Source of the DNA: an uncultured Candidatus Saccharibacteria bacterium
GTDB lineage: Bacteria > Patescibacteriota > Minisyncoccia > Phycocordibacterales > SBAW01
Length of the DNA stretch: 64,000 nt
NCBI GenBank assembly: GCA_964650645.1
Contig: CAZYUH010000001.1
Coordinates: 639,202 to 703,201 of the forward strand
Direction of reading: 5' to 3'
Made by a program: the position numbers and the translations under genes. Below are positions 1 through 64,000 of the stretch, piece after piece. The notes beneath the pieces were generated by a model, which did not search any database, was not told the origin of the DNA, and saw only the letters and a list, made by a program, of their open reading frames with translations. Positions within the stretch are counted from its first letter, which is position 1. Every line of letters begins with the position of its first letter.

Positions 1-190
1 CAACCGCCGCCGTGGTGCTTGCCGCGCCCTGCCCTTCAGTGAACGGCTGGGGCCATAGGGTCGCCAAAAGCGCGCCAAGAACAATGCCGCACACGAGGAG
101 TCCCGCATAGACGGGCGCGTGGGAGCGGGCCGCGCGCCTGCTGCTGGGGAATCCGAAATCGGGCTTGGATGCGGGGGCGTTTTCCTTCAT
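1..190 (-). CDS. Hypothetical membrane protein, N-terminal part only (gene runs off window start)
   Basis: ATG at 190-188 on minus strand gives MKENAPASKPDFGFPSS...LLVCGIVLGALLATLW with a hydrophobic helix; GC3-rich frame; not in ORF track because truncated. Confidence 0.3.
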   Translation of the reverse strand, partial: MKENAPASKPDFGFPSSRRAARSHAPVYAGLLVCGIVLGALLATLWPQPFTEGQGAASTTAAV

Positions 191-221
191 GGGCTCTTCA
201 GGGACGCTCGGCGTCCTGGCG

Positions 222-1079
222 CTATTTTACATTGCCCGTGCCGCCGCACAAGGCGCCGGCTTCTTCCAGCGCGGCATCGGCCTTCGAGCCCGACACCCCC
301 GCTTCTTCCAGCACGTTGGGAGAGCGCACGAGGTCGCTGCACAGCACCACCTTCCTTTCAAGCAAAAGGGCCTTCTCGCGGCGCCCGAGCGCCGTCAGCG
401 CGGTTACCGGGTAGAGGCCCGCGGCGTCGATGCGGTCGTGGAGCGTCGCGCCGCGCGGCTGTTCCCAGCTTAAGAGCTCGAGCCCGGTGCACGACGCGTA
501 GTGGCTTGCGTGGGACGTGAATTTCGTATTGGTGGCAAGCAAGCCGCGCACGACTGCCGCTTCTTCGCCGCCTTTGGGCTTTTTCGCGCCCCGCCCCGCC
601 CGTATGTCGTCCATGCGCGCCTTCACGTAGAGCGCGGTCTTGAGGTCGGTCTTGAAGCCCGGGCTGTTGTGGAACTTCGCCTCGACGTACATGAGCTCCC
701 CGCCCCTGCTCGCCACGACGTCCACCTCGTGCTCGACGCACGCGCCCGCGATGATGCGCCCCGTCGACGCCTCCCAACCCTCGGCGCGCAGGAGCGCGGC
801 CAGGTAGGTCTCGAAGGGAAAGCCTGAGGGCCCGAAGTCCCATACGGCGCGCTTGAGGCTGTAGCGCGCGGCCAGGCCGCGGCGCCGGTTTCGCAGGCGC
901 GCGAACGCGCGCCGGTAGAGCTCCTGCGTCGTCATGCCGTTGAACAGCTCCCCTTCGAGCTCGCGCGATATCTCGTAGGCGTCGGTGCGGTCGGCGCCAG
1001 CGCGCGCCAGCGAGCCCAGGAGCTTGTGCGCGTCGAACGCCTCGCGCGTGCCGTCGGCTTTGGTGATGAGAACCGCCAT
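222..1079 (-). CDS. ATP-cone domain plus Mrr-like restriction endonuclease domain protein
   Basis: N-terminus MAVLITKADGTREAFDAHKL...TQELYRRAFARL matches ATP-cone (NrdR-like); C-terminal half has Mrr_cat-like core (VVASRGGELMYVEAKFH); start taken at internal Met 17 of the 301-aa ORF. Confidence 0.6.
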   Translation of the reverse strand: MAVLITKADGTREAFDAHKLLGSLARAGADRTDAYEISRELEGELFNGMTTQELYRRAFARLRNRRRGLAARYSLKRAVWDFGPSGFPFETYLAALLRAEGWEASTGRIIAGACVEHEVDVVASRGGELMYVEAKFHNSPGFKTDLKTALYVKARMDDIRAGRGAKKPKGGEEAAVVRGLLATNTKFTSHASHYASCTGLELLSWEQPRGATLHDRIDAAGLYPVTALTALGRREKALLLERKVVLCSDLVRSPNVLEEAGVSGSKADAALEEAGALCGGTGNVK

Positions 1080-1084
1080 TACCC

Positions 1085-2143
1085 TCAGTATACGCGCACT
1101 TCCCGGATGACTCCCCCGCCCAGGCACCTGCCGTGTTTATAAGCGACAAGCGACTGCCCCGGCGGCGCGTAGTGCGGCTCCGTGAGCGTGACGGTTCCCG
1201 CTTGCGCGTCGAGCTCCGCTCCAATGAGCTCCTGGCGGTAGCGGTACCGCGCGAGGCAGGGCCCGTTTTCAACAGGCCCTATCCAGTTGGCGTCGCTCAA
1301 AACCAGCTCCGTGCGCGCGGCGCCGGCCGGGAACCTGCGTTCCGAGACCGTGATGGTGTTCGCGCGCGCGTCCTTGCCTATGACATAGAGGGGCGTGGCG
1401 CTCGGTCCCTGCGCCTTGAGGGAAAAGCCGTGGCGCTGGCCCATGGTGTAGAGCGCCGCGCCTTGGTGCGCGCCGATAACCTCTCCTGCCTCGTTCAGCA
1501 CCGCGCCTGGCGCCGGATGCAGCTCCTTCTTAAGCATGTCGCTAATCGACACGGATCCCAAAAAGCACAGGCCCTGGCTGTCTTTCCGCGCCGCATTCGG
1601 CAGCCCGAGCTTTCGCGCCAGCGCCCGCACCCGCGGCTTCTGCATGCCCCCTACGGGAAAGAGCGTGCGCGCTAGCGCCTCCTGCGGCACGGCCCATAAA
1701 AAGTACGACTGGTCCTTGCCGTGGTCGGCGCCCGCATACAGCAGGCCGTCCTTTGTCTGAGCGTAGTGGCCCGTCGCCACGACGTCGGCGCCCTGCGCGA
1801 GCGCCCACTCGAAAAAAAGCCCGAACTTTATCTCGCGGTTGCATAGCGCGTCGGGGTTGGGCGTGCGCCCCTCGCTGAATTCCCGCATCGACTCGGCGAA
1901 CACGCGCTCGCGGTACTCCCGCGAGAGGTCCACTTCCCTGAACGGAATGCCCAGGTGCGCGGCGGCGCGCATGGCATCGATGCGGTCCTGCCCGGCGGTG
2001 CACGGGTATCCCTCCAGCGATATCCGGATGAACGCGCCGACCACGCGGTACCCCTGCCGCGCAAGAAGGGCCGCGGATACGGCGGAGTCCACCCCGCCCG
2101 AGAGCCCTACATATGCGGTGCGCGCGCCTTTGGTGCCTTGCAT
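1085..2143 (-). CDS. mnmA: tRNA-specific 2-thiouridylase MnmA
   Basis: PP-loop SGGVDSAV, full-length similarity to MnmA/TrmU including C-terminal domain. Confidence 0.9.
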   Translation of the reverse strand: MQGTKGARTAYVGLSGGVDSAVSAALLARQGYRVVGAFIRISLEGYPCTAGQDRIDAMRAAAHLGIPFREVDLSREYRERVFAESMREFSEGRTPNPDALCNREIKFGLFFEWALAQGADVVATGHYAQTKDGLLYAGADHGKDQSYFLWAVPQEALARTLFPVGGMQKPRVRALARKLGLPNAARKDSQGLCFLGSVSISDMLKKELHPAPGAVLNEAGEVIGAHQGAALYTMGQRHGFSLKAQGPSATPLYVIGKDARANTITVSERRFPAGAARTELVLSDANWIGPVENGPCLARYRYRQELIGAELDAQAGTVTLTEPHYAPPGQSLVAYKHGRCLGGGVIREVRVY

Positions 2144-2161
2144 GCCCCTGTTATAGCCCGT

Positions 2162-3211
2162 TTAGAAGTACGGGTCGAGGTACTTCTTCTTGTTGGCCAT
2201 GTGCGCCTCGTAATTCGTCGCGAAGTGGAAGTTGCCGTCGAGGTCCGAGAGGAAGAAGACGTACGAGCTTTCAATCGGGTTGAGCGCAGCGGTTATCGAA
2301 TCGAGGCCCGGGTTGTTTATGGGGCCCGGCGGCAAACCCTTGTACTTGTAGGTGTTGTACGGCGAGTCTATCTTGAGGTCGTCGAGCGTCACCTCGAACG
2401 TATTCTTGTTTATTATGTACGGGAAGACCGCGTCCACCTGCAGCGGCATGCCTATGTCGATGCGGTGCCACAGCACGCCCGCAATCTTCTGCCGGTCGGA
2501 GGTCTTGCTCGCCTCCTTCTCGAGTATCGACGCCATGGTCAGGATCTCGAGCTCGCTGTGGCCCGAGGCTTCTATCTGCTTCTGGAGCTTCGCGATGCGC
2601 GTGTGGTACGCGTTGTTGAAGACCGAGAGTATGGCCTCGGTGCTGTCCGACGGCATGAAGAAGTACGTGTCGGGGAACAGGTAGCCCTCCTTGCTCTCGG
2701 TCGCCTGGAGGAACGCGCGCCGGTCGAAATCAGGCAATTTCTCAAAGAGGATGCGCGCGATGTCGCGGGTGGTGGAGCCTTCGGGCACGAGCACGCGCAC
2801 CGGCGTGGTCTCGAAGGCCCCGGTTACCACGCGCATGGCGACCTGGAGGATGTTCTGCTCGCGCCCGAAGTAGTACACGCCGGCGGGCACGGCGCGGTCA
2901 TTGCCCATGAGCCGCGCCGCCTGCCTGAACGTCCACGCGTTGCGGACGATGCCGCGCGACTCGAATATCTCCCCCACTTCCTTGAGCGTGCTCCCTTCCG
3001 GGACCGTGACGTACGAGCCCGAGGGGAAGTACGAGACCGGCGCGAGCATGAGCGCGTACGCGCCCCACAGCAGGAGCAGCAGGAATCCTGCCGTAACGAG
3101 GATGTGCTCGACGATGCGCAGGCCGCGGTACCAGCTCCAGCCGCGGATGCCCCAATGCATGAACGTCGGGAAATGGAAATGGAGCTTTGCTACGTGGTGG
3201 GGCTTGAGCAT
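2162..3211 (-). CDS. mltG: Endolytic murein transglycosylase MltG (YceG-like)
   Basis: N-terminal TM helix followed by YceG-like domain (LQVDAVFPYI, NTYKYKGLPPGPINNPG motifs). Confidence 0.85.
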   Translation of the reverse strand: MLKPHHVAKLHFHFPTFMHWGIRGWSWYRGLRIVEHILVTAGFLLLLLWGAYALMLAPVSYFPSGSYVTVPEGSTLKEVGEIFESRGIVRNAWTFRQAARLMGNDRAVPAGVYYFGREQNILQVAMRVVTGAFETTPVRVLVPEGSTTRDIARILFEKLPDFDRRAFLQATESKEGYLFPDTYFFMPSDSTEAILSVFNNAYHTRIAKLQKQIEASGHSELEILTMASILEKEASKTSDRQKIAGVLWHRIDIGMPLQVDAVFPYIINKNTFEVTLDDLKIDSPYNTYKYKGLPPGPINNPGLDSITAALNPIESSYVFFLSDLDGNFHFATNYEAHMANKKKYLDPYF

Positions 3212-3220
3212 GCGTGGATA

Positions 3221-4660
3221 TTAAACGGGTAAATTAATGGGCGCGTCGGAGCGGCGCGAAGGCACGCGGTCGAGCGCCGGGGTCTGCACCGCCGAGCTCG
3301 GGAAGTGCCATATCGTCGCGAGCTCTTCGGTGTTGAGGAGCGTCGGAACCTGGTCGTACGGCACGTTGAAGTACGCGCGGTGCTTGTAGCGGAAGAGCAG
3401 GTTGCGGCGCACGCGGTTCTCGCGGATGCCGTTGTAGTCCTGCCACGGGTAGTCGAAGTCGCTGTTGCCGCGCGTGGGCATGATGCCGTTGTAATTCGGC
3501 TGGTTGTATGCGTCGAAGAACTTGACCACGCTGCCTATGTTGGTGCCGTTGAAGCTCCCGTCGTTGCGGCCTATGTACAGGACGCGTATGCCGCACTCGA
3601 AGTACAGCTTGGTAAGCGAGCGCTCTATGGCCTCCACTTGCAGCTTCTCGCCGCCGGAGAGAAGCGTCGAGCCGCGGGCGCCCACCCTCTTCTTCTCCGC
3701 ATCGTCGGTGACGAACGATTGGGCGCGCTTGATAGCCTGCTCGGTTATCTTGCCTATTTTCTTCTTCGCGCCGTCCTTCCACGGGTTGCCGGGCGCCGGG
3801 AACCCGTACCACCAATTGGTGCCGCCGAGGCTGTTGCTCTTGGGGGCCCTCATGATTATCTGCATCCACAAGTGCTCCCCTTGCCCTATCTGGCCCAAAA
3901 ACTCGACCAGGTTCGAGATGGGGTCGACCTGTATCTCGGGCTTGTCGGGGCTCTTGTCGAGCCCGTAGTCTATGTAGGTCTTTATGGGTAGGGCGTCGGC
4001 GTCAGCCGTTTTCTTGAACTCGGCGCCCCACAGCCCGTAGTCCTGCGCGTTGTACGGGATGCTGTCGGCATAATCGGCGACCTCCGTGATGCGCGCTTCG
4101 GGGAACTGCCCGTAGAGCTTCGCTTCGAGGATATTCTTCCAGCCCTTGCGGCAATGGAGGTAGAACTTGACCTGGCCCTCGTGGCTCGCGATTTCGAGCG
4201 TGAATATGGCGCGGGTCTTCCCTTCCCATATGCGCGCGATGAACGTGCTCTCGCCGCCCGAGTTGTACATGGCGGAAAGGAACAGCTCCATCGAAAGCGG
4301 CGACTTGGTCACTTCCGGCGGCAGCTGGATCTCGAGGAGGACGTGCTCCTGCTTGAACCAGAACATGTACTGGATGTAGTGTATCCACGTTATCCAGAAA
4401 AATATGGCGAGCCCCACGGGGAGCCACACCGGCGAGAGCGCGATGACCATGGCGAGCGTGCCTGAAACGGCGGCCGGGTCGGTGCCGCCCGCGACAATGA
4501 GCAGGACCACGAGCGCCGCCGGCATCACGACCAGCGCCTCGAATCCCCAGCCGCCTATCCATTCTTCAACCGCTGCCGCGCCGTCGTGCGTCCAGAACAA
4601 GAACGCCTTCTTGTACCAGGGCTGTTCTGAAAAAGGTACGCCGCCCGCGCCTTGTGCCAT
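3221..4660 (-). CDS. Hypothetical membrane protein (N-terminal TM helices + ~350-aa soluble domain)
   Basis: ORF track 3221..5119 trimmed to the ATG at 4660-4658 (MAQGAGGVPFSEQPWYKK) because the upstream part overlaps a divergent plus-strand gene; no family recognised. Confidence 0.5.
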   Translation of the reverse strand: MAQGAGGVPFSEQPWYKKAFLFWTHDGAAAVEEWIGGWGFEALVVMPAALVVLLIVAGGTDPAAVSGTLAMVIALSPVWLPVGLAIFFWITWIHYIQYMFWFKQEHVLLEIQLPPEVTKSPLSMELFLSAMYNSGGESTFIARIWEGKTRAIFTLEIASHEGQVKFYLHCRKGWKNILEAKLYGQFPEARITEVADYADSIPYNAQDYGLWGAEFKKTADADALPIKTYIDYGLDKSPDKPEIQVDPISNLVEFLGQIGQGEHLWMQIIMRAPKSNSLGGTNWWYGFPAPGNPWKDGAKKKIGKITEQAIKRAQSFVTDDAEKKRVGARGSTLLSGGEKLQVEAIERSLTKLYFECGIRVLYIGRNDGSFNGTNIGSVVKFFDAYNQPNYNGIMPTRGNSDFDYPWQDYNGIRENRVRRNLLFRYKHRAYFNVPYDQVPTLLNTEELATIWHFPSSAVQTPALDRVPSRRSDAPINLPV

Positions 4661-4684
4661 GCTACTATTATACCTGAACATAGC

Positions 4685-5023
4685 ATGGAGCCGAACTCCT
4701 TGAACAATTTCGACACGCTCAACCGCAACGTGGACGCCTTCAATGCCGCCGTGGGCCAGGGATTCTGGGACGTCGTATTCGCTCACCCGACGCTCTACCT
4801 CGGCTACGCGTTCGCGTTCCTGGCCGCGCTCGCCTTCCTGAAGTTCTTCAGGGGGTTCGCCGCGGGCCTGCCCAAGGTGTTCACTATCGACTGGAACGAG
4901 GAGCACCAGGCGCACCACAGGCTGCGCGTGACGCAGGGCTTCTTCATGCTCCTGTACCTCTTCATCGCTTGGGAGCTCGCGCGGTGGGTGCTGGGCGGCC
5001 TGCTTGGGCTGTTCGGATACTAA
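4685..5023 (+). CDS. Small membrane protein (2 predicted TM helices), hypothetical
   Basis: Internal Met of ORF 4652..5023 (MEPNSLNNFDTL...); GC3-rich codons; followed by a rho-independent terminator; divergent from the 3221..4660 gene. Confidence 0.45.
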   Translation: MEPNSLNNFDTLNRNVDAFNAAVGQGFWDVVFAHPTLYLGYAFAFLAALAFLKFFRGFAAGLPKVFTIDWNEEHQAHHRLRVTQGFFMLLYLFIAWELARWVLGGLLGLFGY

Positions 5024-5025
5024 AA

Positions 5026-5050
5026 ATCCCTCCATAAGGGAGGGTTTTCG
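5026..5050 (+). terminator. Rho-independent terminator
   Basis: CCCTCC-ATAA-GGGAGGG hairpin followed by TTTTCGG directly after the TAA at 5021-5023. Confidence 0.6.
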
Positions 5051-5226
5051 GTGCGGAGGAAAGCAAGGTTGGCGGAGTGTCGCGAGGGTGACGGCCCGTA
5101 GCGTATGTAGGCATATCATCTTCGGTCGCTCGGAATCAAAAGCAAAGCTTTTGTTCTCTCGCTCGCTCGATGATAGGAATTTTCCTCAGAAAATATCCGC
5201 ACTCCGGCGGCCTTGCTTTCCGGAGC

Positions 5227-6270
5227 TTATTTTACCAGCGAGAACGCGCCGTCCTTGCCGCGCTTGAAATACTTCTGGTTCTGCAGGTTGACCACTATGG
5301 TGCCCGGCTTCACGTGGCGCTCCTTGAGCACCGCGGCGATTATCTGGTCCTTGGTCATGGGGCCGCTCTTGCGCAGGGCCTCGCGGATGACGTCGCGCAC
5401 GACGCCAGTGGTGTAGCCCCACTCCTTGAGGGCGTACATGCCGCGGCCCACCAAGACGAAGCGGTCGTCCTTTATGAGCTCGTTGTGGGTGGTGGCCACG
5501 TGCGCCGCGCGGTTGAACATCTTCTCGATGAGGTTCGATACCTCGCGGAAATGGAGCGGCGAGCCGTGCTTCTTGACGGCGAGGTACGCGTAGTCGCGCA
5601 CGCCCTTGGTCTTCACGTTGGACGACGATGCCGGACCCCACTCGCCCAGCGGGTTCTTGCCGATGCCCTTGGAAATGGACAGCCAGCGGCGCAAGACCTC
5701 CTCGTTGCGGTGCTTGTCGTTGATGCTCTGGAGCTCCTTGAGGAAGCGGTCTATCATCTCGCCCTCAGGGATGAGGTCCTCGTCGGAGAGGCCGGCGTAG
5801 AGGTCCTTGAGCGCGTTCTCGACCTTCTGGGCGAGCTCGGGGTCCACGTACCAGCAGCGGTTGACCTCGTCGTCCTCCTTGCGGAACTTGAACGGGTCGC
5901 CGAGTACCAAAAGGAAGTAGATATGGTTCTGCATCGACTTGTCCTTGGTCATGAAATTGAGCAGGTCGTCCTCGCAGACGATGCCGCCCAGGCCGTCGAT
6001 GATGCGCTGGAGCTCCTCGAACGCCTCCTGCGCCGCCGCGAAGCCCGGGGACTTCTTGAGGCTCGCCAGCGCGTGGTTCTCTATCTGGCGGACGCGCTCG
6101 CGGGTGATGCCGTAGCGCTTGCCTATGGCCTCGAGCGTGACGCGCTCGGAGGAGGCGCCCAGGCCGAAGCGCGCCTCGAGCACGGTGCGGGAGCGCTCGG
6201 GAAGCGCCTGGAGGAGCTTCTTCACTATCGCCTTGGGCTTGAAGCCCGTTTTGTCCGCGGTAGATGCCAT
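5227..6270 (-). CDS. Putative transcription factor: sigma-70 region-4 HTH plus tandem HARE-HTH-like winged-helix domains
   Basis: N-terminus LEAIGKRYGITRERVRQIENHALASLKK is a sigma-70 region 4 signature; C-terminal DDRFVLVGRGMYALKEWGY and KDGAFSLVK resemble HARE-HTH (RNAP delta N-domain-like) motifs. Confidence 0.55.
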   Translation of the reverse strand: MASTADKTGFKPKAIVKKLLQALPERSRTVLEARFGLGASSERVTLEAIGKRYGITRERVRQIENHALASLKKSPGFAAAQEAFEELQRIIDGLGGIVCEDDLLNFMTKDKSMQNHIYFLLVLGDPFKFRKEDDEVNRCWYVDPELAQKVENALKDLYAGLSDEDLIPEGEMIDRFLKELQSINDKHRNEEVLRRWLSISKGIGKNPLGEWGPASSSNVKTKGVRDYAYLAVKKHGSPLHFREVSNLIEKMFNRAAHVATTHNELIKDDRFVLVGRGMYALKEWGYTTGVVRDVIREALRKSGPMTKDQIIAAVLKERHVKPGTIVVNLQNQKYFKRGKDGAFSLVK

Positions 6271-6288
6271 GGAATGTTTATGTGTTCT

Positions 6289-6317
6289 AATATATCACAG
6301 TCTAATAATGTGGTCAA
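6289..6317 (-). promoter_or_regulatory. Sigma70-like promoter for the 5227..6270 gene
   Basis: Minus strand reads TTGACC-17 nt-TATATT, about 18 nt upstream of the ATG at 6270. Confidence 0.45.
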
Positions 6318-6363
6318 ACCCTGTCAAACTTGAAAAAATGTTGCAAAGCTTGCTTTCGCGCCT

Positions 6364-9195
6364 CTACGCTACCACAAGCGCGGCTATTTTGCCCGGCACG
6401 TAGAGCGCCTTCTTTTCCTCCTTTCCGTCGAGCCATTTGGACGCGGCGGCGCGGGCGGCGGCAAGCGCCTCCGCTTCGGTCGCATCGGGCGCTATGGAGA
6501 TAGTGGCGCGCACTTTGCCGTTCACCTGCACGGCAATAGTGACGCTTTCCTGCGCCAGCTTCGACGCGTCGGCCTCGGGCCACAGTGCTGTGTGCACCGA
6601 GCCCTCGAACCCTGCCGTGCTCCACAGCTCTTCCGTTATATGCGGCGCGAACGGCGCCAAGAGCTTTAAAAACGCCTCCCACTGCCCGCGGCCTATCGCT
6701 TTGGCGCTCTCCGCGGCATTGAGGAATATCATCATCGCGCTCACCGCCGTGTTGAATTTGAACGAGGCGATGTCGCCGCCCACCTTGGCAACGGTCCTAT
6801 GGAGCTCCGCCTCAAGCGCCTCGACCGGCGCGTCCCGCACCAAGCTCTCCAGTTTCCATACGCGCTCTATGAAGCGGCGCGAGCCGGTCAGGTTCTCGGT
6901 GCTCCAGCGGATCGTGTTCTCGAACGGGCCCATGAACATCTCGTAGATGCGGAACGCGTCGGCGCCGTGCTCGGCCACCACGTCGTCCGGGTTTATGACA
7001 TTTCCGTAGCGCTTGCTCATCTTGCGGCCGTCCTCCGCGAGGATGAAGCCCAGGAACTCGAGCCGCGCGAAGGGTTCAATGGTCGAGACCGCGCCAATGT
7101 CGTAGAGGAATTTGTGCCAGAAGCGCGCGTATATGAGGTGGCGCACCGCGTGGTCGCCGCCCACGTACACGTCGACGGGCGCCCAATACTTCTCCTTGTC
7201 GGGCGCCACGAGCGCAGATGCATTATGCGGGTCCATGAAGCGCAGGTAATACCACGAGGAGCCCGCCCATTGCGGCATGGTGTTGGTCTCGCGCCGGGCG
7301 GGACCGCCGCATTCGGGGCACGTCGTATTGACCCACGACTCTATGGCCGCCAAGGGCGATTCGCCGGTGCCGGAGGGCTCGTAGCTCTCGACTTCGGGCA
7401 AAAGGACCGGCAATTGGTCCTCAGGAACGGCTACGGCGCCGTCCTTGGGGCAATGGATGATCGGGATGGGCTCGCCCCAGTAGCGCTGGCGGCTGAAGAC
7501 CCAATCCTTGAGCTTGTAATTGGTCGTCATTTTCCCGCCCACGGCCTCGGTAATCGCGCGCCTGGCTTCCGCACTCTCCATGCCGTCGAATGCGCCGGAA
7601 TTGATGAGGTAGCCCTGCCCGGCAATCGCCTCGTCGCGGTGCAGCAGGCGCCACACGAGCTTTTGGTGCTCAGGGGTGAGGCGCGACGCGACTTCGGCCT
7701 CATCGGCCCATGCGAGCGTGTGGAGCGCCTGCTCGCGTTCGGATATGCTGCCCTGCCCCTCAAGGCCGTCGACTTCGGCGAGGAGAGCCCATGCGTGCGC
7801 GCAGCGGTTCTCGTTCTTGTGCGAGGCGAAATAGCGGGCTGCGGTAATCCAGGGCGCCAATTTTATTATCTTCACGCCCTCCAGCGCGGCTTCTTCCTTA
7901 ATTTCCGCAAGAGCGGCCTGCTCGGGCGTCTGGCCCGGCTCTATGCCGCCCATAATGGCGGTCGTAAGCCCTTCAAGCGAGCCGTGCCAATCCAAAAGGG
8001 CGAATTTGCCGGTGTGCTTGTCGCGCAGGTGGACTATTACCGTGTCGCGCTTCACTTCTTCCAGGCCCGGCTCGGGCGGATTGTCCGCGTCCGCCTCGCA
8101 GGGCACGACGACTTGCCTGACAGGCAGGCCGAACTTCCGGGCGAACTCAAAGTCGCGCTCGTCATGCGCAGGCACGGCCATGATGGCGCCTGTGCCGTAC
8201 TGACCAAGCACGTAATCGGCGATAAATACGGGAATCTCCTCGTTGTTCGCCGGATTGACGGCCTTGATTCCCTTCAATTCCACGCCGGTCTTCTCTTTTG
8301 CCGCGCCGCGCTCAATTTCGGTCTTTTGCTCGGCCGCTTTCGCATAGGAAAGCGCTTCATCCCGGTTTTCCACCCTGTCTGCCAGCTTTTTTACAAGCGG
8401 ATGCTCGGGCGCCAGCACCATGTACGTGGCGCCAAAGAGCGTGTCGGCGCGCGTCGTAAACACGCGCACCTTCTCGTTAGAATCCTTGAGCGCGAAGTCT
8501 ATCTCGGAGCCTTCCGAGCGGCCTATCCAGTTCCTTTGGGCCTCCTTTATGTGCTCGGGCCACTGGAGCTGGTCGAGGTCGGCGAGCATGCGGTCGGCGT
8601 AGTCGGTTATTTTGAGCACCCACTGCGGCAGGCGCTTCTTCTCCACCTTGGTGCCGCACCGCTCGCATTCGTCGCCGTCGAGGTCCTCGTTGGCGAGCCC
8701 CGTCATGCATGACGGGCACCAGTTGATGGGCTCATCGCTCTGGTACGCCAGCCCCTTCTTGAACATCTGCAGGAATATCCATTGCGTCCACTTGTAGAAC
8801 TCCGGATCGGTCGTGTTTATCTCGCGGCTCCAGTCGTAATCGAAGCCGATATTGGCCAATTGCTCCTTGAACGTGGCGATGTTCTTTTGGACCGCCGCGC
8901 GCGGGTGCACCTTGTGCTTTATCGCGAAATTCTCCGCCGGAAGGCCGAACGCGTCCCAGCCCATGGGGTGGAGCACGTTGTGCCCGCGCATGCGCATGTG
9001 GCGGCTGTAGATGTCGGTGGCGATGTAGCCTTTGGGGTGGCCTACGTGGAGCCCTTCGCCCGAGGGGTACGGGAACATGTCGAGCACGAACGTCTTGGGC
9101 TTCTGCGAGCCGTCCTCCGCCCTGTAAATGCCGCTTGCGGCCCAGGCATCCTGCCACTTCTTCTCTACCGTACGGTGGTCGTATGGCCCCTTCAT
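6364..9195 (-). CDS. leuS: Leucine--tRNA ligase
   Basis: HIGH-type motif region (PYPSGEGLHVGHPKGY), KMSKS, full-length class I LeuS similarity; 943 aa. Confidence 0.95.
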   Translation of the reverse strand: MKGPYDHRTVEKKWQDAWAASGIYRAEDGSQKPKTFVLDMFPYPSGEGLHVGHPKGYIATDIYSRHMRMRGHNVLHPMGWDAFGLPAENFAIKHKVHPRAAVQKNIATFKEQLANIGFDYDWSREINTTDPEFYKWTQWIFLQMFKKGLAYQSDEPINWCPSCMTGLANEDLDGDECERCGTKVEKKRLPQWVLKITDYADRMLADLDQLQWPEHIKEAQRNWIGRSEGSEIDFALKDSNEKVRVFTTRADTLFGATYMVLAPEHPLVKKLADRVENRDEALSYAKAAEQKTEIERGAAKEKTGVELKGIKAVNPANNEEIPVFIADYVLGQYGTGAIMAVPAHDERDFEFARKFGLPVRQVVVPCEADADNPPEPGLEEVKRDTVIVHLRDKHTGKFALLDWHGSLEGLTTAIMGGIEPGQTPEQAALAEIKEEAALEGVKIIKLAPWITAARYFASHKNENRCAHAWALLAEVDGLEGQGSISEREQALHTLAWADEAEVASRLTPEHQKLVWRLLHRDEAIAGQGYLINSGAFDGMESAEARRAITEAVGGKMTTNYKLKDWVFSRQRYWGEPIPIIHCPKDGAVAVPEDQLPVLLPEVESYEPSGTGESPLAAIESWVNTTCPECGGPARRETNTMPQWAGSSWYYLRFMDPHNASALVAPDKEKYWAPVDVYVGGDHAVRHLIYARFWHKFLYDIGAVSTIEPFARLEFLGFILAEDGRKMSKRYGNVINPDDVVAEHGADAFRIYEMFMGPFENTIRWSTENLTGSRRFIERVWKLESLVRDAPVEALEAELHRTVAKVGGDIASFKFNTAVSAMMIFLNAAESAKAIGRGQWEAFLKLLAPFAPHITEELWSTAGFEGSVHTALWPEADASKLAQESVTIAVQVNGKVRATISIAPDATEAEALAAARAAASKWLDGKEEKKALYVPGKIAALVVA

Positions 9196-9214
9196 TGCTA
9201 CTCAAAATACCACA

Positions 9215-9258
9215 CGAAGCAAAAAAGAACACCGCCGGCGACAAGCCGGCGGTGTTCT
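9215..9258. terminator. Bidirectional rho-independent terminator
   Basis: GAACACCGCCGGC-GACAA-GCCGGCGGTGTTC perfect 13-bp stem flanked by AAAAAA and TTTTTT. Confidence 0.7.
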
Positions 9259-9268
9259 TTTTTACCAA

Positions 9269-10234
9269 CTAGAAGGGCTGCGGGACCGGCTTCAGTCCCG
9301 TGTTCGCGTTCGGCGGGTAGCGCTCGGGGTCTATCGCGCGCTCAAAGCACGTCTCGCCCGCGTCGTGCGCCCAGTCGCCGTCAAGCGAGCCGAACGCGCG
9401 CGAGGGCATGGGCTCGCCGCGGCCCCAATCGGCGCCGCCGGCCGAGGCAAAGGTCGCGCACAGCGCGAACGACGTGCCCTGGCCCGGGCGGTACGCATAC
9501 GGCTCGCCCGTCTCCGGGTCGCGCGGGCTGCTGTAGCCCGAAATAGGGTCCTCCAAGTCCGCGAGGGACGCGGGCATCCTCTGCTTCTGCTGCCAGTAGT
9601 TCACCACTTCCCACTGGATGCTCATGAGGTCCTGCACGCGCTGGGCGTCGAGGCGCTGCTGCCTGGCTTGGCCCGGCGTGCCGATGATAAGGAAGCCCGC
9701 GAGGATGGAAACGGCGACCAGCGCCGCGACCGCCCAGGTGACCGACTTGGCGTAGCCCGGGTTGCGGGTCCAGTAGCCGCGCAGGTCGGCCATGAAGTGC
9801 AGGAAGCCGGCGCCTGCCACCAAGAGCACGACCAGCACCTTAAGTAGGAACGCCGTAGTGAGCGATTCACCATTGAGGAAGCTGGTCAGTAGGATAATGA
9901 GGTCTATGGCGATAGTCGCGCCCGCGATGAACAGGGTCAGGAACAGCGCCCAGCGGCGCACCCAGATAGTGGCGCGCGAGGGGTCGCGCGCTATCTCCCG
10001 GCGGATAAGCCTCATCAGGAGTAAGCACAAGGGCGCGAGCACGATGAGGCTGGCCATCTCGTAGGCTACGCTGCCCTGGTAGGGGTTGCCGTAGTAGTAC
10101 GCAAGCGCGTCAGGAAAAGCGTAGTTGATGTAGTCGAATATGAGGCCTAAAAACGCCACGACCGCGCCGTAGAGCGCTATCATCGCCCCGGCCCACATGA
10201 AGAAATCCTTCGGCGTTGCTTTTGAGTGCTCCAT
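9269..10234 (-). CDS. DUF5671-like polytopic membrane protein with Pro/Gly-rich C-terminal tail
   Basis: Multiple TM helices; architecture common in CPR genomes; no enzymatic motif. Confidence 0.45.
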   Translation of the reverse strand: MEHSKATPKDFFMWAGAMIALYGAVVAFLGLIFDYINYAFPDALAYYYGNPYQGSVAYEMASLIVLAPLCLLLMRLIRREIARDPSRATIWVRRWALFLTLFIAGATIAIDLIILLTSFLNGESLTTAFLLKVLVVLLVAGAGFLHFMADLRGYWTRNPGYAKSVTWAVAALVAVSILAGFLIIGTPGQARQQRLDAQRVQDLMSIQWEVVNYWQQKQRMPASLADLEDPISGYSSPRDPETGEPYAYRPGQGTSFALCATFASAGGADWGRGEPMPSRAFGSLDGDWAHDAGETCFERAIDPERYPPNANTGLKPVPQPF

Positions 10235-10358
10235 ATATATTTAAAGACGCGCGGTTACTGTTACGCTTACTATAGTACCACCCCTAGATGCCTGGCCCCA
10301 TCCTTTTACATGAAGCGCGCGGCTTGCGCTTTAGAATCCATACTATACTTAAAGGCAT

Positions 10359-13202
10359 ATGAAGATTAGTTATAAATCCGCAGGCATCGCCCTGTTATTA
10401 GCGTTCCCGTTCCTCGGTTCCGCAGCCACTACCAGCGATATCCCCCTTACCTTCAACGACGCCGTGTTCAGCGGCGTTACGAATTCAGGTTCGGTGAATC
10501 TGCCTAACGGCGGGATGCTCTCCAATAAGAGCATCACCGTTGACGGCCCCGCCGCCTCGGTCCTCTGCCAGGGCTCCTGCGTCCTGGAGCGCGTGCGCGT
10601 CGACTCCGCCGAAGCCGTCCGCGTCGGCGGCAGCGGCACGGTAATGATTAACAACTCGTACCTCGAGGCTACCGGCTCGGGCGACGACCACGCGGACACC
10701 ATCCAGGCCTACGCGCCGGGCGACCGCGGCACTATCAGCATCTCCAACACGTCCATAGTCGCGCACAACACCGCCGCGACCGCGGGCCTCTTCGTGGCCG
10801 ACAACTGGACCGGCACCATCAATCTCAACAACGTGGTCTTTAACGGCGGCCCGTTCGGCCTGCGCCTCCACCCCGACACGGGCGGCGACAACATCATATA
10901 CGCCAAGGATGTCTACTTCGTGGGACCCTTCGGCTATAACCCGATCCTCATGAGCGACTACGGCGGCCATAAGAACATCATCAAGCAGTGGGAGAACGTG
11001 CGCCATGCGACGATCGTGAACGGCAAGCTCGTCCCCGGCGATCTCATCCCCTGCCCGGTTTCAAGCTGCGGCAATGAGTCGTCTCCGACCACCCCCACTA
11101 CCCCGACTACGCCCACGACGCCGACTGCTCCGGCTTCGACTAAGTTCTCGACCGGCAGCCGCGTGCAGGTAGTGAACGGCCCGCTCAACGTGCGCACGGC
11201 CGCCACCACGGCCGCCACCCTGCTGGGCTCCCAGACAAACGGTTCCGCCGGCACCGTCGTGGGCGGCCCCACGGCTCAGGGCGGCTACATTTGGTGGAAC
11301 ATCAACTACGACTCGGGCGTCGACGGCTGGAGCGTAGAGAACTACCTTGCGGCCTACACCGCGCCTACGACGCCGACTACTCCCACCACTCCAACGACCC
11401 CCACCACTCCGGAGGTCAAGGATATTGAAAAGCCCACGACGCCGTCCGGCCTTACCGCGACCGCGGATTCCTCTTCCCAGATCAGCCTCTCGTGGGAGGC
11501 GTCCAGCGACGACGTGGGCGTCACCGGCTACGAGGTGTTCCGCAACCGCAGGTATGTCGCCACGGCGGCGGGCACGACCTACGCCGATACGGGACTCTCC
11601 GACTCGACCACCTACAGGTACCAAGTGAGGGCCCTGGATGCCGCGAACAGGCACTCGTCCAAGTCCAAGGCCGCGAAGGCGAGGACCCTTGAGGACGGTT
11701 CGGCTCCCGCGACGCCGACGGAACCGACCGCTCCGACAGCCCCGTCCACGCCCACCTCAAGCACGGGAATCCCCCTCAGCTTCAACGACGCCATGTTCAG
11801 CGGCGCCGAGAATTCGGACGCGGTCAGGCTCTCTAACGGCGGATCCGTGAGCAACAAGAGCATTACCGACACCGGCGATACCGCATCGGTCGTCTGCACG
11901 GGCGCGTGCACCGTCGACCGCGTCCGCATCAGTTCGCGCGAGGGCGTCCGCGTCGGCGGCAGCGGCACCGTCAGCATCAATAATACGTATATGGAGGTCA
12001 ACGGCACCGGCGACGACCATGCGGACGGCATCCAGGCCTACGCGCCGGGCGACCGCGGCACCATAAAGATGCGCAATTCCACTATTGCCATGGGCACCAC
12101 GGCCGTTAACTCCGCGTTCTTCGTCGCAGACAACTGGACCGGCACTATCGACCTCGAGAACGTCGTCATCAAGGGCGGCCTGTACGGGTTCCGCGTCCAC
12201 CCCGACACGGGCGGCGACAACACTATCTCGATGAAGGACGTGTACTTCGTCGGGCCGTTCCAGTACGGCCAGATCCTCATGACCGACGTTGCGGGCCACA
12301 AGAACAACATCGTCAAGTGGGAGAACGTCCGCAATGCGACGATCGTGGACGGCAAGCTCGTCCCCGGCGCGCTTATCCCCTGCCCGGCTTCCAACTGCGG
12401 CAGCACGTCTTCAAGCGAGCCGGAAGACCCTGAGCCGGCCCCGGCGACTCCTGAAGAGCCCGCTCCTTCGCAGCCGTCCGCTCCCGCTCCTTCAAGCGGC
12501 AGCGTCTCCTCGCTCTGGAGCGCCTCCGATACTCCCGTAACCGCAAGCGATCCGGATACGAACGCGGTCGAGCTGGGCATGAAGTTCTCGACCAACGTCG
12601 CGGGCAAGGTAACGGGCGTGCGCTTCTACAAGGGCTCCCAGAACACCGGCACGCACACCGGCAGCCTGTGGTCCTCTTCGGGCAGCCTCCTTGCGACCGG
12701 CACGTTCACTAACGAGAGCGCTTCGGGCTGGCAGACGCTTACCTTCTCGTCTCCCGTCAGCATCTCGGCGAACACGACCTACGTGGTCTCCTACCACACC
12801 AGCGTAGGCAGGTACGCGGGCGACAAGGACTACTTCGGCAGCGCGCGCACCAGCGGCCCCATTACGGCGCCCAGGAACGCGGGCGTGTACAAGTACGGCG
12901 CGGGCGGCTTCCCCACCCAGTCGTACGAATCGAGCAACTACTGGGTAGACGTGCTGTTCGTGCCGGAGGGCGTAGTCGCGGGCGCATCCTACTCTCCGCT
13001 GGCTATCGGCGACACGGTCAAGACCAAGGCGAACCTCAACGTGCGCTCGGCGCCGGGCGGCGCGGTCGTGGGCGTAGCGTCCCTTGGCTCTGCCGGAGTG
13101 GTGCAATCCGCGCCGCAGTCCGCGGGCGGCATCACGTGGCTGCGCGTCACGTACCAGAACGGGCTCAGCGGCTGGAGCTCCGCCGGGTACCTGACCCGCT
13201 AG
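10359..13202 (+). CDS. Large secreted multi-domain surface protein: 2x pectate-lyase-like beta-helix domain, PT-rich linkers, SH3b, fibronectin-III, DUF4082, C-terminal SH3b
   Basis: Signal peptide MKISYKSAGIALLLAFPFLGSAAT; two ~215-aa paralogous domains (IPLTFNDAVFSG... and IPLSFNDAMFSG...); TPTTP repeats; FN3 (ISLSWEASSDDVGVTGYEVFRN); DUF4082 signature (VELGMKFSTNVAGKVTGVRFYKG...NYWVDVLF). Confidence 0.7.
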   Translation: MKISYKSAGIALLLAFPFLGSAATTSDIPLTFNDAVFSGVTNSGSVNLPNGGMLSNKSITVDGPAASVLCQGSCVLERVRVDSAEAVRVGGSGTVMINNSYLEATGSGDDHADTIQAYAPGDRGTISISNTSIVAHNTAATAGLFVADNWTGTINLNNVVFNGGPFGLRLHPDTGGDNIIYAKDVYFVGPFGYNPILMSDYGGHKNIIKQWENVRHATIVNGKLVPGDLIPCPVSSCGNESSPTTPTTPTTPTTPTAPASTKFSTGSRVQVVNGPLNVRTAATTAATLLGSQTNGSAGTVVGGPTAQGGYIWWNINYDSGVDGWSVENYLAAYTAPTTPTTPTTPTTPTTPEVKDIEKPTTPSGLTATADSSSQISLSWEASSDDVGVTGYEVFRNRRYVATAAGTTYADTGLSDSTTYRYQVRALDAANRHSSKSKAAKARTLEDGSAPATPTEPTAPTAPSTPTSSTGIPLSFNDAMFSGAENSDAVRLSNGGSVSNKSITDTGDTASVVCTGACTVDRVRISSREGVRVGGSGTVSINNTYMEVNGTGDDHADGIQAYAPGDRGTIKMRNSTIAMGTTAVNSAFFVADNWTGTIDLENVVIKGGLYGFRVHPDTGGDNTISMKDVYFVGPFQYGQILMTDVAGHKNNIVKWENVRNATIVDGKLVPGALIPCPASNCGSTSSSEPEDPEPAPATPEEPAPSQPSAPAPSSGSVSSLWSASDTPVTASDPDTNAVELGMKFSTNVAGKVTGVRFYKGSQNTGTHTGSLWSSSGSLLATGTFTNESASGWQTLTFSSPVSISANTTYVVSYHTSVGRYAGDKDYFGSARTSGPITAPRNAGVYKYGAGGFPTQSYESSNYWVDVLFVPEGVVAGASYSPLAIGDTVKTKANLNVRSAPGGAVVGVASLGSAGVVQSAPQSAGGITWLRVTYQNGLSGWSSAGYLTR

Positions 13203-13215
13203 ATTCGCCCAACAG

Positions 13216-13245
13216 CAGCAATAAAGGCCCGCCGTACGGCGGGCC
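13216..13245. terminator. Bidirectional terminator between convergent genes
   Basis: AAAGGCCCGCC-GTAC-GGCGGGCCTTT perfect hairpin. Confidence 0.65.
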
Positions 13246-13251
13246 TTTGCA

Positions 13252-13749
13252 TTACCTCAGGGAATGGTGCGTCCAGAGCTCTCCGTGCGCGTCCCTCGCC
13301 TCCTCTAAAAGCGGCGGGTCCGAATCGGGGTGGAGCCTGAATATCCTGTCTCCCGACCTGAACGTGATGGCGTAATGCCACGGGGCTATCTCGGTAACGT
13401 ATTCGAGGCCCAGGTAGGCCTCGCAATCCTCTTTCTTGTCCTTGAACGGAATCGCTATACCGCGCGCGCCCGGGTCGAGCGCGAGCTTGAGCTTGGCCGC
13501 GATGTGCGCGAGGAGCGCAAGCCCCAGGTCGCGCTCCTGGGCGCTCTGCATCGCGCGTATGGTCGCCTGCATCCCCGCTATCGCCCGCGAGGGGTATTCG
13601 GGGAGCGGGCAGAACGGCGCCACCTCGTGCTCGTACTGCGGATGGATAATCTCATCCACCAGCCGGCACACGTGCGCCCCGCCGCTGTAGTACGCGCGGT
13701 TCGCGCACTCCCTGCATGAACGGGTCATCCCGGTAATCCTCTGAACCAT
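13252..13749 (-). CDS. Hypothetical protein with CxxC pair
   Basis: 165-aa ORF; N-terminal SCRECANRAY...CRLV, possible zinc ribbon; no family recognised. Confidence 0.4.
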   Translation of the reverse strand: MVQRITGMTRSCRECANRAYYSGGAHVCRLVDEIIHPQYEHEVAPFCPLPEYPSRAIAGMQATIRAMQSAQERDLGLALLAHIAAKLKLALDPGARGIAIPFKDKKEDCEAYLGLEYVTEIAPWHYAITFRSGDRIFRLHPDSDPPLLEEARDAHGELWTHHSLR

Positions 13750-13791
13750 CCCTGTCTCCTTGTCCGGTCTGGCAGGGACTATAGCACGGCG

Positions 13792-14778
13792 CTAGCCGTG
13801 GAGGAACTCTATCGTATCCCCCTCCTGCACCACGTATTCCTTCCCTTCGGTGCGTATCCAGCCCTTCTCGCGCGCGCCGGCGCGGCTGCCGGCCTCTATG
13901 AGCTTCTGCCAGTTGATGACCTCGGCGCGGATGAACTTGTCCCTGAAATCGCTGTGTATCGCGGCGCCCGCTTCAGGGGCCGTAGAGCCCCTTTTAACCG
14001 TCCAAGCGCGGCTCTCGGCCTCCCCGGTGGTAAAGAAGCTCATGAGCCCCAAAAGCTCGTAGCCCTTGCGTATGAGGTCGTTTATGCCGTCCTCGAACAC
14101 GCCGTACTCCTGGCGGAACGACTGCTTGTCCTCGCCATGCAGGTCCTTCAGCTCGTGTTCTACATTGGCGTCCACCACCACCCACGTCTTGTCGGCCAGG
14201 AACTCCATGAGCCGCTGCCAGCGCGGGTCGGCCTGCATCTCGTCCAGATTATGCCCGCCCGATTCCTTGTTAAGCACGTATAAGACGGGCTTCGCGCTAA
14301 GCAGGCCCGCAAGCGGCTCCTCGCTTGCCCCCTTGCCCTTCTTGGCCTGGCGCTTCTCCTCGCGCTCCTGGTCGGCAAGCGCGAGCTCGGTGTGTATGAG
14401 CTCTATGTCGGCCAGGGGGTCGATACCTTCCTGCGTGTTGGTGATATTGGGGTTCTCGAATATGCGCACCACGTGGGCTATGGCGTCCACCTCGCGGATA
14501 TGCTGCAAAAACTGGTTGCCAAGGCCCTCGCCCTCGCTGGCGCCCTTCACCAGGCCCGCGATGTCCACGAACTCGACCGCCGCAGGCACCTTGCTCTTCG
14601 ATTTGGAGAATTCGGCGAGCCTGTCGAGCCGCTCGTCGGGCACGGCCACCACGCCTACCGACGGGTCTATGGTGGCAAACGGGTAATTTGCGATGAGCAC
14701 GCTCTTTTTCGTGAGTGCATTAAAGAGCGTGGACTTCCCCACGTTGGGCAGGCCGACTATGCCGATACTGAGCGCCAT
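13792..14778 (-). CDS. ychF: Ribosome-binding ATPase YchF (Obg-like ATPase)
   Basis: G1 motif GIVGLPNVGKSTLFNAL, TGS-like C-terminus (YVVQEGDTIEF). Confidence 0.9.
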   Translation of the reverse strand: MALSIGIVGLPNVGKSTLFNALTKKSVLIANYPFATIDPSVGVVAVPDERLDRLAEFSKSKSKVPAAVEFVDIAGLVKGASEGEGLGNQFLQHIREVDAIAHVVRIFENPNITNTQEGIDPLADIELIHTELALADQEREEKRQAKKGKGASEEPLAGLLSAKPVLYVLNKESGGHNLDEMQADPRWQRLMEFLADKTWVVVDANVEHELKDLHGEDKQSFRQEYGVFEDGINDLIRKGYELLGLMSFFTTGEAESRAWTVKRGSTAPEAGAAIHSDFRDKFIRAEVINWQKLIEAGSRAGAREKGWIRTEGKEYVVQEGDTIEFLHG

Positions 14779-14835
14779 TTAGTGGTATGTATACCTCATT
14801 TTGCGGGTTTTGTCCTCTTTATCGCGCGGGCGCGC

Positions 14836-14866
14836 CTCCACGCAAAAAGGCCGAGAAGCGCTCGGC
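14836..14866 (-). terminator. Rho-independent terminator for the small secreted peptide gene
   Basis: Minus strand AAGGCCGAGCGCTTCTCGGCCTTTTTGCG. Confidence 0.6.
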
Positions 14867-14881
14867 CTTGCGTGCGGGGCC

Positions 14882-15127
14882 CTAGAAGCTGAACGGGAAT
14901 CCGTTCGGGAACGACGGGAAATTGATGGTCGGAATGCGGATGTCCGGGATGCGGATAGGCGGGAACTTTATTTCCGGGAAGCGTATCACCGGGAAATGTA
15001 TGGGCGGGATGTTCGGGAACCCGCCGCCTCCGCCGTAGCCGAAGTCGGCGGACGCCGCTGACGGCGCGAGCAGCACGACGGCGAATGCAGCCGAGGCCGC
15101 GTACGTCGCAAGTTTTCTAGTGGTCAT
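14882..15127 (-). CDS. Small secreted peptide with tandem Phe/Pro/Ile repeats (FPxIRxP x7)
   Basis: Signal peptide ...LLAPSAASA then GYGGGGGFP NIPPIHFP VIRFP EIKFP PIRIP DIRIP TINFP SFPNGFPFSF; DNA has ~15-bp cgggaa-containing tandem repeats. Confidence 0.5.
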   Translation of the reverse strand: MTTRKLATYAASAAFAVVLLAPSAASADFGYGGGGGFPNIPPIHFPVIRFPEIKFPPIRIPDIRIPTINFPSFPNGFPFSF

Positions 15128-15203
15128 AATGAAGAAGGTCAGATATCTGATAGTTAAGGCCAGCTCAAATGCCGCAGGTTTCCCGTCCTGCCTTATTTCC
15201 AGG

Positions 15204-16919
15204 CTAATCCGCTACGCGATACAAGTCAACACTGGGGGTGCTGATAACTTTCTCAAGCGCCGCAGAGCCCAAAAAGGGATACGAATAGGGGTCGTCATGG
15301 GCCTCGTCGGGGGTGTATATCACGTACCTGATCCCGAGGCCCGCTAATAATCTCAGTGTTTCGTCCGGATCGGCGTCATTGTCGGTAATGGCCGCCGAAA
15401 GGCGCGCGTACCCGGGGAGGCGCGACTGCTGTCCGCCGTCGCCTACTTCCCCTATTTCGGCACTCGCACCCTGATAAATGGTACAGTCGAAATATGAAGA
15501 TGAGGTGTTGGCCGTTAATAGACGGTTGTTGAAAACCGGCGTGTAGTACAGGTGCCAAGGGAGAAATACCGCCGCACAAGCATCATCCCGCTTCAATGTA
15601 TCGTTCACCGTTGCCCACCCGTCCGGGTACCACACGGGCCGTAATTGGCCCGCCAGGCCGAAGAGCGTGGTGGGCGTATACAAGAGCGGGATGCAGCACA
15701 GCGCGGCCATAGCCAAGCGCGGGCGCTTGAAGCGGCTGGCAATGTAACCTGCGCCCAATCCTCCTACAAGCGCGTACGCGAGCACCAACACGGCGCTCCA
15801 CTTCTGCGTATCCCTGAAGCCGCTCCAGAACGGCACATGATTGAACATCCATGCGTTGGCGTTTTGGAATATGCCCGGCCCGATGCCGGAGGAGAACACG
15901 AGCGCCAGCGCGCCTGCGCCGCACAGCCACAGCACGATAAAGCGGTTGCCCCGCCTGCGCAGGCCCGCGACAACTCCCGCGCACACAACGCCCGCAAGGG
16001 CGATGCCTGACAGCGCCCAGAGCAGGCCGCTCTCTTTAGGCCAGGCAAAGTACGTGATCCAGCGCTCGTGCTCGCCCCAAAAGCCGTACAGCGCCGCTAC
16101 GTTCCCTGCCGTGCCCAGTACCGGGTCGCTGGCGGTATAAAAGGCCCGCACGTCGCCCGCGCCGAAGTCGCTCAGCGCCGTTGCGGGCGCCGCAAAGGCC
16201 GGCACGAGCCAGTACAGGCTCGCAAGCGCAAATAGCAGACCGCAGGCGCATAAGCGGCCCAGGAGCGCCCGCGCCATGCGGTACTCCCCCGCGCACAGCA
16301 TGCGCGTTACGGAGGCCAGCGCGAATACGGCAAGCAGGACGCATCCCATGACCATAATGTGGAGCGAGAACATGCCCATGCATAGGAGCCACGCGCAGGC
16401 GTGCAGGGCGTGCCGCCACGCAAGGGTCCTGTACAGGCGCGTCAGCGAGCACGCGAGGGGGAACAGGAAGGCGTACGCCATGAGCACGCCCCACTGCCCC
16501 GCCAACATCCGCTCGTATACGAACGGGTTAACGGCGAACAGCGCCGATGCGAAATAGCGCCCAGCCCGATGGTCCTCGAACGGATAGAAGCGCAGAGGCA
16601 GGTAAAAAAGCAAATAGAACAGCCCGAACAGGATGCCCTTCTGGATGACCCAGACGGGCATCCAAAAATGCAGGAGGTATATAAGGTACCTGTACGGAAA
16701 CGCCGCCGCCGAAAGCCCCTCGTATGAAGGGAACGCCGCGTGTGGCCCGAAGACCATGTCGAGCGTGAGCACATAGCCCGGTAACAGCATCTGCCAGAGC
16801 ACTACCACGGCGCCCAGCGCCGCGATAAGCGCATGCTTGTAGTACAGCGCCGCAGCGCCTGCGCACGCCTTTAATGCCAGCGCCTTTGCCGCCCACGCGT
16901 TTGCCAATAGCCTTTTCAT
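15204..16919 (-). CDS. Polytopic membrane protein, putative GT-C-fold glycosyltransferase
   Basis: ~12 TM helices followed by ~130-aa C-terminal soluble domain; start taken at MKRLLANAW (ATG 16919-16917), directly abutting a palindromic operator. Confidence 0.45.
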   Translation of the reverse strand: MKRLLANAWAAKALALKACAGAAALYYKHALIAALGAVVVLWQMLLPGYVLTLDMVFGPHAAFPSYEGLSAAAFPYRYLIYLLHFWMPVWVIQKGILFGLFYLLFYLPLRFYPFEDHRAGRYFASALFAVNPFVYERMLAGQWGVLMAYAFLFPLACSLTRLYRTLAWRHALHACAWLLCMGMFSLHIMVMGCVLLAVFALASVTRMLCAGEYRMARALLGRLCACGLLFALASLYWLVPAFAAPATALSDFGAGDVRAFYTASDPVLGTAGNVAALYGFWGEHERWITYFAWPKESGLLWALSGIALAGVVCAGVVAGLRRRGNRFIVLWLCGAGALALVFSSGIGPGIFQNANAWMFNHVPFWSGFRDTQKWSAVLVLAYALVGGLGAGYIASRFKRPRLAMAALCCIPLLYTPTTLFGLAGQLRPVWYPDGWATVNDTLKRDDACAAVFLPWHLYYTPVFNNRLLTANTSSSYFDCTIYQGASAEIGEVGDGGQQSRLPGYARLSAAITDNDADPDETLRLLAGLGIRYVIYTPDEAHDDPYSYPFLGSAALEKVISTPSVDLYRVAD

Positions 16920-17236
16920 TCTAGTTTTTTGCAAAAAGCTAGAATGGCGTGGGCGCGTGGTGTCAGCTTATGGCGCACGTTCACGCTGTCGCTGCGCTTG
17001 GCCACAAGGCCCGCCATGGCCATCTTACGCAGGTGGTCGGACGCGTTCATGTACCCTATCGAGAGCCTCTGGGAGATTTCGTCGATAGACAGCTCGGGCT
17101 CGCGCTTAAGCAGGTCCAGTATGTGCAGCCGGCGGTGGTTCGCAAAGCCCTTTACCACGCGCTCAAGCCTCCGGTACTGCGCCCCTCCCTTTTGCCCCGC
17201 TTTTCCCTCTGTTTTGCGGCCCCTCGTTTGCATCAT
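16916..17236 (-). CDS. ArsR/SmtB-family HTH transcriptional regulator
   Basis: HRRLHILDLLKREPELSIDEISQRLSIGYMNASDHLRKMAMAGLV is a typical ArsR wHTH; 106 aa. Confidence 0.7.
   Translation of the reverse strand: MMQTRGRKTEGKAGQKGGAQYRRLERVVKGFANHRRLHILDLLKREPELSIDEISQRLSIGYMNASDHLRKMAMAGLVAKRSDSVNVRHKLTPRAHAILAFCKKLE
16922..16945. promoter_or_regulatory. Palindromic operator copy 1 (TAGTTTTTTGCAAAAAGCTAGAAT), overlaps arsR 3' end and the start of the downstream membrane-protein gene
   Basis: 24-bp exact repeat of the element at 17258-17281; core TTTTTGCAAAAA is a perfect palindrome flanked by CTAG..CTAG. Confidence 0.55.
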
Positions 17237-17257
17237 GCGGATATACTATACAGTTTT

Positions 17258-17281
17258 TAGTTTTTTGCAAAAAGCTAGAAT
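17258..17281. promoter_or_regulatory. Palindromic operator copy 2, overlapping the -35 region of the arsR promoter
   Basis: Identical 24-mer; on the minus strand it is followed by TATAGT 8 nt before the arsR ATG. Confidence 0.55.
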
Positions 17282-17379
17282 AAACCGGGAGGATGGAATG
17301 GATTGGGAGGGTGGTCGGGAAGGCTGGGCGCGCCAGGACATGCCAGTGCGCGCGTACTTGGGCGCCCTTGTTACCCTGC

Positions 17380-17748
17380 TCAGTCGCCGGCTTCGGTTCC
17401 CTTTTCGCGCCAGAGCTCTATGAGCTGGAGGGCCACCGTCATGCACAGGAAGAAGAACGCGAACACGGCCATGTACTCGGCAAACGCGTCCTGGTTAAGC
17501 GCGAGCAGGATTGGGCATGTTACCAGGCACAAAATGGCCAGTACGCCCACGATGCGGTTGTCCAGCCGGTACAGCGCGAACGAGAAGAACATGGCCCACA
17601 GCAAGCTCGAAATGACATCGGTCGCGTAGCCAATACCAATGAACGCGGCCACGATGAACGCCGCCTTCCATTTGCGCGCGGTTATATCGCTCCAGGCTTC
17701 CTTCAGCTCCTTTGTAAACTGCCTCCATACGATGCGTAGCGTGTGCAT
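17380..17748 (-). CDS. Small membrane protein, hypothetical
   Basis: 122 aa, 3 predicted TM helices. Confidence 0.4.
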   Translation of the reverse strand: MHTLRIVWRQFTKELKEAWSDITARKWKAAFIVAAFIGIGYATDVISSLLWAMFFSFALYRLDNRIVGVLAILCLVTCPILLALNQDAFAEYMAVFAFFFLCMTVALQLIELWREKGTEAGD

Positions 17749-17751
17749 ATA

Positions 17752-20595
17752 TTAGTGTGCGCGTGAGCGATACTTGCGGCGGACATGCCCTACCCCGGCG
17801 TAGCCCAGGTAGCCCAGACACCCGGCCAGCGTCAGCCCCGATACAATGAGCCCGAGGTAAAACCAGCGCTGGGGCCAGAATTCTATCACCATTTCAATGT
17901 CATAGCTCCCGCCGGGGTTTTGGGTACAGCCCGCCAGTTTTTGGACTTCGCACAGCTCTGTCGTGTCTACGTACCACCCGTTTAGGAAGCCATTGAGCTT
18001 GTAATGGTACTCGTCTCCTACCCTGTCGGGCTTGGCAAACGGCCACCAGCTATCCAATCGCCCTTGCACTTTGGCATTGTTGAGCTCTAAGTACCACTTG
18101 TCGTGATAACTCTCGCTCATGCCCAGGAAGAACGGCGTTGTTGCACCCCTTATGTACACCAGCTTCTTGGTCGGGCTTATAAGATCAAAGGTGGTGGATG
18201 CGGGTTGCACAAGCTGAGCATCCGGCTCGCTTACTAGATAATAAGAGCTGGATATATCCGGAATCTCGACAAGTTTGAAATTATCGTAACGGTTGATATT
18301 ATTAGTTTTTACGTCCGTCTCTTTTGCATATACATACAAACTGAGAGTTGTAGCCCCTGCAGGGACTTTTATGGTACGGGTTAAAGTATGCCAGGCAGTA
18401 TCGGTTAGCGGCAGATTCTCACTATCAGATGTCTTAACTGGGTCGTTAAAGCCAATGTAATAGGAAGCGGATTTTGCATTAGAACTTTGATAGTCGAAGC
18501 TCAATAAATATGTGCTAGTTGCATTAATAGGGAGTTCTATAGAGATGCAAGCAGTATGTCGAGTTGCCTCAAGTTGTAGAGATTGAACGCCGTCTGTCTT
18601 GTTATGGGCATCCAATTTCATTCCTAAAATAGGCTTTTGGTCATAATTATGACAATCCCCAACTGCTTGCTGCCAAAAACCTCTCTCAAAAGACCCATTG
18701 GTAATTAAATTTTTAAATGTGTAATTTTTATTTGTATAAGTAAATTGGTTATCGATACCATTTAATAAAGTAGTGCTCGAATATATGGGTTCATTATCAA
18801 TAGATAGTTTGTCGAAATTATTTAATGCGTAAAGTATATTTTTATTGGCAGAGTATATGGTTGTAGTAGCAGTAATACTCGAACTTGCGGTTGATATATT
18901 TTGAAAATTGACATTCTCAAATAACTGGTCAACATATGTTGCTGAAGAGGTGGCATTAGCTTTATTGAATAAGTAGAAATAAAAACCATTATGCAGTTGA
19001 TTGTTAACAAAATTATACTTTTCATCTAGATTATTTTTAGATTCAAAAGAATACAAATAATCAAATGTAAATATATTTCGTATCGATCTTATGTTTTTAA
19101 AAATAAACAAATTTGGATCTAGATACATATTGTTGACACGTGTCCAGTTACTATCTTTTGTGAGAGCGTTTATCTGATTCTCTGATACAGGAGTTGATAT
19201 ACAGGTTATTACGTAACCGGCACTATTTAGCAACGATAACGCATCTTGAATATTATCTTCTGATATATGTTTAACTTCTATATCTTTTGAAAGAAAATGC
19301 TGATTTAAAGTAAAAAATTTTATTTGATCAAGTTCATTACATATGCCGCCATCAACCCAAATAACCATGCTGTGGTTAGGTATATTGTTTAGTGATTGAA
19401 CTAGATCAGTATCAGGTAATTTGGGTATAAGTAATTTATTATAAATTTCAGTAAGCATGAATCCACACCAACCAAAAATTATTATAGTAAGAAAAGATAA
19501 TGATATAAATTTCAACGTTCTTGACATTCTCGAAATTCCCAAACCTAGAATTATTACTGCAAGTATGGGGATATATAATTGCCACTTAAGAGGTGATCTA
19601 AAGGCCCATCCACCCGGAAGATTATTTAGAATTGATAATATTATGTTTGAACCAAAGTTATTTAATGCCAACCAATATAAAAGTAGTAATATTCCTAGAA
19701 ATAATCTTGAAAAGAAACCTTCTATATTTTTATTATTAGAGTAAAAAAATGCAATTATAAGTAAAATCTGAAAAGAAAAACCAAAAATAACAAAAATAAT
19801 CTTATACCCTGAATTATAGTAATCATAATCAGTGAGAACATCTCTAGACCAAGTAAATGTATTAACCAAACTACCCGAGTTTGCAAACCCAATAAATGAA
19901 TCAGTATTTGAAGAGTTTGCATTTATCGTAGATACTATGGAAGCTTTATTTAAAGCTTGTGTTGAATAAATGCTCAATATAAGAAAGGCACTCAACATTC
20001 CACAAATTACTAATGCTTTTATGGCACTTATTATTAGTTCTTTTCTAAAAGGATTGCTGTAGAGCCGTGTTACAAAGAAAATTGTCGCTATAAAAGTATT
20101 TACGATGAAAGTAAACGGATGAATTAATGAAACGATTAATCCAAAATAAGCTAAAATAAAGTAACGAGGGCTTTTTGTCTGAATATATTTTTTTAAAAGT
20201 ATTATTACAAAAGGCAACATTGAGGCGCCTAAAATTAATCCTATTTTCGAAATATTTGCTAGAAATATCGGGTTAATAACATAAAATAAACTCAACAAAA
20301 AACGTGTATGAATATCTATTTTTTTAAAAAAAGATAATGCAAAATATGCAGAACATGCCGCAATCACAAGCGCTAGAAATAAGTATAAATAAGATACACC
20401 AAGGTTTCCAAGAATTGGATAAAATATAAGCAAAAAAAGCCTTATTGGTAGTCGAAAAACGCCATCCAAATTAATAGCTCCATTTTGGGAAGACCAAAGA
20501 TAGAATGTTTTTAGAAAATATATCCATGCTTCAAATGGAAACCCAAAATCACCGTTAGCTAGAAATCCTAAATTAAATATATTACCGAAGTACAT
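17752..20595 (-). CDS. Large polytopic membrane protein (YfhO/GT-C-like N-terminal 13 TM region + ~450-aa extracytoplasmic domain + C-terminal TM anchor), mosaic composition
   Basis: 947 aa; N-terminal 2/3 encoded by AT-rich DNA, C-terminal third by GC-rich DNA; C-terminal domain looks like a carbohydrate-binding/jelly-roll domain. Confidence 0.5.
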   Translation of the reverse strand: MYFGNIFNLGFLANGDFGFPFEAWIYFLKTFYLWSSQNGAINLDGVFRLPIRLFLLIFYPILGNLGVSYLYLFLALVIAACSAYFALSFFKKIDIHTRFLLSLFYVINPIFLANISKIGLILGASMLPFVIILLKKYIQTKSPRYFILAYFGLIVSLIHPFTFIVNTFIATIFFVTRLYSNPFRKELIISAIKALVICGMLSAFLILSIYSTQALNKASIVSTINANSSNTDSFIGFANSGSLVNTFTWSRDVLTDYDYYNSGYKIIFVIFGFSFQILLIIAFFYSNNKNIEGFFSRLFLGILLLLYWLALNNFGSNIILSILNNLPGGWAFRSPLKWQLYIPILAVIILGLGISRMSRTLKFISLSFLTIIIFGWCGFMLTEIYNKLLIPKLPDTDLVQSLNNIPNHSMVIWVDGGICNELDQIKFFTLNQHFLSKDIEVKHISEDNIQDALSLLNSAGYVITCISTPVSENQINALTKDSNWTRVNNMYLDPNLFIFKNIRSIRNIFTFDYLYSFESKNNLDEKYNFVNNQLHNGFYFYLFNKANATSSATYVDQLFENVNFQNISTASSSITATTTIYSANKNILYALNNFDKLSIDNEPIYSSTTLLNGIDNQFTYTNKNYTFKNLITNGSFERGFWQQAVGDCHNYDQKPILGMKLDAHNKTDGVQSLQLEATRHTACISIELPINATSTYLLSFDYQSSNAKSASYYIGFNDPVKTSDSENLPLTDTAWHTLTRTIKVPAGATTLSLYVYAKETDVKTNNINRYDNFKLVEIPDISSSYYLVSEPDAQLVQPASTTFDLISPTKKLVYIRGATTPFFLGMSESYHDKWYLELNNAKVQGRLDSWWPFAKPDRVGDEYHYKLNGFLNGWYVDTTELCEVQKLAGCTQNPGGSYDIEMVIEFWPQRWFYLGLIVSGLTLAGCLGYLGYAGVGHVRRKYRSRAH

Positions 20596-20597
20596 AC

Positions 20598-21665
20598 CTA
20601 TTTATTGTTAAAAGATATGAGGTTCTGAATATAAATTTTAGATATATCTAGGATCGCCTCATCCTTTTGACCCAGAGATTTCAAAAGCTGTGTACATTTA
20701 TTATCATAAGAAATAGGGATATATTTGACACCACTTAAGGCAGCTAGGAGCATCCCATGATACTGAGGCAAGATACAAACAAGACTTTCCTTATTGTTTC
20801 GTAAAAATAAATAAAAACTAATTGGATTGCCGCTAAAATTTTTTATTATAATTCGATCAGTATTTAATAAGTTTGCGTGTAATTTTTGGAACTCAAGCAC
20901 ATCTGAATACATACTATTTTTAAAACTTGGATGCAGAGCTAGAAGTAAAAAATTATCAGTGCTTTTATATTGAATAAACTTTTCAATTACTGCAACGTAA
21001 TTAGAAATTTCAGTTGTACTATTACCTCGATAACTAACAATATAATTAATTTGTTTAGGATCTATTGGAAACAGTGATTTAGCCTCGACCTTATAAGCTT
21101 CGAGGTTCAAATTATTTAACAAAAAGGCAATATCTTGAGTTAGAACAACTTTCCGTTTAAAACCTAAACCAGAAAATGAATAGTATGTTTCTTCATCTCT
21201 TGCATAAATTTTATTTGACGCAAGTCCAGAAATAAATGCACCGAAGTGGCCAATCATTCCTGTCGACTTATAATATCCAACGCCAATAAGATACACTTCT
21301 TTTCTAAGCACGAATCGCGCTGCAAGTAATAAAAAGGAAAGTATTAAAACTTTTAAATTGAAATCCAGCCCCCAGAGTCCACCTCCTCCGATTATAGTTC
21401 TTTTGCTTACAAATAAAGCCTTTAGGACTCCCATTATCGAAGGCTTAATCAAACGAGCTTCTTCAAACGAATGGTGAGAATCGGAATAAATTTCACTATT
21501 TAAATAAATAAATTGTGTATTTTTTATATTTCTTGATTTGAAATAATTTAGCAAAACTTCTAGAATTAGCTCATCTCCCATATTTCCACCACCATAAAAA
21601 CCAAACAAAAAAGAATTGGAAAAATCAAGCTTATCTAATTCTAATTTTAATTTTCTTGTTTCCAT
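20598..21665 (-). CDS. Polysaccharide pyruvyl transferase family protein
   Basis: FYGGGNMGDELILEVLL ... IIGGGGLW motifs typical of PF04230 (CsaB/WcaK-like). Confidence 0.7.
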   Translation of the reverse strand: METRKLKLELDKLDFSNSFLFGFYGGGNMGDELILEVLLNYFKSRNIKNTQFIYLNSEIYSDSHHSFEEARLIKPSIMGVLKALFVSKRTIIGGGGLWGLDFNLKVLILSFLLLAARFVLRKEVYLIGVGYYKSTGMIGHFGAFISGLASNKIYARDEETYYSFSGLGFKRKVVLTQDIAFLLNNLNLEAYKVEAKSLFPIDPKQINYIVSYRGNSTTEISNYVAVIEKFIQYKSTDNFLLLALHPSFKNSMYSDVLEFQKLHANLLNTDRIIIKNFSGNPISFYLFLRNNKESLVCILPQYHGMLLAALSGVKYIPISYDNKCTQLLKSLGQKDEAILDISKIYIQNLISFNNK

Positions 21666-21666
21666 A

Positions 21667-22518
21667 TTAACAACTTACTCTTGCCCACAGTTTCGTTTTT
21701 TTTATAAAATTAAAAAAATAATTTTTTTGTTCCGCATTAATAAAACTGTCTAGTAAAAAAGAAAGCAAAGTATATGCATACATTCCAATCTTGTTGGGCG
21801 GCGAGTATTTTCTTAAATACTCCATCCGTGACTGAAACATTAATTTTGTTTTGATTTTAAAATACTGATCCGTACTATTTTTATGTTTTCTGTATTTATA
21901 TAAATATTCAGGCAAATTGGCTCCTTGTTTACCAGCCATTATAAATCTTAAAAACATATCTACATCTTCAATGTAATCTTTGTCATCACGATACGCTCCG
22001 ATTTCAAGAACATCACTTTTTCTAAACATTATTGTTGGATGAAGAAAAGGGTAATGAAAAAAATATAACTTAGATATAACATGTGGTTCAATTGGAAACT
22101 CAATGGAAGCAAGCTCTATATTGCTTTCATTAATAATAATCGCAAAAGTGCCAACAAGGGATAAGGCAGGATTCTTGGATAAATATAGATATTGTTTTTC
22201 GAGTCTGTCAGGTGTCGAGATATCGTCCCCATCCATACGCGCAATTATTTCACCCCTAGCTATACTTAGCCCTTTATTTAAATTTTTTGCGATTCCTATA
22301 CGTTCAGTATTTTTTATATATATAATTCGCGGGTCAAATAAATAACGTTTTATAATTTTTTCAGACTCATCAGTGGATGCATCATCAATAATAATGAATT
22401 CAAAATCAGAGTACGATTGATTCAAAATACTTTCAATTGATTCACGTAAAAAAGCCTCGGCATTTCTAAAAGGCATTACTACAGATATTTTAGGTTGTTT
22501 AGTCATATGATTTTGCAA
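21667..22518 (-). CDS. Glycosyltransferase family 2
   Basis: ISVVMPFRN...IIIDDASTDES...MDGDDIS (DxD) GT-A signature; true start may be the Met at 22506. Confidence 0.75.
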   Translation of the reverse strand: MQNHMTKQPKISVVMPFRNAEAFLRESIESILNQSYSDFEFIIIDDASTDESEKIIKRYLFDPRIIYIKNTERIGIAKNLNKGLSIARGEIIARMDGDDISTPDRLEKQYLYLSKNPALSLVGTFAIIINESNIELASIEFPIEPHVISKLYFFHYPFLHPTIMFRKSDVLEIGAYRDDKDYIEDVDMFLRFIMAGKQGANLPEYLYKYRKHKNSTDQYFKIKTKLMFQSRMEYLRKYSPPNKIGMYAYTLLSFLLDSFINAEQKNYFFNFIKKTKLWARVSC

Positions 22519-23326
22519 CTAGTATACCTATTCCACCAACTCCAAACTCACAAGTTTTCATAAAAAGCATGCCGACTCCAATGAAAAGATTTTTAAAAAG
22601 TTTAATCGGGCGCGAGAAGAAAAGGATGTAACGGTTAAAAATCCCCGCCGTTCTCTTGCTGGAATTGATAGCACCTTTGGAGTGGCAGAGATACGCCTTT
22701 GCCTGCTTGGCGTAATAATACTTTTTCTTAAGGGTTTTGCCGAGACTTATCTTCCCTTCGTTGTGATAAATTGCGTCGCTGATTCGCGCGATCTTCCCTA
22801 GCGCCTCTGCCCTGTCAGACAAGTCCCAGTCTTCGCCGGAAATCAGGGCTTCGTTATATCCCCCGACCTTATCAAAAGTTGCCTTGCTAAAGAATCGAGC
22901 GGCTTCAATGGCGTCTACCCCGACATAAAAGCTCCGCTCAAGCTTTTTGCACTGCGCCCAGAACCCCTCGCCAAACGACTCTTCGGGGATGATAATACCC
23001 GCCGCGTCCGCGCTTGAGGCCATTACCCGCACGCAGCTTCCGATAACGCTCTTGGAAACCACCATGTCGCTGTCAATAAACACGACATGCTCCCCTGACG
23101 CCTGCGCCGCGCCAAAATTGCGCTGTGCGCTGCGCTCTGGGCCTTTGGTGAATACCTTGTCCGTAAAGCGCCGCGCGATTGCCTGGGTGTCGTCGGCACT
23201 GCTGTTGTCTACCACGATTAGCTCGATGTTCTTGTATGACTGCTCCTTAATCGAGCGCAAGCACGCCTCTAAAAACTCCGCAGAGTTCTTTGTGGGCACG
23301 ATGACTGATACGAGCGGGTTAGGCAT
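22499..23326 (-). CDS. Glycosyltransferase family 2
   Basis: VSVIVPTKNSAEFL...LIVVDNSSADDT...IDSDM; start at MPNPLVSV (internal Met of ORF 22499..23398); overlaps downstream GT2 by 20 nt. Confidence 0.75.
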   Translation of the reverse strand: MPNPLVSVIVPTKNSAEFLEACLRSIKEQSYKNIELIVVDNSSADDTQAIARRFTDKVFTKGPERSAQRNFGAAQASGEHVVFIDSDMVVSKSVIGSCVRVMASSADAAGIIIPEESFGEGFWAQCKKLERSFYVGVDAIEAARFFSKATFDKVGGYNEALISGEDWDLSDRAEALGKIARISDAIYHNEGKISLGKTLKKKYYYAKQAKAYLCHSKGAINSSKRTAGIFNRYILFFSRPIKLFKNLFIGVGMLFMKTCEFGVGGIGILVAKSYD

Positions 23327-24425
23327 GGGCAAGAATGTCTTTGAACTGCGCGTAGCTTTTCTCGAAAGTAATGCCCTTGCTCCACTCCCAGGCGGCATGG
23401 CGCATGTGCTCGTAGCGCGGCTGGTCTTGTAGGAGCGCGGCCATGGACTCTGCCAGCGCCTCGGGGGTGTTTTTGGCGGTTACAAGCCCCGTGACGCCGT
23501 TTTGCACGCTGTCGCGCAGGCCGTCGCAATTATACACAACCGCCGGGGTGCCCTGGCTGTTTGCTTCGGTCACGACAAGCCCCCACCCTTCCTTGACTGA
23601 CGCGACCGGCAAGATATGCGACTTTTGGAGCAATTCTACTTTTTTATCTCCGCTTACCTTCCCCAGGCACTCGATGCTGTCTTTGTAGGGCGATTGCTGT
23701 ATGTGCCGGGCGACGCGCGCGGCGTATGCGCCGTCGCCTGCGCCCGCGATAATGAGCCTTGCAGTAGGCACCGAGCGCTTGAGCATCTCGAAGGCCCGCA
23801 CGATATGCGCGGTGCGCTTCATGGGCCGTATCGCGCCCAGCGCGAGGATGGTCGGGTGGGGATACTTTTGTATGCTAAGGCTTGCGACCGGCGTGAGCTC
23901 TATCCCTTCGCTTATGATGCTGATGTGCTCGGGCTTAAAGCCGTGGCGCATGAGGTCTTTTTTGGTGCTTTCTGATACGGTAACGACTTCCTGCCCGCCG
24001 AGCGCCAGCACGCGCAGGTAGAGGGGCTCCAGCAGGTAGCCAACAAGCGACGCCGGAGCCCATAGCTGATAGAACCATATTTCCCTGCATAATTGATGAA
24101 CGAACAGAATAACCCTTTGTTTTGCGTATAGTTTGGCGAAAAACGGGATGGTGTTTACCTCGTCTATGACGACATCGGGCCAGCCCTGCAGGTGCTTTTT
24201 GTAGTAGCGGTACGCCCGCCAGTACACGCTGTAGCGCCCGCCGAGCCTGATTATAGTGAAGCCGTTGCGCTCTTCCCTTTCAGCGCTGCCCTCGAATCCG
24301 CCCACTATGAAGCGCACCTCGTGGCTGTCTTTGGCAAGGCGCTTTGCCAGCTCCTCGTTGACCACCTCGGCGCCGCCCGCCAGTGGATGGCGCATGTCTT
24401 TCCATGTCAGCCAGAGTATCTTCAT
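23319..24425 (-). CDS. Glycosyltransferase family 4 (GT-B)
   Basis: MKILWLTW...GGAEV N-terminus and C-terminal EGWGLVVTEANSQGTPAVV motif; ATGA overlap with upstream gene at 24422-24425. Confidence 0.75.
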   Translation of the reverse strand: MKILWLTWKDMRHPLAGGAEVVNEELAKRLAKDSHEVRFIVGGFEGSAEREERNGFTIIRLGGRYSVYWRAYRYYKKHLQGWPDVVIDEVNTIPFFAKLYAKQRVILFVHQLCREIWFYQLWAPASLVGYLLEPLYLRVLALGGQEVVTVSESTKKDLMRHGFKPEHISIISEGIELTPVASLSIQKYPHPTILALGAIRPMKRTAHIVRAFEMLKRSVPTARLIIAGAGDGAYAARVARHIQQSPYKDSIECLGKVSGDKKVELLQKSHILPVASVKEGWGLVVTEANSQGTPAVVYNCDGLRDSVQNGVTGLVTAKNTPEALAESMAALLQDQPRYEHMRHAAWEWSKGITFEKSYAQFKDILAHA

Positions 24426-25372
24426 GAGTCGCGCTTGATGGTGCGGCGCACGATGTAGAGCGGCCGGGCGGCCACCTCGGTGCGTATAGAGCCCACGTAG
24501 AGGCCTATGATGCCCTGCGCGGCGAGCACGATGCCCACCAAGAATACGATGAGCACCGCGAGCTGGGCCGAGCCCGAAACGTGCCAATTGAGCGCGTCGT
24601 TGAGCATGTACCGCTCGACCAGTATGACCGCCCCAAGGACGCCGCTGAGCGCGCTTATGGTAACGCCCAGGTACCCGGCAAGCCTAAGCGGCAGGAGCGT
24701 GTGCGACAGCAGGGAGCTTATGGCGAGGCGCACCAGCTTTATGGCGGAGTACTGCGCCTGGCCGCGCGCGCGGGCGGGCGCCACGAACGGCACCGACGCG
24801 CGTCGGAAGCCCAGCCAGTTGATGAGCGAGCGCGTCATGCGCTCGCGCTCGTGGAAGGCGCAGTAGGCCCGCACCACCGCGCGGTCGAGCAGGCGGAAAT
24901 CGGTGTCGCCGTGGCTGAAGTCGGTGTCCGATATGCGCGCCATAAGGCGGTAAAACAGCAAGGAGCCCCACTTCTTTATGAAGCCCTCGCCCGTGTTGCC
25001 CGTGCGGGTGCCCACGACGACCTCGGCGCCCTTTTCCCACTCGCGCACCATGCCCGGGATGAGCTGCGGCGGATGCTGGAGGTCGGCGTCCATGAGGATG
25101 ACCGCGTCGCCTTTTGCGGCGCACAGCCCGGCGGTGGTGGCCATTTCCTTGCCGAAGTTGCGGCTGAACTCGATGCAGGACACCGCGGGGTCGCTCTGCA
25201 CGAGGCGCTCTATGGCGGCCACCGTGGCATCGGTACTGCCGTCGTCTATAAAGATGACGGAGCGGGCGTAGCCCGCGAGCTCTTTCTCCCACACGGCGCA
25301 CAGCGCGGCGTGCACCAGCGGGACGTTCTCTTCTTCGTTATGGACGGGTATTAGTACGGTGAGTGCCTTCAT
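24422..25372 (-). CDS. Polyprenol-phosphate glycosyltransferase (GT2, GtrB/ArnC/DPM1-like) with two C-terminal TM helices
   Basis: LTVLIPVHNEEENV...FIDDGSTDAT...MDADLQHPP; C-terminal hydrophobic pair. Confidence 0.75.
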   Translation of the reverse strand: MKALTVLIPVHNEEENVPLVHAALCAVWEKELAGYARSVIFIDDGSTDATVAAIERLVQSDPAVSCIEFSRNFGKEMATTAGLCAAKGDAVILMDADLQHPPQLIPGMVREWEKGAEVVVGTRTGNTGEGFIKKWGSLLFYRLMARISDTDFSHGDTDFRLLDRAVVRAYCAFHERERMTRSLINWLGFRRASVPFVAPARARGQAQYSAIKLVRLAISSLLSHTLLPLRLAGYLGVTISALSGVLGAVILVERYMLNDALNWHVSGSAQLAVLIVFLVGIVLAAQGIIGLYVGSIRTEVAARPLYIVRRTIKRDS

Positions 25373-26682
25373 GTCAGTGCGGCGGGCGCTGGAGCGGGAG
25401 CCGTGCGGCAAAACAGCAGGTAATTGAGCGCCATGAGCGCCAGGAGCAGCGCCGAGGACGCCGCGAGCATGCCCGTGACGGCCCCGAGCGTCGCGTGATT
25501 GAGCGCGATGAGCCCGACTTCCGCGGCGATGCCCGCCGCGAGGAAGTACAGGAAGGAAGTATTGCGCGCCGCAACGAAATAATTGATGAAGGCGGTCGAG
25601 AGCGCTATGCAGCCCATGGCAATCCCGAACAGTCCCAGGTGCGGGGCCACCCCCAGGTAGCGCGCCCCGAAGAGCGCCGAGAGCACGAGCCCGGGTACCA
25701 GCGAGAACAGCCCGACTGCGGCGGCAGAGGCGGCAAGGATAGCCGCGAGCGAGAGGCCCAAAATGCGCCGCCCGCCGCCCTTTGCGCCCGCCTCGGCGGC
25801 CGACGCCAGCGGGAGCAGGACGGTGATGAACGCGCCCACGCCGTAGACGAGGATCTTGCCGATGGTCGAGAGCGCGCCGTACTCGCCAGCCGCCTCGGCA
25901 GAGAGGTAGTGCTTGGCCAGCAGTACGTCAATGTTGGAAAGGAGCGCCATGAGGAGCGTGGTGGCGAGAATGGTCATGAACAGGGCCTTAAGCGGGCCGA
26001 GCGCGAAGGGCTCCGCCTGCGGCGCGGCGTGCCTTTTGAATATCTTGCGCGTCGCCAGGTAGCCGTAGCCCCACGAGGCAAGCGAGGCCGCCACCAGCCC
26101 CAGCATGACGCCCGCAACCGAGAACCCGGCGTACACGAGCGCCACCGAGAGCGCGAGCTTTAATACGGCGCTGAGCGCGTTCTGCTTGGCGAGCAGGAAG
26201 AACTCCTGCAGCCCCTGCAGGGTGCCCGACTGGAGCGAGCTTGCGAGCGCGACCGGGATGAGCAGGCTGAATATGATGAGCGGGACGACTTCGAGCCGCA
26301 GGAAGCCCGCGAGCGCGGGCACGAGGCACACGAACGCCGCCCACAGCGCGAGCGAGGCGGCAAGCGCGTTCTTCCTTAGGTGCACGAACAGCGCGCGCAC
26401 CGCGCCCGGGCCTTCCGCCCCGCGAAAGGCGGCCTCGCGGGTCATGAGCATGGTAAGCGCCGTTGCCGGCACCGAAACAATAAGCATGAGGCTGAAGAGC
26501 GCGGTCACCTCGCCGAACTCTGCCACGCCCAGCATGCGGCTTATGACGATGGTGAAGACGTAGTTGAGCGCGTTAACCACGAACGAGCCCGCGAAGATTA
26601 CCGAGCTTGAGAAGAAGAACCCGGTATCGGCATAGTGCCGCGCAAGCGCAAGGAGCCTCGCCTTTGAAGGGTTCGCGCCCAT
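25369..26682 (-). CDS. Polysaccharide flippase (Wzx / MOP superfamily)
   Basis: 437 aa, ~12-14 TM helices, position at head of glycosyltransferase cluster. Confidence 0.65.
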   Translation of the reverse strand: MGANPSKARLLALARHYADTGFFFSSSVIFAGSFVVNALNYVFTIVISRMLGVAEFGEVTALFSLMLIVSVPATALTMLMTREAAFRGAEGPGAVRALFVHLRKNALAASLALWAAFVCLVPALAGFLRLEVVPLIIFSLLIPVALASSLQSGTLQGLQEFFLLAKQNALSAVLKLALSVALVYAGFSVAGVMLGLVAASLASWGYGYLATRKIFKRHAAPQAEPFALGPLKALFMTILATTLLMALLSNIDVLLAKHYLSAEAAGEYGALSTIGKILVYGVGAFITVLLPLASAAEAGAKGGGRRILGLSLAAILAASAAAVGLFSLVPGLVLSALFGARYLGVAPHLGLFGIAMGCIALSTAFINYFVAARNTSFLYFLAAGIAAEVGLIALNHATLGAVTGMLAASSALLLALMALNYLLFCRTAPAPAPAALT

Positions 26683-26812
26683 GTGGGGCTAATTTTCGCA
26701 CAGGTTGGCCTGTTGTGCCATGCCCCGCCCGGGCGGCAGATACGGGCCCTTCCGTGCGAAAGGGCCCGCGCAAGATGCGCGCCGAGGCGTCAGGAAACGG
26801 CCTGAAATAAGG

Positions 26813-27427
26813 CTATTCCCCGAGCTTGCCGAGCCAAGCGGCCTTGCGGCGCCACTCGTTCTTCTTCCATTCGGGGGCCTGGTCGGTGGGGCCCATGTGC
26901 GAGAGGCGCACCTTGAACCCCGCAAACCAGAGGATGGCGCGCTTTATCTCGTTGGTGTAGTCGCCGAACGCGAGCCTGACGAGGTACGGATGCGTGCCCG
27001 ACACGACGATGACGCGGGCGGTCTTGCCCTTGAGCCGCTTGTACCAGCCCGTGGCGGGCGTCCCCTGCGCGGTCTTCCTCATGTTGAATGCGAAGCCCGG
27101 CAGCCACACGCGGTCGAAGAGCCCCTTGAGGAGCGCGGGCATGGAGGACCACCACAGCGGGTACACGATGAGGAAATGGTCGCACCAGCGGACGTTCTCC
27201 TGGAACTTCAAGAGGTCGGGCTCGAGCGCCTGTATTTCCTTGTAGCCCTTGTGGAGGATGGGGTCGAACCTCACCTCGCCGAGGTTCATGCGGCGCACCT
27301 CGTGGCCGGCTTCCTTGGCAGCCGTCTCGTACAGGAGTGCGAGCTCGCCCGAGAGCGTGTGCGACGTGTCGGGGTGGCCCAGAAGTATGAATATCTTCTT
27401 GTGCGGATGGTCTGAAAAGAATCCCAT
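26813..27427 (-). CDS. NAD(P)H-dependent quinone oxidoreductase (flavodoxin-like fold, NQO1/MdaB-type)
   Basis: KIFILLGHPDTSHTLSGELALLYE...LIVYPLWWSSMPALLKGLFDRV matches Flavodoxin_2 family. Confidence 0.7.
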   Translation of the reverse strand: MGFFSDHPHKKIFILLGHPDTSHTLSGELALLYETAAKEAGHEVRRMNLGEVRFDPILHKGYKEIQALEPDLLKFQENVRWCDHFLIVYPLWWSSMPALLKGLFDRVWLPGFAFNMRKTAQGTPATGWYKRLKGKTARVIVVSGTHPYLVRLAFGDYTNEIKRAILWFAGFKVRLSHMGPTDQAPEWKKNEWRRKAAWLGKLGE

Positions 27428-27452
27428 GTCTCTTTATTATCAGTATATACCG

Positions 27453-28478
27453 TTATTCCTCGCCCATCTTCACGACCGGCCCGCGCCTGGACGACTGAAT
27501 GTCCTCGGGACGCTTGGGCATGACATGCAGGGCCGGCAGATCGGCCGCGTCGAGGTTCGGCATGGGCACGGACGATTTTTCCGGGGATTCGGGCACCAGC
27601 TCGACTGGCGCGGCGGGCTTTTGCGGTTGCGCCGGGGGCGGCGTTGCGGGAGCCGGCGCAGGGTGCGGCTTCGGGGGCTGGGGTGCGGATTCGGGTGCAG
27701 GCAGATTCAGCTCGGCTACCATAGGCAAAAGGCTGTGGTTGGGGTGGATGTCTACCCTTGATAGGGGTACAGGCATTTTTTGCGAGGGTACAGGTACCCC
27801 CGGAAGGGGCACAGGCGTATTTTTCTGCGCCGCAGGAGCCGGCGGCACTGCGGGCGCGGGCGTTGGCGCCGCGGGAGGAAAGGGGTTCGGCGACAGGTGC
27901 GCCGGCACGGGCCTGAGGCCCGCAAGCGCAGGAACCGACGCGGGCCAGGCGGCCGCCTTCCCTGCGGGCGCGTCGTGGCGGCGCATTATCCACACGAACG
28001 CGGCCCACACGGCCCCGAAGGCGGCCAGCCACCCGGAATAGATCCCGAACAGGAGCCCCCACCCCACGGCGGGCGCCATGGCGTGGACTATGAAGAGCGC
28101 GTACCAGTTGGCGCCCTCGAAGCCTTCGACCGCGTCGCGCTTTATGCCGGTAACGTCAAGCTCGACGAAATGGAAGGCCGCGAGGAGCGCGATGAGCAGC
28201 CACTTGAAGAGGAACGCGGGCGCCGCGAGCACTCCCGGCGTCCCGCTCTGGAAGTGCACGAGTATGGCCGCGCCGCCCGAGACGATGATGGCCGCAAGCG
28301 CGACGGCCCGTATGGAGCGCGCGGCGCGCACGAAGCCGAATACCGTCTCGCTCTTGTGCGCGTGCAGGGAAAGCAGGTGGCCGACCAGCGTGACGGTAAG
28401 CGCCCCTACCCCCGCGATAATGCCCCACTCTTGCGTTAAAGACGCCAAAAGCGATAGGAGTTCCCCCGCCAATACCAT
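27453..28478 (-). CDS. Membrane protein with Pro/Ala-rich C-terminal tail, hypothetical
   Basis: N-terminal 6 TM helices then PAPAVPPAPAAQ...PPKPHPAPAPATPPPAQPQKP. Confidence 0.4.
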   Translation of the reverse strand: MVLAGELLSLLASLTQEWGIIAGVGALTVTLVGHLLSLHAHKSETVFGFVRAARSIRAVALAAIIVSGGAAILVHFQSGTPGVLAAPAFLFKWLLIALLAAFHFVELDVTGIKRDAVEGFEGANWYALFIVHAMAPAVGWGLLFGIYSGWLAAFGAVWAAFVWIMRRHDAPAGKAAAWPASVPALAGLRPVPAHLSPNPFPPAAPTPAPAVPPAPAAQKNTPVPLPGVPVPSQKMPVPLSRVDIHPNHSLLPMVAELNLPAPESAPQPPKPHPAPAPATPPPAQPQKPAAPVELVPESPEKSSVPMPNLDAADLPALHVMPKRPEDIQSSRRGPVVKMGEE

Positions 28479-28479
28479 G

Positions 28480-28721
28480 CCCTTAGCGTAGCATGGGTTT
28501 TAGGCAGGTTGCCCGCCGGCCCGGCATTGCTGCGGCCGTCCACCAGTACGAAAAAACCTGCCTCAAGGCAGTCTTTCGTGTCTTTGTGGTCACAGATACT
28601 CCAGTCGCCGCCGCGACCGGATTTCCGCGCCCCCGACTCGCTCCCGCGCCTGCTGGCGCGGGGCCCGCTCCGTCTTCCACAAACGCGAAAGTGCATGCCC
28701 CGGCATGCACTTCTCGTCGCT
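28480..28721. repeat. tRNA-linked hairpin-array element, locus D (partial family member)
   Basis: Contains the family motifs ccgtccaccagtacgaaaaaacctgcctcaaggcag and ttgtggtcac plus nested hairpins (gcatgccccggcatgc); lies immediately 3' of tRNA-Ala(GGC). Confidence 0.5.
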
Positions 28722-28723
28722 TG

Positions 28724-28796
28724 TGGACCCTACCGGGATCGAACCGGTCACCTCTTCCATGCCATGGAAGCGCTCTACCAAATGAGCTAAGGGCCC
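28724..28796 (-). tRNA. tRNA-Ala (anticodon GGC)
   Basis: Minus strand GGGCCCTTAGCTCATTTGGTAGAGCGCTTCCATGGCATGGAAGAGGTGACCGGTTCGATCCCGGTAGGGTCCA; G3:U70, anticodon loop AT-GGC-AT; CCA not encoded. Confidence 0.85.
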
Positions 28797-28829
28797 AAGA
28801 CCTCTACTGTAGCAAATAGAAGAGGATTT

Positions 28830-29066
28830 TTAAAGAATCACCGTCGCGCCCTCGAAGCGGATTTCCAGCACGCCTCCGTCTATGGGAAACACCTTCGGCT
28901 CCTCGCCGGGCGCCAGGCGCACGCGCAGATCGCCTTTCTTGAGCGTCGTGATGAGCGGCTCGTGGTGCGTCAGCACGGTCATGTCGCCGGCGGCGCCGGG
29001 CGCGTTCAGGCTGTACGCATCGCCCTCGAAGAGGGTCTCGTTTACTTTCGCGATTATCAGGCGCAT
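28830..29066 (-). CDS. atpC: ATP synthase F1 epsilon subunit (short form)
   Basis: 78 aa beta-sandwich part only; position after atpD. Confidence 0.8.
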   Translation of the reverse strand: MRLIIAKVNETLFEGDAYSLNAPGAAGDMTVLTHHEPLITTLKKGDLRVRLAPGEEPKVFPIDGGVLEIRFEGATVIL

Positions 29067-29071
29067 GGGTC

Positions 29072-31374
<2,303 letters not shown>

Positions 31375-31388
<14 letters not shown>

Positions 31389-32928
31389 GGGTTTTCTTGA
31401 ACGAGTCGAGCTGCAGCTTGAGCTCCTCCTCGGTCTGCGAGGCGATATCGCGCGACTTCGCGATGCTCGCGAGCACCTCGGGACGCTCTGCGTCGAGGTA
31501 CGCGAGGAACTTCTCCTCGAACTCGGGAACCTTGTCGAGCGGGACGGAGGCGAGGTAGCCGTTGACGGACGCGTATATGGCGACCGCCTGGCGCTCGAAC
31601 GGGAGCGGCCGGCCGTTCTTCTGGCGCAGGGTCGCCATCATGCGCTGGCCGGCGTCGATGCGCCGCTTGGTGTCCTGGTCGAGGTCCTGCGAGAACTGCA
31701 TGAAGGCCTCGAGCTCGCGGAACTGCGCCAGCTCGAGCTTGATGCGGCCCGATACCTTCTTCATGGCCTTGGTCTGCGCGGCGGAGCCCACGCGCGACAC
31801 CGAGTTGCCGGCGTTTATGGCCGGGCGGACGCCCTTGTTGAAGAGGTCCGTTTCGAGGAATATCTGGCCGTCGGTGATGGAAATGACGTTGGTCGGCACG
31901 TAGGCGGAGATGTCGTTCTCCTGCGTCTCGATGATGGGGAGCGCGGTGAGCGAGCCGCCGCCGAGCCTGTCGGAGAGCTTCGCGGCGCGCTCAAGCAGGC
32001 GCGAGTGCAGGTAGAAGATGTCGCCCGGGTACGCCTCGCGGCCCGGCGGGCGGCGCAGGAGGAGCGAGAGCTGGCGGTACGCCACCGCGTGCTTGGAAAG
32101 ATCGTCGTACACGACGAGCGCGTCCTTCCCTTTCTGCATGAAATGCTCGCCTATCGCCGCGCCCGCGAAGGGCGCCAGGTACTGCATGGCGGCCGGCGCC
32201 GAGGCGCCCGCGTCTACGATTATGGTGTAGCCGAGCGCGCCGCGCTCGCGCAGGCGCTGGACGAGGCGCGAAGTCTTCGATTCCTTCTGGCCGATGGATA
32301 CGTAGATGCAGACGGGACGGGTCTCTTCGGGCTCGCTCTTCTGGTTGAGGATGGCGTCTATCGCGAGCGTCGTCTTGCCGGTGCCGCGGTCGCCAATGAT
32401 GAGCTCGCGCTGGCCGCGGCCTATCGGAATCATGGAGTCGACGGCCTTGGTGCCGGTGTGCAGCGGCACGTTGACCGACTGGCGGTCGATGACGCCGTAG
32501 GCCTCGCGCTCTATAGGGCCGCGCGAGGAAGCCTTGACGGGGCCCTGGCCGTCGAGCGGCTCGCCCAGGGGCGAGACGACGCGGCCCAGAAGCTCCTCGC
32601 CCACCGGCAAAGACAGCATCTCGCCGGTGGCGTACACGTCCATTCCCTCGCGCACCAAGCCCGTGTCGCCCAAAATGATGACGCGCGCGGACTCCTCCTC
32701 GAGGTTGAGCACCACGCCGTACACCTTGGCCTTCGAGCTAACGGCGCCCTGGAGCGACTTGCCGTGGGCGTCGTCGAACCGGACCATTTCCGACATGCGC
32801 ACGCCCGGAAGGCCCTCGACTTGCGCCACGCCGTCGCCGACGCGGATTACGGAGCCGGCATCGCCCTGGCGCGGCGACGGCTCGAACTTCTCCAGCTTCT
32901 CCTTGAACTGTCCTATGAATTCGTTCAT
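31375..32928 (-). CDS. atpA: ATP synthase F1 alpha subunit
   Basis: Walker A GDRGTGKT, full-length AtpA similarity. Confidence 0.95.
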
Positions 32929-33485
32929 GCGGTGAGTGTCCGATAGAGCTCTAGCAATATGCGCGTCTGGGCCTGGTGCGGGCTTTCCTCTTTATGCTGG
33001 GCGGTCTTGGCGTCGCGCTCGACGAGCCTCTCGTACTCGGCGATGATGCGTGGCAGGGACTTCTCCATGCCGAGCACGATGAGCTTGGCGACATCCTCGC
33101 GCGTTTCCGCGACGGCCTTCGCCTTCTCCTCGCGCGCCTGCGCCTCCGCCTGCGCGATGATGAACTCGGCGCGCTTGCCGGCCTCGTCTACCAGCTCGCG
33201 CTCGCGCTCGGCCGCGCGGGCGCGGGCGCGCGCGAGCAGCTCATCGACCTCCTGCGCCGCCTTGGCGAGCATGGCCTCGCGCTCGCCCTCCACTTCGCGG
33301 CGCACGCGCGCGGCCTCCTCGGCGTCCTCCACCCCCTGCTGGACCTTCAGCCTGCGCTCCTCGAGCATGCCCGTGAGCGGCCCGTACAAAAAGTAGTACA
33401 GGACGGCCAGAAGCACCCCGAAGTTGACCAGGTTTATGACAAGCAGTCGCCAGTCGATACCAAAGGCTGAAAACAGTTGTCCCAT
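32925..33485 (-). CDS. atpF: ATP synthase Fo b subunit
   Basis: N-terminal TM helix then long charged coiled-coil (AEEAARVRREVEGEREAMLAKAAQEVDELLARARARAAE). Confidence 0.7.
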   Translation of the reverse strand: MGQLFSAFGIDWRLLVINLVNFGVLLAVLYYFLYGPLTGMLEERRLKVQQGVEDAEEAARVRREVEGEREAMLAKAAQEVDELLARARARAAERERELVDEAGKRAEFIIAQAEAQAREEKAKAVAETREDVAKLIVLGMEKSLPRIIAEYERLVERDAKTAQHKEESPHQAQTRILLELYRTLTA

Positions 33486-33503
33486 AGGAGGGGCGGAAAG
33501 CGG

Positions 33504-33731
33504 TTAAACGAAGCGGATAATAAACGACACGACCAGGGCCAATATGCCGAGCGCCTCGGTAAAGACGATGCCCAGGATCATGTTGGACGATATCTTGTCG
33601 GACGCGTCAGGATTGCGGCCGAGTGCGTCCATGGCGCGGCTCGCGATGATGCCGATGCCGATGCTGGGCCCGAGTACGCCGATAGCTGCTGCTATGGCCA
33701 TAGCGATAAGACGTGCGGATTCAAGTTCCAT
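33504..33731 (-). CDS. atpE: ATP synthase Fo c subunit
   Basis: 75-aa hairpin proteolipid with GPSIGIGI and conserved carboxylate helix. Confidence 0.8.
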   Translation of the reverse strand: MELESARLIAMAIAAAIGVLGPSIGIGIIASRAMDALGRNPDASDKISSNMILGIVFTEALGILALVVSFIIRFV

Positions 33732-33804
33732 GCTAAAAAATTTAACGATTAATGCCCGTTTGCGCCCACTATACCACCCATGCGCCCGTTTGGCACGCTA
33801 CGGC

Positions 33805-34605
33805 CTAGTGCGCGCGGGCGGGCGCGTGCTCCAAGGCGTGCTCGCCGTGCGGCATGGCGACCGCCAGCTTGATGAACACGAGGGTTAGCATGGCGAAGAC
33901 CGCCGCCTGCACGAAGCCCACGAAGAGCTCGAAGACCATGAGCGGCACGGGCGCGATGTAGGGCATGAAGAGCGCGACGACCGACAGGAGCACCTCGCCG
34001 GCGAAGATGTTGCCGAAGAGGCGGAACGAGAACGAGATGAAGCGCGAGAGCTCGGACACGAACTCGACGAGCCCGACGAAGAACTTGAGCGGCGACTTGA
34101 GGTTGAAGAACTTCCCCGCGTAGCGCCATACGCCGAGCGCCAAAATGCCCGCGATTTGCGTGGAAAGCACCGCGACGATGGACAGCGCGAGCGTGGCGTT
34201 GAGGTCCGTGTTGACGGCGTGGAAGAGCGGGATGAACTCGTCGCCGTGGTGGATGCCCACGCTGCCGAAGAAAGGCAGGAAGTCGAAGAGGTTGGAGGTG
34301 AAGATGAAGAGGAAGATGGTCACGATGAGCGGGAAATACTGCACCGCCAGCTTGCGGCTGCCCAGCGTCTGCTCCATGAAATCGAGGACGAAATCGAACA
34401 GCATTTCGAACACGTTCTGGAGGCCGCGCGGCACCATCTGCGGCTTGCGCCCCACTATGAAGGCGACAACGCCCAGCACCACGACGACCATCCACGCGGC
34501 CATGAGCGTATTGGGAATGGGAATGCCCCATAGGGTAAAGAGGCGTTCCGAGGCGAACGAGATATGCAGGCCCTCTTCCATAGTTGCGCTTATTTTAGCA
34601 CGCAT
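33805..34605 (-). CDS. atpB: ATP synthase Fo a subunit
   Basis: 5-6 TM helices, conserved Arg region (LSELSRFISFSFRLFGNIFAGE). Confidence 0.8.
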   Translation of the reverse strand: MRAKISATMEEGLHISFASERLFTLWGIPIPNTLMAAWMVVVVLGVVAFIVGRKPQMVPRGLQNVFEMLFDFVLDFMEQTLGSRKLAVQYFPLIVTIFLFIFTSNLFDFLPFFGSVGIHHGDEFIPLFHAVNTDLNATLALSIVAVLSTQIAGILALGVWRYAGKFFNLKSPLKFFVGLVEFVSELSRFISFSFRLFGNIFAGEVLLSVVALFMPYIAPVPLMVFELFVGFVQAAVFAMLTLVFIKLAVAMPHGEHALEHAPARAH

Positions 34606-34620
34606 TCGCGGAAAAAATAA

Positions 34621-34646
34621 GGGGCCGGCAGCGTTCGCTGCCGGCC
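34621..34646 (-). terminator. Rho-independent terminator
   Basis: GGGCCGGCAGCG-TTC-GCTGCCGGCCC perfect 12-bp stem, followed on the minus strand by CTTATTTTTTCC. Confidence 0.65.
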
Positions 34647-34659
34647 CTTCCCCTTTCCG

Positions 34660-35007
34660 CTACCTCGCGCCGCTCCCTTCTTCCAGCGCACGCGAATGCT
34701 CCAGGAATTCCTCCCACTCGCGCGTCAGGAGCGCCCATCCGCCCACTGCCGGCTCGCGCTCATCGCTTAGCTGGACCTTCTTCACATCCCAGAACACGAT
34801 CTTGGTCCCTTCCCGGGGCGCATCGTGCGGCTTGGCCTTCGAGAGCGCAGGCGGCTGTTTCGGCCCTTTGGAAAAATCCGCCTCGTGGTACTGGTTTACG
34901 TGGAAGAAGTAACGCTTGCCATTATCGCCGATGCAGAAGCCGAACTCTTTTTTAGGATTGAAGCTCGTGACATAAGCGGAATTGAACGTTTCAAACACGG
35001 AACCCAT
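34660..35007 (-). CDS. Cold-shock-domain-like protein
   Basis: MGSVFETFNSAYVTSFNPKKEFGFCIGDNGKRYFFHVNQ resembles the CspA RNP1 region (GFGFI); start uncertain, alternative Met at 35097. Confidence 0.4.
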   Translation of the reverse strand: MGSVFETFNSAYVTSFNPKKEFGFCIGDNGKRYFFHVNQYHEADFSKGPKQPPALSKAKPHDAPREGTKIVFWDVKKVQLSDEREPAVGGWALLTREWEEFLEHSRALEEGSGAR

Positions 35008-35235
35008 ACACTCAACACCCTTGTGTGCGAATACCCCGCCTGGACGATCCTTTGAGCCCGGCACTGCGCCAAGCGCCGGCGGTACTCTGCCGCTCATTAC
35101 ACACGAATAATTATAAAGCGTCAATTTGCGCGAAAAGCGGCGTATACTTAAGTGCGGTAAGCGGGGCCGTGCCGTGTCGTCTTCACTGTAGGCAGTACAT
35201 GGACGCATTAGCAATCAAGAATATAACACAATATT

Positions 35236-35790
35236 ATGCCATTTATAGCAATAGCCATCGCGGCAGTGCTCGCCATAGGCGGCGGCGCATCCGTGGCGGC
35301 AAACAGCAGCCTCCCGGGCGATGCGCTGTACGGGTTCAAGATCGGCGTGAACGAGAAGGTGGAGAGCGCCCTCTCGTTCTCCGATGAGGCCCGCGCCGAG
35401 GAGAACCTGGAAGCCATAGCGGAGCGCCGCTCCGAGGCCGAGAAGCTCAGGGCTGAGGGCAAGCTCGACGCGAAGGCAGAGGCGAGCCTTAACGCCAACA
35501 TCGACGCGCACGCCGCGGCGTTCGCCAACGCGCTCGCGAAGGTGAAGGCGAACGGCAGCGCCCAAGCGGTCGCGAACCTCGAAGCGAAGCTCCAGGCGGC
35601 GCTCGACGCGGCGGTCTCCGCCAATGCATCCGCAGGCGCGAACGCCAATGCGAACATGAACTCCAATTCGCAGGGTTCCGCGACCGGCACCGCCAACTCG
35701 TCCAGCGCATCAAGCCAGGACGATGACGGCACCCCCGACCAGGGCCACGGCGACGCGGAGTCGCACGGCGGCATCAAGGTCGACCTCTAA
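35236..35790 (+). CDS. Secreted DUF5667-like protein with Ala/Asn-rich low-complexity region
   Basis: Signal/TM N-terminus then SLPGDALYGFKIGVNEK motif typical of DUF5667. Confidence 0.5.
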   Translation: MPFIAIAIAAVLAIGGGASVAANSSLPGDALYGFKIGVNEKVESALSFSDEARAEENLEAIAERRSEAEKLRAEGKLDAKAEASLNANIDAHAAAFANALAKVKANGSAQAVANLEAKLQAALDAAVSANASAGANANANMNSNSQGSATGTANSSSASSQDDDGTPDQGHGDAESHGGIKVDL

Positions 35791-35817
35791 TAATTTGCCG
35801 CAATAAGCGCTATGGCG

Positions 35818-35845
35818 AAAGCCGCCCGCACGGGCGGCTTTGTCA
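35818..35845 (+). terminator. Rho-independent terminator (probably bidirectional with uppS)
   Basis: GCCGCCCG-CAC-GGGCGGC followed by TTTGTC. Confidence 0.55.
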
Positions 35846-36523
35846 TGTGCCCATGCGCCGCTCACGCGCGGCGTACTCCTCCAGCACCGCCTCCAGGTCC
35901 TTTTTTGAAAAATCGGGCCAGAGCTTGTCTAAAAAGAACAGCTCGCTGTAGGCGCCCTGCCACAGGAGGAAGTTCGACAGCCGCTTCTCTCCGCCCGTGC
36001 GAATGATAATGTCAGGGTCCGGCATCTGCGCGCTCCAGAAACGCGCGCGCAATGAGTCCTCGGTTATCTCCTTCCCTTCGGCGGCGAGCGCGCGGGCCGC
36101 CTCGGCTATCTCGGCGCGCCCGCCGTAGGACAGGCAGCACCAGAGCGTCATCTGCGTGTTATGCGCGGTCGCGCGCTCGGCATCAGCCATTCCCTTTTGA
36201 AGCTCGTCGCCGAAGCGCTCCCGCTGGCCGGCGAACCTGATTCGGATACCCTCGCCGCCCATGTCAGCCGCGTGCTTCTGCATGTTTTCCCTGAACAGCT
36301 CCAGCAGGTAGGCGATTTCGGCCGGCTCGCGGCTCCAGTTCTCCGTCGAGAGCATGAATGCGGCAAGATGGCGGATGCCGAGATCCCGCGCATCAAGGGC
36401 CGCCTGGCGCAGCGTATCCTGCAGGCCGGCGCGGTGCCCTTCGAGCGAGGGCAGGCCTTTCTCCTTCGCCCAGCGGCGGTTGCCGTCGAGTATGATGCCC
36501 ACGCATGCCGGTATACGCTCCAT
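35843..36523 (-). CDS. uppS: Ditrans,polycis-undecaprenyl-diphosphate synthase
   Basis: GIILDGNRRWAKEKGL, ENWSR, RTGGEKRLSNFLLWQ motifs. Confidence 0.85.
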   Translation of the reverse strand: MERIPACVGIILDGNRRWAKEKGLPSLEGHRAGLQDTLRQAALDARDLGIRHLAAFMLSTENWSREPAEIAYLLELFRENMQKHAADMGGEGIRIRFAGQRERFGDELQKGMADAERATAHNTQMTLWCCLSYGGRAEIAEAARALAAEGKEITEDSLRARFWSAQMPDPDIIIRTGGEKRLSNFLLWQGAYSELFFLDKLWPDFSKKDLEAVLEEYAARERRMGT

Positions 36524-36537
36524 ACGCGGATATAACG

Positions 36538-36810
36538 CTACCAGGCTATGCGGAAGTCACCGTACGCCTGCCCGGGCTCGCGCCACGAGGCGTCTACCGC
36601 GTCGACACGCGACAGGAAGGAGCCTTTGCGCAGGCGCGCGAGCAGGGCTTCAAGCTTATCCTGCGGCCCCTGGGCCAGCACCTCGACCGTGCCGTCTTTC
36701 AGGTTCTTGGCATACCCCGCAAGCCCGAGGCGGCGCGCGTTGCGCGCAACAAAGTCGCGGTACATGACCATTTGCACCCTTCCGCGCACGATGCAGTGCA
36801 GTTCCTTCAT
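36538..36810 (-). CDS. acyP: Acylphosphatase
   Basis: 90 aa; IVRGRVQMVMYRDFV...GYAKNLKDGTVEV matches the acylphosphatase fold signature. Confidence 0.75.
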   Translation of the reverse strand: MKELHCIVRGRVQMVMYRDFVARNARRLGLAGYAKNLKDGTVEVLAQGPQDKLEALLARLRKGSFLSRVDAVDASWREPGQAYGDFRIAW

Positions 36811-36825
36811 ACTGGGACAGTATAG

Positions 36826-37103
36826 CGCAATGCCTTGCAGGGTGGCATTGCTCCGGCCGTCCAGTTTTGTCGTATGTGGTCACAAGTTCGTTTGCGCCGT
36901 CGCGCAAACGCCTCGCGACCCCGGCTCGCCGTCCCGCAAGTGCGGGACATGGCTGCGCCTTCCACTTTGTGGTCAGGGATATTTTCAGCGCCGTCGCGCT
37001 GAAAATTCCACGACCCTGGCTCGGCTGTTTTGCCTGCTGGCAAAACATGCCTCCGCCTTCCACCAGTACGAAAAAATCTGCCTCAAGGCAGATTATTTTC
37101 GTC
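36826..37103. repeat. tRNA-linked hairpin-array element, locus A
   Basis: Series of perfect tetraloop hairpins (GTTTGCGC-CGTC-GCGCAAAC; GTCCCGC-AAGT-GCGGGAC; TTTTCAGCGC-CGTC-GCGCTGAAAA; GTTTTGCC-TGCT-GGCAAAAC) separated by ccactttgtggtca-type flanks, ending in terminator ctgcctcaaggcag+T-tract abutting the tRNA 3' end. Confidence 0.6.
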
Positions 37104-37177
37104 TGGTGGACCCTGCGAGAATCGAACTCGCGCCTGTGCAATGCGAATGCACCGTTTTACCACTTAACTAAGGGCCC
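37104..37177 (-). tRNA. tRNA-Ala (anticodon CGC), CCA encoded
   Basis: Minus strand GGGCCCTTAGTTAAGTGGTAAAACGGTGCATTCGCATTGCACAGGCGCGAGTTCGATTCTCGCAGGGTCCACCA; G3:U70; D-arm atypical. Confidence 0.7.
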
Positions 37178-37178
37178 C

Positions 37179-37267
37179 GGTCGGGATGCCGAGAATCGAA
37201 CTTGCCTCCGGATACACGCACCCGGCGGCAGACCGGATACGCACCCTGCCATATTCGTTCGGAAGCT
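37179..37267 (-). pseudogene. tRNA-like fragment: duplicated tRNA-Pro 3' end (23-bp exact copy of T-arm/acceptor) plus degenerate body
   Basis: ggtcgggatgccgagaatcgaac at 37179-37201 is identical to 37269-37291; no complementary 5' acceptor strand and the T-stem is broken. Confidence 0.35.
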
Positions 37268-37341
37268 TGGTCGGGATGCCGAGAATCGAACTCGGATTAT
37301 ACGCACCCGAAGCGTACGTAATACCATTATACCACATCCCG
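37268..37341 (-). tRNA. tRNA-Pro (anticodon CGG), CCA encoded
   Basis: Minus strand CGGGATGTGGTATAATGGTATTACGTACGCTTCGGGTGCGTATAATCCGAGTTCGATTCTCGGCATCCCGACCA. Confidence 0.75.
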
Positions 37342-37482
37342 ACCAAGCTTCCGACCGGGGCGTACGGCGCCAAGCTACCGCACCCCGATGTGCGAGAACC
37401 TACAAAATATAGCGCAAAAAATGACTTTGCGCACTTGCGCAGGCAAGAAAAAAACCGCCGGCCAAAAGGCCGGCGGCTGTGT

Positions 37483-38361
37483 TCACGCCCCCGCGCGCTC
37501 GACGATGTCCTCGATGAAGCGCGGGAGGGCGAACGCCGCACACTGGACCCGCGGGGTCCAGTACTTGGTCTTGAACCTGCCCGCGAGCGTGTAGCGCCCG
37601 TCGAGCATGTCGGCCGACACCGCCGGAATGAACCGGTCGCTCGCCCACCCTATCGCCATGTGCCCGCCGACGTACGTCGGAATGGCGGCGACATAGCATC
37701 CGGAATGCCCGAACAGGCGGCTGAAATGCCCGAGCGACGACGCCAGCTCCTTCTCCTGGAAGAAGGGAACCCCGTTCTGGGTTACGAGGATGCCGCCGCG
37801 CTTAAGGGCGCGCAGGCACGCTCCGTAGAACTCAAAGGAAAACAGCACCTCGCCCGGCCCCTGCGGATCGGTCGAGTCGACGAGTATGACGTCGAATTCC
37901 TCCGAGTGCGCTTTCGACAAGTACTCCATGCCGTCCATGATGACCGGCTCGAAGCGCGGGTCCGCGAACGCCGGCCCGGCGAACTCCGGGAAGTGCTCCC
38001 GTGAGAATTCGACGACGCGCCGGTCAATTTCGACCTGCACGATGCGCCGCACGTTGCGATGCCTGATTGCCTCCTTGGCGATGCCGCAGTCGCCGCCGCC
38101 GATAATGAGCACGTCCGTCGGATTGTCGTGCGCCATGAGCGGCACATGGGACATCATTTCGTGGTAGACGAACTCGTCGCCCGAAGTTACCTGCACCGCG
38201 CCGTCGAGCATGAGCATCTTGCCGTAGTGCGGATGCTCGAACAGGGCAAGGTGCTGGTGCCCGGTATGCTCTTCGTGAAGCATCCGAAACGCCTTGTAGA
38301 ACGTCTGCACGCCCTTGTCGTTGTGCAGGGTTTCGCTTATCCAGTCGCACTGTCCGCTCAC
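37483..38361 (-). CDS. speE: Polyamine aminopropyltransferase (spermidine synthase)
   Basis: VLIIGGGDCGIAKEAIRH...VDSTDPQGP motifs; GTG start. Confidence 0.85.
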   Translation of the reverse strand: MSGQCDWISETLHNDKGVQTFYKAFRMLHEEHTGHQHLALFEHPHYGKMLMLDGAVQVTSGDEFVYHEMMSHVPLMAHDNPTDVLIIGGGDCGIAKEAIRHRNVRRIVQVEIDRRVVEFSREHFPEFAGPAFADPRFEPVIMDGMEYLSKAHSEEFDVILVDSTDPQGPGEVLFSFEFYGACLRALKRGGILVTQNGVPFFQEKELASSLGHFSRLFGHSGCYVAAIPTYVGGHMAIGWASDRFIPAVSADMLDGRYTLAGRFKTKYWTPRVQCAAFALPRFIEDIVERAGA

Positions 38362-38394
38362 TCGTCTCTCCTTTTGTATGGGCTCTGGAATAGG

Positions 38395-38616
38395 AATACT
38401 TTATTTTTTAAGGATTGTCAAGATTTATTTTGCCGTCCCGCCAGTGCGGGACATGGCTGCGCCCTGCACATGTTATTTGTGGTCAGGGATATTTTCAGCG
38501 CCGTCGCGCTGAAAATTCCACGACCCTGGCTCGGCTGTTTTACCTGCTGGCAAAACATGCCTCCGCCCTGCACATGTACGAAAAAACACCCAGCAGTGGG
38601 TGTTTGTTTCGTCATG
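38395..38616. repeat. tRNA-linked hairpin-array element, locus B (shares ~130 nt near-identical block with locus A)
   Basis: ccgtcccgccagtgcgggacatggctgcgcc...tttgtggtcagggatattttcagcgccgtcgcgctgaaaattccacgaccctggctcggctgtttt(a/g)cctgctggcaaaacatgcctccgcc; differs from locus A by 2 substitutions. Confidence 0.6.
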
Positions 38617-38690
38617 TGCACCCTTCAGGATTCGAACCTGAGGCCTCACCCGTGTGAAGGGTGCGCTCTAACCAACTGAGCTAAGGGTGC
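38617..38690 (-). tRNA. tRNA-Val (anticodon CAC)
   Basis: Minus strand GCACCCTTAGCTCAGTTGGTTAGAGCGCACCCTTCACACGGGTGAGGCCTCAGGTTCGAATCCTGAAGGGTGCA. Confidence 0.8.
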
Positions 38691-38768
38691 GTCCGTTCAT
38701 GATACGCAAAAGGCGGCAAAAGAAAAAGCGCCGGCCCAGGGGGCCGGCGCTTCGGCGGCGCGAGGGGG

Positions 38769-39134
38769 CTACACGCCCTTGCCGCGCAGCTGCTCGCTTA
38801 TGACGGCGCGCGACGCCTTGAACGCATCCCGCAGTATGGGGATGCAGGCCTCGGGAGCGGTGTTGCCGCACATGAACACGTCGAGCGCGGCAAAGCCGCT
38901 CTCGGGCCAGGTATGGATGGAGATATGGCTCTCCGCCAGGACCGCAACGCCCGATATCCCGCCGTTCTCCTCGAACTCGTGCGTGTGGATATGCAGGAGC
39001 GTCGCGCCGGACGCCTCAACGCACCGGCGGAACGCCTCTTCTATAAGCGCGCTGTCGCGCAGGCTGGCCGGGTCCGCGCCGTGCAGGTCCAGGAGGATAT
39101 GGGCCCCCGCGCACCGCACGCCGTCGCGCACCAT
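38769..39134 (-). CDS. speH: S-adenosylmethionine decarboxylase proenzyme (SpeH-type, class 1A)
   Basis: ESHISIHTWPE self-processing motif; start chosen at MVRDGVRCAGAHILLDLHG (ORF track starts at 39200). Confidence 0.75.
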   Translation of the reverse strand: MVRDGVRCAGAHILLDLHGADPASLRDSALIEEAFRRCVEASGATLLHIHTHEFEENGGISGVAVLAESHISIHTWPESGFAALDVFMCGNTAPEACIPILRDAFKASRAVISEQLRGKGV

Positions 39135-39312
39135 GTAGTACTCCCTGCGCTCTTCGTTTAGAGGCAAAGAGGATGAGGCCAGTGCTCCCACATGCATCAT
39201 GCGTTCCTTTTCTGGTTGCTGGTGAACGAACTACTTATAATAGTATACAACTTAAATCAAAAAATCGCAATATGCCCTGCGGAGCGCCGTTGGCGTCTGG
39301 TACCATAGGCCC

Positions 39313-39840
39313 ATGGGTCCCGCATCGCTCCCCGGCACCATAGTGCTCGCAATCGCCGCGCTGGCGGTGTTCCTCTGCTACCTTGTCGTTTTAAAGTACT
39401 CGGAGCCGGACAACTTCCGGCGCACGCGGCTTTCGATGACCGCGTTCTTCTTCTTCATCGTCGCCACGCTCAGCCTGTCGTTCTGGAAGTACGCGCTCGC
39501 GACGCTCCCCTACGCCGCCCCCGCGTTCGCCGCCGGGCTGTGCCTGGGCTACCTGGTGGGCGTGCGCGGCGCCGAGGAAAGGCTCAGGAAGGAGGGGCGC
39601 GCTCACTACCGCGAGCACTTCGCCCACGTGCACGCGCGAGGGCTTGCAGAGCTGTCGTGGTGGACTTTCGTCAACTTCTACACCATAGGGGGCGCCTTGG
39701 TGCTCATAAACCTCGTGGGCTTCAGCACTGTGCTGGTGCCGAGCGAAGGCTTGGCTATAGCCACCAGCGCGGTGGGCGCGCTCCTGTTAGGAAGCATTGC
39801 GCCCTATCTCATGCACCTGTGGAGCCTCAGCCGGCGCTAG
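39313..39840 (+). CDS. Membrane protein, hypothetical (5 TM helices)
   Basis: 175 aa; GC3-rich; divergent from speH. Confidence 0.4.
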   Translation: MGPASLPGTIVLAIAALAVFLCYLVVLKYSEPDNFRRTRLSMTAFFFFIVATLSLSFWKYALATLPYAAPAFAAGLCLGYLVGVRGAEERLRKEGRAHYREHFAHVHARGLAELSWWTFVNFYTIGGALVLINLVGFSTVLVPSEGLAIATSAVGALLLGSIAPYLMHLWSLSRR

Positions 39841-39858
39841 CGCGCCCGTTCTGCGCGA

Positions 39859-40218
39859 TCAGTCGTTGGATTGCTGAGGCGTTATGACGCCGCCGATGAA
39901 CGGGACTTGCGGCCCGTGCTTCATGTGCGAGAGGTCGTGCATGACCCAGAGCGTCCCGCCCGCGACGATGCACACCACCAAAAGCGCGAAGCACAGCGCC
40001 ACCAGGTTGAAGCGGGGGCGCTCCTCCTCGTCCATGTGCAGGAAGAACGAAAGCTGGACGCAGAGCTGGATAAGCGCGAACAGCACGAACGCCGCGTACA
40101 GCATCGCGGGCGAAAGGGGCGCGCTTCCCTCGTCGCGCATCCACAACGCCACTAAAGGCAGTACGGTGAGCGCCACCGAAAGCACGAACCCTGTTGCGTA
40201 TGCGGCGAGCTTTTTCAT
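39859..40218 (-). CDS. cyoD: Cytochrome o ubiquinol oxidase subunit IV
   Basis: 119 aa from [12 protein letters not shown], 3 TM helices; last gene of cyo operon; ATGA overlap with cyoC. Confidence 0.7.
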   Translation of the reverse strand: MKKLAAYATGFVLSVALTVLPLVALWMRDEGSAPLSPAMLYAAFVLFALIQLCVQLSFFLHMDEEERPRFNLVALCFALLVVCIVAGGTLWVMHDLSHMKHGPQVPFIGGVITPQQSND

Positions 40219-40790
40219 ACGGAGCCGAAGAGGTAGACGAAGGTGAATATGAATATCCAGATGATGTCGAGGAAGTGCCAGAAGAGCCCGAGGCACGCGA
40301 GCTTGCGCACTGTCCCCTCCTGAAGGCCCCGCAGGGCGACGTGCGCCATGGCGACAAGCATCCACACGCTCCCCGCCGCCACGTGCAGGCCGTGCGTTCC
40401 CAGAAGCGCGAAGAAAGAAGAGAGGAAGGCGCTGCGGTCGGGGCCGTGGCCCTCGGCAATGAGCTTGGCGAACTCGGCGGACTCCATGCCGAGGAACCCG
40501 AGTCCGAGGCACAGCGTCGCCGCGAGCGCCAGGAGCGTAAGGCCTTTTCTGCCCGCATGCGCGGCCAAAAGCGCCAGCCCCATCGCGAAGCTCGACGTTA
40601 GGAGGAGCATCGTCTCGGCGAGCGCGTACGGCAGGTCGACGATGTCTCCCAGCGAGGGGGCGCCGAAGGTCTCCGCGCGCAGGACCGCGAAGGTCGCGAA
40701 CAGCGCCGCGAACAGCACGCAGTCGCTCATGAGGTACACCCAGAAGCCGAACGTGGCCTTGTCAGTCATGTGCGCGTCGTGCCGTGTCAT
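40215..40790 (-). CDS. cyoC: Cytochrome o ubiquinol oxidase subunit III
   Basis: [27 protein letters not shown] matches the CyoC N-terminal region; ATGA overlap with cyoB stop. Confidence 0.85.
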
Positions 40791-42703
40791 ATGCGTATGC
40801 GGTGCTCTATGCGGGTACTGAATGAGCGCGCGGCGAGGCAGGCGATGATTCCGGCGAGCGAGAGCGCCGCGAGCCACCACATGTGCCACACCATCCCGAA
40901 GCCCAGCGCCCCGGCGCATACCGCTATCGCGAGCCCCATGGGCGTCGGCGCCGGCATCTCTATCTCCCTATGCGGCTCGGGCACCGTCATGCCGCCCTTG
41001 TCCTTCTTGAACTCCCAGTACGGGTCGCGCGCATGCACGAGGGGGATGGAGTCGAAGTTGTGCGCGGGCGGCGGGCTTGATACGGACCATTCGAGCGTGC
41101 GGCCGTCCTTCCACGGATCGTTGCCGGCCGGGTTCTTCTTGCGGTCGCGGACGCTCACGTACAGCTGCACGGCCTGCATGAGCACGCCAACCACGGTAAT
41201 GGACAGCCCGATGCCCGCCACGATAAGCAGCGGCTGCCAGGCGGGCTCGACGACGCTGAGCCTGCGCGTCGCGCCCATGAGGCCGAGCAGATACAGCGGC
41301 ACGAACGTCACGAAGAACCCGACCAGCCAGCACCAGAAGGCGCGCCTTCCCCACTTCTCGTCGAGCATGAAGCCGAAGAGCTTGGGGAACCAGTACGAGA
41401 ACGCCGCCAAGTACCCGAAGAGCACGCCGCCTATTATCATGTTGTGGAAGTGCGCCACCAAAAACAGCGAGTTGTGGAACTGGAAGTCTATGCCCGGTAT
41501 GGCAAGCAAAACGCCGGTCATGCCGCCGAGAATGAACGTGGAGAGGAACCCCATGAACCACAGCATCGGGGTCTTGAACGTGATGCGGCCCCGGAACATC
41601 GTGAAGAGCCAGTTGAACACCTTCACGCCGGTGGGGATGGAGATAACCATGGTCATGATGCCGAAGAAGGCGTTGACGTTCGCGCCCGCGCCCATGGTGA
41701 AGAAGTGGTGCACCCACACGATGAACGAGAGGAAGGTGATGGCCATGGTCGCCAGCACCATGGAGGTGTAGCCGAAGAGCCGCTTGCGGGCGAACACCGG
41801 CACCAGCTCCGAGAACACGCCGAACGCCGGCAGGATGAGTATGTAGACCTCGGGGTGCCCCCACGCCCATATGAGGTTGACGTAGAGCATCGCGTTGCCG
41901 CCCAGGTCGGTCGTGAAGAAGTGCATTCCGAATATGCGGTCGAGCGAGAGGAGCGCGAGCGTGGCGGTGAGTATCGGGAACGCGAATATGACGAGGATCA
42001 TCGAGGCGAGCGTCGTCCAGGCGAACACGGGCATGCGCATGAGCGTCATGCCGGGCGCGCGCATTTTGAGAATAGTCACCAGGAAGTTCACGGCCGCCAG
42101 GAGCGTGCCCGCGCCCGCTATCTGGAGCGCCCATATGTAGTAGTCGACGCCCACCCCGGGACTGAACTGGAGCTCCGAGAGCGGCGGGTACGCCAGCCAC
42201 CCGGTAGCGGCGAACTCGCCCACCACCAAAGACAGGTTGATGAGCATCGCGGCGGCGGCCGTGAGCCAGAACGACACCGAGTTGAGGAACGGGAACGCCA
42301 CGTCGCGCGCGCCGATGAGGAGCGGTATCGCCAGGTTGATGAGCGCGAACATGAACGGCATGGCGACGAAGAAGATCATGATGACGCCGTGCGCGGTGAA
42401 TATCTGCGCGAAATGGTCGGGGCTCAGGTAGCCCTCGCTGCCGGGCACCGAGACGGCCTGCTGGGCGCGCATCATGATAGCGTCGGCAAGCCCGCGCAGG
42501 CCCATGACGGCGGCAAGGATGAAATACATGACCGCGATTCTCTTGTGGTCGACGGTCGTGAGCCACTCGCGGTAGAGCCACTTCCAGCGCTTGAAGTACG
42601 TAATCGCCGCGACGACGGCCGCTCCCCCGAGCACCACCATGAGCTGGGGCACCGTCTCTACCGGGCCGTGCAGGAAATCCTTTAGCGTGAGTATGCCGAA
42701 CAT
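40787..42703 (-). CDS. cyoB: Cytochrome o ubiquinol oxidase subunit I
   Basis: Near-collinear with E. coli CyoB ([25 protein letters not shown], heme-copper His ligands). Confidence 0.95.
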
Positions 42704-42705
42704 GG

Positions 42706-43548
42706 TTAATGGTGGTGCTCCTTCATGCCCGCGTCCATAGCATGGGCATTCTGCCCGCCCGCGTGCATGCGCGCGTCCATAAACTGCATCATAACAGCAT
42801 TAAACAGATCGGGCTCTACCGCGGCGAACGACGCCTCCGGCGCCGACGCGCCCGGCTTGGCAAGCTCCTTGTACGCGCTAAACGAGAGCGTGCTCGACGC
42901 GGCCCTCGTGCGGGCGACCCAGTCATCGAACTCCGCCTCGGGGACGGCGCGCGCGGCGAACTTCATCGAAGAGAAGCCGTCGCCGCTGTAGTTGGCCGAA
43001 ACGCCCGCGTACGTGCCGGGCTCGTTTGCCACCAAATTGAGCTCGGTGGCCATGCCGGTCATGGCGTATATCTGGCCGCCCAGCTGGGGTATCCAGAACG
43101 AGTTCATCGGCGCGTCCGCGGTAATGCTGAACTCAACCGGCCTGTCGACCGGCATCATGACGTAGTTCACCGTCGCCACCTCCTGCTCCGGATAAATGAA
43201 GAGCCATTTCCAGTCGAGCGCGACGACCTGCACTTGGAGCGCCGGGCCGCCCTCGAGCGCGCGGGTCGGGTCGAGCCGGTGCGTACTGCCCCACGTGAGC
43301 GCGCCCAGGACGAGTATTATTTCAAGCGGTATCACCCACCACACCAGTTCTTCGAGCCTGCCGTGCTCCCACTCGGGCGTGTATTCCGCCTTCTTGTTGG
43401 AAGCGCGGTACCTGTACGCGAAGAAGAACAGGAGGAAGTAGACCGGCACCGCCACTATGAGCATGAACTCGACCGCGTGGATCATGAGCGCGCGCTCGGC
43501 CACGCCGATGGCGCCCTTGGGATCGAGGACGGTGAACAGGCTCCACAT
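42706..43548 (-). CDS. cyoA: Cytochrome o ubiquinol oxidase subunit II
   Basis: LDPKG...[18 protein letters not shown]...[10 protein letters not shown] matches CyoA; lacks the CuA ligands as expected for quinol oxidases. Confidence 0.85.
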
Positions 43549-43627
43549 GGGTACATAATACCCTTGAATTTGAGCATTTCCCGGGGCTATTTATCAGACC
43601 ACAAATGTTTTATTAAGGAATTACTTT

Positions 43628-44068
43628 CTATTGCTCTTCGGGGCTTCTTGGCGCCTTACCTGTAAATATATAAGCTAACGCAACGCCAGCCAGCGGGATT
43701 GCACCCGCAATCAAACCTGCGCCGTCCTTTCCTTGCGCAATCAAATTAGCACCTTGCCATATACCAAAAAGTACAATAACCACAGCGGCAATTTGACCTG
43801 AAAGTCTATTAAAGCCATCGAACCACAGCAATCGACTCTCCATCCTCTGTCTGTGATTAGATTGGCCTACTGCCATTTCAACTATTGTTCTCCCACACCC
43901 AGGAGAAACTCTATCGTACTCGGCAAGCATCTCAGGAGGAGGTAAGGGGCCTTGGAAAATATTTCCAACTACCCTGGGGGCATGAGAAGGTATTGGCTGC
44001 CCTTCAACTGAAACCCGGTCGTCTTTTTTAGAGACGTCCTTATTTGCCCCGCTGGTGTCCTTCGCCAT
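43628..44068 (-). CDS. DUF2335-family membrane protein
   Basis: PPPEMLAEYDRVSPGCGRTIVEMAVGQSNHRQRMESR then two TM helices; encoded in a locally AT-rich islet. Confidence 0.55.
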   Translation of the reverse strand: MAKDTSGANKDVSKKDDRVSVEGQPIPSHAPRVVGNIFQGPLPPPEMLAEYDRVSPGCGRTIVEMAVGQSNHRQRMESRLLWFDGFNRLSGQIAAVVIVLFGIWQGANLIAQGKDGAGLIAGAIPLAGVALAYIFTGKAPRSPEEQ

Positions 44069-44384
44069 AACACTTCATCATATTAATAAGATCATCGCCA
44101 ACAGTTTGCCAGTCATTAAGAATAGCTAAAGTGTCTATGATATCGTCATCCTCCTTACCATACAGCTCGAAGTTATCCGATACTGGTCTGAAATTGAGGA
44201 GACTTCCGACCCCTTCTCTAAAAGAGGGTGCTTGATTTACAAAACGAAAGGTGCCCTCAAACCCAAATTTTCGGTCTGAGCTAACCTTAGCGTTATGGCG
44301 ACACCATACCACATCGTGGCTGCTAAACGCCGAAAAAACGCGGTTCTGCCCTCGTTGCATGAGGCCAATCATCCCATTCATCAC
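44040..44384 (-). CDS. Hypothetical protein (114 aa), 29-nt overlap with the downstream DUF2335 gene
   Basis: ORF in AT-rich islet; no recognised family; overlap suggests translational coupling. Confidence 0.35.
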   Translation of the reverse strand: MMNGMIGLMQRGQNRVFSAFSSHDVVWCRHNAKVSSDRKFGFEGTFRFVNQAPSFREGVGSLLNFRPVSDNFELYGKEDDDIIDTLAILNDWQTVGDDLINMMKCYGEGHQRGK

Positions 44385-44544
44385 ATTAAGTATAACTGAA
44401 GCACAAGCGGAAGTATACCCACAGGAAGAGCTTAAGAAATCGGAGTCAGGCCCCTCAAAATATCGAAAAAATGGTTCCTGGACGTATGAAGCAGTCCACC
44501 AAAGCGGATTTTAGATCGGTGGATCAGGGATTGGGCCATGCTTG

Positions 44545-45969
44545 TTAGAAAGCCAGTTTTACGACTTCCGAGTAAGCAAACAAAACGAGCCTGCTTGTAC
44601 CGCTGACGGAATAAGACGCGAGCATTCCCAGCATAAGAAGGAGCGACAGCATCTGCGAGGCGATGACGCCGCTGAACTTGTGCAGGAGATGCGCATGCCG
44701 GTAATCATCAGGCTTGTCCTGCCTGGCGAACAAGACGGCAAACCTGCGGTACGCAAAGACCGCGAAAGCCGTTATGCGGCCTACGAAATTGAAAATCCCG
44801 TATAGGGGGAATGCGAGCACGACCCAGTACGGCTCCTTCCTTTTCAGGGCAAGGTACGGGATGGACTCCAGGAAGACATACGTCGCGTATATCACAAGGG
44901 CTATGGCGGGATTGAAAATAAGCACGGGGAGCGCTACCACCCTCAGCGGATCAGTCAGGGTTACGAGCACAGCATTGTAAAAGGCATCGTATTTCAGCGT
45001 CCAGGGAATATTCTTCCTGATCAGGAGTCTTAGATAGTTCAGGAAGTTGCTGTACATGCCCGGGTTCCATCCGTACACCCTCTGCTTAAATAGGGACGGC
45101 AGGGTGTCGGGCACCTCGGTCTCCACGAGGGAATCCACGATCACCACCCCCCTGTTGTCCGCGGCAAGATGGATAAGCAGGGTGCGCTGCAGGTCTTCAC
45201 CGCAGAATTCGCCGGTATGGATCTCTATCTGGCGCTTGAGCTCCCCCGTCTTGAACAGGCCGATTGCGCCGGATATGTTCTGGACGGTGGCCCTTGCGTT
45301 ATGGAACACCTTCCCGATATCCATGCTCTTCCTGTACTCATGCGCCTGGATGAGCGTCACCCAATTGGTTGTCTTCGGAAGGACCCTGAAAGCGATCCCG
45401 CCGTATACCTCTCCCAGCGGATCGGTCGGGAAGGTCGCGCTGCCGATCAGGACGTCATCGTCCATGATCAGGCAGTACGGCGTGGCTACCTCCGCCAAGG
45501 CGACGTTTATCGCGGACACCTTGCCGATCGGCTCCTTGCTTTCGATAAGGCGCACACCCTCGTACCGGCGCACCAGACCGCACGTATCGTCCGTGGATCC
45601 GTTCGACGAAACGATTATCTGCTCCGGATTGAACCGCCTGAGCAGGCCATCGAGCGTGGCGGGAAGCACGCCCGCTCCGTTATAGGTCGGTATAACGATA
45701 GTTATCTTTTCCAGCTCCTCTTTTCCCGTATAAAAATCATCCCTCAGGAAGGTCTCGAGCGCCATCTTGAACGCGTCCACGCAGAACAGGGGCACAAGCA
45801 CGAACAGGGCCGAATACCCGAAGCGCAGGCTCTCGAATCCATTGGCGATAAACACCCCGTATGAAACGACCCACGCAAAAAGACCGAGCAGGGTAAGCTG
45901 TATTACAACCCGCTCGTTTATATAGCCCTGGAGGCCTGCATGGATGAATTCTCTGGACCGTTTAAGCAT
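44545..45969 (-). CDS. Membrane-embedded processive family-2 glycosyltransferase (cellulose/PNAG/hyaluronan-synthase-like)
   Basis: 2 N-terminal TM, IVIPTYNG, MDDDVL (DxD), QRVYGW (QxxRW variant), 4 C-terminal TM; start moved to second Met (45969) because a TTGACA-16-TAAAAT promoter overlaps the first ATG at 45999. Confidence 0.65.
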   Translation of the reverse strand: MLKRSREFIHAGLQGYINERVVIQLTLLGLFAWVVSYGVFIANGFESLRFGYSALFVLVPLFCVDAFKMALETFLRDDFYTGKEELEKITIVIPTYNGAGVLPATLDGLLRRFNPEQIIVSSNGSTDDTCGLVRRYEGVRLIESKEPIGKVSAINVALAEVATPYCLIMDDDVLIGSATFPTDPLGEVYGGIAFRVLPKTTNWVTLIQAHEYRKSMDIGKVFHNARATVQNISGAIGLFKTGELKRQIEIHTGEFCGEDLQRTLLIHLAADNRGVVIVDSLVETEVPDTLPSLFKQRVYGWNPGMYSNFLNYLRLLIRKNIPWTLKYDAFYNAVLVTLTDPLRVVALPVLIFNPAIALVIYATYVFLESIPYLALKRKEPYWVVLAFPLYGIFNFVGRITAFAVFAYRRFAVLFARQDKPDDYRHAHLLHKFSGVIASQMLSLLLMLGMLASYSVSGTSRLVLFAYSEVVKLAF

Positions 45970-46023
45970 TGATTCGCCCTCTACTGAAGAGGGGCGCATT
46001 TTAACTTATTTTTATAAATTGTC

Positions 46024-46051
46024 AACACAAAAGAAATCCGCCGAAGCGGAT
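46024..46051 (-). terminator. Rho-independent terminator for the upstream hypothetical gene
   Basis: Minus strand AATCCGC-TTCG-GCGGATT followed by TCTTTTGTG. Confidence 0.5.
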
Positions 46052-46081
46052 TCCCGTTCGGCGGATGCTGCTGGACGCGCC

Positions 46082-46450
46082 CTAGTGCCAAAAGAGAATT
46101 ACCTCCACATCGTTCGGCAGCTGGTGGATATAGGCCATGGCGGCCCTGTTCACGAAGTTCGTGTCGCTGGTAACGCGCACTTTCTTAAGGTCTTTCGCGT
46201 ACGCCCACGCCATTTCCCCCGCCGCGTCTTCGCGCTCGAAGACCACATCGCCCTCGACGTCTACAGCACCCACTCCCAAGCCCTCCGGGAGCGGGTAGGG
46301 CTCGAACGCGGGCTTCATTGCCATTTCGCCGTGCCGCTCCCTGAAGCCGGGAATCTGCCTGAAAATGTGCTCATCCCACGTAAGCATGAGATGGGTCTGC
46401 GAATACAGCTTCCTCCTTGCGGTCGCAAGGCTCTCGCCGAAGTCCGGAAT
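46082..46450 (-). CDS. Hypothetical protein
   Basis: C-terminal ~120 aa of ORF 46082..46756; upstream part of that ORF runs through the hairpin-array repeat and is discounted; exact start unresolved (ATG at 46387 or non-ATG). Confidence 0.35.
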   Translation of the reverse strand: MPDFGESLATARRKLYSQTHLMLTWDEHIFRQIPGFRERHGEMAMKPAFEPYPLPEGLGVGAVDVEGDVVFEREDAAGEMAWAYAKDLKKVRVTSDTNFVNRAAMAYIHQLPNDVEVILFWH

Positions 46451-46555
46451 GAGCGGTATCAGCTCCAGTGTCAGTATGCCCACGCTTGGTCCTTTCCAGT
46501 TGAAATAGCTGCTGGGTGGGATAATGGGGCTTAATTTTGCGGGTGTCAATGCGGA

Positions 46556-46892
46556 CGCGCGCCTATCTGGATATACAGCCGTCCACTTTATGGTCACAAG
46601 TTCGTTTGCGCCGCCACGCAAACGCCGCGTCCACCTAGCGCCTGCCGCAAAGCGGCATCGGCGCTTGCCTCCGGCACCGGATGAAAGGCAAAGCAGTTTG
46701 CCTTTCATCCCCGCCTCGCGGTTTTGCAAGTGCAAAACATCGCTGCGGCCGTCCACTTTGTGGTCACAAGTCGAATTTTTTCGTCAAAAAATTCGCTCGC
46801 GACCCCGGCTCGCCGTCCCGCCAGTGCGGGACATGGCTGCGCCTTCCACAAAACCAGAAAACCTGCCTCAAGGCAGGTATTTCTGTGTTTTG
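46556..46892. repeat. tRNA-linked hairpin-array element, locus C (longest copy)
   Basis: Two ccgtccacttt(g/a)tggtcacaag units each followed by a hairpin, plus a GGATGAAAGGCAAA-GCAG-TTTGCCTTTCATCC perfect 14-bp stem, a gtttgcgccgccacgcaaac hairpin and a GAATTTTTT-CGTC-AAAAAATTC hairpin; shares cgcgaccccggctcgccgtcccgccagtgcgggacatggctgcgccttccac with locus A; terminal cctgcctcaaggcagg+T-tract. Confidence 0.6.
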
Positions 46893-46965
46893 TGGACCCT
46901 ACCGGGATCGAACCGGTCACCTCCTCATTGCAAATGAGGCGCTCTACCAGATGAGCTAAGGGCCC
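46893..46965 (-). tRNA. tRNA-Ala (anticodon TGC)
   Basis: Minus strand GGGCCCTTAGCTCATCTGGTAGAGCGCCTCATTTGCAATGAGGAGGTGACCGGTTCGATCCCGGTAGGGTCCA; G3:U70. Confidence 0.85.
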
Positions 46966-47083
46966 TCGGAAGACACAATACCCTATTTGCCACCTTTTTG
47001 CACCACGCCTTCATTGTTCCTTTAGGGTCGCCTGCTACACTTCCCCTTTAGGGACGGCGCAAACGGGCAGGGAGAATAGCAGC

Positions 47084-47170
47084 ATGACGATATGCAGCAG
47101 CAGGATGTGCGTGCTCGCCGCCTATTGCGCGATAGCCTTCTTGGGAGCTATCGTGCTGGGCGTAGTATAA
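47084..47170 (+). CDS. Candidate 28-aa hydrophobic Cys-containing small protein (MTICSSRMCVLAAYCAIAFLGAIVLGVV)
   Basis: GGAG 9 nt upstream of the ATG, single TM helix, followed directly by a bidirectional terminator; below the ORF-track size cutoff. Confidence 0.25.
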   Translation: MTICSSRMCVLAAYCAIAFLGAIVLGVV

Positions 47171-47184
47171 AAAGAGACTTACAG

Positions 47185-47213
47185 CGGCCGCCGTCATGGG
47201 CGGTCGTTTTGTT
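47185..47213. terminator. Bidirectional terminator (small ORF / phhB)
   Basis: CGGCCGCC-GTCATG-GGCGGTCG hairpin (1 mismatch) then TTTTGTT. Confidence 0.5.
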
Positions 47214-47217
47214 CCGC

Positions 47218-47559
47218 CTACTTTTGAAGCTCGTCTATTTTCGCCGCCAAAATGAAATCGTTCTCGCTCAGGCCGCCTATCGCGTGGGTGCTCAGCTCGA
47301 CGCCCAAGGTGCTGTAGGACACGCTGAGATCCGGGTGGTGCTGCTCCTCTTCGGCAAGCGCCGCTATCTTATTGACGAACGCCATCGTCTCGACGAAGTC
47401 GCGGAAGGCGTACGTGTTGGCGAGGATGCGCCCGCCGTCTATGAGCATCCACGAGGGGCTCAGCTGCTTGAGCAGCTCCCTTGCCGCCTCAGCGGAGAGC
47501 GGCGGGACGCCGCCCTCGCAGGGCGCGCATTTCCTCTTAGCGAGCTTTTCGTCCGGCAT
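47218..47559 (-). CDS. phhB: Pterin-4-alpha-carbinolamine dehydratase
   Basis: CxxC...W...FxDF...EEEQHHPD...STH...GLSENDFILAAKID matches PCD/DCoH family. Confidence 0.8.
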   Translation of the reverse strand: MPDEKLAKRKCAPCEGGVPPLSAEAARELLKQLSPSWMLIDGGRILANTYAFRDFVETMAFVNKIAALAEEEQHHPDLSVSYSTLGVELSTHAIGGLSENDFILAAKIDELQK

Positions 47560-48517
47560 GCGCCAATGCTACCACATGGTCCAAAAATGCGGATAATGAC
47601 GTCCCGACAGCCTTGAGCGCCCGGGGAAGGAGCGACTCCCCTATGAGCCCCGGCAGGGTGTTCACCTCCAAGAAAAAGATGCCGCGCTTCGAGACGATGA
47701 AGTCCGAGCGCGAGTAATGCGAAAGGCCCAGGCCTTCGTGCACCGCGCGGGCGACGCGCTCGAGCTCGGCCTTCTGCTCTTCGGAAAAGCGGCTGGGCAC
47801 ATGCTCCCTGGTCTGGCCGCCGTATTTCGCCTCGTACGTGAAGAACGGATGGTGCGCCGGCGGCACTATCTCGACCGGCATCAGCGCGTACGCGCGCTCA
47901 TTGCGGAAGTCGTCGAGCACGCCTACGGTCGCCTCGCGCCCGGCGATGTATTCTTCCACGAGCACTTTGGGCGAATGCGCAGCGGCGTCGCGCAGGGCGT
48001 GCTCCAGCCCGTGGTACGTATGCGCGACATGCGTCCCGACCGACGAGCCGCCCGATACGGGCTTTATAACCGCCGGATGCGGGAACGTGCGGAAAATTTT
48101 GCGCGCGAGCTCCTCGATTTCGCCCTCGCGGGCAGGCTCGAGCACGATGCCGTGCGGCACCTTAACGCCGAGCTTCCTCGCGGCCTCCTTCGCGTGCTGC
48201 TTATTGAACGCGATGGCCGAGGAGAACGCGTCCGAGCCCGTGTAGGGCACGCCGAGCGAGTCGAGCTGGCGCTGGATGCGGCCGTCCTCGCCGTATTCGC
48301 CGTGCAGGGCGTTGAAGGCCACGTCGACGCCCTTGAGCGCGCGCTCGGGGCTCTGCGCCACGCCGTGCATGTGCCACTCGCCCGCGCGGTCTATGAAGAT
48401 GTCGCGCGGCTCGTACTTCTCGCGGTCGAGCGCCTCAAGCACCGAGGCGCCCGTCCTGAGCGACACCTCGTACTCGCGGCTGGGACCCCCGCGCAGGACG
48501 CCGACGACCTTTCTCAT
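47537..48517 (-). CDS. ddl: D-alanine--D-alanine ligase
   Basis: ATP-grasp; VGVLRGGPSREYEVSL, EVNTLPGL motifs. Confidence 0.9.
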   Translation of the reverse strand: MRKVVGVLRGGPSREYEVSLRTGASVLEALDREKYEPRDIFIDRAGEWHMHGVAQSPERALKGVDVAFNALHGEYGEDGRIQRQLDSLGVPYTGSDAFSSAIAFNKQHAKEAARKLGVKVPHGIVLEPAREGEIEELARKIFRTFPHPAVIKPVSGGSSVGTHVAHTYHGLEHALRDAAAHSPKVLVEEYIAGREATVGVLDDFRNERAYALMPVEIVPPAHHPFFTYEAKYGGQTREHVPSRFSEEQKAELERVARAVHEGLGLSHYSRSDFIVSKRGIFFLEVNTLPGLIGESLLPRALKAVGTSLSAFLDHVVALAHAGRKAR

Positions 48518-48593
48518 GCTTTCCAGTATAGCGTATTTTTGCTACCGTAATACGCGGAACCACACCCAGCACACAAACAGGAGCACACGCGCG

Positions 48594-48899
48594 ATGCCCG
48601 ACCCGAAAGAATGCGACGACGCGGCCCGGCGGTATTTCGAGCAGATGACGCCGGAGCGGCACAGAGAGGCGTACGCGCAGCTCTTCCATACCTACCTCGA
48701 TAATTTCGAGGACGGCCGCGTCCGGCGGGTCGAGGAAGGCCGCGACCAAATGTCGTGCCTCCTCACGTTCGGCAAGATATCCGACGCCGACAGGCGCGCC
48801 ATAGAGGCGAAGACCTACCGCCTCCGGGCGGAACTCCGAAGCATGAAGAGCGGGCCCGGCGCGGCCAGCGAAGAACAGCTCCCCACCACCCTGCATTAG
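48594..48899 (+). CDS. Hypothetical protein (101 aa)
   Basis: Internal Met of ORF 48276..48899 (upstream part is antisense to ddl); GC3-rich. Confidence 0.4.
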   Translation: MPDPKECDDAARRYFEQMTPERHREAYAQLFHTYLDNFEDGRVRRVEEGRDQMSCLLTFGKISDADRRAIEAKTYRLRAELRSMKSGPGAASEEQLPTTLH

Positions 48900-48909
48900 C
48901 GCAGGCGCC

Positions 48910-48927
48910 GCCGGCCCAAGGGCCGGC
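48910..48927. terminator. Bidirectional terminator hairpin
   Basis: GCCGGCCC-AA-GGGCCGGC between convergent genes. Confidence 0.5.
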
Positions 48928-48933
48928 GTTCTG

Positions 48934-50271
48934 CTATCCGAGCAGGCTCTTGCGCGTCTTCTTCCGATTGAACGAAATAGCAAAGCGGTGCGCCTCGGCG
49001 TTGGCAAGGAGTATGTCGCGCTCGCGGTCCTTTATTGCGTCGCGGTCGCCTGCGATGCTGCGCGGTCGGTGCTTCTCGTCCTTCACCACCCCGACGACCG
49101 GAATCTTCACGCCGTAGCGCGCCAGCACGCGCTCGGCGGCGTTCATCTGCGCCTTGTGGCCGTCCACCACGATAAGCTTCGGCATCGGCCACTCGTCGTG
49201 CCCCAGCCGGCGCGACAGCACTTCGCGCAAAGACCCCGGATCATCCCCTCCTTTCGCCTCTTTTATATTGAATTTGCGGTATTCCAACTTGTTTGCCAGG
49301 CCGCCCTCGACGACGGTCATGACGCCAACGTGGCCCGTGCCGGCCAGATGCGCGATATCGTACGCCTCGATGCGGCTCGCCTGCGCCGGATTGCTCCCCC
49401 GGTACTCCTCTTTTATGAGCGACACGTCCTGTATGTGCGTCAATCCGAACAGCTGCTCGCGCAGGCGCGCGGCTTCCTCGAACCGCTCTTCCTTTGCGGC
49501 CGCCTTCATCTGCCGCTCCATCGAGGCGACAAGCTGCTTTTTTTTGCCCTGGAACAGGAGCGCTATGTGGCGCACGATGCGGCGGTACTCGGCCTTCCCC
49601 ATCGCGCCCGAGCACACGCCCGGGCACAAGCCAATGGACGCGTCGAAGCACGGCTTGCACGCCTTCCCGCGCTTTTCCTGCTCCTCGCACGGAGCGCATT
49701 TCGTGCGGTACGGGAAAATCTTGCGGATGAGCTTCATCGCCTGCCCAAGCTGCATCCCGTGCGGGAACGGCCCGAACACATGGCTGTACTCCGGCGCAGG
49801 GAAAGAGCTTTCTGAGGAGCTCCGCAGGCGACCGCCGAGGATTTGGCGATTTTCCCCGGAAAATCGCGCACCCGAAGAAAGCTGCTTTCCCTGCGCCAGC
49901 TCCTTACCCCTGACAACGAGCACGCGAGGATAGTCCTCCTTCGTTATCACGACGTGGTTGAAGCTCTTATCGTCCTTGAGGTCGGTGTTGTAATCGGGCC
50001 GGTGCGTGCGTATGAGCGACGCCTCCAAGAGGAGCGCTTCCAGCACCGAATCGGTCTCGCGGAAGTCGATGCTTTGCGCCTTATCGAGCATCTCGACCAA
50101 CAGCGGCCCGCGGGTATCCATGAGGTCTTTCGCGAAGTAGCTGCGCACGCGGTCGCGCAGGCTCGTGGCCTTGCCGATGTACAGGAGCTTCTTGTTCTTC
50201 CCCAAGAAGAAGTACACGCCCGGCGCATCGGGAAGCTTGGACTTTTTTTTATTGAATTGCTCCAGGTGCAT
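48934..50271 (-). CDS. uvrC: Excinuclease ABC subunit C, short form lacking C-terminal (HhH)2 domain
   Basis: GIY-YIG N-terminus (GVYFFLGKNKKLLYIGKA), UvrBC-like and RNase-H-like endonuclease domains; 445 aa from MHLEQF. Confidence 0.8.
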   Translation of the reverse strand: MHLEQFNKKKSKLPDAPGVYFFLGKNKKLLYIGKATSLRDRVRSYFAKDLMDTRGPLLVEMLDKAQSIDFRETDSVLEALLLEASLIRTHRPDYNTDLKDDKSFNHVVITKEDYPRVLVVRGKELAQGKQLSSGARFSGENRQILGGRLRSSSESSFPAPEYSHVFGPFPHGMQLGQAMKLIRKIFPYRTKCAPCEEQEKRGKACKPCFDASIGLCPGVCSGAMGKAEYRRIVRHIALLFQGKKKQLVASMERQMKAAAKEERFEEAARLREQLFGLTHIQDVSLIKEEYRGSNPAQASRIEAYDIAHLAGTGHVGVMTVVEGGLANKLEYRKFNIKEAKGGDDPGSLREVLSRRLGHDEWPMPKLIVVDGHKAQMNAAERVLARYGVKIPVVGVVKDEKHRPRSIAGDRDAIKDRERDILLANAEAHRFAISFNRKKTRKSLLG

Positions 50272-50336
50272 GTTGACAACAGTATACCACGATGTTATAA
50301 AAAGCACAGTACAGTAGTGCGTAAAAGGAGTACGGG

Positions 50337-50666
50337 ATGAAGATTGTCAGTACGTACTTGGAAATTGATTTCAAGGACGAAGTGCTTGAGTCGCTCCCGA
50401 GAACGACGAGAATAGACGGCATCGAGGTGCTGAAAAGGGTGAGGGCGTCGCTCGGCTTGAAGATACGGAAGACGGCCGAGCGTAAAAGCCGGGAACTGCT
50501 CGAAAATAATCCTGACACAATCTCAATCGAGCATGCGGTCGAGTACGTGAACAAGACCGCCCTGACCTACGATAACGTGATAGCGATGCTCATCTTCCTG
50601 CTGCAGCAAGGGAAAGTGGCCGCAGCCTACGCCGGGCCCTTGCCGGTGTTCCAGCGCATCGACTGA
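50337..50666 (+). CDS. Hypothetical protein (109 aa)
   Basis: GC-typical codon usage, own terminator downstream. Confidence 0.4.
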   Translation: MKIVSTYLEIDFKDEVLESLPRTTRIDGIEVLKRVRASLGLKIRKTAERKSRELLENNPDTISIEHAVEYVNKTALTYDNVIAMLIFLLQQGKVAAAYAGPLPVFQRID

Positions 50667-50668
50667 AT

Positions 50669-50696
50669 GCCCCGCCTCGAAAGAGGCGGGTTTTCC
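50669..50696 (+). terminator. Rho-independent terminator
   Basis: GCCCCGCCTC-GAAA-GAGGCGGG followed by TTTTCC. Confidence 0.6.
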
Positions 50697-53330
<2,634 letters not shown>

Positions 53331-53461
53331 CATGCGGGTAGTGCGATACACAACTCCTATACAGACGCGACAAGACCCACGGATGATCCGGGGGTAAGCC
53401 TATGTGTATGCATGCGTACTATACCACAAAGCGCCCGATTAAGGCAGGCGGAAAAATAAAA

Positions 53462-53505
53462 GGCCCTCGCTGCGACCGTCTCAAAAAGGGACGGGAGCGA
53501 GGGCC
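53462..53505 (-). terminator. Rho-independent terminator between uvrB and uvrA
   Basis: GGCCCTCGCT...AGCGAGGGCC 10-bp stem followed on the minus strand by TTTTATTTTT. Confidence 0.65.
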
Positions 53506-53674
53506 TTCGTCGTGCCGCCGCGGATTGGAAACGCGCGGCACGGATTCGAAGACTCGGAATTTCTCAAAAAGAACGGGGCGGACGCCGAGGCCGGGTGGGG
53601 GCCCTTCCTCCACGAATGGGGGCGGCTTCTGCAGAAGCCATGTTCGTTGGAGGATGCCCCGACGTCCATATATA

Positions 53675-53703
53675 ATAATACACCCTTTAGATACACATGT
53701 CAA
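53675..53703 (-). promoter_or_regulatory. Consensus-like sigma70 promoter (TTGACA-17-TATTAT) 28 nt downstream of the uvrB stop
   Basis: Minus strand TTGACAtgtgtatctaaagggtgTATTAT; points toward the terminator at 53505-53462 and uvrA. Confidence 0.45.
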
Positions 53704-53730
53704 CTGCACGCTCCCGCCCCGCAAAAACGC

Positions 53731-55836
53731 TTATGCCTTGCGCTTTTTCGCCTTCTCTTTGGAGTCGCGCTGCGCGCGCTTTACCTTTCCCGCGTCCGCG
53801 CCGCGCAGGGCCGAGCGCTTGGGCGGCGCGCCGTTCGTAATAGCATACATCTCGTCGCGCAGTATGGCCGCGGTCTCGAAGTCGAGGTTCTGCACCGCGT
53901 CGGCCATGGCCGCGCGCTTTTCCGCGATGAATTTCTTCGGGTCCTTCTCGTACAGGCTCTTGTCCACGTCCAAGAGCTGCTGGACCGCGCGGCCGTGCTC
54001 GGAGCGCAACTCCTCGGTAATGTCCCTTATCGCCTTCTTGATGGTGGTAGGCGTGATGCCGTGCTCCTTGTTGTAGGCCATCTGTATGGCGCGGCGGCGG
54101 GCGGTCTCGCCCATCGCCTTCTTCAGCGACTCGGTCTCCTGGTCGGCGTACAGGATGACGCGGCCGCCCACGTTGCGCGCGGCGCGGCCGATGGTCTGTA
54201 TGAGCGAGGTTTCGGAGCGCAGGAAGCCCTCCTTGTCGGCGTCGAGTATCGCCACCAGCTCGACCTCGGGCAAATCGAGACCTTCGCGCAGGAGGTTGAC
54301 GCCCACCAGCACGTCGTACTCGCCTTTCCTGAGGTCGGTCAGTATCGTGATGCGGTCGAGCGTCTCGATGTCGGAATGGAGGTACGCCGCCTTGTAGCCG
54401 CGCTCTTTCAGGTATTCGGACAAATCCTCGGCCATCTTCTTGGTGAGCGTCGTTATGAGCACGCGCGCGCCGCGGTCTATGACGGCCGTCGCTTCTTCCA
54501 GCACGTCCTGCACCTGGCCCTTGGCGCCGGCCGTGCCGGTCACGGGACGCACGATAATGTCCGGATCGACAAGGCCGGTGGGGCGGATGATCTGCTCGAC
54601 GATGTTCCTGCCCGACTTTTCCCGCTCGTACGCCCCAGGCGTCGCCGACGTGTAAATGACCTGCCCCACGCGCTCCTCGAACTCCTCGAACTTGAGCGGG
54701 CGGTTGTCTATGGCTGACGGAAGGCGGAAGCCGTAGTCTATGAGGTTGACCTTGCGGGCGCGGTCGCCCTCGTACATGCCGCCAATCTGCGAGACGGTCA
54801 CGTGGCTCTCGTCTATTATGGTGAGGAAGTCCGGCGTGCCGTCCGGCTTGTGCGGGAAGTACGCCAGCAGCGAGTAAGGCGGCTCGCCGGGCTTGCGGCC
54901 GTCGAAGTGGCGCGAGTAGTTCTCGATGCCGTTGCAGTAGCCCATCTCGCGGATGCGCGCCAAATCGTAGTTCGTGCGGCGCTTGAGCCGCTCGGCCTCG
55001 AGCGTCTTGCCGGCGGCCTCGAGCCTGGCCAGCTGCTCCTTCAGCTCGTTCCTTATCTTCTCTATCGCGCGCAGGCGCTCGTCCTCGGGCGTCACGTAGT
55101 GCTTAGCCGGGAACAGGAACAGCGACGCGCCCGAGCTTACCTGCGCGCGCGTCGTTGCGTCTATGACGCGCACATCGCCGATTTTCTCGCCCGCAAAGTC
55201 CACCTTGTATATGACGCGCTCGCCTGTCGGCATTATCTCTACGCTGTTTCCCAGGGCGCGGAACTTGCCCGGCTCCAAATCGGCGGTCGTGCGCTCGAAG
55301 TAGATGTCGATGAGCTCGCGGATGAGCTCGGCGCGGCTCTTTGTGAGCCCCGCGCCGATTTCCAAATGCACCTTGCGGTACTCTTCAGGCGAGCCGAGCG
55401 CGTAAATGCACGACACTGACGCGACGATGATGACGTCCTTGCGCGTAAGCAGGGCCTGGGTCGAGGCGTGGCGCAGGCGGTCAATTTCCTGGTTTATCTG
55501 CGCCTCCTTCTCTATATACGTGTCGGAGGTCGGGATGTAGGCCTCCGGCTGGTAGTAGTCGTAATAGGATACGAAGTAGTGCACCGCCGCGTCGGGAAAT
55601 AAGTCGCGATACTCCTGCGCCAACTGGGCGGCCAGCGTCTTGTTGTGGGCTATAACCAGGGTCGGCTTGCCTATTTGCGCGATAACGTTAGCGCCGGTGA
55701 ACGTCTTGCCCGAGCCGGTAACGCCCAGAAGGGTCTGGTGGCGCTCGCCGGCCTTGATGCCCTTAACGAGCGCTTCTATGGCGCGGGGCTGGTCGCCAGC
55801 CGGGGCGTGGGCAGATTTAATGGTGAAAGTCGCCAT
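53731..55836 (-). CDS. uvrB: Excinuclease ABC subunit B
   Basis: [17 protein letters not shown] Walker A, helicase motifs, C-terminal UVR domain. Confidence 0.95.
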
Positions 55837-55865
55837 GCACGCCTACTATAGCAAACGTAAAAGAA

Positions 55866-55892
55866 AAAGACCGCCTTTTTTAAGGGCGGCCA
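55866..55892 (-). terminator. Rho-independent terminator for tgt
   Basis: Minus strand GCCGCCCTTAAAAAAGGCGGTC then TTTTTCTTTT. Confidence 0.5.
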
Positions 55893-55954
55893 CGCTCCTC
55901 AATTACCTTGCATGGTTGGGACACCAGTAACATCAGATGCGCCCAGCTAGTATA

Positions 55955-57175
<1,221 letters not shown>

Positions 57176-57237
57176 TCAAGCCCACTATACAAGAAAACGG
57201 CCCGCGCGCGAGGCGCAGGCCGCTTCGCGCCCGGCCG

Positions 57238-57723
57238 TTACTGCTGGGGCGCGGGCGTAATGGAGACGAGTGATATCTCGAAGGTGAGCGTCGAGTTGCC
57301 GGGAATGGGGCCGTAATCGTTGGGGCCGTAGGCCAGCGACGGCGGAATGGTGATGACGCGCGCGCCGCCCGCCTGCATGCCGACAACGCCCTGCTCGAAC
57401 CCCGGGATGATCTGCCCGGCGCCCAGCGTGAACGTAAGGGGCTCCTTGCCTTCCGAGCTGTCGAACACGGTGCCGTCTGCGAGCCTGCCGGTGTAGTTGA
57501 CCGACACCGTGTCGCCCGCCTTCGCGGCCTCGCCGGTGCCCGCCGACTTCTCCTCGATGGAAATCTGCCCGCCGTCCTGCGGCGCCGCCTGGGCGCCCTG
57601 CTTGCCCGCCACGTTCTCGTCTATGGTGGAGGAACTGAACGGCACGCCGAGTATGAAGAATATGCCGACTACCAGCAGGGTTACCGTTACCGCGATGCCC
57701 GTATACAACGTTGATTTAGCCAT
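57238..57723 (-). CDS. FKBP-type peptidyl-prolyl cis-trans isomerase, membrane-anchored
   Basis: N-terminal TM helix; GDTVSVNYTGRLADGTVFDSS...IPGFEQGVVGMQAGG FKBP core. Confidence 0.8.
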   Translation of the reverse strand: MAKSTLYTGIAVTVTLLVVGIFFILGVPFSSSTIDENVAGKQGAQAAPQDGGQISIEEKSAGTGEAAKAGDTVSVNYTGRLADGTVFDSSEGKEPLTFTLGAGQIIPGFEQGVVGMQAGGARVITIPPSLAYGPNDYGPIPGNSTLTFEISLVSITPAPQQ

Positions 57724-57777
57724 ACCCCAAGCGTACTCCCCCGCCAGCGCGCGGGCAAGAACGCCGTGGGGATACCG

Positions 57778-58905
57778 CTACAGGGAAGGTTCGGCGATGG
57801 GCGCCTCCCGGGGAGGGGTCGCGCGCTCGGTGGAGATGCCGCCGGCTATGTCGCCCGGCGAAAAATTCGCCACGCTCGCGCTCTGCGATGCGCCGGGAAG
57901 GAGCGTTGCGTTCGCCGCGATGAACGTCAGCGCAATGAGCGCGACCGCGAGCCCCGGCAGGAGAAGATCGGTCGGCTGTACCTGGATGCGCACGAAGAAC
58001 GTAAGCGCTATGACGAGCGCGAGCAGCGCCGCGACGCCAGCCAGCACCCACGGGGCGCCGGATCCGAGCGCGTCGGCTATGCGCTCCGCGCGCTCGGCGG
58101 TCGAATCTGCGGGGGCGGAATGCGGTTGGAGCCGGGGTTCAGGAGCCGCATCAGGCTGAGCCTGCACGGGCGCGGGCGCGGGCGGCTCTTCCGCTGCCGC
58201 AAGCGTCTGCGTTTCCGCTCCCGCCACCGCTGAAGGGGCAGGCGCCGGAGCCTCGCTTGCCGGCGTTTCAGGCGCCGCGCCGCTTGCGTCAGCCGCTTGC
58301 GCCTCGCTTGGCTCGGGCGATGCCGCGGCAGCCCGAGCCGGCGAGCCGAAGTACTGCACGACGAACGTGGCCGGGCCGCCCTTATACGTGCCTTCCGCGA
58401 TTCCGACGCCGATTTCGCGGTACTGCGGCTTTACAATGTTGGCGCGGTGCGCGGGCGACGCCATCCATGCGTCCACCACGTCCTTCGAGTCTTCGAAGCG
58501 CACGGCGAGATTCTCGCCCGCGTACGCGTACTCGTAGCCCGCGCGCTCCAGCCACTCCCACGGCTCCTCGCCGCCGGGTCCCACGTGGCTGAAATAACCC
58601 TTCGCGGCCATATCCTCGGCTTTCGCCTGGGCCGCCGCATCCAAAGCGTCGTTCTCGACAAGCGCGCCGCCGCCCCCTTCGCTAGCGCGCGCTTCCTCTG
58701 TGTAAAGAATGACGTCGCTCCTAAGCACCGCCGCTAGGAATACGTCGGGACCCGGCGCGAGCGTATGGCCCAGGATGACGCCCTCGCTCGCGAGCGCGAG
58801 CGCCAGGAAGGCCATGAGCCACCCGCGGCGCAGGATATGCGGCCGGTGCGTGTTCCCGCGCCACGGAAAAAGATGGTTTTTAACGGACCTCCACAGCCTC
58901 ATCAC
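57778..58905 (-). CDS. CAP (SCP/PR-1-like) domain protein with N- and C-terminal TM segments and Ala/Pro-rich linker
   Basis: AAAQAKAEDMAAKGYFSHV...AGENLAVRFEDSKDVVDAWMASPAHRANI matches CAP/YkwD-like domain. Confidence 0.55.
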   Translation of the reverse strand: MMRLWRSVKNHLFPWRGNTHRPHILRRGWLMAFLALALASEGVILGHTLAPGPDVFLAAVLRSDVILYTEEARASEGGGGALVENDALDAAAQAKAEDMAAKGYFSHVGPGGEEPWEWLERAGYEYAYAGENLAVRFEDSKDVVDAWMASPAHRANIVKPQYREIGVGIAEGTYKGGPATFVVQYFGSPARAAAASPEPSEAQAADASGAAPETPASEAPAPAPSAVAGAETQTLAAAEEPPAPAPVQAQPDAAPEPRLQPHSAPADSTAERAERIADALGSGAPWVLAGVAALLALVIALTFFVRIQVQPTDLLLPGLAVALIALTFIAANATLLPGASQSASVANFSPGDIAGGISTERATPPREAPIAEPSL

Positions 58906-59411
58906 CTCCTATCATATACGACAAAAGCCCGGGAAGGGCTTTTTGCGAACGCAGAGGAGTGAATTGCGCATCAAAAAGGCGCGTATCGATATTTCCAGTG
59001 CCGCCGCTTCGCGCCACAAGAGAAAGAACTTGACATTTTTTATAAAATTGCCGTATATTCCATACTTGGTATGCAGTTTTTCGTTCCTGCCTCATCCTAT
59101 ACAGACTGCCAACCCGCGAGGTAAAGCTAATGGAAGAACCCACTCTGCCCAGGGGGGCCGGAAGAGTATCCCCTTCGAGCGAGCTTGCGTGGCCGAAAAA
59201 GCGATCTCTCGACGACAGGCTGTTCTCCAGAACAGAGCACCTGCGCCAGAAGCCCCCTTCAGGGCGCGATCCGCAGGAAGTGCGGCATTCCTCAGGAGTA
59301 GACGCAACACGCGCGGATTCCTGACAAGGAGCCGTGCGCGAAGACGGCGGCGCCAGGTATGGTGCCGCCTTTTCTTATGCGTTCTTCGCTCGCAGCGCGC
59401 GGAAAGCTTCT

Positions 59412-59942
59412 TTAGGAAAACCAGGAAAAGAAGCCGGCAACAAGACTGCGCAGGGAATTCAATATAAGCGCCGCTATTCCCGTCCCCTCCTGGCCTGGCG
59501 CAGGCTCGCTTGGGGCTGGCGGCTCCGCGAACTCCGCCTGCGCGCTCGCGCTCGCTTTGTCATTATCCCCGTCACGGACCGCGTCGGCCTCGGCGGGAAT
59601 GACCTTTTTTACGACAGGCGCGGCGCCCTGCTTCGTTTCAATAACCGTTTCCTTCGGCGTGGACTGCACCGACACGCTCACGTCGCCTGAAGCCGAATCG
59701 TAAGACTCCTCGTGCACGGCGCCGTTCGCGTTGGTCTTTATGTAGACGCTTGAAGTCGAGGTGCCGTGCGCGTTGGTTGTCGAGACCGAAGCGGACGCGC
59801 CGCCCGTCCTTACGACGCCGCCCGGACCGGCCGTATTGCCGCCCGTGTTGGAGCTGGCGCTGGTATGGCTGTATATTTCGGCGCGTGCCATGGCGGGAAT
59901 AAAGGCTACAAGCGCGAGACTGATAAGGAGTGCGTACGGCAT
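59412..59942 (-). CDS. Secreted Ser/Thr/Ala-rich protein, hypothetical
   Basis: Signal peptide MPYALLISLALVAFIPAMARA; no family. Confidence 0.4.
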   Translation of the reverse strand: MPYALLISLALVAFIPAMARAEIYSHTSASSNTGGNTAGPGGVVRTGGASASVSTTNAHGTSTSSVYIKTNANGAVHEESYDSASGDVSVSVQSTPKETVIETKQGAAPVVKKVIPAEADAVRDGDNDKASASAQAEFAEPPAPSEPAPGQEGTGIAALILNSLRSLVAGFFSWFS

Positions 59943-59975
59943 ACGGCTACTGTAGCACGCGGCATCTGTAGATTC

Positions 59976-62822
59976 TTAGAGCGTGGGTGCCACGGGCTCG
60001 GTGCAGGCAAGGTCGCGGATCTTGCGTATGGTCATGCCGGCAACCGTGCCCGTGGGGCGCGTCAGGCCCAGCGGCGCCAGGATGTCGGCGGCATACCTGC
60101 TTTGGAACGCGCTCACGGCTGCGAAGGTCTGCGGCCCGAAGAAGTTCGTGCCCGGAAGCGACGCGCCCTGGGTGTTGAGGAACCGCTGGAGCTTGGCGAC
60201 CTCGGGGCTCACCATGCCGCGGTAGAGGTTCTGCGTGACCGCGAGCGAGCAGTCGGTCGCGGCGCCCAGCACCGCGCCGCCCGTTCCTATATTGACCGTA
60301 CCCATCCCGAAGGCGGGCAGCATGGGCTCGCCGCTGCCCTGCCTGAACTTTGCGCCCGTAACAGTCGCGAAGTTGCGGTACGTTCCCGCCGTGCTTGAGG
60401 CTGCGAACTCGACCGAGTACGTGAGCGTTATCTGGTCGCCGGAAGCGAGGTCCTGGAGGTCCCACGAGCGGTGGTACATGATACCGCCCTCGGGAGTGAA
60501 GAGCGTATCGGCGAGCGTAGCGCCGTACAAGGGCCCTGCGTCCTTTGCGTTGGTCACGACCACTTTGTAGTCGACCACCTTGGGCGTCGTCGTGCTGATG
60601 CGCACCACCGTCTTCTCGACCGTGACGCGCGGCTCGTCGTTGGAGCTTGCGGGCACCGGCGGCGTGTTGTCGGGCTTGGCGACCGTCTTGGGGCGGGAAT
60701 CGCCGCCGCCTCCGCCGCCTCCCCCGCCGCCGCGACTGCCGCCGGACGAGGGCGGATTGACGACGTCGAGCAGGGCGACCGTGAACGACGCCTGGGCGCT
60801 GGAGGTATCGCCGTCGCTGAGCGCCGACACCGAGATGGGCACGGGCACGGACGTGCCCTGCGGGATGGAGCCCACGCGCGCCGTGTAGGTGAAGGTGCGC
60901 GACTCGCCGCGGCCCACGGTCGGAATATGCCACTCGCGGCCCTCGTCCGTGCGCACGCCGTCGGTATCGGTAAAGCTCAGCTGGTTATGGTCGAAGCCGG
61001 CCTTGAGCGTGATGTCGTCGGCGTCGCGGTCGCCGTTGTTAGTGATGGTGAAATCGTACGCGACGTCCGTGCCTGGGGTGACCGTGGCCGCCGTCGTCCT
61101 CGCCTCGAGCTCGAGGTCGGACCGGCCGAACGTGATGTCGCCGTTCCATTCGCCCAGCACGTTGAAGAGCGCGAATATCCAGTTGCGGCCGACGATGTTG
61201 GTGTTGATGAGATTGATGACGTTCGCGACGGCGTACGCGTCGCCTGTTATGACGTGCGCGACGCCATCCTCGGTGTAGGCATTGTTGTGTCCCGTATTCG
61301 CGGTGACGTCCACGTTGTTCTCTACCGCAGCCGCATTGGTCGAGGATGCGACGAAGGTCGATGAATTGAAGCAGTTGTTGACCGGCTCATCCTCGGGGTG
61401 GTCCGAACGGGGCTCCTTGCAGTTGGCACCTGCCGCGCCCTCGGGGTTCTGCGCGCCGCTCTGGTCGCCTACCGGCACATTATCCTCATCCACCTCCTCG
61501 TTAGTAACGAGCACCAGGGTCGAGGTCGAGGTGATGCCGTCGCGGGTGGCGGCATCGTACACGCGCTTAACATGCAGCGCGCCGGGCAAGCTCTTGACGT
61601 CGCCCCTCCACTCGCCCGCAACGCGGAACATGAAGAGCGCCGACGTGCCGCCCACGTAGTTGTTGTTGGCGTTGGTGTAGGTGGTGGCCTTGCTGTAGGC
61701 GTCGCCGGTCGAGACGATGCCGCTTCCCTCGCCCGTAGTCGAAGCGGTGTTAGAGCCGGTATCCGCGCCCGCGGTCGTGGTGCCGGTCAGCGCGAGCTGA
61801 TTCTCGTTGTAGACGCTGTAGGAGCTTGAATTCATCTCCGGCGCCGAGCCCTCGTGCGCGAAGAGCCGCCTGAAGAAGTCGTCGCCCGGCAGGGTGATGT
61901 CGCCGTTGAGGTCGCCGAAGCTGTTGAACGCCGCCAGGAGATAGCTTGAGTTGACTATATTGGTGTTGACCAGGTTGACCACGTTGGCGGCCGCGTACGC
62001 GTCGCCCGACGTTACGGACGCGTCGCCGGTATCGGTCGTGGAGGCCGTGTTGCCGCCCGCGTCGGCGCGGACGATGACGCTGTTGGTGACCGTCGCGGTG
62101 TTGCCGCTGAGCACGTTGATGTTGCTGGAGGTCGGGCAGGTCAGGAGCGTGCACTGCGCCTCGCCCGTCTCCTCGTTGACCGTCGGGGAATTGCCCGCCT
62201 GGCCCTCGAAGAAGTAGCCGAGGTCGTAATCGCGCAGGTCGAGCCCGGCCGGGAACAGCTGGTTGAGGAACAGCAGGAGGCCCTGCGAGTTGAATATGTT
62301 GGTGTTGATGAGGTTGAGCACGTTAGCGAACGCGAAGGCGCCGCCGGTCACGATAGTAGCCGTGCCCTGCCCGCCATCGGCGACGTTGGCGCCGGTAGAG
62401 GCGGTCGATGTGGAGAAATTGTTCACGAGCGCCTCGTTGGTCGAGGTTGCGGTGAATCCGGATGAGTTGAGGCAGCCGCCGTTCTCTGCCACCTGCTCGG
62501 CCGAGCAGGCGCTGTCGACATTGCTCGCGTCGTTCTTGTTGACGGAGTTCTCCACGGACGTGGAGGCGCTGGCGGCGCCCGTATCTATCGTGCCGCCCAC
62601 GTCGTGCTGGCCGCCCGTGCCGTCGCTCGAGGTGGTCGCGACGACCTGGCCCGCGTTGGCGCCAGGCGCGCCGTCGGTCGAGGTGGCGTTCTCGTTATCG
62701 GCGCGCACGGGCGCGGCGAGCGCAAGCGTCGCGGCGACAAGCAGGAGCGCCGCGAAAGAGCTGACAAGTACGGATCGCCTGAATGGTAGGTACGTCATGT
62801 AGGAATTAAAGTAAGCTGTCAA
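59976..62822 (-). CDS. Large secreted surface protein: four ~60-aa 'TGDAY...VNL(I/V)NTNI' repeats, DUF11-like domain, poly-Gly tract, C-terminal peptidoglycan-binding (PG_binding_1) domain
   Basis: Signal peptide; repeats at four positions; GGSRGGGGGGGGGGD run; C-terminus VAKLQRFLNTQGASLPGTNFFGPQTFAAVSAFQ matches PGBD. Confidence 0.6.
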   Translation of the reverse strand: MTAYFNSYMTYLPFRRSVLVSSFAALLLVAATLALAAPVRADNENATSTDGAPGANAGQVVATTSSDGTGGQHDVGGTIDTGAASASTSVENSVNKNDASNVDSACSAEQVAENGGCLNSSGFTATSTNEALVNNFSTSTASTGANVADGGQGTATIVTGGAFAFANVLNLINTNIFNSQGLLLFLNQLFPAGLDLRDYDLGYFFEGQAGNSPTVNEETGEAQCTLLTCPTSSNINVLSGNTATVTNSVIVRADAGGNTASTTDTGDASVTSGDAYAAANVVNLVNTNIVNSSYLLAAFNSFGDLNGDITLPGDDFFRRLFAHEGSAPEMNSSSYSVYNENQLALTGTTTAGADTGSNTASTTGEGSGIVSTGDAYSKATTYTNANNNYVGGTSALFMFRVAGEWRGDVKSLPGALHVKRVYDAATRDGITSTSTLVLVTNEEVDEDNVPVGDQSGAQNPEGAAGANCKEPRSDHPEDEPVNNCFNSSTFVASSTNAAAVENNVDVTANTGHNNAYTEDGVAHVITGDAYAVANVINLINTNIVGRNWIFALFNVLGEWNGDITFGRSDLELEARTTAATVTPGTDVAYDFTITNNGDRDADDITLKAGFDHNQLSFTDTDGVRTDEGREWHIPTVGRGESRTFTYTARVGSIPQGTSVPVPISVSALSDGDTSSAQASFTVALLDVVNPPSSGGSRGGGGGGGGGGDSRPKTVAKPDNTPPVPASSNDEPRVTVEKTVVRISTTTPKVVDYKVVVTNAKDAGPLYGATLADTLFTPEGGIMYHRSWDLQDLASGDQITLTYSVEFAASSTAGTYRNFATVTGAKFRQGSGEPMLPAFGMGTVNIGTGGAVLGAATDCSLAVTQNLYRGMVSPEVAKLQRFLNTQGASLPGTNFFGPQTFAAVSAFQSRYAADILAPLGLTRPTGTVAGMTIRKIRDLACTEPVAPTL

Positions 62823-62913
62823 CCCTCTCTGGGACCTTCTTTGCGGCTCAGTTGTACCGCAAAGCAGGCCTCATGAGAAGGGGGGAGCCTTGCTCCCCTT
62901 CTTCTCGAAGGAA

Positions 62914-63600
62914 CTAGATGCGAACGCGGAGGAAGTTCGTGTTGAGCACGTTGACCGCGCCGGAGCGGGAGGTCGAGTCGCCGGTGCGTACCGTGCCGCC
63001 CAAGCCGCCTGCGCCGCCATGGCCGCCTGCGCCGCCGGAGCCGGAGGTCGAGTCGCCCTGGTTGCCGGTCTTGTTGGCCGTGCCGGAGTTGCCGCCGTTG
63101 TCGCCCGAGCCGCCAGTGGAGCCGGCCGCCGCGTTGAGGCCGGTCGACGCGAGAGCGTTCGTGGTCTCATCGATGTCGCCGGTATTCTTCTGGCTCGCGG
63201 TTGCCGACGAGCTATTGAGGCCGCCGCGGATGCTTACGCGGGTGTCGTTGCTGTTGGCCTGGTTGACCGCGCCAGCCTCGGACATCGCAGCGCCCGTCTC
63301 TACCAAGCCGCCTTCGCCGCCGTTGCCGCCGTTGCCGCCAGAGCCGGCATTGCCGCTCTTGGCGTTGCCGTTGTCGCCGCCCTGGGAAGCATTGCCGGAG
63401 TTGCCGCCGTTGCTGCCGTTGCCGCCGGTCGAACCGTCCGCGAAGTTGAGGCCGGTGTTCGATACGGCGTTAGTGTTGCTCGTAACCGTGCCCGAGTTCG
63501 TGTTGCTGATCTTGATCGAGCTGCTATTGACCGCTGCGAAGGCAGGGGTCGCGGTTGCGAGCATGCCGAGCGCAGTAAGTGCTGCAAGAGTCTTTTTCAT
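62914..63600 (-). CDS. Secreted Gly/Asn/Ser-rich protein with two copies of the same 'NTN' repeat motif as the adjacent large protein
   Basis: Signal peptide MKKTLAALTALGMLATATPAFA; AVNQANSNDTRV and AVNVLNTNFLRV motifs after G/N/S-rich stretches. Confidence 0.5.
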   Translation of the reverse strand: MKKTLAALTALGMLATATPAFAAVNSSSIKISNTNSGTVTSNTNAVSNTGLNFADGSTGGNGSNGGNSGNASQGGDNGNAKSGNAGSGGNGGNGGEGGLVETGAAMSEAGAVNQANSNDTRVSIRGGLNSSSATASQKNTGDIDETTNALASTGLNAAAGSTGGSGDNGGNSGTANKTGNQGDSTSGSGGAGGHGGAGGLGGTVRTGDSTSRSGAVNVLNTNFLRVRI

Positions 63601-64000
63601 ATAATTCTTTACAGATTAATTAATGCTTGTAAACCCGGCTTCCTGCTCCCGTACGGCAAGCATGATGCGCGGGGCATCGACCTTGCGCGCGGACTGCGCG
63701 ATCCTGGTGATCGTGAAGCCCACGGCACAACCTGCACTATGTTGACGGTTGTGCCCTGAACTCCACATGAACTTTATGAACTCTTTAGACAAGAACTTCG
63801 GGAACAAAAAACGCGAAGCCCGCATGCGCGAGTTTCGCTTGATTACACGCTCGTTGGAGAGAGTGACGGCATATATTCCTGCCGCTGGTTTCCCTGCGTG
63901 GCAAATTGTATGAATCCGCCACGCACATGAATTATCCTATCCCCTTCATTAAGGGTCAATGAAGAAAAGCCTGTATTGCGCACTGGAGCATATCTCGCGT

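Follow-up and report, generated by a model that had tools for sequence, protein, structure and literature searches.

TonB proteins contain proline-rich spacers that are non-globular and are thought to be rigid and extended and to span the envelope. These spacers are built of (Glu-Pro)n and (Lys-Pro)n repeats, are highly charged, and join the membrane anchor to the C-terminal domain. Among the known partners of exopolysaccharide synthases, IcaD and PgaD are integral to the membrane and have two helices each, and BcsB is periplasmic, large, and anchored at its C terminus. Short proline-rich peptides are also known from animals, where Bac5, Bac7, and indolicidin are strongly cationic, carry PRP/XPPX motifs, and are extended rather than helical. 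In Patescibacteria, the small exported proteins are almost entirely uncharacterized, and the cell surface mediates host attachment.

Here we describe an 81-residue open reading frame (ORF) in a stretch of DNA of 64,000 nucleotides, referred to below as the window. By its YchF relatives, the window belongs to Patescibacteria and lies close to MAGs of the Paceibacteria type. The product predicted from this frame shares with TonB spacers the character of a Pro-rich, non-globular, and putatively envelope-located segment but has no sequence relationship to them. It belongs to a tiny undescribed family, with four members among billions of predicted proteins, a conserved architecture, and a recurrent gene neighborhood.

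An 81-residue frame for an exported pentad-repeat peptide

The coding sequence of the pre-peptide lies on the reverse strand at positions 14882 to 15127 (81 aa; stop codon TAG at 14882 to 14884), as read from the ORF list and the sequence. Its translation, MTTRKLATYAASAAFAVVLLAPSAASA|DFGYGGGGGFPNIPPIHFPVIRFPEIKFPPIRIPDIRIPTINFPSFPNGFPFSF (signal|mature), is identical to that given in the initial annotation. The window genome is ~62% GC, and 80-codon ORFs are frequent in all of its frames; because this GC content yields abundant long chance ORFs, ORF length alone says little. Codon usage was scored against 16 confident genes of the window; real genes score 0.16 to 0.62 bit/codon. The log-likelihood of the frame at 14882 to 15127 was +0.43 bit/codon, and those of the other five frames were all negative. 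The GC3 of the peptide ORF is 0.79, versus 0.83 for the genome. Gene callers placed a gene for the exact 81-aa protein on at least 22 contigs, which come from several samples, SRR32005135, SRR29876768, and ERZ27320626 among them, and the call was positive on every carrier contig.

No Shine-Dalgarno motif was found upstream of the peptide ATG. This is not a counterargument, since the majority of genes in the window genome also have none. An Rfam scan of positions 14500 to 15500 returned zero RNA families. An antisense ORF on the forward strand (14801 to 15061) scored negative for codon usage and was on that ground not accepted as coding. The exact peptide sequence is missing from the protein cluster table and is present in the gene-position index. 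The initial annotation had proposed a coding gene for a small secreted Pro/Phe-rich repeat peptide, and the codon usage, the gene calls, and the profile recovery reported below agree with that proposal. We conclude that the 81-aa ORF is very probably a genuine gene for a tiny exported peptide.

Residues 1 to 27 form a Sec-type signal peptide (15047 to 15127, reverse strand; MTTRK / LATYAASAAFAVVLLAP / SAASA), with a predicted signal peptidase I (SPase I) site after A27. By rule-based inspection, R4 and K5 make its n-region basic, a hydrophobic core follows, and the cleavage site is preceded by Pro at -6 and by Ala at both -3 and -1. P22, A25, and A27 are invariant in the alignment of all four family members, and AlphaFold places a helix at residues 3 to 27. 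The residues, the helix, and the invariant positions all fit the signal peptide and 54-aa mature product first described, and SPase I cleavage after A27 is predicted to release that product. Such a cut would expose the N-terminal sequence DFGYGGGGGFPNIPPIHFPVIR. The peptide contains no Cys and thus no lipobox. The mature N terminus, D-F-G-Y-G-G-G-G-G (residues 28 to 36; 15020 to 15046, reverse strand), resembles a hinge with a Gly run; the relatives have Q-Y-G4-5 at this place, and G33 to G35 are invariant in the family alignment. The combination AxA-QYGGGG at the N terminus is also widespread among unrelated secreted proteins.

The pentad tract follows at residues 37 to 71 (14915 to 15019, reverse strand). 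It consists of FP NIP and six pentads with the consensus x-I-[H/R/K/N]-[F/I]-P. The six exact pentads are PIHFP, VIRFP, EIKFP, PIRIP, DIRIP, and TINFP, and partial units flank them on both sides. Stretches of the product include FPPIR, IPDIR, and IPTINFPSFPNGFPFSF. Six pairs of hydrophobic-Pro dipeptides are spaced by exactly 5 residues, a count that none of 100,000 composition-preserving shuffles equaled. The repeats originally noted are thus real at the protein level, with six exact units, partial units on either side, and a 5-residue register beyond chance. The third pentad position is Arg, Lys, His, or Asn in the window peptide and mainly His in its relatives. The product ends in a hydrophobic Phe/Pro tail, SFPNGFPFSF (residues 72 to 81; 14885 to 14914, reverse strand), where the relatives end in FFPL, FFTL, or FQFLSF; F70 and F73 are invariant in the family alignment. 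This tail has neither a transmembrane (TM) helix nor a basic end and carries no C-terminal sorting signal of the LPXTG or PEP-CTERM type.

The mature peptide has a net charge of +1 in the window and 0 in the relatives. Its GRAVY value is 0.1 in the window and 0.6 to 0.8 in the relatives, and the composition is 18 to 23% Pro and 22 to 31% aromatic/His. An AlphaFold prediction made with the four-sequence alignment showed no secondary structure after the helix at residues 3 to 27 (mean pLDDT, 62), and the segment with the lowest pLDDT was residues 32 to 36. At this low confidence, the "extended" state of the model partly means "not predictable." Since a proline stands at every fifth residue, no helix or long strand is expected, and the tract would therefore be extended, polyproline-II or beta-like. 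As such a chain, the ~35-residue tract would be roughly 11 nm long.

A probable four-member family of small peptides

A word-indexed protein search with the peptide alone returned no matches. An exhaustive phmmer search through 1.84 billion cluster representatives gave 52 matches, mostly unrelated long proteins with (x-hydrophobic-x-hydrophobic-Pro)n tracts. One match, P0047 (72 aa), has the overall architecture of the window peptide, with an E value of 6.9e-4 against 1.84 billion proteins. When P0047 seeded profile searches, two more sequences came up, P0053 (73 aa) and P0054 (70 aa), and no others. In all, sets of 1.84 billion cluster representatives and 5.8 billion clusters yielded three relatives, which bears out the original remark that such peptides are unusual. 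P0047, P0053, and P0054 are annotated as "hypothetical protein" in JGI/ENA metagenomes. Against Pfam, the window peptide gave only a sub-threshold match to TraW_N on the signal peptide, and it matched neither the Pfam pentapeptide repeat (the A[D/N]LXX beta-helix) nor other curated repeat families. NCBIfam and a PDB sequence search gave no match, and literature searches by motif strings and topic found nothing relevant.

The four members have the same plan. All are 70 to 81 aa long, with a Sec signal peptide that has Pro at -6 and AxA, and a mature start of [D/Q]-[F/Y]-G..G4-5. Six or seven pentads of the form x-[I/F]-[H/R/K/T/N]-[F/I/L]-P make up nearly the whole mature part, which closes with a short hydrophobic end in F or L. 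When P0047, P0053, and P0054 were the only sequences in a profile, it still picked up the window peptide end to end (44.5 bits, profile positions 13 to 72), and the best background score was 26 bits among 21,687 ORFs, many of them preselected for AxA-QYGGGG. With a repeat-only profile, the window peptide scored 15.9 bits and was still the top non-self match. Identity between the window peptide and its relatives is 39 to 41%. The relatives differ in having His where the window peptide has Arg or Lys and in having no acidic residues.

At the nucleotide level, the window gene is 46 to 48% identical to the genes of the relatives (48% to that of P0047). In the comparison with P0047, 22 of the 29 identical residues are encoded by different codons. 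The window gene is 62% GC and the genes of the relatives are 44 to 45% GC, in genomes of ~45 to 50% GC. Because the architecture is common to the relatives while their DNA is very different, conservation is at the protein level. Retention of the reading frame in relatives had been set beforehand as the test by which the coding claim could be refuted; both frame and architecture are kept, at the 46 to 48% DNA identity given above. Between P0047 and P0053 there are 10 synonymous and 10 nonsynonymous codon changes, versus 34 and 18, respectively, in the adjacent GT2 gene. As a rough estimate from these counts, P0047 and P0053 appear to be under moderate purifying selection, with a dN/dS of roughly 0.3. 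Generic pentad tracts of unrelated long proteins score as well as the small relatives or better. Homology between the window peptide and the three small peptides is therefore only probable, because low-complexity repeats can converge and generic tracts score equally.

The gene appears to be restricted to a narrow lineage. A synteny search by YchF through 185,579 species genomes gave 80 loci, and at none of them did a motif scan, tblastn, or a profile reveal a related ORF. In the closest genomes, whose YchF is 71 to 83% identical, the peptide gene is absent by motif, tblastn, and profile scans, so the lineage restriction predicted in the initial annotation holds locally. In the closest genome of all, L008 (83% YchF identity), the one inspected in detail, the gene order differs. 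A metagenome scan with the family alignment gave pattern matches, and no candidate among them was confirmed. A scan of metagenome DNA for the AxA-QYGGGG pattern gave at least 120 loci, with no family member among the matches listed. A viral contig scan and a plasmid tblastn search gave no matches.

Gene neighborhood, terminator, and strain variation

Upstream of the peptide gene and co-directional with it is a gene for a 571-aa polytopic membrane protein (15204 to 16919, reverse strand). This protein is MmpA-like by NCBIfam model NF053599 (E = 3.5e-52; 177.7 bits, under the 210-bit cutoff). MmpA is a corynebacterial membrane protein required for the export of trehalose lipids, with a likeness to the membrane portion of AftD, a GT-C enzyme (PMC8698533). 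The peptide gene starts 76 nt downstream of the MmpA-like gene, and no strong terminator separates the two. Further upstream is a co-directional surface-polysaccharide cluster (17752 to 26682, reverse strand; Pfam), which encodes a 947-aa membrane protein with CBM_4_9, a pyruvyl transferase, two GT2 proteins, one GT4 protein, and a Wzx-like flippase. Within this cluster is a low-GC island, with 28 to 39% GC at 18 to 23 kb versus ~62% elsewhere. A small membrane protein and a MarR/ArsR regulator are also encoded in the long co-directional envelope block, of which the peptide gene is the last gene.

The genes of the relatives lie ~60 to 65 bp downstream of a processive GT2 synthase, which carries a QxxRW-type motif and for which the best-scoring model is CelA/BcsA. 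P0047 and P0053 come from one and the same locus of closely related genomes (DNA identity, 91%), and the number of independent loci is therefore three. At all three, the peptide gene is directly downstream of a polytopic envelope-glycan/glycolipid membrane protein. The upstream neighbors come from two different families, MmpA-like in the window and CelA/BcsA-like GT2 in the relatives, and no homologue of the GT2 synthase encoded next to P0053 (L089, 27 to 1433) was found in the window. The narrower arrangement, a position downstream of a CelA/BcsA-like GT2, is thus not seen in the window, and the broader one, a position downstream of a polytopic envelope-glycan protein, is. The initial annotation had suggested that the peptide could be cell-wall associated. 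An association with the wall or envelope gains support from the gene context, namely, the MmpA-like gene and glycan cluster in the window and the GT2 gene in the relatives.

Downstream of the peptide gene is a hairpin followed by U5 that resembles an intrinsic terminator (14844 to 14872, reverse strand; core stem, 14849 to 14867; U5, 14844 to 14848). It lies 14 nt past the stop codon and folds at -18.1 kcal/mol (z = -2.68); of 200 shuffled sequences, 2 folded equally well. It is conserved in three haplotypes, with a single change in the U run in L001. A simple pattern scan missed this element. The gene thus has a terminator of its own, as had been stated at the outset. The upstream intergenic region of 76 nt (15128 to 15203, reverse strand) contains a perfect 12-bp palindrome, TCAGATATCTGA, at 15139 to 15150, 11 nt before the ATG. 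The palindrome has a single exact match in the window and is conserved among the haplotypes. The only hairpin in this region (15174 to 15191) is weak (-8.4 kcal/mol; z = -0.7), and for this reason read-through from, and co-transcription with, the MmpA-like gene may occur.

Three haplotypes were found by exact-protein look-up (7 loci read), and all encode 81 aa in 246 nt. Each differs from the window ORF at 1 to 3 sites, with 4 distinct sites in total, all at third-codon positions. This synonymous-only variation was discounted, because a look-up by exact protein returns only synonymous variants. The flanking genes of the haplotypes diverge from the window by 2 to 6%. The whole 480-bp region, including its noncoding parts, is ~99% identical among haplotypes, and in a sliding divergence profile between strains the bins over the peptide have some of the lowest values, which is not decisive, as other bins are equally low. 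A search through the neighboring 165-aa protein gave no further haplotypes.

The initial annotation also described matching tandem DNA repeats of ~15 bp and proposed that the tract might vary in length by slipped-strand mispairing. A 15-nt period does exist; it is weak, however, since no more than 2.3 copies of a 15-bp unit, with 80% matches, were detected by Tandem Repeats Finder (14930 to 14964). What recurs in the DNA at 15-nt intervals is chiefly TTCCCG, which encodes Phe-Pro, and the repeat is accordingly better kept as protein than as DNA. The data do not support slippage: the repeats are too imperfect as DNA, all three haplotypes (sampled by exact protein) have 81 aa with no length variants seen, and the repeat number stays at 6 to 7 pentads in the relatives. 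In this strain sample, biased toward the exact protein, the near-perfect DNA repeats and copy-number differences of contingency loci were not found.

Candidate functions and comparison with known systems

We favor the interpretation that the gene encodes an exported, extended, hydrophobic envelope peptide that acts with the surface glycan or glycolipid of the neighboring machinery, and we give this a probability of about 0.4. The pre-peptide would be exported by Sec and cut by signal peptidase I after Ala27. This would release a nearly uncharged and very hydrophobic peptide of 54 residues, which begins with a flexible hinge of five Gly, continues with six to seven pentads punctuated by Pro (x-I-basic-F/I-P), and closes with the Phe/Pro tail. 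The tract may form an extended polyproline-II or beta-like rod on which Ile/Phe and Arg/Lys/His side chains are shown at regular spacing. The peptide would then remain in the envelope rather than diffuse as a signal, and it could bind or coat a surface polymer or help to anchor the polymer to the wall. The pentad tracts that adjoin membrane anchors or putative peptidoglycan-binding domains in larger bacterial proteins (see below) speak for this interpretation. Several points count against it: Phe stacks on sugars less strongly than Trp or Tyr, the closest genomes do not have the gene, and the neighborhood link comes from three independent loci whose upstream neighbors are of two families. The probability was kept at 0.4 because everything beyond export is inferred, that is, cleavage, the extended conformation, the envelope location, and the glycan interaction. 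A more far-reaching proposal, which we regard as unlikely, is that the peptide represents a new class of dedicated extracellular partner of envelope-glycan machines. It would be a Pro-punctuated rod that displays Phe/Ile and His/Arg at a constant ~16 Å spacing and binds or templates the nascent polysaccharide or glycolipid as it leaves a BcsA-like or GT-C-related protein, and it would be shared, perhaps horizontally, by Patescibacteria and much lower-GC organisms.

The gene arrangement also bears on another explanation, in which the peptide is a small accessory subunit of the neighboring membrane machine (compare IcaD/PgaD and BcsB). In that case, an uncleaved N-terminal anchor, or docking of the mature peptide on the outer face of the synthase or MmpA-like protein, would let it aid the translocation or handover of glycan or glycolipid. 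The co-directional position ~60 to 76 nt downstream of a polytopic glycan-related protein at 3/3 independent loci is what such a subunit would lead one to expect, as is the lack of a strong terminator between the MmpA-like and peptide genes. The BcsA-like genes of the relatives have no BcsB-type gene beside them, on contigs of 2 to 4 kb that are too short to judge this. Nevertheless, the invariant AxA and the Pro at -6 argue for cleavage, and the partners, a GT2 synthase in the relatives and an MmpA-like protein in the window, belong to unrelated families; no homologue of that GT2 was found in the window. The peptide also matches no NCBIfam or Pfam model of known small subunits. A role as an accessory subunit is thus rather unlikely.

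A peptide that acts outward on membranes, as a toxin, a bacteriocin, or a host-interaction factor, would have a rod that enters the membrane of a host or competitor, in the manner of extended Pro/aromatic-rich antimicrobial peptides, and so aids the attachment of an episymbiont or permeabilizes the target. The cleavable signal peptide, the small size, the marked hydrophobicity with 22 to 31% aromatic/His residues, and the extended predicted conformation suit this explanation. So do the confinement of the peptide to one species-level lineage and an I/R/F/P composition that is reminiscent of Bac5. We nonetheless judge it quite unlikely. The net charge is just +1 in the window and 0 in the relatives, and no evident immunity or dedicated transporter gene stands beside the peptide gene. 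The relatives are paired with a glycan synthase, not with toxin/immunity genes, and the peptide is identical across strains whose flanks diverge by 3 to 6%, unlike the diversification typical of weapons. A resemblance to Bac5-type antimicrobials was considered and rejected on the net charge of +1 and on BLASTP, in which Bac5 showed no similarity. The leader is a hydrophobic Sec leader with AxA rather than the double-glycine leader of bacteriocins, and no C39-peptidase ABC exporter was found among the neighbors scanned.

A diffusible signaling peptide or pheromone would likewise be small, exported, and lineage specific, with its own terminator, but we consider it very improbable: no receptor kinase, processing protease, or export/modification genes are nearby, the repeat number is conserved in distant relatives, and a repetitive, very hydrophobic peptide of 54 residues is unlike known bacterial peptide signals. 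Equally improbable is a chance ORF in GC-rich intergenic DNA conserved for another reason, such as regulatory sites; the abundance of 80-codon ORFs at ~62% GC, the ~99% identity of the 480-bp region down to its noncoding parts, the missing Shine-Dalgarno motif, and the circularity of the synonymous-only variation would allow it, and it is opposed by gene-like codon usage solely in the frame at 14882 to 15127, by a canonical signal peptide with strict 5-residue periodicity, by relatives that keep the architecture at 46 to 48% DNA identity and a very different GC content, by the lack of an Rfam match, and by the other genes that have no Shine-Dalgarno motif.

At 45 to 54 residues (54 in the window peptide and 47 in P0047), the mature peptides are cheap to make and are candidates for how cells arrange envelope polymers. 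Should the peptide prove to be a glycan-binding or synthase-assisting rod, it would be a new type of small component in bacterial exopolysaccharide systems. As no more than a hydrophobic peptide of the wall, it would be a minor lineage-specific curiosity. The family contradicts nothing in current understanding.

Compared with known synthase partners, the relatives of the peptide likewise follow a CelA/BcsA-like GT2 gene, just as IcaD, PgaD, and BcsB are encoded just after their synthases. Unlike these proteins, the peptide has a cleavable signal and no further hydrophobic helix, and it matches no family model; it has a single N-terminal hydrophobic segment in place of the two TM helices of IcaD and PgaD. 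Bac5, Bac7, and indolicidin are similar in being short, exported, and rich in Pro, Ile, Arg, and Phe, but the window peptide differs in its net charge of +1 and its pentad register, and it does not show the strong positive charge with PRP/XPPX motifs of Bac5 and Bac7. The other phmmer matches include translated simple repeats and P0011, P0014, and P0015, which, from their sequences, we read as animal AHNAK/periaxin-like proteins. These have the same hydrophobic-x-hydrophobic-P-x period but are eukaryotic, intracellular, and very large, and the resemblance is compositional only.

Similar pentad tracts also occur in bacterial envelope proteins, where they adjoin membrane anchors or domains (P0042, P0005, P0046, P0049, and P0022). 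Labeled by eye, with no domain scan, these are an OmpA-like lipoprotein (P0042), SPOR-like proteins (P0005 and P0046), a surface protein (P0049), and an M56/BlaR-like protein (P0022); on that reading, the OmpA-like and SPOR-like domains next to the tracts would be peptidoglycan binding. The pentad logic is the same, and PEIRIPEIRIPAINF of P0022 is nearly identical to PPIRIPDIRIPTINF of the window peptide. The tracts look like extended spacers in exported or membrane-anchored proteins. They are usually acidic/basic with Val, Leu, and Ile, whereas the window tract uses Phe. They are also linkers within proteins of 200 to 700 aa or larger, flanked by folded domains or anchors, whereas the window tract makes up nearly the entire mature product. 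The pentad repeat type is a recurrent low-complexity theme, and what is new here is a stand-alone secreted peptide made almost wholly of pentads.

Sequences upstream of the peptide gene

Window positions 15139-15150 form a perfect palindrome of 12 bp, TCAGATATCTGA, 11 nt 5' of the ATG of the peptide gene. The window contains no other exact copy, and the palindrome is kept in all haplotypes. It is statistically unremarkable because of the count expected when mismatches are allowed. The palindrome may serve as an operator, with the MarR/ArsR-type regulator encoded at 16916-17236 on the minus strand as one candidate to bind it. The stop codon of the regulator overlaps the ATG assigned by gene callers to the MmpA-like gene, such that the end of the regulator gene falls within the MmpA-like start region (16916-16934). 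This overlap suggests that the regulator and the MmpA-like membrane protein, encoded just upstream of the peptide gene, are translationally coupled.

A Shine-Dalgarno motif is generally absent upstream of the start codons of genes in the window (e.g., 17237-17260, 10335-10358, and 10235-10260). At several of these genes, boxes resembling TATAGT, TATACT, or TATATA are located 8 to 20 nt 5' of the ATG, suggesting that the mRNAs of this organism are leaderless or have very short leaders.

Neighboring glycan genes and large proteins

Positions 18000-23000 form a sharp low-GC island of 28 to 39% GC, whereas the GC content elsewhere is ~62%. The island contains genes for a 947-aa membrane/CBM_4_9 protein, a polysaccharide pyruvyl transferase, and GT2 proteins, and it looks like a glycan module that was gained horizontally. 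Its content differs by strain: where the window has the membrane/CBM_4_9 gene, L003, another contig with the exact peptide, has genes for 195-aa and 289-aa products, and in L001, also a contig with the exact peptide, the product of the membrane/CBM_4_9 gene is 987 aa. Length also varies between strains for a secreted protein of 947 aa encoded at 10359-13202 on the plus strand, with a range of 933 to 941 aa. The N-terminal module of this protein is duplicated internally, and the sequence has Pro-Thr linkers as well as fn3, DUF4082, and SH3_3 domains. A NUDIX hydrolase domain (Pfam PF00293, E = 4.8e-07) appears to be present in the 943-aa leucyl-tRNA synthetase (6364-9195, minus strand), at residues 384 to 513, past the editing domain; such a fusion or insertion would be unusual.

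Peptide features in metagenome loci

The GT2-peptide loci of two small relatives, L088 (P0047) and L089 (P0053), are 91% identical. Similarity ends a few bases past the peptide stop codon (L088 976, L089 1729), where L089 has ~110 bp of extra sequence. Judging from this endpoint, it is the GT2-peptide pair that is conserved as a unit across these short contigs.

Among the matches listed for the AxA-QYGGGG pattern (L090-L209), the N terminus composed of a signal peptide followed by AxA-QYGGGG recurs in many unrelated secreted proteins from soil metagenomes (e.g., L208 at 12067, L187, L160, and L151). The carriers include a conserved family of ~130 to 200 aa that continues ...GSGKAIGIGVGAAAAGAGVLFLALHHHGAVTGCV. 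Given this recurrence, a Gly run at the start does not single out the small pentad-repeat peptide family.

Follow-up and report, generated by a model that had tools for sequence, protein, structure and literature searches.

The HlyU, NolR, BigR, SqrR and PagR regulators are dimeric proteins that bind palindromic DNA and usually control their own synthesis from a site overlapping the promoter. To our knowledge, no report on these families describes a further operator within the regulator's own final codons. Operators within coding DNA are found in other systems, including gal OI in galE, lac O2 in lacZ and the PurR operators in purR, and parS lies inside spo0J/parB. We know of no report that the gal OI, lac O2, purR or spo0J sites are conserved with frozen synonymous positions across a whole bacterial class. 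The Parcubacteria/Paceibacteria are uncultivated bacteria with very few transcription factors, and almost nothing is known to us about their gene regulation. A literature search returned nothing on the motif or the regulator described below in candidate-phyla bacteria. The lac O3 operator, at the 3' end of lacI, acts as a roadblock in the autoregulation of LacI (PMC3711431). LacI bound at O3 cuts its own transcript short and contributes to the repression of neighbouring genes (PMC3711431; Abo et al., 2000, cited there).

We analyzed a 64-kb stretch of DNA (the window) in which a small regulator gene carries one 28-bp palindrome upstream of its start codon and another in its last codons. The account that we favor, and which we hold with fair but not high confidence when all its parts are taken together, is that the gene encodes a small dimeric repressor of the ArsR/SmtB winged-helix type, and that this protein is an autorepressor with a promoter operator (O1) plus an auxiliary operator (O2) in its own coding end. 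The features of the locus are listed in Table 1.

Table 1. Features of the regulator locus, in coordinates of the window.
Feature	Position	Strand	Basis and remarks
571-aa polytopic membrane protein gene	15204..16919	-	Same order in close relatives; conserved hypothetical across Patescibacteria
Gene for 106-aa winged-helix regulator, ArsR/SmtB fold, stop included	16916..17236	-	Pfam, profile search, structure model, fold search
3' 28-bp palindrome, proposed auxiliary operator O2	16918..16945	.	Other-species matrix 50.7 bits; in 81/81 homologues
TAGTAT, -10-like hexamer, ends 6 nt before ATG	17243..17248	-	Family comparison; overlaps TATAGT at 17250..17245
5' 28-bp palindrome, proposed primary operator O1	17254..17281	.	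Other-species matrix 39.0 bits; equivalent site upstream of all 81 homologues; minus-strand reading ATTCTAGCTTTTTGCAAAAAACTAAAAA; centre 17267/17268, ∼31 nt before ATG
TTGCAA, -35-like hexamer at palindrome centre	17265..17270	-	16 nt upstream of TAGTAT; inferred from family comparison

Two palindromes at one regulator gene

The 24-mer TAGTTTTTTGCAAAAAGCTAGAAT has exactly two exact copies in the 64-kb window, both on the plus strand (16922-16945 and 17258-17281), and shuffled sequences gave an expectation of 0.00 matches even at three mismatches. The duplication reported in the original prediction is therefore real. A third listed match (16918-16941, minus strand, two mismatches) is the first copy reversed, so that the 24-mer itself is palindromic. 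Each copy forms the core of a palindrome of 28 bp, in which 13 of 14 arm pairs are complementary at the 3' site and 11 of 14 at the 5' site, where the left arm reads TTTTTAG and not ATTCTAG. That O1 is the poorer palindrome of the two in the window counts against the favored account. The CTAG flanks ascribed earlier to the repeat are complete at the 3' copy and incomplete at the 5' copy. The weight matrix behind the scores in Table 1 was made from sites of other species only; with this matrix, the next best place in the window scored -4.6 bits and the best shuffle 6.3 bits.

The 3' copy had been described as overlapping the regulator stop codon and abutting the ATG of the downstream gene. It lies wholly inside the regulator coding sequence and not in a spacer, as codons 98-106 (ATT CTA GCT TTT TGC AAA AAA CTA GAA) followed by the first base of TGA. 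The overlap with the stop codon holds for the full palindrome, which includes the T of TGA (16918), and not for the 24-mer, which ends 3 nt before the stop. The full palindrome does not abut the downstream ATG (16919..16917) but overlaps it.

In Pfam searches, the regulator matched HTH_5 with 26.8 bits (cut-off 22) and the 59-position core of the MarR winged helix-turn-helix (wHTH) domain PF01047 with 31.3 bits; the NCBIfam ArsR/SmtB model NF033788 gave 46.6 bits, under its cut-off of 55. The profile search against the PDB found HlyU (6e-9) and CadC (1e-7). The AF2 model (pLDDT 74.7) has the topology a1-a2-a3-a4-b1-b2-a5 with a4 as recognition helix (elements H16-31, H34-45, H51-58, H62-74, E78-82, E87-91 and H93-105). 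The top 42 matches in the PDB fold search are all of the ArsR/SmtB type, the best being HlyU, CadC, SqrR, NolR, BigR and SmtB, and TM scores against HlyU/NolR/BigR/SqrR/PagR-type regulators were 0.65-0.77. The Pfam, profile, model and fold results together bear out the predicted ArsR/SmtB fold. MarR proteins are ∼140-150 aa long, and their N- and C-terminal helices form a dimer domain around the wHTH. Membership in the MarR family was rejected on the length of 106 aa, the single C-terminal helix and the fold search, in which the first MarR-type match (AdcR) has rank 43 and an rmsd of 10.8.

A metal signal had been suggested for the regulator and is unlikely: its only Cys is C102, and Ser and Asp stand where CadC/ArsR have their Cys pair (ELCVCDIA in a3 of CadC, ELSIDEIS here). 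An As/Cd/Pb sensor of the ArsR/CadC type, which has Cys-x-Cys in a3 and in CadC an N-terminal Cys as well, was rejected on the same alignment. Zn/Co/Ni sensors of the SmtB/CzrA type have an Asp/His ... His/His(Glu) ligand set in a5. This type was rejected because the family consensus of a5, PRAESILVFCKKLE, has neither a conserved His nor a conserved Asp; the window protein has H96 there, which the family does not keep, and the HMM alignments to CzrA and SmtB end before a5. A thiol or persulfide sensor of the HlyU/BigR/SqrR type, with two conserved Cys per protomer that join in an intramolecular di- or tetrasulfide, was rejected on the one Cys and on the alignment of HlyU Cys38 (LQILCML) to Asp41 (LHILDLL). 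As judged from these alignments, the regulator is without any known metal or dithiol sensor site.

Conservation of both sites across the regulator family

The homologue set comprised 81 genes from about 70 Parcubacteria/Paceibacteria species. Its 78 genome loci were retrieved by two N-terminal and central peptide patterns, and the C-terminus was not used. The palindrome is found at both gene ends in 81/81 homologues. The TTTTGCAAAA core is present in the last codons of all 81 and within 200 nt upstream of the 80 that were scored for a 5' site, the 81st (L014) being judged by eye. The centre of the 3' palindrome lies 16 nt before the stop-codon end in 76/80. In 1.1 Mb of DNA, the core was found 218 times vs about once expected; 84 of these occurrences are at 5' ends of regulator genes and 81 at their 3' ends, and the other 53 lie elsewhere. 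The only more distant ArsR-like gene in the retrieved DNA (L040 12111-12374) looked similar by eye, but the longest exact match is 8 nt, and this single case does not extend the pattern to such genes.

The two copies co-vary. At non-core positions, the 5' and 3' copies of the same gene agree at 81.5% vs 68.5% in shuffled pairs, and 0 of 5000 shuffles reached the observed agreement in statistics made without correction for phylogeny. Paralogues within one genome each have their own matched 5'/3' pair. A wing-tip residue R or K is present in 11/11 genes with TAAC..GTTA arms vs 1/70 of the others. The TAAC and TAG classes differ only in this wing-tip column and in the residue encoded by the palindrome, and no specificity residues for the two operator classes were found in the recognition helix. 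Part of the co-variation could come from gene conversion between the copies.

Gene conversion would also fit the same asymmetry shared by the two window copies, and this is one argument for a non-regulatory origin, in which the palindromes belong to a dispersed repeat of a generic kind, bound a mobile or recombining cassette that includes the regulator gene, or are what is left of a decaying tandem duplication, with the upstream copy as the tail of a lost paralogue. The gene is indeed flanked by direct repeats, several genomes have two to three paralogues, and stand-alone palindromes occur on other contigs in all kinds of intergenic regions. We nevertheless regard such an origin as very improbable. 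There are two copies in 64 kb, and among 241 million metagenome records only 36 stretches carry the core variant of the window, figures that exclude a generic high-copy repeat, in agreement with the original prediction; the metagenome scan returned no contigs of the organism of the window, for which the count covers the 64 kb plus five related contigs. A REP/MITE-like dispersed repeat was rejected on the same window count and on the 165/218 core occurrences at regulator gene ends. The sequence common to both flanks in the window ends at the palindrome, with nothing further shared, and no recombinase or transposase is encoded at the locus. Perfect palindromes number 25 among the 5' copies vs 6 among the 3' copies, which is the opposite of what a decaying upstream remnant would give. 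The site keeps a fixed position with respect to both the -10 element and the start codon, and conservation persists across species whose regulator proteins are only 63-80% identical.

The 3' palindrome encodes the peptide ILAFCKKLE, which is most of helix a5. In the window gene, the GC3 of the last nine codons is 0.11 vs 0.79 in the remainder of the gene (genome GC 62%). With the codon usage of the window, the probability of the O2 codon string is 7e-9; CTA accounts for 2% of Leu codons and TTT for 14% of Phe codons in this genome. Across the family, every conserved column of the gene shows a codon entropy close to the maximum until the last ten codons, over which it collapses; there, TCT (98%), ATT (83%), CTA (94%) and TTT, TGC, AAA and GAA (100% each) are frozen. 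This pattern of codon use demonstrates, at the level of sequence comparison, selection on the DNA of the 3' codons. The synonymous positions of the nine codons are frozen in all 81 genes, probably because the same DNA is also the proposed binding site, and the conservation of the C-terminal Cys in the family should not be taken as evidence for a sensor residue.

Selection on these codons might instead act on RNA. The 3' palindrome would then form a hairpin at the mRNA end that terminates or stabilizes the transcript or occludes the next start codon, allowing translation only by coupling, and the promoter copy would be a separate DNA operator that shares its sequence by coincidence. The sense RNA at the 3' copy has a predicted fold of -13.2 kcal/mol (z = -2.8, 0/200 shuffles as good) with the downstream AUG in the stem base, G.U wobbles among the arm mismatches of 3' copies number 52 in the sense vs 28 in the antisense direction, and 24/81 genes end in ATGA, nine of them with an ORF of at least 100 codons from the overlapping ATG. 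What is kept, though, is sequence beyond pairing: a 10-nt core is invariant in 81/81, a non-pairing mismatch at +/-5.5 is found in 64/80 3' copies, and 87/167 mismatches are unable to wobble on either strand. The identical motif is also present in untranscribed promoter DNA, where the sense fold (-2.8 kcal/mol, z = 0.34) is no better than shuffles. A terminator scan found none at either copy, the A+U-rich stem being followed by GAAAAGGCUAUUG without a U-tract; termination at this point would leave the downstream gene that overlaps it untranscribed, and Rfam gave no match at E <= 1. On balance, we consider a role in RNA unlikely.

Promoter geometry and the downstream gene

The window promoter has the geometry TTGCAA-16-TAGTAT-6-ATG. 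In the family, the modal spacer after TTGCAA is 15 nt, which is equivalent to TTTGCA-16-TAnAAT, and the centre of the 5' palindrome lies most often 30 nt before the ATG. A consensus promoter scan of the window called none at the 5' site of the regulator or at the 3' copy; the proposed promoter thus rests on the family comparison. A -10-like hexamer follows at promoter distance after 48/80 5' copies vs 12/81 3' copies, and in 27 of these 48 homologues it ends exactly 6 nt before the ATG, which implies a leaderless mRNA. A Shine-Dalgarno-like tetramer is present in only 1/80 homologues. The transcript is probably leaderless, as had been proposed. The -10 element named originally, TATAGT, does lie 8 nt from the ATG, whereas the family comparison favors the overlapping TAGTAT. 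The upstream palindrome overlaps the promoter, as autoregulation would lead one to expect and as the original prediction held. In some species the 5' copy is 40-79 nt from the called ATG, so that its position there is uninformative on repression vs activation. A promoter function for the 3' copy was rejected on the hexamer counts and on the window scan.

The label of a GT-C-like glycosyltransferase given earlier to the downstream membrane protein could not be confirmed: Pfam gave no match for the 571-aa protein, and the only NCBIfam match, to the MmpA family (177.8 bits), is below the cut-off of 210. In the window, the ATG of the membrane gene overlaps the regulator TGA as ATGA, and the gene is thus necessarily co-transcribed and under the control of the regulator gene; it is probably also translationally coupled to the regulator. 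Such co-control follows from gene position and carries no information on the purpose of the 3' site.

The 3' copy had been read as a control site for this membrane gene, and it might be either the operator of a separate promoter or a dedicated control point. The start of the membrane gene does lie inside the palindrome in the window and in close relatives, and the nine homologues with a substantial ORF from the overlapping ATG are in line with such a role. The 3' copy is found instead fixed in the last nine codons of the regulator in 81/81 homologues, whatever the neighbor. The 73 downstream neighbors fall into 61 unrelated clusters, and 22 are convergent; from this lack of relation across species it follows that the 3' copy is part of the regulator gene rather than an element of the membrane gene. 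Although the membrane protein family is widespread, no homologue of the 571-aa protein was found in flanks of up to 10 kb around the regulator at the 78 other loci, and a conserved pairing of the two genes was rejected as absent outside close relatives. The small share of 3' copies followed by a -10-like hexamer, with none in the window, also speaks against a separate promoter. A role dedicated to the membrane gene therefore appears decidedly improbable; the gene is co-regulated in the window only because its start happens to fall inside the site.

Copies away from regulator genes in the relatives were located in tandem (22), divergent (11) and convergent (6) contexts and 'inside' crude ORFs (18), against a background of 598, 174 and 174 for tandem, divergent and convergent contexts from crude gene calls; these counts are too noisy to tell whether the copies are promoter sites. 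Their presence in tandem, divergent and even convergent regions suggests that the role of the palindrome may exceed that of a promoter operator. Alternatively, the protein would be no classical repressor. It would nucleate on the palindromes and spread as AspA or ParB does, in a centromere or boundary element, or it would activate transcription or confer promoter specificity across a large regulon. The sequence and fold searches both list AspA, an archaeal protein that binds centromeres, among their matches. Conservation of the family is unusually high (65-80% identity across many candidate orders), with several copies per genome; some loci have 3-4 additional sites within 20 kb, and in some species the 5' copy is upstream of the -35 region. 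The AspA match is weak (E about 3e-4) relative to those of HlyU and CadC, however, and no ParA or ParB partner adjoins the gene in the window, where there are two sites only and the upstream one is centered over the core promoter, in the position of a repressor. We give these roles very little weight compared with autorepression.

Proposed autoregulation and comparison with known systems

In the autorepressor model, the operator would be the palindrome ATTCTAG-nn-TTTTGCAAAA-nn-CTAGAAT. O1 would span the -35 region and spacer of the leaderless regulator promoter, and given this position and its conservation, the bound protein would be expected to shut off its own transcription. The O2 DNA would have two roles, as code for the C-terminal helix and as a binding site. 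It may cooperate with O1 via a loop of ∼336 bp, or it may block RNA polymerase that has escaped from O1, just before the gene end, which is the mode of lac O3 in lacI. The centre-to-centre distances lie between 272 and 336 bp, differ mostly by multiples of 3 and have no 10.5-bp periodicity, so that a rigid loop is not favored, and the lack of an evident tetramerisation surface in a 106-aa ArsR-type dimer counts against the model. Since the next gene starts inside O2 in the window, O2 would also limit expression of the 571-aa protein.

A bolder form of this model, which we put forward tentatively and think rather doubtful when taken as a whole, is that operator and C-terminal-helix codons are one sequence across a whole class of candidate-phyla-radiation bacteria, with the invariant Phe-Cys-Lys conserved for the sake of its DNA, TTT TGC AAA, rather than the DNA for the sake of the peptide, as a previously unrecognized autoregulatory design. 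Among paralogues, the variants FCKTLE and FCKRLQ, and possibly FCRTLE, follow their own palindromes. If this form is true, a change of operator sequence would rewrite the protein tail, the self-marked gene might act as a roadblock that yields non-stop transcripts or as an insulating boundary, and the protein may control genes on a global scale in Paceibacteria as one of their major regulators, through stand-alone sites elsewhere in the genome.

The analysis links one of the most conserved small regulators of these bacteria to a precise predicted 28-bp target and a leaderless promoter layout. The nine codons would be an unusually clean double code. Protein and palindrome form a concrete candidate pair that is testable in vitro without cultivation, and the motif permits regulon prediction in hundreds of genomes.

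Among described regulators, the window protein is most like HlyU, NolR, BigR, SqrR and PagR, which have the same a1-a2-a3-a4-b1-b2-a5 order and a length of ∼100 aa and gave the best sequence and fold matches; it differs from HlyU, BigR and SqrR in the absence of their Cys pairs. It shares with the metal sensors ArsR, CadC, SmtB and CzrA the fold, putative autoregulation from an inverted repeat in the operator-promoter and a co-transcribed downstream membrane gene. The proposed window operator forms one palindrome of 28 bp with no spacer, whereas theirs has a 12-2-12 arrangement, and no metal-resistance gene is near the window regulator. AspA of the Sulfolobus plasmid pNOB8 is a small (∼90 aa) ArsR-like winged-helix protein that binds a palindrome adjoining its own gene, but it spreads from its site and uses ParB and ParA, partners that are absent at the window gene.

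As to the location of O2, the gal OI, lac O2, purR and spo0J sites are likewise palindromes within an ORF under a double constraint, and those of purR and spo0J are in the gene of their own binder. None of them is known to be confined to the final nine codons of its gene or to repeat a promoter site exactly. The lac O3 arrangement resembles the window in having an operator copy, a weaker one in lac, at the 3' end of the repressor gene, shortly before the next transcription unit begins. The primary operator of lac is part of the downstream operon rather than of the lacI promoter, and O3 works by tetramer looping to O1. O3 is confined to one operon, whereas the 3' site of the window type is found family-wide at one fixed codon position.

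Two palindromes at the ends of the regulator gene

The 24-mer TAGTTTTTTGCAAAAAGCTAGAAT is present in exactly two copies in the 64-kb window, and dinucleotide-preserving shuffles gave zero matches even at ≤3 mismatches, which bears out the original prediction that such an exact duplication is improbable by chance. Each copy forms the core of a 28-bp palindrome centered on TTGCAA, O1 upstream (5′) of the regulator gene and O2 at its 3′ end, in A+T-rich surroundings within a genome of ∼62% G+C. A weight matrix built from sites of other species scored 50.7 and 39.0 bits at the two window sites and detected no third site in the window (next best −4.6 bits; best in shuffles 6.3). O1 and O2 share one departure from symmetry, an A in place of a G that would be both palindromic and synonymous.

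Features of the window
Feature	Position	Strand	Remarks
24-mer copies	16922-16945; 17258-17281
O2, downstream palindrome	16918-16945		13/14 arm pairs complementary (sequence reading)
O1, upstream palindrome	17254-17281		11/14 arm pairs complementary (sequence reading)
Regulator ORF, 106 aa	17236..16916	minus
571-aa membrane protein	15204-16919; ATG 16919..16917	minus	ATG overlaps regulator TGA (ATGA)
122-aa membrane ORF upstream of regulator	end at 17380	minus
947-aa membrane/CBM_4_9 ORF	17752..20595	minus
Low-GC island	18300-22900		28-39% GC vs ∼62%
81-aa ORF	14882-15127	minus	signal-peptide-like N-terminus
Similar stretches	10440-10822; 11769-12151		1329 nt apart, 73-78% identical
Repeat family, up to ∼180 nt	28528-28571; 36912-37091; 38416-38601; 46702-46876

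The relevant genes of the locus all lie on the minus strand. O1 is located in the 143-nt spacer upstream of the regulator, where the coding strand reads ATTCTAGCTTTTTGCAAAAAACTAAAAA-CTGTA-TAGTAT-ATCCGC-ATG (TTGCAA, 16 nt, TAGTAT, 6 nt, ATG). O2 is not an intergenic element; it consists of regulator codons 98-106 (ATT CTA GCT TTT TGC AAA AAA CTA GAA) and the T of the stop codon.

Pfam matches of the regulator were the winged-helix cores of MarR, HTH_24, and HTH_5, and a family-profile search of solved structures found HlyU (6e-9), CadC, CzrA, SmtB, NolR, and AspA. Secondary structure in the AlphaFold model (pLDDT 74.7) follows the ArsR/SmtB order a1-a2-a3-a4-b1-b2-a5, with HlyU, CadC, SqrR, NolR, BigR, and SmtB as best fold matches; most of helix a5 is encoded by the O2 palindrome. 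Whether the signal is metal or redox had been raised as a question, but the protein lacks the canonical metal and dithiol sites: the alignments place Ser-x-Asp at the CadC Cys-x-Cys and Asp at HlyU Cys38, and a5 carries no conserved His/Asp set. The regulator has one Cys.

Conservation of the double site and selection on the last codons

The regulator family (∼92 aa) is very conserved, with members 65-80% identical, and ranges over Adler-, Kaiser-, Nomura-, Taylor-, and Niyogibacteria and other Parcubacteria/Paceibacteria, many genomes holding 2-3 paralogues. We collected 78 loci from species-representative genomes by two peptide patterns, N-terminal and central, so that the C-terminus had no part in retrieval; 81 genes at ≥50% identity made up the homologue set, with start codons and neighbor genes called heuristically. 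The core TTTTGCAAAA was present in the final codons of 81/81 homologues, the 3′ palindrome being centered 16 nt before the stop-codon end in 76/80. It was also found ≤200 nt upstream of 80 of the 81 genes (modal center 30 nt before ATG), and in the remaining one (L014) an upstream core is present too, the start call having fallen inside the site. This 10-mer occurred 218 times in 1.1 Mb of loci vs. ∼1 expected. Of these occurrences, 84 lie at 5′ ends and 81 at 3′ ends; the other 53 are located elsewhere and are mostly full palindromes.

A TAnnnT hexamer follows TTGCAA by 13-19 nt after 48/80 5′ copies (mode 15, equivalent to TTTGCA-16-TAnAAT). Of those 48 hexamers, 27 end exactly 6 nt before ATG, and a Shine-Dalgarno-like tetramer was found in just 1/80 genes. 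These figures agree with the leaderless start of the original prediction, whereas its TATAGT −10 element gives way to the overlapping TAGTAT, which fits the family pattern. The promoter assignment rests on family comparison because a generic promoter scan gave no call at the proposed site. O1 in the window occupies a repressor position, as it covers the −35 region and spacer and is centered ∼31 nt upstream of the probable start.

In the codon alignment, conserved residue columns draw synonymous codons near-randomly (Leu columns 2.2-2.4 of possible 2.58 bits). The final ten codons are almost fixed: TCT at 98%, ATT at 83%, CTA at 94%, and TTT, TGC, AAA, and GAA at 100%. The O2 codons are rare in the window genome (CTA 2% of Leu, GCT 7% of Ala, TTT 14% of Phe, AAA 18% of Lys), giving the O2 codon string a probability of ∼7e-9 for its peptide under window codon usage, and GC3 of the regulator gene is 0.79 over codons 1-97 vs. 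0.11 over the last nine. The frozen family codons, the rare window codons, and the GC3 drop together argue that the C-terminal coding DNA is selected as nucleic acid. Conservation of the family's invariant Phe-Cys-Lys may then be owed at least partly to the DNA site, and conservation of the C-terminal Cys alone is no ground for calling it a sensor residue.

The 5′ and 3′ copies of one gene share 81.5% identity at 18 non-core positions, a value attained by 0 of 5000 shuffles (shuffled pairings, 68.5%), in a statistic that ignores kinship. Paralogues on the same contig hold distinct matched pairs, for example TAAC..GTTA vs. TAGT..ACTA (L031, L090/L091, L104). No difference between the TAAC and TAGT classes was seen in the recognition helix. 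Arg/Lys at the b-wing tip occurs in 11/11 TAAC-class genes vs. 1/70 others, kinship again ignored, and the TAAC-class genes may be one clade. Gene conversion between copies could contribute to the 5′/3′ agreement.

Stand-alone palindromes and other features of the window

Among 241 million metagenome records, TCTAGNTTTTTGCAAAAANCTA was found in 36 stretches and no more, with cores at regulator 5′ ends (16), at 3′ ends (16), and alone (36). By these counts, and with two sites in the 64 kb covered for this organism's genome, the element is not a generic high-copy repeat. The further loci marked by the element in relatives are probably a regulon. Full stand-alone palindromes numbered 53 in genome loci and 36 in metagenome loci (L026 6907/7792, L056 627/1798, L067 5115-8993, and L102 1569-5223, for example, within L001-L119), some as identical copies on either side of small genes. 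With crude gene calls no promoter specificity was seen for these sites, which fall in tandem, divergent, and convergent intergenic regions alike.

A sister palindrome shares these arms around the core TTCTGCAGAA (L102 1517, 1950, 2871; L108 8807; L034 15953; L104 7716). It would read F-C-R-T-L-E in frame, often lies 20-50 nt from a TTTTGCAAAA palindrome, and may serve a paralogous regulator of altered core specificity as its operator. In a single case (L040 12050-12400), the gene of an 87-aa, distant ArsR homologue (31% identity) beside a low-molecular-weight phosphatase-type ArsC repeats the design with another palindrome, TCTCTTATTCGCGCGAATGG then TAGAAT at the promoter and TCTCTAATTCGCTCGAATAA as last codons; a stand-alone sequence at L059 9880-9915 resembles it.

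Elsewhere in the window, the low-GC island comprises a 355-aa ORF, a GT2-like 283-aa ORF, and three quarters of the 947-aa ORF (the N-terminal part), within which the GC shift falls. The glycosyltransferase genes at this position differ in close relatives, and the island resembles a swappable cassette for surface glycans or a recombination junction. The repeat family lies directly 3′ of four minus-strand tRNA genes (Ala-GGC, Ala-CGC, Val-CAC, Ala-UGC) and, with a CTGCCTTGAGGCAG hairpin then a T-run on the minus strand, looks like a terminator. The 81-aa ORF contains a Pro/Ile-rich repeat (FPNIPPIHFPVIRFPEIKFPPIRIPDIRIPTINFP), and a same-sized ORF is called at its position in close relatives. 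The two similar stretches suggest tandem paralogous genes.

Downstream neighbors and proposed mechanism

The second copy had been viewed as gating the membrane gene, but the site is kept in 81/81 genes whatever adjoins downstream, where 73 neighbors form 61 clusters, with 22 neighbors convergent. Members of the 571-aa protein family occur widely in Patescibacteria, the homologues across many lineages annotated as hypothetical protein only. No homologue was found near the regulator in the up to 10 kb of flanks retrieved for 78 other loci; the gene lies 3′ of the regulator only in near-identical relatives (L079-L083). The protein has no Pfam family and scored 177.8 bits, under the cut-off of 210, against NCBIfam NF053599 (MmpA family trehalose lipid delivery protein). 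Where GA comes directly after the outer arm GAAT, an ATGA overlap results, as in 24/81 genes, and an ORF of ≥100 codons starts from it in nine, window included, which indicates that coupling to a downstream gene is recurrent, not general.

The 3′ copy was also considered as a promoter and rejected, a −10-like hexamer lying at the proper distance in only 12/81 (none in the window), and as an intrinsic terminator, the U-tract being missing after the hairpin. Sense RNA at O2 can fold a hairpin (−13.2 kcal/mol, z = −2.8); O1 in the window folds no better than shuffles on the sense strand. A non-pairing mismatch occupies ±5.5 in 64/80 3′ copies, and more than half of all arm mismatches in 3′ copies allow no wobble on either strand. 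No Rfam family was matched by the 3′ copy.

We consider it likely that the regulator is a dimeric repressor of its own gene, that occupancy of O1 occludes the leaderless promoter, and that O2 is an auxiliary operator retained within the end of the gene. O2 would usually be one mismatch weaker than O1 because Lys-Lys/Arg codons break symmetry at ±5.5. It might raise local O1 occupancy by looping, or halt polymerases before the gene end and the downstream DNA. Given the small protein and no helical phasing between the two sites, we lean to a roadblock or local capture and away from a rigid loop. The membrane gene of the window would be co-controlled with the regulator because its start lies inside O2.

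ArsR-type autorepressors and auxiliary operators within coding DNA are both already known. What appears to be new is that, throughout a family, an operator copy is kept within the last nine codons of the regulator gene itself, where synonymous sites are frozen, and co-varies with the promoter copy; our literature search found no report of the motif or regulator in candidate-phyla bacteria. The closest documented precedent for an operator at the end of a repressor's own gene is lac O3, which lies at the end of lacI; LacI bound there cuts the lacI transcript short, and SsrA tagging follows (PMC3711431).

Follow-up and report, generated by a model that had tools for sequence, protein, structure and literature searches.

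The window analysed here, a stretch of 64,000 nucleotides, contains on its minus strand a conserved glycan operon. The gene order of this operon (flippase, PgfS/ArnC-like GT2, GT4, GT2, pyruvyl transferase, ~950-aa protein and p571) was kept in at least 35 Saccharibacteria loci, and in 33 of the 36 other loci compared the pyruvyl-transferase gene immediately preceded the big gene. In the window, the operon includes an island of low GC content. The identified features and their GC contents at third codon positions (GC3) are as follows.

25369-26682, minus strand: Wzx-type flippase, upstream flank, GC3 0.86.
24422-25372, minus strand: PgfS/ArnC-like polyprenyl-phosphate GT2, upstream flank, GC3 0.88.
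23319-24425, minus strand: GT4, upstream flank, GC3 0.70.
22499-23326, minus strand: GT2_275, the conserved GT2 of the locus, putatively chimeric, 275 aa as called (ORF 299 aa); residues 1-241 host-like (GC3 ~0.7), residues 242-275 in the island.
22580-22610, minus strand: right junction, at about residue 241/242 of GT2_275 (..LFFSRP/IKLFKNLF..), from the third-position string and codon listing.
21667-22476, minus strand (ORF reaches 22518): GT2_269, an extra EpsE-like GT2 of 269 aa, wholly in the island (Pfam; the NCBIfam EpsE match is under cut-off).
20598-21665, minus strand: polysaccharide pyruvyl transferase (PS_pyruv_trans) of 355 aa, wholly in the island (PF04230, 61 bits versus a cut-off of 25.3).
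17752-20595, minus strand: Big947, a predicted AftD-like GT-C glycosyltransferase of 947 aa (Pfam, AF2 model, Foldseek and ~950-aa family).
18229-20595, minus strand: donor-like low-GC part of Big947, codons 1-789, with the GT-C catalytic, alpha/beta and CBM domains; GC3 ~0.2 (codons 1-630) and ~0.35 (630-789), FYMINK 0.40.
18232-18702, minus strand: sub-segment of intermediate composition coinciding with the CBM, GC3 0.35-0.37.
18180-18235, minus strand: left junction, at about residue 789/790 (..YYLVS/EPDAQLVQPAS..), from the codon listing, third-position string, family consensus and secondary structure.
17752-18228, minus strand: host-like part of Big947, codons 790-947, with the second beta-sandwich and C-terminal membrane anchor; GC3 ~0.7, FYMINK 0.24.
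17380-17748, minus strand: small protein sm122, downstream flank.
16916-17236, minus strand: MarR-like gene, missing from relatives, downstream flank.
15204-16919, minus strand: p571, an MmpA-like protein, downstream flank.

Sliding-window GC and GC3 were strongly non-uniform. The island (18232-22604, minus strand) was 4,373 nt long with a GC content of 30.6% and a GC3 of 0.24, versus 62.4% GC for the window outside the island and GC3 of 0.71-0.76 for the flanking genes. In 1-kb windows, GC ranged from 0.28 to 0.31 across 19-22 kb and was 0.39 in both edge windows; elsewhere it was mostly 0.55-0.68, the lowest value outside the island being 0.49 at 44-45 kb. The 500-nt windows of the island core had a z of -7.4 relative to 114 outside windows (mean 0.627, SD 0.045). 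Maximum-likelihood segmentation of GC3 along the minus-strand operon yielded segments of 0.76 (15204-18229), 0.24 (18232-22604), 0.71 (22607-24425) and 0.87 (24428-26680). These segments were stable to the segmentation penalty. The two island change points lay at 18229/18232 and 22604/22607, and an additional step from 0.71 to 0.87 was found at 24425/24428 in the upstream flank. Both island edges were sharp, within ~30 nt; in 200-nt windows GC was 0.54 at 17.9 kb but 0.31 by 18.6 kb at the left edge, and 0.32 at 22.4 kb but 0.57 by 22.9 kb at the right edge. GC3 was uniformly ~0.22 along 3.9 kb of the core. Moreover, the FYMINK fraction was 0.39-0.44 in the island parts versus 0.20-0.31 in the flanking parts, a shift that indicates long residence in an AT-rich genome. 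An earlier note on this DNA had described an AT-rich island at 18240-22640, of 30-35% GC against a background of ~65%. Its limits agreed with the change points to within about 40 nt and its GC estimate held, whereas the background was ~62%.

As that note had also stated, both composition boundaries lie inside genes, one at residue ~789/790 of the 947-aa protein and the other ~35 codons, rather than ~45, before the stop of GT2_275. The gene content was likewise as described: part of the 947-aa protein, the pyruvyl transferase, a GT2 and the tail of the next GT2. The island spans precisely three and a half genes of the operon, which are closely packed, the gaps between them measuring 1-3 nt except for a single one of 22 nt. 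No flanking repeats were found, nor any tRNA within 6 kb of the island, as marks of a mobile element. At both junctions the reading frame is preserved, as is the register of the alignment with homologs.

Big947 aligned end to end with a ~950-aa family in Saccharimonadales. Its AF2 model (pLDDT 85.9, pTM 0.84) predicts a transmembrane GT-C domain (residues 1-~390), an alpha/beta domain (~395-620), a CBM_4_9-like jelly roll (628-~790), a beta-sandwich (800-906) and a C-terminal transmembrane helix (908-946). The top Foldseek match of the model was AftD (6w98_A, E 3e-11, TMq 0.46). The Pfam CBM_4_9 match (E 2.6e-5) was just under the curated cut-off, and weak GT-C_AftD (PF11847) and YfhO matches were found in a few family members. 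Big947 is accordingly predicted to be an AftD-like GT-C glycosyltransferase that carries a CBM domain. The left junction falls directly past a conserved FYLVxxP block, in the linker between the strands at 785-789 and 800-807, which connects two beta domains and is confidently modelled, with pLDDT of 88-91 across the junction. The low-GC part covers residues 1-789 (83%) and not the N-terminal two-thirds as proposed earlier; its very low-GC core (GC3 ~0.22) stops near residue 630. The GC3 of the CBM sub-segment (0.35) differed from that of the island core (~0.22; Fisher p = 0.001), a step that emerged at the lowest segmentation penalty only, and this intermediate composition was not mirrored in three low-GC relatives.

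The earlier note had regarded the large membrane protein as a mosaic. The composition break at residue ~789/790 bears this out, whereas protein phylogenies of the two parts did not resolve different origins; it is by its composition that Big947 appears to be chimeric. The identities between Big947 and its nearest relatives were ~35% for the N-terminal and ~65% for the C-terminal part. Given that the same profile was found between two compositionally homogeneous genomes, identity by itself is no proof of chimerism. Within the family, P0003 was 64% (N1) and 66% (C) identical to P0005, and 40% (N1) and 67% (C) identical to P0007. These comparisons support a family-wide decoupling of the N-terminal two-thirds from the C-terminal third (N versus M/C).

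The pyruvyl transferase was CsaB-like, yet under the NCBIfam cut-off. Its nearest homolog was 42% identical, and an ortholog occupied the same position in nearly all related loci. For GT2_269, no counterpart at this position was found in the related loci, where there were just partial matches of 24-35%; identity to its best homologs did not exceed 54%, and the few that are named belong mostly to Patescibacteria. Homologs of GT2_275 were 52-61% identical over the full length, and its low-GC tail retains the C-terminal motif of the family, P.KLF.NP..G.GMLFMKT.EF.

Comparison with other genomes, where the earlier note had suggested looking for alternative cassettes, revealed one in L043. In this genome (~50% GC), the same slot is occupied by an 8-kb island of ~30% GC (23-34%) with wholly different genes, one edge of which lies within the conserved GT4 gene. 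Milder low-GC dips at the big gene were found in L024, L027, L034, L041 and L023. In 34 of 35 related loci the flanks exceeded the cassette region in GC, mostly by 1-5 points, and the cassette region was never clearly higher. At this locus the nearest relatives had a GC of ~34%, homogeneously low along their genomes, which shows that the clade contains suitable donors. A search of 5.8 billion protein clusters yielded neither a donor nor a near relative for any of the island genes, with identities of at most 40% (Big947 residues 1-330), 42% (pyruvyl transferase) and 54% (GT2_269), and plasmids, phages and viral contigs gave no matches. No close strain of the host with an alternative cassette or the pre-replacement state was present in the databases searched.

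These results are probably explained by recombinational replacement of a cassette from an unsampled, much lower-GC relative with the same locus, which would have produced two chimeric enzymes. The island would be the specificity-determining core of a conserved cell-surface glycopolymer operon, exchanged for the equivalent donor segment. The last ~35 codons of GT2_275, the extra EpsE-like GT2, a new pyruvyl transferase and the first 789 codons of the GT-C enzyme would have been imported, and the recipient would have kept the head of GT2_275 as well as the last beta-sandwich and membrane anchor of the GT-C enzyme, whose parts would be joined at the inter-domain linker. With donor and recipient parts so mixed, both enzymes would be natural chimeras.

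Natural competence and the integration of DNA through homologous recombination have been shown in Saccharibacteria (PMC10633639), and we infer import of the segment, its uptake by natural competence and its incorporation by recombination. Of the earlier proposal that a cassette was replaced by homologous recombination, replacement in homologous register is supported by the in-frame junctions, the kept motif and the conserved locus; homologous recombination, as the presumed means, fits poorly with the composition gap. DNAs with GC3 of 0.22 and 0.75 offer no identity tracts of the kind that classical homologous recombination needs, so a single-step RecA-type exchange between them is implausible. 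With hardly any identity between them, the two DNAs were probably joined by microhomology or illegitimate joining, filtered by selection, or else in several steps via intermediate genomes.

Two or more nested events are possible, if unlikely. The cassette would first have entered a moderately GC-rich relative, or have been joined illegitimately, and ordinary homologous recombination at more distant sites of the GC-rich flanks would later have brought it into this lineage; the intragenic junctions would then be older scars rather than the last crossovers, and the CBM sub-segment the remnant of a separate event. The immediate flanks are indeed lower in GC3 (0.71 for GT4 and the GT2_275 head; 0.74-0.77 from the C-part of Big947 to p571) than most other genes of the window (~0.8-0.9), the additional change point at 24425/24428 and the distinct CBM sub-segment are consistent with such steps, and a similar gradient logic was described for the Salmonella rml genes (PMC3715488). 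However, the flank differences could be gene-specific, the CBM step depends on the lowest penalty, and related genomes by which to date or order the steps are lacking.

That the island is a resident, non-recombining hypervariable core instead of a recent import is improbable. A strain-specific cassette lacking a homologous partner would have reached AT-rich mutational equilibrium, having escaped the GC-biased gene conversion or selection that, via conspecific recombination, keeps or raises genome GC; the boundaries would mark the limits of inter-allele homology. Biased gene conversion has been hypothesized for bacteria (PMC4450053), and the low GC of wzx/wzy-type genes has been noted as unexplained (PMC3715488). 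The one-sided GC deficit of the related cassette regions fits this explanation and counts against replacement, since random exchange does not predict it; in part, however, the deficit may reflect an amino-acid composition rich in TM segments. The stepped GC3 around the island (0.87, 0.71, 0.24, 0.76), the failure to find a donor and the ~34% GC of the nearest whole-locus relatives, which makes a low-GC ancestor conceivable, point the same way. Against it stand the sharpness of the boundaries and the uniform GC3 with fully AT-shifted amino-acid usage, which would need very long and stable exclusion from recombination. Moreover, a deficit as small as that of most related loci could be accounted for by membrane-protein composition, and GT2_269, with no counterpart in the related loci and named homologs mostly from other Patescibacteria lineages, indicates gene gain.

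An assembly or binning chimera, in which a high-GC contig would have been fused in two places with reads from an organism of low GC, is conceivable for a metagenome-type assembly but extremely improbable: an independent Logan contig of 16,723 nt, reported in four samples, was 100% identical through both junctions (although the reads behind it may also be those of the deposited genome), the joins are in frame and in register with genes at their expected operon positions, Big947 is confidently modelled across its junction, and sequences so different in GC3 would presumably share no k-mers for graph mis-joins.

Under cassette replacement, the swap would alter the structure of the surface glycan. 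The PgfS/ArnC-like GT2 may load a sugar onto polyprenyl phosphate and the flippase may export lipid-linked intermediates; assembly and decoration of the repeat would fall to the GT4 and GT2 enzymes of the cytoplasm together with the pyruvyl transferase, and the GT-C enzyme would add sugar outside the membrane. Similar to three-component extracytoplasmic glycosylation systems (a GtrB/CsbB/PgfS/ArnC-type GT2, a flippase and a GT-C enzyme such as YfhO, GtrC or ArnT), the operon has a full-length PgfS/ArnC-like GT2, a Polysacc_synt flippase and an enzyme of GT-C fold, with all NCBIfam matches under the curated cut-offs. Different from them, its flippase is of Wzx/MOP-type rather than GtrA-type, and the locus adds several cytoplasmic glycosyltransferases and a pyruvyl transferase. 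It thus looks like a full polymer pathway rather than a mere decoration module.

The best structural match of Big947 is AftD, a GT-C arabinofuranosyltransferase of mycobacteria whose carbohydrate-binding modules lie in the periplasm (PDB 6w98). In both proteins a polytopic GT-C domain forms the N-terminal part, beta domains of CBM type are extracytoplasmic, and a transmembrane segment is found at the C-terminus. The two share ~10% sequence identity, however; Big947 is about two-thirds as long and has one C-terminal helix where AftD has several, and nothing points to an arabinan substrate for it.

Mosaic genes, such as the mosaic pbp and penA alleles, arise in naturally competent bacteria through transformation and recombination between species, with donors ~75-95% identical in DNA. 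Similar to these alleles, a diverged homolog here appears to have taken the place of part of a gene, with frame and register preserved, in a lineage shown to be naturally competent (PMC10633639). The parts here are ~50 GC3 points apart, however, which makes a comparable DNA identity impossible.

The low-GC regions of O-antigen and capsule loci, such as Salmonella rfb (PMC3715488; PMC7305143), resemble this operon in several ways: conserved genes enclose a variable central block of genes for glycosyltransferases and processing, GC is far under that of the genome as a whole, steps in composition and junctions of recombination fall within shared genes, and one chromosomal slot has different cassettes per lineage, as in L043 and the window. 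Salmonella O-antigen genes have 28-37% GC in a genome of 51-52%, with recombination junctions inside the rml genes (PMC3715488); the contrast here (31 versus 62%) is larger. Different from Salmonella, the host is not a proteobacterium but of Saccharibacteria type (CPR), both junctions yield putative chimeric enzymes within the cluster itself, and switching is deduced from a single genome and distant relatives rather than from a strain series or a donor. The type of event would be a familiar one, in an unusually extreme form.

All genes of the surface-glycan region are on the minus strand and form a single tight operon. Their assignments come from Pfam and NCBIfam profile searches.

Operon genes around the low-GC island, in 5' to 3' order of transcription

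25369-26682, minus strand, Polysacc_synt flippase (Pfam/NCBIfam)
24422-25372, minus strand, GT2_316, full-length PgfS/ArnC-like protein of the polyprenyl-phosphate sugar synthase type (scores under the curated cut-offs)
23319-24425, minus strand, GT4 (Pfam/NCBIfam)
22499-23326, minus strand, GT2_275, a GT2 protein (Pfam/NCBIfam)
21667-22476, minus strand, GT2_269, an EpsE-like GT2 protein (Pfam/NCBIfam)
20598-21665, minus strand, PyrT, a CsaB-like polysaccharide pyruvyl transferase (CsaB score under the cut-off)
17752-20595, minus strand, Big947, a membrane protein of 947 residues (Pfam/NCBIfam)

PyrT matched PF04230 with 61.1 bits (cut-off 25.3) over profile positions 1-280 of 280, and it was not a CsaB equivalog in NCBIfam (75.5 vs. 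a cut-off of 213). Located 3' of the Big947 gene in the operon are the genes for a protein of 122 aa, for a MarR-like regulator and then for p571, an MmpA-like protein of 571 aa. The product of the p571 gene (15204-16919, minus strand) scored 177.8 bits (cut-off 210) against the NCBIfam MmpA model, named trehalose lipid delivery protein, in a match of almost full length, and p571 had no match in Pfam. A palindrome of 27-30 nt, TTCTAGTTTTTTGCAAAAAGCTAGAAT, was found twice, at 16915-16946 and 17255-17284, bracketing the small MarR/ArsR-like gene (16916-17236), which is missing from the equivalent position in related loci. The paired palindromes are likely either operators or the termini of a small module that was inserted here.

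The earlier note had placed an AT-rich island at 18240-22640, and the computed change points fell within about 40 nt of it. In 1-kb windows between 19 and 22 kb, GC was 0.28-0.31, while values outside the island were mostly 0.55-0.68 with a minimum of 0.49 at 44-45 kb. In 200-nt windows, GC fell from 0.54 to 0.31 across 17.9-18.6 kb and rose from 0.32 to 0.57 across 22.4-22.9 kb. Composition of the window was thus strongly non-uniform: the island had 30.6% GC and the rest of the window 62.4%, a gap of about 32 points, and the 500-nt windows of the island were 7.4 SD under the outside mean (z = -7.4). Boundaries were set by maximum-likelihood segmentation of third-codon-position bases along the minus-strand operon, and both boundaries of the island were unmoved when the segmentation penalty was changed.

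Segments of the operon by GC at the third codon position (GC3)

15204-18229, minus strand, GC3 0.76
18232-22604, minus strand, the island, GC3 0.24
22607-24425, minus strand, GC3 0.71
24428-26680, minus strand, GC3 0.87

The difference was also seen in the encoded proteins, in which the fraction of residues favoured by AT-rich codons (FYMINK) was 0.39-0.44 for island-encoded parts vs. 0.20-0.31 for flanking parts. Three of the earlier estimates needed adjustment: the low-GC portion of the Big947 gene covers residues 1-789 instead of the N-terminal two-thirds, the low-GC tail of the flanking GT2 gene has about 35 codons instead of about 45, and the GC background is about 62% instead of about 65%. 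Elsewhere in the window, a milder low-GC stretch (0.49-0.57) was found at 43600-47000. It contains genes for a DUF2335 membrane protein (43628-44068) and a 484-aa GT2 (44545-45999) as well as a tRNA gene (46893-46965) and possibly represents a further region that is variable or was acquired.

As proposed previously, both composition boundaries are inside genes. In Big947, the left junction falls at about residue 789/790, where YYLVS is followed by EPDAQLVQPAS; in GT2_275, the right junction falls at about residue 241/242, where LFFSRP is followed by IKLFKNLF. The Big947 junction comes right after a conserved FYLVxxP block, in the linker between the strands of residues 785-789 and 800-807, which in the structural model is the boundary between the CBM part and the last beta-sandwich. 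The AT-rich tail of GT2_275 keeps the conserved C-terminal motif of its family, GT2_275 homologs align over their full length and Big947 aligns with its homologs over 99% of its length. Thus, both joins are in homologous register, as is characteristic of an exchange for an allelic version of this locus and not of insertion. Moreover, no repeats flank the island, the nearest tRNA gene (28724-28796) is 6 kb off, and the island has no integrase or transposase, its Pfam-assigned ORFs coming only from the four operon genes. A mobile element or classical genomic island was therefore rejected as its origin, given that flanking repeats, a nearby tRNA and an integrase are lacking and that every island ORF belongs to an operon gene family.

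Big947 belongs to a family of full-length proteins of about 950 aa, for which the source names given are chiefly Saccharimonadales or Saccharibacteria. With 41 family members as input, AlphaFold yielded a model (pLDDT 85.9, pTM 0.84) that divides Big947 into five parts.

Domains of Big947 in the AlphaFold model

Residues 1 to about 390, helical membrane domain
Residues about 395-620, alpha/beta domain
Residues 628 to about 790, jelly-roll domain (CBM_4_9 match, E 2.6e-5, slightly under the curated cut-off)
Residues 800-906, second beta-sandwich
Residues 908-946, single C-terminal transmembrane helix

The closest solved structure to this model was AftD (6w98_A; E 3e-11, TMq 0.46). AftD is a mycobacterial GT-C arabinofuranosyltransferase with periplasmic CBMs. 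A few family members have weak matches to the Pfam families GT-C_AftD, YfhO and PTPS_related; Big947 itself had no Pfam GT-C match at E < 0.01 and no NCBIfam match, and a profile search against PDB sequences found nothing. D16 and D44, which may be candidates for the catalytic acidic residues expected of a GT-C enzyme in its first extracytoplasmic loop, are almost invariant across the family alignment. On the basis of the model, Big947 is predicted to be an AftD-like glycosyltransferase of the GT-C fold with a polytopic N-terminal membrane domain. Because of the structural match to AftD, its nearest structure, and the weak Pfam matches in the family, the label GT-C/YfhO-like given to it previously holds at the level of fold. 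The window contains a second ORF of 947 aa (10359-13202, plus strand), which was rejected as a relative of Big947 since the two share no Pfam domain and their sequences are very different; their equal length is a coincidence. The product of this second ORF is secreted and rich in Thr/Pro linkers. It has FN3, DUF4082 and SH3_3 domains together with an internally duplicated module of about 210 aa, and it is probably an adhesin-like surface protein.

Homologs of Big947, PyrT and GT2_269 were sought among 5.8 billion protein clusters. No donor was found there, the best identities being 40% for residues 1-330 of Big947, 42% for PyrT and 54% for GT2_269. GT2_269 homologs with source names were few and mostly from other Patescibacteria. 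Searches of the island DNA against plasmids and phages and of the island proteins against viral contigs found no match. Thus, the foreign donor lineage that had been expected for the AT-rich segment was not identified, the best homologs of its genes being only 40-54% identical. The top matches of GT2_275, double-GT2 proteins of 575 aa, were considered as a clue to the donor and discarded: the one inspected closely (P0139) was a GT2_275-type protein duplicated in tandem and not a fusion with GT2_269. Segment identities of Big947 to its nearest relatives (about 35% for the N-terminal part, 60-73% for the middle and C-terminal parts) were likewise dismissed as independent proof of mosaicism, given that the same profile was found between two compositionally homogeneous genomes. 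In bootstrapped NJ trees, the window protein was unplaced for both halves of Big947. As neither the identity profile nor the NJ trees set the two parts apart in origin, Big947 is proposed to be mosaic from its break in composition.

The order flippase, GT2_316, GT4, often a GT2_275 homolog, PyrT, Big947 homolog and p571 is kept in the nearest clade (loci L002, L004 and L006), and the same order was found in most of 36 species-representative loci, so the island sits at orthologous positions. GT2_269 is the sole island gene that lacks a counterpart in the other loci. The content of the slot between GT4 and PyrT varies by locus (a methyltransferase, a deacetylase, a GT2 or none), and two loci have an NTP-transferase gene 5' of GT4. 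The variable block is therefore bounded by genes that are conserved in order across relatives.

Identities between window proteins and those of the nearest clade (L002, L004, L006)

GT4, 60-64%
Big947 residues 628-789, 59-66%
Big947 residues 790-947, 63-66%
p571, 34-42%
PyrT, 32-41%
Big947 residues 1-330, 32-38%
Big947 residues 331-627, 30-32%

L002, L004 and L006 come from homogeneous genomes of about 34% GC; low-GC organisms with this locus thus exist in the same broad clade. A scan of GTDB species representatives with the family alignment returned neither the host genome nor a near relative, and a scan of JGI metagenomes with the GT4 protein returned no close relative of the host (best match 60%). 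In the collections searched, no relative of the host was closer than about 60-73% protein identity. Seven GTDB records (L007, L010, L015, L022, L023, L035 and L036) carry a locus of the Saccharibacteria type under discordant titles, namely Bacillota, Pristimantibacillus, Nevskiaceae, Acidoferrum, Uhrbacteria, Methylomirabilis and Limnocylindria, which suggests mis-binned contigs or mislabelled MAGs.

The GT4 scan also identified a second island, in L043 (JGI Ga0265297_10000873), which shares its source metagenome with L004, one of the low-GC relatives. Its flanks are about 50% GC, and positions from about 8370 to about 16480 are 23-34% GC. This island is in the equivalent slot, 3' of GT4 and 5' of a p571-like gene, with a wholly different cassette that encodes a GT2, a methyltransferase, a UDP-galactopyranose mutase, a methyltransferase-like protein, a GT4, another GT2 and a protein of 648 aa that had no match in Pfam. 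The left edge of the L043 island is inside GT4, about 58 codons before the stop, and no homolog of the low-GC GT4 tail was detected. Of the alternative cassettes that the earlier note had suggested looking for among strains or bins, one was found at long range, in L043, the host being without close relatives in the collections searched. Moreover, milder GC dips of 8-13 points over the big gene were found in L024, L027, L034, L041 and L023. In L041 and L024, both GC-rich Saccharibacteria, GC drops by 13-16 points over this gene. In L041 (CAZDGK010000006.1, 10001-12031), GC drops from about the start codon of the big gene and the contig ends within the gene; in L024 (8800-12800), GC falls from about 1 kb 5' of the big gene and recovers right after its stop. 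Within the Big947 family, the C-terminal third of the protein and the two-thirds that precede it have decoupled histories (P0003 vs. P0005, 64% in segment N1 and 66% in segment C; P0003 vs. P0007, 40 and 67%, respectively). These observations fit a cassette model with two conserved arms, of which one would be GT4 or GT2_275 and the other p571 or the C-terminal part of the big gene.

We consider it probable that the locus core was imported from a low-GC relative, yielding two chimeric enzymes and an altered surface glycan. A low-GC allelic version of the core would have replaced the resident segment in homologous register, GT2_275 and Big947 would have become chimeras and the structure of the surface glycan would have changed after the replacement. 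Donor DNA might have been taken up by natural competence. Given that Saccharibacteria are naturally competent and integrate incoming DNA by homologous recombination (PMC10633639), a route for uptake exists. The crossover, which we infer, is the problematic step. Two DNAs with GC3 of 0.22 and 0.75 cannot have long identical tracts in common even where the encoded proteins are conserved. Probably, therefore, the joins either arose through microhomology or illegitimate events, with functional products then being selected, or were made in earlier hosts that were compositionally closer. Thus, the cassette replacement by homologous recombination proposed in the earlier note agrees with the in-register intragenic joins and the lack of mobile-element marks, but its crossover is inferred and is hard to reconcile with so wide a composition gap.

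A variant of this import, in which the island arose through several nested events, seems rather unlikely. A hint of such a history is that the genes flanking the island have GC3 of 0.71-0.77, under the 0.8-0.9 or so typical of window genes. The genes adjoining the island are thus compositional intermediates between it and most other window genes, similar to the graded Salmonella rml genes near a variable region (PMC3715488). An extra GC3 step, from 0.71 in GT4 and the head of GT2_275 to 0.87 in GT2_316 and the flippase, coincides exactly with the gene boundary at 24425/24428. In addition, the CBM part of the island (18232-18702, residues about 630-789) has GC3 of 0.35 vs. about 0.22 for the island core (p = 0.001). 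Raised GC3 as an intrinsic trait of this gene part was rejected, as it was absent from three low-GC relatives; the sub-segment of intermediate GC3 may reflect a second event or a feature of the donor.

Quite improbable is a core that was never imported, being resident, non-recombining and strain-specific, and that escapes GC-biased gene conversion, as hypothesized for bacteria (PMC4450053), or recombination-dependent selection holding the genome at 62% GC. Of 35 related loci, 34 had less GC in the region from PyrT through the N-terminal part of the big gene than in the flanks (median -3 points), and this one-sided deficit would then be a family-wide trace of the same process. If so, the island GC3 of about 0.22 would show the lineage's true mutational equilibrium, and the loci would be a natural experiment on the AT-richness of polysaccharide variable regions across bacteria.

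The exact 947-aa protein is recorded on two contigs, one of 754 kb at NCBI and one of 16.7 kb from Logan, an independent assembly collection (run SRR32005135; flagged in four samples). The Logan contig equals window positions 12032-28754 at 100% identity across both junctions, although the deposited genome may itself derive from that run. The reading frame is intact in both junction genes, intergenic gaps through the island are 1-3 nt with one of 22 nt, and the model of the chimeric protein has pLDDT of 88-91 over the junction. An assembly chimera, i.e., low-GC sequence mis-joined to a high-GC contig, is therefore extremely improbable, as it would take two mis-joins, both in frame and in register, between DNA of GC3 0.22 and 0.75, and the joins are reproduced by the Logan contig with frame and homology undisturbed.

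If the core was imported, a conserved glycan operon in Saccharibacteria has a swappable core, and lineages about 30 GC points apart can, by implication, exchange whole catalytic modules with frames intact, among them the greater part of an AftD-like GT-C enzyme. The locus would provide two natural enzyme chimeras, a GT-C enzyme joined at a mapped domain boundary and a GT2 whose join is inside the conserved C-terminal motif. The mechanistic puzzle of in-register joins without DNA homology is thereby sharpened, and the locus offers an extreme test case for the old question of why variable polysaccharide genes are AT-rich. Saccharibacteria live attached to host bacteria, and their surface glycans are therefore likely interfaces with hosts and phages.

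No new kind of system is revealed by the island. By analogy, it would not be categorically new, its kind being already known from O-antigen and capsule loci, whose low-GC variable regions have junctions inside shared genes (PMC3715488, PMC7305143) and of which the Saccharibacteria locus is a counterpart. Different from those regions, however, the host here is of another lineage, the composition gap is larger, at about 32 points, and both junctions are within pathway enzymes, one of them at a GT-C domain linker.

Follow-up and report, generated by a model that had tools for sequence, protein, structure and literature searches.

A Patescibacteria surface-glycan locus with a conserved frame and a strain-variable low-GC cassette that reaches into a GT-C gene

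How should a surface-glycan locus be understood when its flanks are shared by sister strains and its centre is not? In the present work, we examine such a locus in a window of 64,000 nucleotides (the whole stretch of DNA analyzed). We will argue that it is probably, although by no means certainly, a serotype-like glycan locus exchanged by recombination, with a conserved frame, a variable cassette and the pathway proposed below. If this is true, strains would differ in their surface glycotypes in the way that O-antigen or capsule serotypes differ.

In this high-GC, Parcubacteria-type member of the Patescibacteria, the locus is a surface-glycan module of 11 genes arranged like an operon (Table 1). 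An earlier note on this DNA had read it as a surface-glycan locus, and the Pfam and NCBIfam profile matches agree, identifying a flippase of the Wzx type, a GT2 of the polyprenol-phosphate type and soluble GTs, together with a pyruvyl transferase that matches PF04230, one of the families that the note had proposed to search. The genes lie where the note placed them, all on the minus strand. The tight packing it described also stands, with overlaps of 4, 4 and 8 nt followed along the operon by gaps of 22, 1, 2 and 3 nt, so that its claim of an overlap at every junction does not. These junctions, and protein sizes of 316, 368, 275 and 269 aa, come from genes called independently on a Logan contig of identical sequence; the longest open reading frames overstate three genes, whose true starts give shorter proteins. 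Since each open reading frame of the locus has hundreds of homologues, they are not chance frames. Profile searches of the locus detect no Wzy, Wzz or ligase family, in line with the note, and a priming phosphoglycosyl transferase is absent from the module in all lineages examined and from the 20 other window genes that were scanned.

Table 1. Coordinates of the features of the locus in the window.
Feature	Position	Strand	Size	Remarks
Wzx-like MOP-family flippase	25369-26682	-	437 aa	PF01943 E 1.7e-11; conserved frame
Polyprenyl-phosphate glycosyltransferase-type GT2 (GtrB/PgfS/ArnC/DPM1-like)	24422-25372	-	316 aa	PF00535 E 1.8e-30; conserved frame
GT4 glycosyltransferase	23319-24425	-	368 aa	PF00534 and PF13439; conserved frame
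GT2 (GT2a)	22499-23326	-	275 aa	PF00535 E 8.4e-26
Low-GC cassette (type A)	18601-22532			GT2b, pyruvyl transferase and the part of the 947-aa gene for residues 1 to ~665
GT2 (GT2b), EpsE-like	21667-22476	-	269 aa from ATG	PF00535 E 1.6e-37; cassette-specific
Polysaccharide pyruvyl transferase, CsaB-like	20598-21665	-	355 aa	PF04230 61.1 bits (cut-off 25.3); cassette-specific
Large membrane protein	17752-20595	-	947 aa	CBM_4_9-like domain
Its GT-C transmembrane catalytic domain (predicted)	19420-20595	-	aa 1-392	Hypervariable between strains
Its remaining part	17752-19419	-	aa 393-947	Extracytoplasmic alpha/beta and beta domains, CBM jelly-roll, beta-sandwich, TM anchor
Its CBM jelly-roll	18244-18714		aa 628-784
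Its beta-sandwich			aa 785-907
Its C-terminal TM anchor			aa 908-946
Small membrane protein	17380-17748	-	122 aa	3-4 TM helices; called in sister-strain contigs
Palindromic motif, copy 1	17255-17281		27 nt	Upstream of regulator gene; candidate operator
MarR/ArsR-type winged-helix regulator	16916-17236	-	106 aa	PF01047 E 1.8e-7
Palindromic motif, copy 2	16919-16945		27 nt	Directly upstream of the 571-aa GT-C start codon, inside the regulator's 3' end
Second GT-C-fold protein (MmpA/Rv0226c-like and AftD-like)	15204-16919	-	571 aa	Conserved frame

Ten of the 11 module genes recur across Patescibacteria, the regulator being specific to the window's lineage, and both an Adlerbacteria MAG and distant Patescibacteria of low GC keep the gene order. 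The conserved frame comprises the flippase, the GtrB/PgfS-like GT2, the GT4, a GT2, the C-terminal CBM/beta-sandwich/TM anchor of the large GT-C, the 122-aa protein and the 571-aa GT-C. The flippase has 95-99% amino-acid identity across sister strains and belongs to a 13-sequence cluster at ≥90% identity. Its gene overlaps by 4 nt that of the GtrB/PgfS-like GT2, which has 49-51% identity in distant Patescibacteria, always with wzx adjoining. This GT2 scores 221 bits against the NCBIfam PgfS profile and 155 bits against ArnC, both below the equivalog cut-offs, and carries a C-terminal TM hairpin (hydrophobic segments aa 231-257 and 263-296). For the GT4, identity to the sister strains is 87-89%, and it falls to 60-62% for distant Patescibacteria of low GC. 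The GC drop from 63% to 30%, and with it the main feature of the locus, a strain-variable cassette bounded inside genes, had escaped the earlier note, as had the 122-aa gene and the membership of the 571-aa gene in the module.

We now consider the low-GC cassette. Its mean GC is 0.297, compared to 0.626 ± 0.045 outside (z = -7.3), its GC3 is about 0.2 versus 0.86, and the shifts in composition fall inside intact open reading frames. In blastn comparisons with sister-strain loci, the alignment ends at 22533 on the left and picks up again at 18600 on the right. Sister strains whose flanks are 93-94% identical carry two other cassettes at the same site, each of about 30% GC and with intact frames. 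Their glycosyltransferases differ from those of type A, and so does the subfamily of their GT-C catalytic domain (12-27% identity), which is joined in frame to the shared C-terminal CBM and anchor (87-88% identity). Conspecific strains thus hold at least three unrelated cassettes here. The same junctions recur in independent assemblies and samples, and identity along the right flank varies like a patchwork between 72 and 100%, which indicates repeated exchanges. The cassettes appear to be swapped by recombination, one probable breakpoint being at the 3' end of GT2a or close to it and the other within the gene of the large GT-C; such swaps would generate chimeric enzymes.

GT2a is kept in cassette types A and B and replaced in type C; its amino-acid identity is 85% in L006 and 43% in L011. 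Its GC declines across the 3' third, GC3 going from about 0.7 to 0.28 toward the 3' end. GT2b, which would be 283 aa long with its start at the upstream TTG (position 22518), matches the NCBIfam EpsE profile at 164 bits, below the cut-off, with a GC3 of 0.24; its best non-self homologues are 49-54% identical, the named ones being from Patescibacteria. The pyruvyl transferase reaches 75.5 bits against CsaB (TIGR03609, cut-off 213), forms a singleton cluster, as do the cassette proteins looked up, and is 36-42% identical to the pyruvyl transferases that L003, L012 and L014 carry in this place. No close donor of the cassette proteins is found among 5.8 billion clusters, the best having 45-54% amino-acid identity and the named relatives being Patescibacteria. 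The closest full-length relatives sit in Patescibacteria contigs of uniform 34% GC, and the Adlerbacteria MAG has the same gene with the same low-to-high GC gradient.

For the 947-aa protein, the structure prediction that the earlier note had called for supports a GT-C fold and an extracytoplasmic carbohydrate-binding domain, AftD being the nearest solved structure. The protein falls outside the YfhO family, whose paradigm the note had favored, as it has no PF09586 match and just one of 45 relatives matches YfhO. The predicted GT-C domain opens directly at the conserved GDFxFPF Asp loop, without the TM1 that canonically precedes it in other alleles. The window's allele has every family-invariant residue, while the L006 allele has lost the invariant TM residues; the N-terminal domain of L006 is related only remotely to the family of the window's protein (E 3.7e-5) and more closely to that of the 571-aa protein (E 2.9e-10). 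The families of the 947-aa and 571-aa proteins are homologous to each other, the two proteins being paralogues. D16 of the 947-aa protein, nearly invariant in its family, is at the position equivalent to D54 of the 571-aa family, which is invariant and lies in the first loop after TM1. Over residues 393-947, conservation between strains rises toward the C-terminus, and a comparison of alleles by domain gives 56% identity for the CBM and 12-27% for the membrane catalytic domain. The C-terminal module recurs in proteins of about 1,240 aa with other N-terminal regions.

The 571-aa protein is also predicted to be GT-C-like, as the note had suggested, with AftD again its top solved match. Its one curated match is the MmpA family (NF053599), aligned over nearly the full profile at 177.7 bits (cut-off 210). 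It is not a unit apart, since it forms a Patescibacteria-wide module with the large GT-C and the 122-aa membrane protein. The gene for the latter always follows the large GT-C gene; homologues in this position in L002, L003, L012 and L014 share 52-59% identity over the C-terminal 55-58 aa. The 122-aa protein matches no Pfam family at E ≤ 1, GtrA included, and has no GtrA or SMR-family signal. The regulator, which scores 46.6 bits against ArsR/SmtB (NF033788, cut-off 55), is a lineage-specific insertion between the module genes: L012 and L014 lack it there, their small frame overlapping a gene of about 551 aa. The 20-nt core of the palindromic motif has just two sites in the 64 kb, with 0 expected by chance, and both copies are identical in L006, L007, L010 and L011.

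In the pathway that we propose, the glycan would be built up at the cytoplasmic face of the membrane on a polyprenyl-phosphate carrier, with the conserved enzymes acting first and the cassette enzymes last. Wzx would then move the lipid-linked glycan outward, and the variable large GT-C would transfer it on the outer side of the membrane, where the conserved CBM and anchor of this enzyme would presumably hold common acceptor or partner proteins. The conserved 571-aa GT-C may perform a strain-invariant extracytoplasmic step. We propose that the catalytic domain co-varies with the cassette glycosyltransferases because it must handle the strain-specific lipid-linked glycan. The order of these steps, the nature of the lipid-linked donor and recombination as the exchange mechanism are what we infer. 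Against the pathway count the lack of a priming transferase, so that the lipid anchor may be P- or PP-linked, and the lack of TM1 before the Asp loop in the window's allele. The sequence is compatible with the protein or teichoic-acid-like glycosylation of the note as well as with a polysaccharide. The conserved GtrB-like GT2 fits a Und-P-monosaccharide donor equally well, which alone leaves the variable catalytic domain unexplained, and the hypervariability of the TM domain could come from cassette linkage or from diversifying selection on exposed loops, instead of donor specificity.

Another option is a three-component glycosylation of the Gtr, CsbB-YfhO or Pgf type, which we consider possible but doubtful. 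The conserved GT2 would make a polyprenyl-phosphate monosaccharide, flipped by the 122-aa protein or Wzx, and each GT-C would add this single sugar to a polymer or protein, while the soluble GTs and pyruvyl transferase would build a separate Und-PP-linked backbone, primed by a transferase whose gene lies elsewhere. The variable GT-C domain would be the type-specific part, as Gtr* in Shigella, recognizing different acceptor positions. The GT2 is indeed closest to PgfS and ArnC and has the TM hairpin, the two GT-C proteins adjoin a small multi-TM protein, and the module lacks a priming transferase; moreover, the serotype-specific component of Gtr systems is a GT-C (PMC11127046), and Pgf systems combine the PgfS GT2 with two polytopic membrane proteins (PMC5856776). 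However, the 122-aa protein gives neither flippase-family signal, every lineage has a dedicated flippase of the Wzx type whose gene overlaps that of the GT2 by 4 nt, and variable acceptor recognition predicts the CBM to be the most variable part, which is the opposite of the domain identities above. One or both GT-C-fold proteins might instead have no catalytic role and serve as scaffolds or in the handling of lipids, as MmpA/Rv0226c has been proposed to do in trehalose-mycolate export, but we find this rather unlikely. The sole curated match of the 571-aa protein points in this direction, MmpA having been proposed as a possible membrane anchor for a protein complex, without a recognizable catalytic motif (PMC8698533). 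That match is below its cut-off, though, and the genomic context is wholly glycan biosynthesis. Mycolate synthesis is not known from Patescibacteria, and the conserved aspartates D54 and D16 correspond in position to the essential D41 of AftD.

The cassette might also be explained without a standing polymorphic system, as one recent import from a low-GC donor, possibly of non-functional or transient DNA. The extreme contrast in GC3, the singleton clusters and the uniformly 34%-GC contigs of the nearest relatives are in its favor, but we judge it quite improbable: three low-GC cassettes with intact frames share one site between nearly identical flanks, the best donor is distant, the right-flank patchwork implies repeated exchanges, the Adlerbacteria MAG repeats the GC gradient, and the window's allele retains its family-invariant residues. 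An assembly chimera, with a low-GC fragment of another organism misjoined into a high-GC contig, would account for a GC change that is abrupt at genomic scale in metagenome-derived data. It is nevertheless highly improbable, as the GT2a and 947-aa frames cross both transitions unbroken, the low-GC N-terminal and high-GC C-terminal parts make one confidently folded protein of family-typical architecture, a 754-kb NCBI contig and a Logan contig present in four samples have identical junctions, and other assemblies have equivalent junctions with other cassettes.

Returning to the serotype-like reading, we compare the locus with known systems. Mycobacterial arabinofuranosyltransferase D (AftD; GT-C; PDB 6W98, 6WBX; PF11847) resembles the 947-aa protein in its N-terminal GT-C membrane domain with an early conserved Asp (D41), its large extracytoplasmic CBM region and its return to the membrane. 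The sequence identity is only about 10-15%, however, and PF11847 does not match the 947-aa protein, with weak matches in 13 of 45 relatives. AftD has three CBMs instead of one, a TM1 before the Asp loop, and TM12-16 with an ACP-binding bundle where the 947-aa protein has a single TM helix. It also differs in phylum and genomic context, decaprenyl-phospho-arabinose genes not being seen here. MmpA/Rv0226c/NCgl2761, the curated match of the 571-aa protein, is reportedly homologous in part to the N-terminal, membrane-embedded part of AftD (PMC8698533), but it acts in Corynebacterineae in the export of acetyl-trehalose monomycolate, and no counterpart of that pathway is seen at this locus. Archaeal Agl N-glycosylation (AglJ/AglD Dol-P GT2, soluble GTs, the Wzx-like flippase AglR, and the GT-C proteins AglB and AglS) matches the component list, in architecture only. 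In that comparison the polyprenyl-phosphate GT2, which matches AglJ weakly (E 2.9e-6), would be a possible initiator; STT3/AglB family membership was not found for the locus proteins.

The GtrA/GtrB/Gtr*, CsbB-GtcA-YfhO and PgfS-PgfM1-PgfM2 systems share with the locus a GtrB/PgfS-like GT2 with a TM hairpin and GT-C enzymes, the GT-C being the variable, type-specific part in Gtr systems (PMC11127046, PMC5836110, PMC8035078, PMC5856776). Unlike them, the locus has a Wzx/MOP flippase and no GtrA/GtcA-family one, places three or four soluble GTs, along with a pyruvyl transferase, within the same operon, and exchanges the catalytic half of the GT-C and not the whole gene; its large GT-C also falls outside the YfhO family.

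O-antigen, capsule and lactococcal cwps loci, and the HVR-type glycosylation islands of streamlined free-living bacteria such as SAR11, have conserved flanks and a low-GC, variable GT center that is swapped between strains by recombination. The present locus shares the flanks, the center and the strain-level replacement. It differs from them in lacking Wzy, Wzz, a ligase and a priming transferase, in its very large GC contrast of 33 percentage points, in its host with a Patescibacteria genome of about 0.75 Mb, and in a recombination boundary that lies inside an enzyme gene and would give domain-chimeric GT-Cs.

The seven genes of the surface-sugar locus are co-directional, as the earlier note had proposed, and lie on the minus strand; profile searches now assign them to families: a Wzx-type flippase, a GtrB/PgfS-like GT2, one GT4, two further GT2s (GT2a and GT2b), a pyruvyl transferase and a 947-aa membrane protein, called the large GT-C here (see table). 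The tight packing described in that note is also found, with overlaps of 4, 4 and 8 nt followed by gaps of 22, 1, 2 and 3 nt in an independent gene call from an identical Logan contig (L001, 4 samples), which also shortens the three GT2s and the GT4 to the lengths given in the table. Profile searches detected no Wzy, Wzz or ligase family in the locus, just as had been stated. The initiating phosphoglycosyl transferase (PGT), the Wzy polymerase and the chain-length regulator of a Wzx/Wzy pathway were not found among the module genes of the window and of three distant Patescibacteria contigs (L003, L012 and L014), nor in 20 other window genes that were scanned.

Features of the locus and of the surrounding window, with positions in the window
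Feature	Position	Strand	Assignment and remarks
Surface-sugar locus	17752-26682	minus	seven genes
Wzx-type flippase		minus	PF01943, 44.5 bits against a cut-off of 28.2
GT2(316)	24422-25372	minus	316 aa; matches PF00535; best NCBIfam PgfS (221 bits), then ArnC (155 bits), neither reaching its equivalog cut-off
GT4(368)	23319-24425	minus	368 aa
GT2a	22499-23326	minus	275 aa
GT2b	21667-22476	minus	269 aa
Pyruvyl transferase		minus	PF04230, 61.1 bits against a cut-off of 25.3; CsaB-like, TIGR03609 75.5 bits against an equivalog cut-off of 213
Large GT-C	17752-20595	minus	947 aa; sole Pfam signal a sub-threshold CBM_4_9 at aa 628-758
Cassette A (low GC)	18601-22532		GT2b, pyruvyl transferase, residues 1 to ~665 of the large GT-C
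Palindrome copies	16919-16945, 17255-17281		27 nt
Second GT-C	15204-16919	minus	571 aa
DUF4082 protein	10359-13202	plus	947 aa; DUF4082, fn3, C-terminal bacterial SH3
LeuRS	6364-9195	minus	NUDIX match at aa 384-513 straight after the editing-domain match at aa 221-371
341-aa protein	27453-28478	minus	N-terminal multi-TM region, long Pro/Ala-rich C-terminal tail; no Pfam match
Haem-copper oxidase subunits I and II	40787-43548	minus	COX1; COX2 with COX_ARM motif, quinol-oxidase type
Second-lowest GC patch of the window	43500-46000		GC 0.45-0.48 at 43.5-44.5 kb

Downstream of the locus come a 122-aa gene that had been overlooked, a MarR/ArsR-type regulator and a 571-aa membrane protein, the second GT-C. 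With 3-4 TM helices, the conserved 122-aa product is a small membrane protein that matches neither GtrA nor any other Pfam family at E ≤ 1. An Rfam scan of the window returned tRNAs only; hits of a promoter scan merely track AT-richness, and terminator-like hits are fewer than expected. The surrounding genes, including those for DUF5671, ATP synthase, the NUDIX-bearing LeuRS and the quinol oxidase, fit a small streamlined genome. The haem-copper oxidase subunits are thus encoded in an apparent Patescibacteria genome, although this group is usually described as lacking respiratory chains. The second-lowest GC patch of the window adjoins a gene for a 484-aa GT2 (GC 0.56) with hydrophobic stretches on either side of its GT2 domain; this protein may be a membrane synthase, and it could be another imported surface-glycan gene product.

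The fold of the large GT-C was modelled with AlphaFold from a 45-sequence alignment (pLDDT 88.6, pTM 0.86). From the N-terminus, the model passes from a helical membrane domain (aa 23-389) through an alpha/beta domain and beta domains to a jelly-roll (CBM, aa 628-784), which is followed by a beta-sandwich and a single TM helix (908-946). Its polytopic membrane domain can be superimposed on solved GT-C enzymes, and the top Foldseek match is mycobacterial AftD (E 3.8e-13). The assignment of this protein to the GT-C fold in the earlier note is thus borne out, as is the reading of its neighbours as surface-sugar genes, but the YfhO label is not: at E ≤ 1 there is no match to PF09586, and only 1 of 45 relatives has one (E 2.9e-6). 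PF11847 (GT-C_AftD) does not match the protein either and is weak in 13 of the 45 relatives (best E 0.003). Sequence-profile searches of the PDB with both GT-C families gave weak CBM or chance matches and did not reach AftD, so that this link needs fold comparison. The published architecture of AftD comprises 16 TM helices, three CBMs and, at the C-terminus, an ACP-binding four-helix bundle (10.1101/2019.12.22.885152), whereas our model has one CBM, additional beta domains and one C-terminal TM helix. The DUF4082 protein of equal length encoded elsewhere in the window was considered as a paralogue and rejected, the two proteins having no similarity and the same length by coincidence; the DUF4082 protein could be located at the cell surface and is a candidate target of glycosylation.

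The sole curated match of the second GT-C is MmpA (NF053599), at 177.7 bits against 210 and over profile positions 3-498 of 543, which makes it a relative and not an equivalog. MmpA/Rv0226c is reportedly partly homologous to the N-terminal part of AftD (PMC8698533). Neither GT-C family falls within any curated family, and the two are homologous to each other (hhalign probability 95.8%, E 6.8e-9, 281 columns). Both have an early Asp in the predicted first extracytoplasmic loop, namely D54, invariant in LDMVFGP right after TM1 of the 571-aa family, and D16, near-invariant in GDFxFPF of the 947-aa family. Other motifs in common are NP(I/F), a conserved His and W.FR...KW. The essential residues of AftD include D41 (10.1101/2019.12.22.885152), which occupies the equivalent early position; any catalytic role of D16 and D54 is putative. 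AftD and MmpA are the nearest characterised relatives of the two proteins.

Homologues of the large GT-C have ~920-990 aa and occur in Saccharimonadales, Adlerbacteria, Gracilibacteria and other Patescibacteria; an exhaustive profile search gave 654 representative clusters at E ≤ 1e-30, and a reference-genome scan four loci only. For the second family, 223 matches were obtained. The same gene order is present in the distant contigs L003, L012 and L014, which have a uniform GC of 34%: Wzx, GT2(316), an optional NTP-transferase, GT4, an optional GT2 or methyltransferase, pyruvyl transferase, large GT-C, small membrane protein and a GT-C of ~551 aa. Relative to the window proteins, the identities on these contigs are 49-51% for the GT2, 60-62% for the GT4, 36-42% for the pyruvyl transferase, 44-54% for the large GT-C, 52-59% for the small protein and 34% for the second GT-C. 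The closest second GT-C (54%) is found in an Adlerbacteria MAG (L002, PLCJ01000003.1; GC 47-50%), in which the large gene likewise goes from low to high GC, 33% to ~50%, at L002 1-2400. A low-GC N-terminal half of the large GT-C may therefore be a recurring feature of Patescibacteria with higher GC.

The regulator gene is missing at this position in L012 and L014, which indicates a lineage-specific insertion. A 27-nt palindrome, TTCTAGTTTTTTGCAAAAAGCTAGAAT, has exactly two copies in the window, with none expected by chance, one lying upstream of the regulator gene, the second directly upstream of the start codon of the second GT-C. Both copies are identical in 4 of 4 sister-strain loci covering the regulator. 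They form a plausible candidate operator pair, in which case the regulator would control itself and the second GT-C; alternatively, they are possibly RNA hairpins.

It is important to point out that the centre of the locus differs sharply in composition from its surroundings. At 18600-22500 the GC content is 29.7%, compared with a window mean of 62.6% (sd 4.5% in 500-bp windows; z = -7.3). The boundaries lie inside genes. Along the large GT-C gene, GC3 is ~0.2 over codons 1-640, ~0.37 at 640-790 and ~0.70 at 800-947, and in GT2a it drops from ~0.7 to 0.28 towards the 3' end; both frames run unbroken across the transitions. The exact 947-aa protein is present in a 754-kb NCBI contig and in the Logan contig. 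Neither an artefact nor a single import accounts for the island. Profile searches found no integrase or transposase in the locus, the repeats flanking the cassette are AT-rich chance matches with no meaningful direct or inverted ones among them, and 6 kb separate the cassette from the closest tRNA gene. In the donor search, the large GT-C and GT2b had no relative above 54% identity beyond their own strain.

The proteins of the high-GC flanks cluster with many others at ≥90% identity, while the cassette proteins that were checked are singletons. Contigs of near-identical strains, retrieved through the flank-protein clusters, have a common frame, consisting on one side of the 341-aa protein, a quinone reductase, Wzx, GT2(316), GT4(368) and GT2a, and on the other of the 122-aa protein, the MarR-type regulator and the 571-aa protein. 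The 341-aa protein is thus conserved beside the locus in sister strains. Between these flanks, three cassettes, all of ~30% GC, were found: cassette A of the window; cassette B in L006, L007, L008 and L010, with two GT4-type enzymes and a 987-aa protein; and cassette C in L011, with a distinct GT2a (43-45% identity), a methyltransferase, a GT4 and a 998-aa protein. By blastn against L006, the identity is 94% from 30000 to 22533, nothing aligns over 18601-22532, and the match resumes at ~80% over 18600-17378 and 93.7% further out. In 60-nt windows, the right flank is a patchwork of 48-70% beside the cassette, followed by alternating blocks of 72% and 100%; this pattern is unlike in each strain pair, which fits repeated recombination.

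The large gene of L011 was considered as broken, with a 289-aa remnant in the automatic call, and this was ruled out by tblastn and frame translation, which established an intact 998-aa ORF (L011 8135-11131). The automatic call had placed a 289-aa fragment and a spurious opposite-strand ORF within this low-GC DNA. Gene callers can thus fragment genes in compositionally aberrant islands, and such islands in high-GC genomes can pass as pseudogenes.

The exchange does not extend over the whole large GT-C. Between the window and L006 alleles, the identity is 27% over aa 1-100, 12% over 101-316, 19% over 317-392, 13% over 393-480 and 22% over 481-627, compared with 56% over the CBM (628-784), 87% over 785-907 and 88% over the C-terminal TM segment (908-947). 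The window TM domain has a median identity of 36-38% to family members of other organisms. The L006 allele is without most family-invariant TM residues (N108S, P109T, K117Q, H159Y, P160D, G329F and W330N) and retains D16, R333, K337 and every C-terminal invariant; D16 is kept in the L011 allele as well. The N-terminal 420 residues of the L006 allele are remote from the window family (hhalign 71%, E 3.7e-5) and nearer to that of the 571-aa paralogue (96.8%, E 2.9e-10). In the L006 and L011 alleles a canonical TM1 precedes the Asp loop, at which the whole window family begins. On the basis of the identity by region, the invariant residues and the hhalign placement, conspecific strains carry GT-C catalytic domains of different subfamilies, joined in frame to one constant module of CBM and anchor. 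Dozens of representatives of ~1,220-1,290 aa (P0426-P0498) match with their own C-terminus only the 335-residue module (profile ~612-947), which points to a larger architecture class with common CBM, beta-sandwich and TM anchor. Since unrelated catalytic domains are here fused in frame to a constant module, this natural domain swap could help to show how membrane and soluble domains share GT-C specificity between them.

We now consider what the locus might make. In the pathway that we propose, the conserved enzymes would build the glycan on a polyprenyl-phosphate carrier and those of the cassette would complete it, the lipid-linked product would be flipped by Wzx, and the large GT-C would then process it outside the membrane. 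The analysis establishes which components are present, how they fold, how they are conserved and that the cassettes are polymorphic. That the large GT-C would handle the strain-specific lipid-linked glycan is argued indirectly: its membrane catalytic domain varies together with the GTs of the cassette, the GtrB-like GT2, which would supply a monosaccharide donor, is 94-96% conserved between strains, and the CBM is comparatively conserved. The C-terminus of that GT2 has two hydrophobic segments (a TM hairpin), as in the GtrB/CsbB/PgfS type. Together with the Wzx flippase, this adjacent GT2 would fit the use of a polyprenyl-phosphate-linked sugar donor by the GT-Cs outside the membrane. The main rival is a three-component system of the Gtr, YfhO or Pgf style, with one sugar added per GT-C, in which the small flippase of GtrA/GtcA or SMR type might correspond to the 122-aa membrane protein; we consider this rival viable but less likely.

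As no priming PGT is present in the module of any lineage, the proposed pathway may start from a polyprenyl monophosphate, as in archaeal Agl-like systems, or the priming gene may lie elsewhere. The furthest-reaching form of the proposal, that the AftD-like GT-C with its exchangeable domain is a glycan-specific transferase or polymerase in a polyprenyl-monophosphate pathway needing no Wzy, ligase or PGT, strikes us as unlikely. If true, archaeal Agl-type glycosylation would have a bacterial counterpart that is widespread in Patescibacteria, and swaps of catalytic domains onto the fixed CBM and anchor would create episymbiont serotypes that set host or phage specificity.

Patescibacteria (CPR) are ultrasmall bacteria, most of them episymbionts, and their surface is thought to mediate host attachment and phage exposure; to our knowledge, their envelope glycobiology is almost unknown. 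With a module recurrent across the phylum, the locus is a candidate for the main surface-glycan system, and the wholesale replacement of cassettes between conspecific strains ("glycotypes") implies that the surface is under strong diversifying selection.

A variable low-GC centre between conserved flanks is classical in O-antigen, capsule and lactococcal cwps loci and in the hypervariable islands of streamlined bacteria. AftD, Emb and GT136 are known examples of GT-C enzymes that carry CBMs (PMC11127046), and Gtr systems of type-specific GT-Cs. Our literature search found no treatment of GT-C enzymes in Patescibacteria. New compared to these systems are the pairing of two uncharacterised GT-C families in a phylum-wide Patescibacteria module, the GC contrast of 33 points, and the swapping of a GT-C's catalytic half alone, with the C-terminal module kept fixed.
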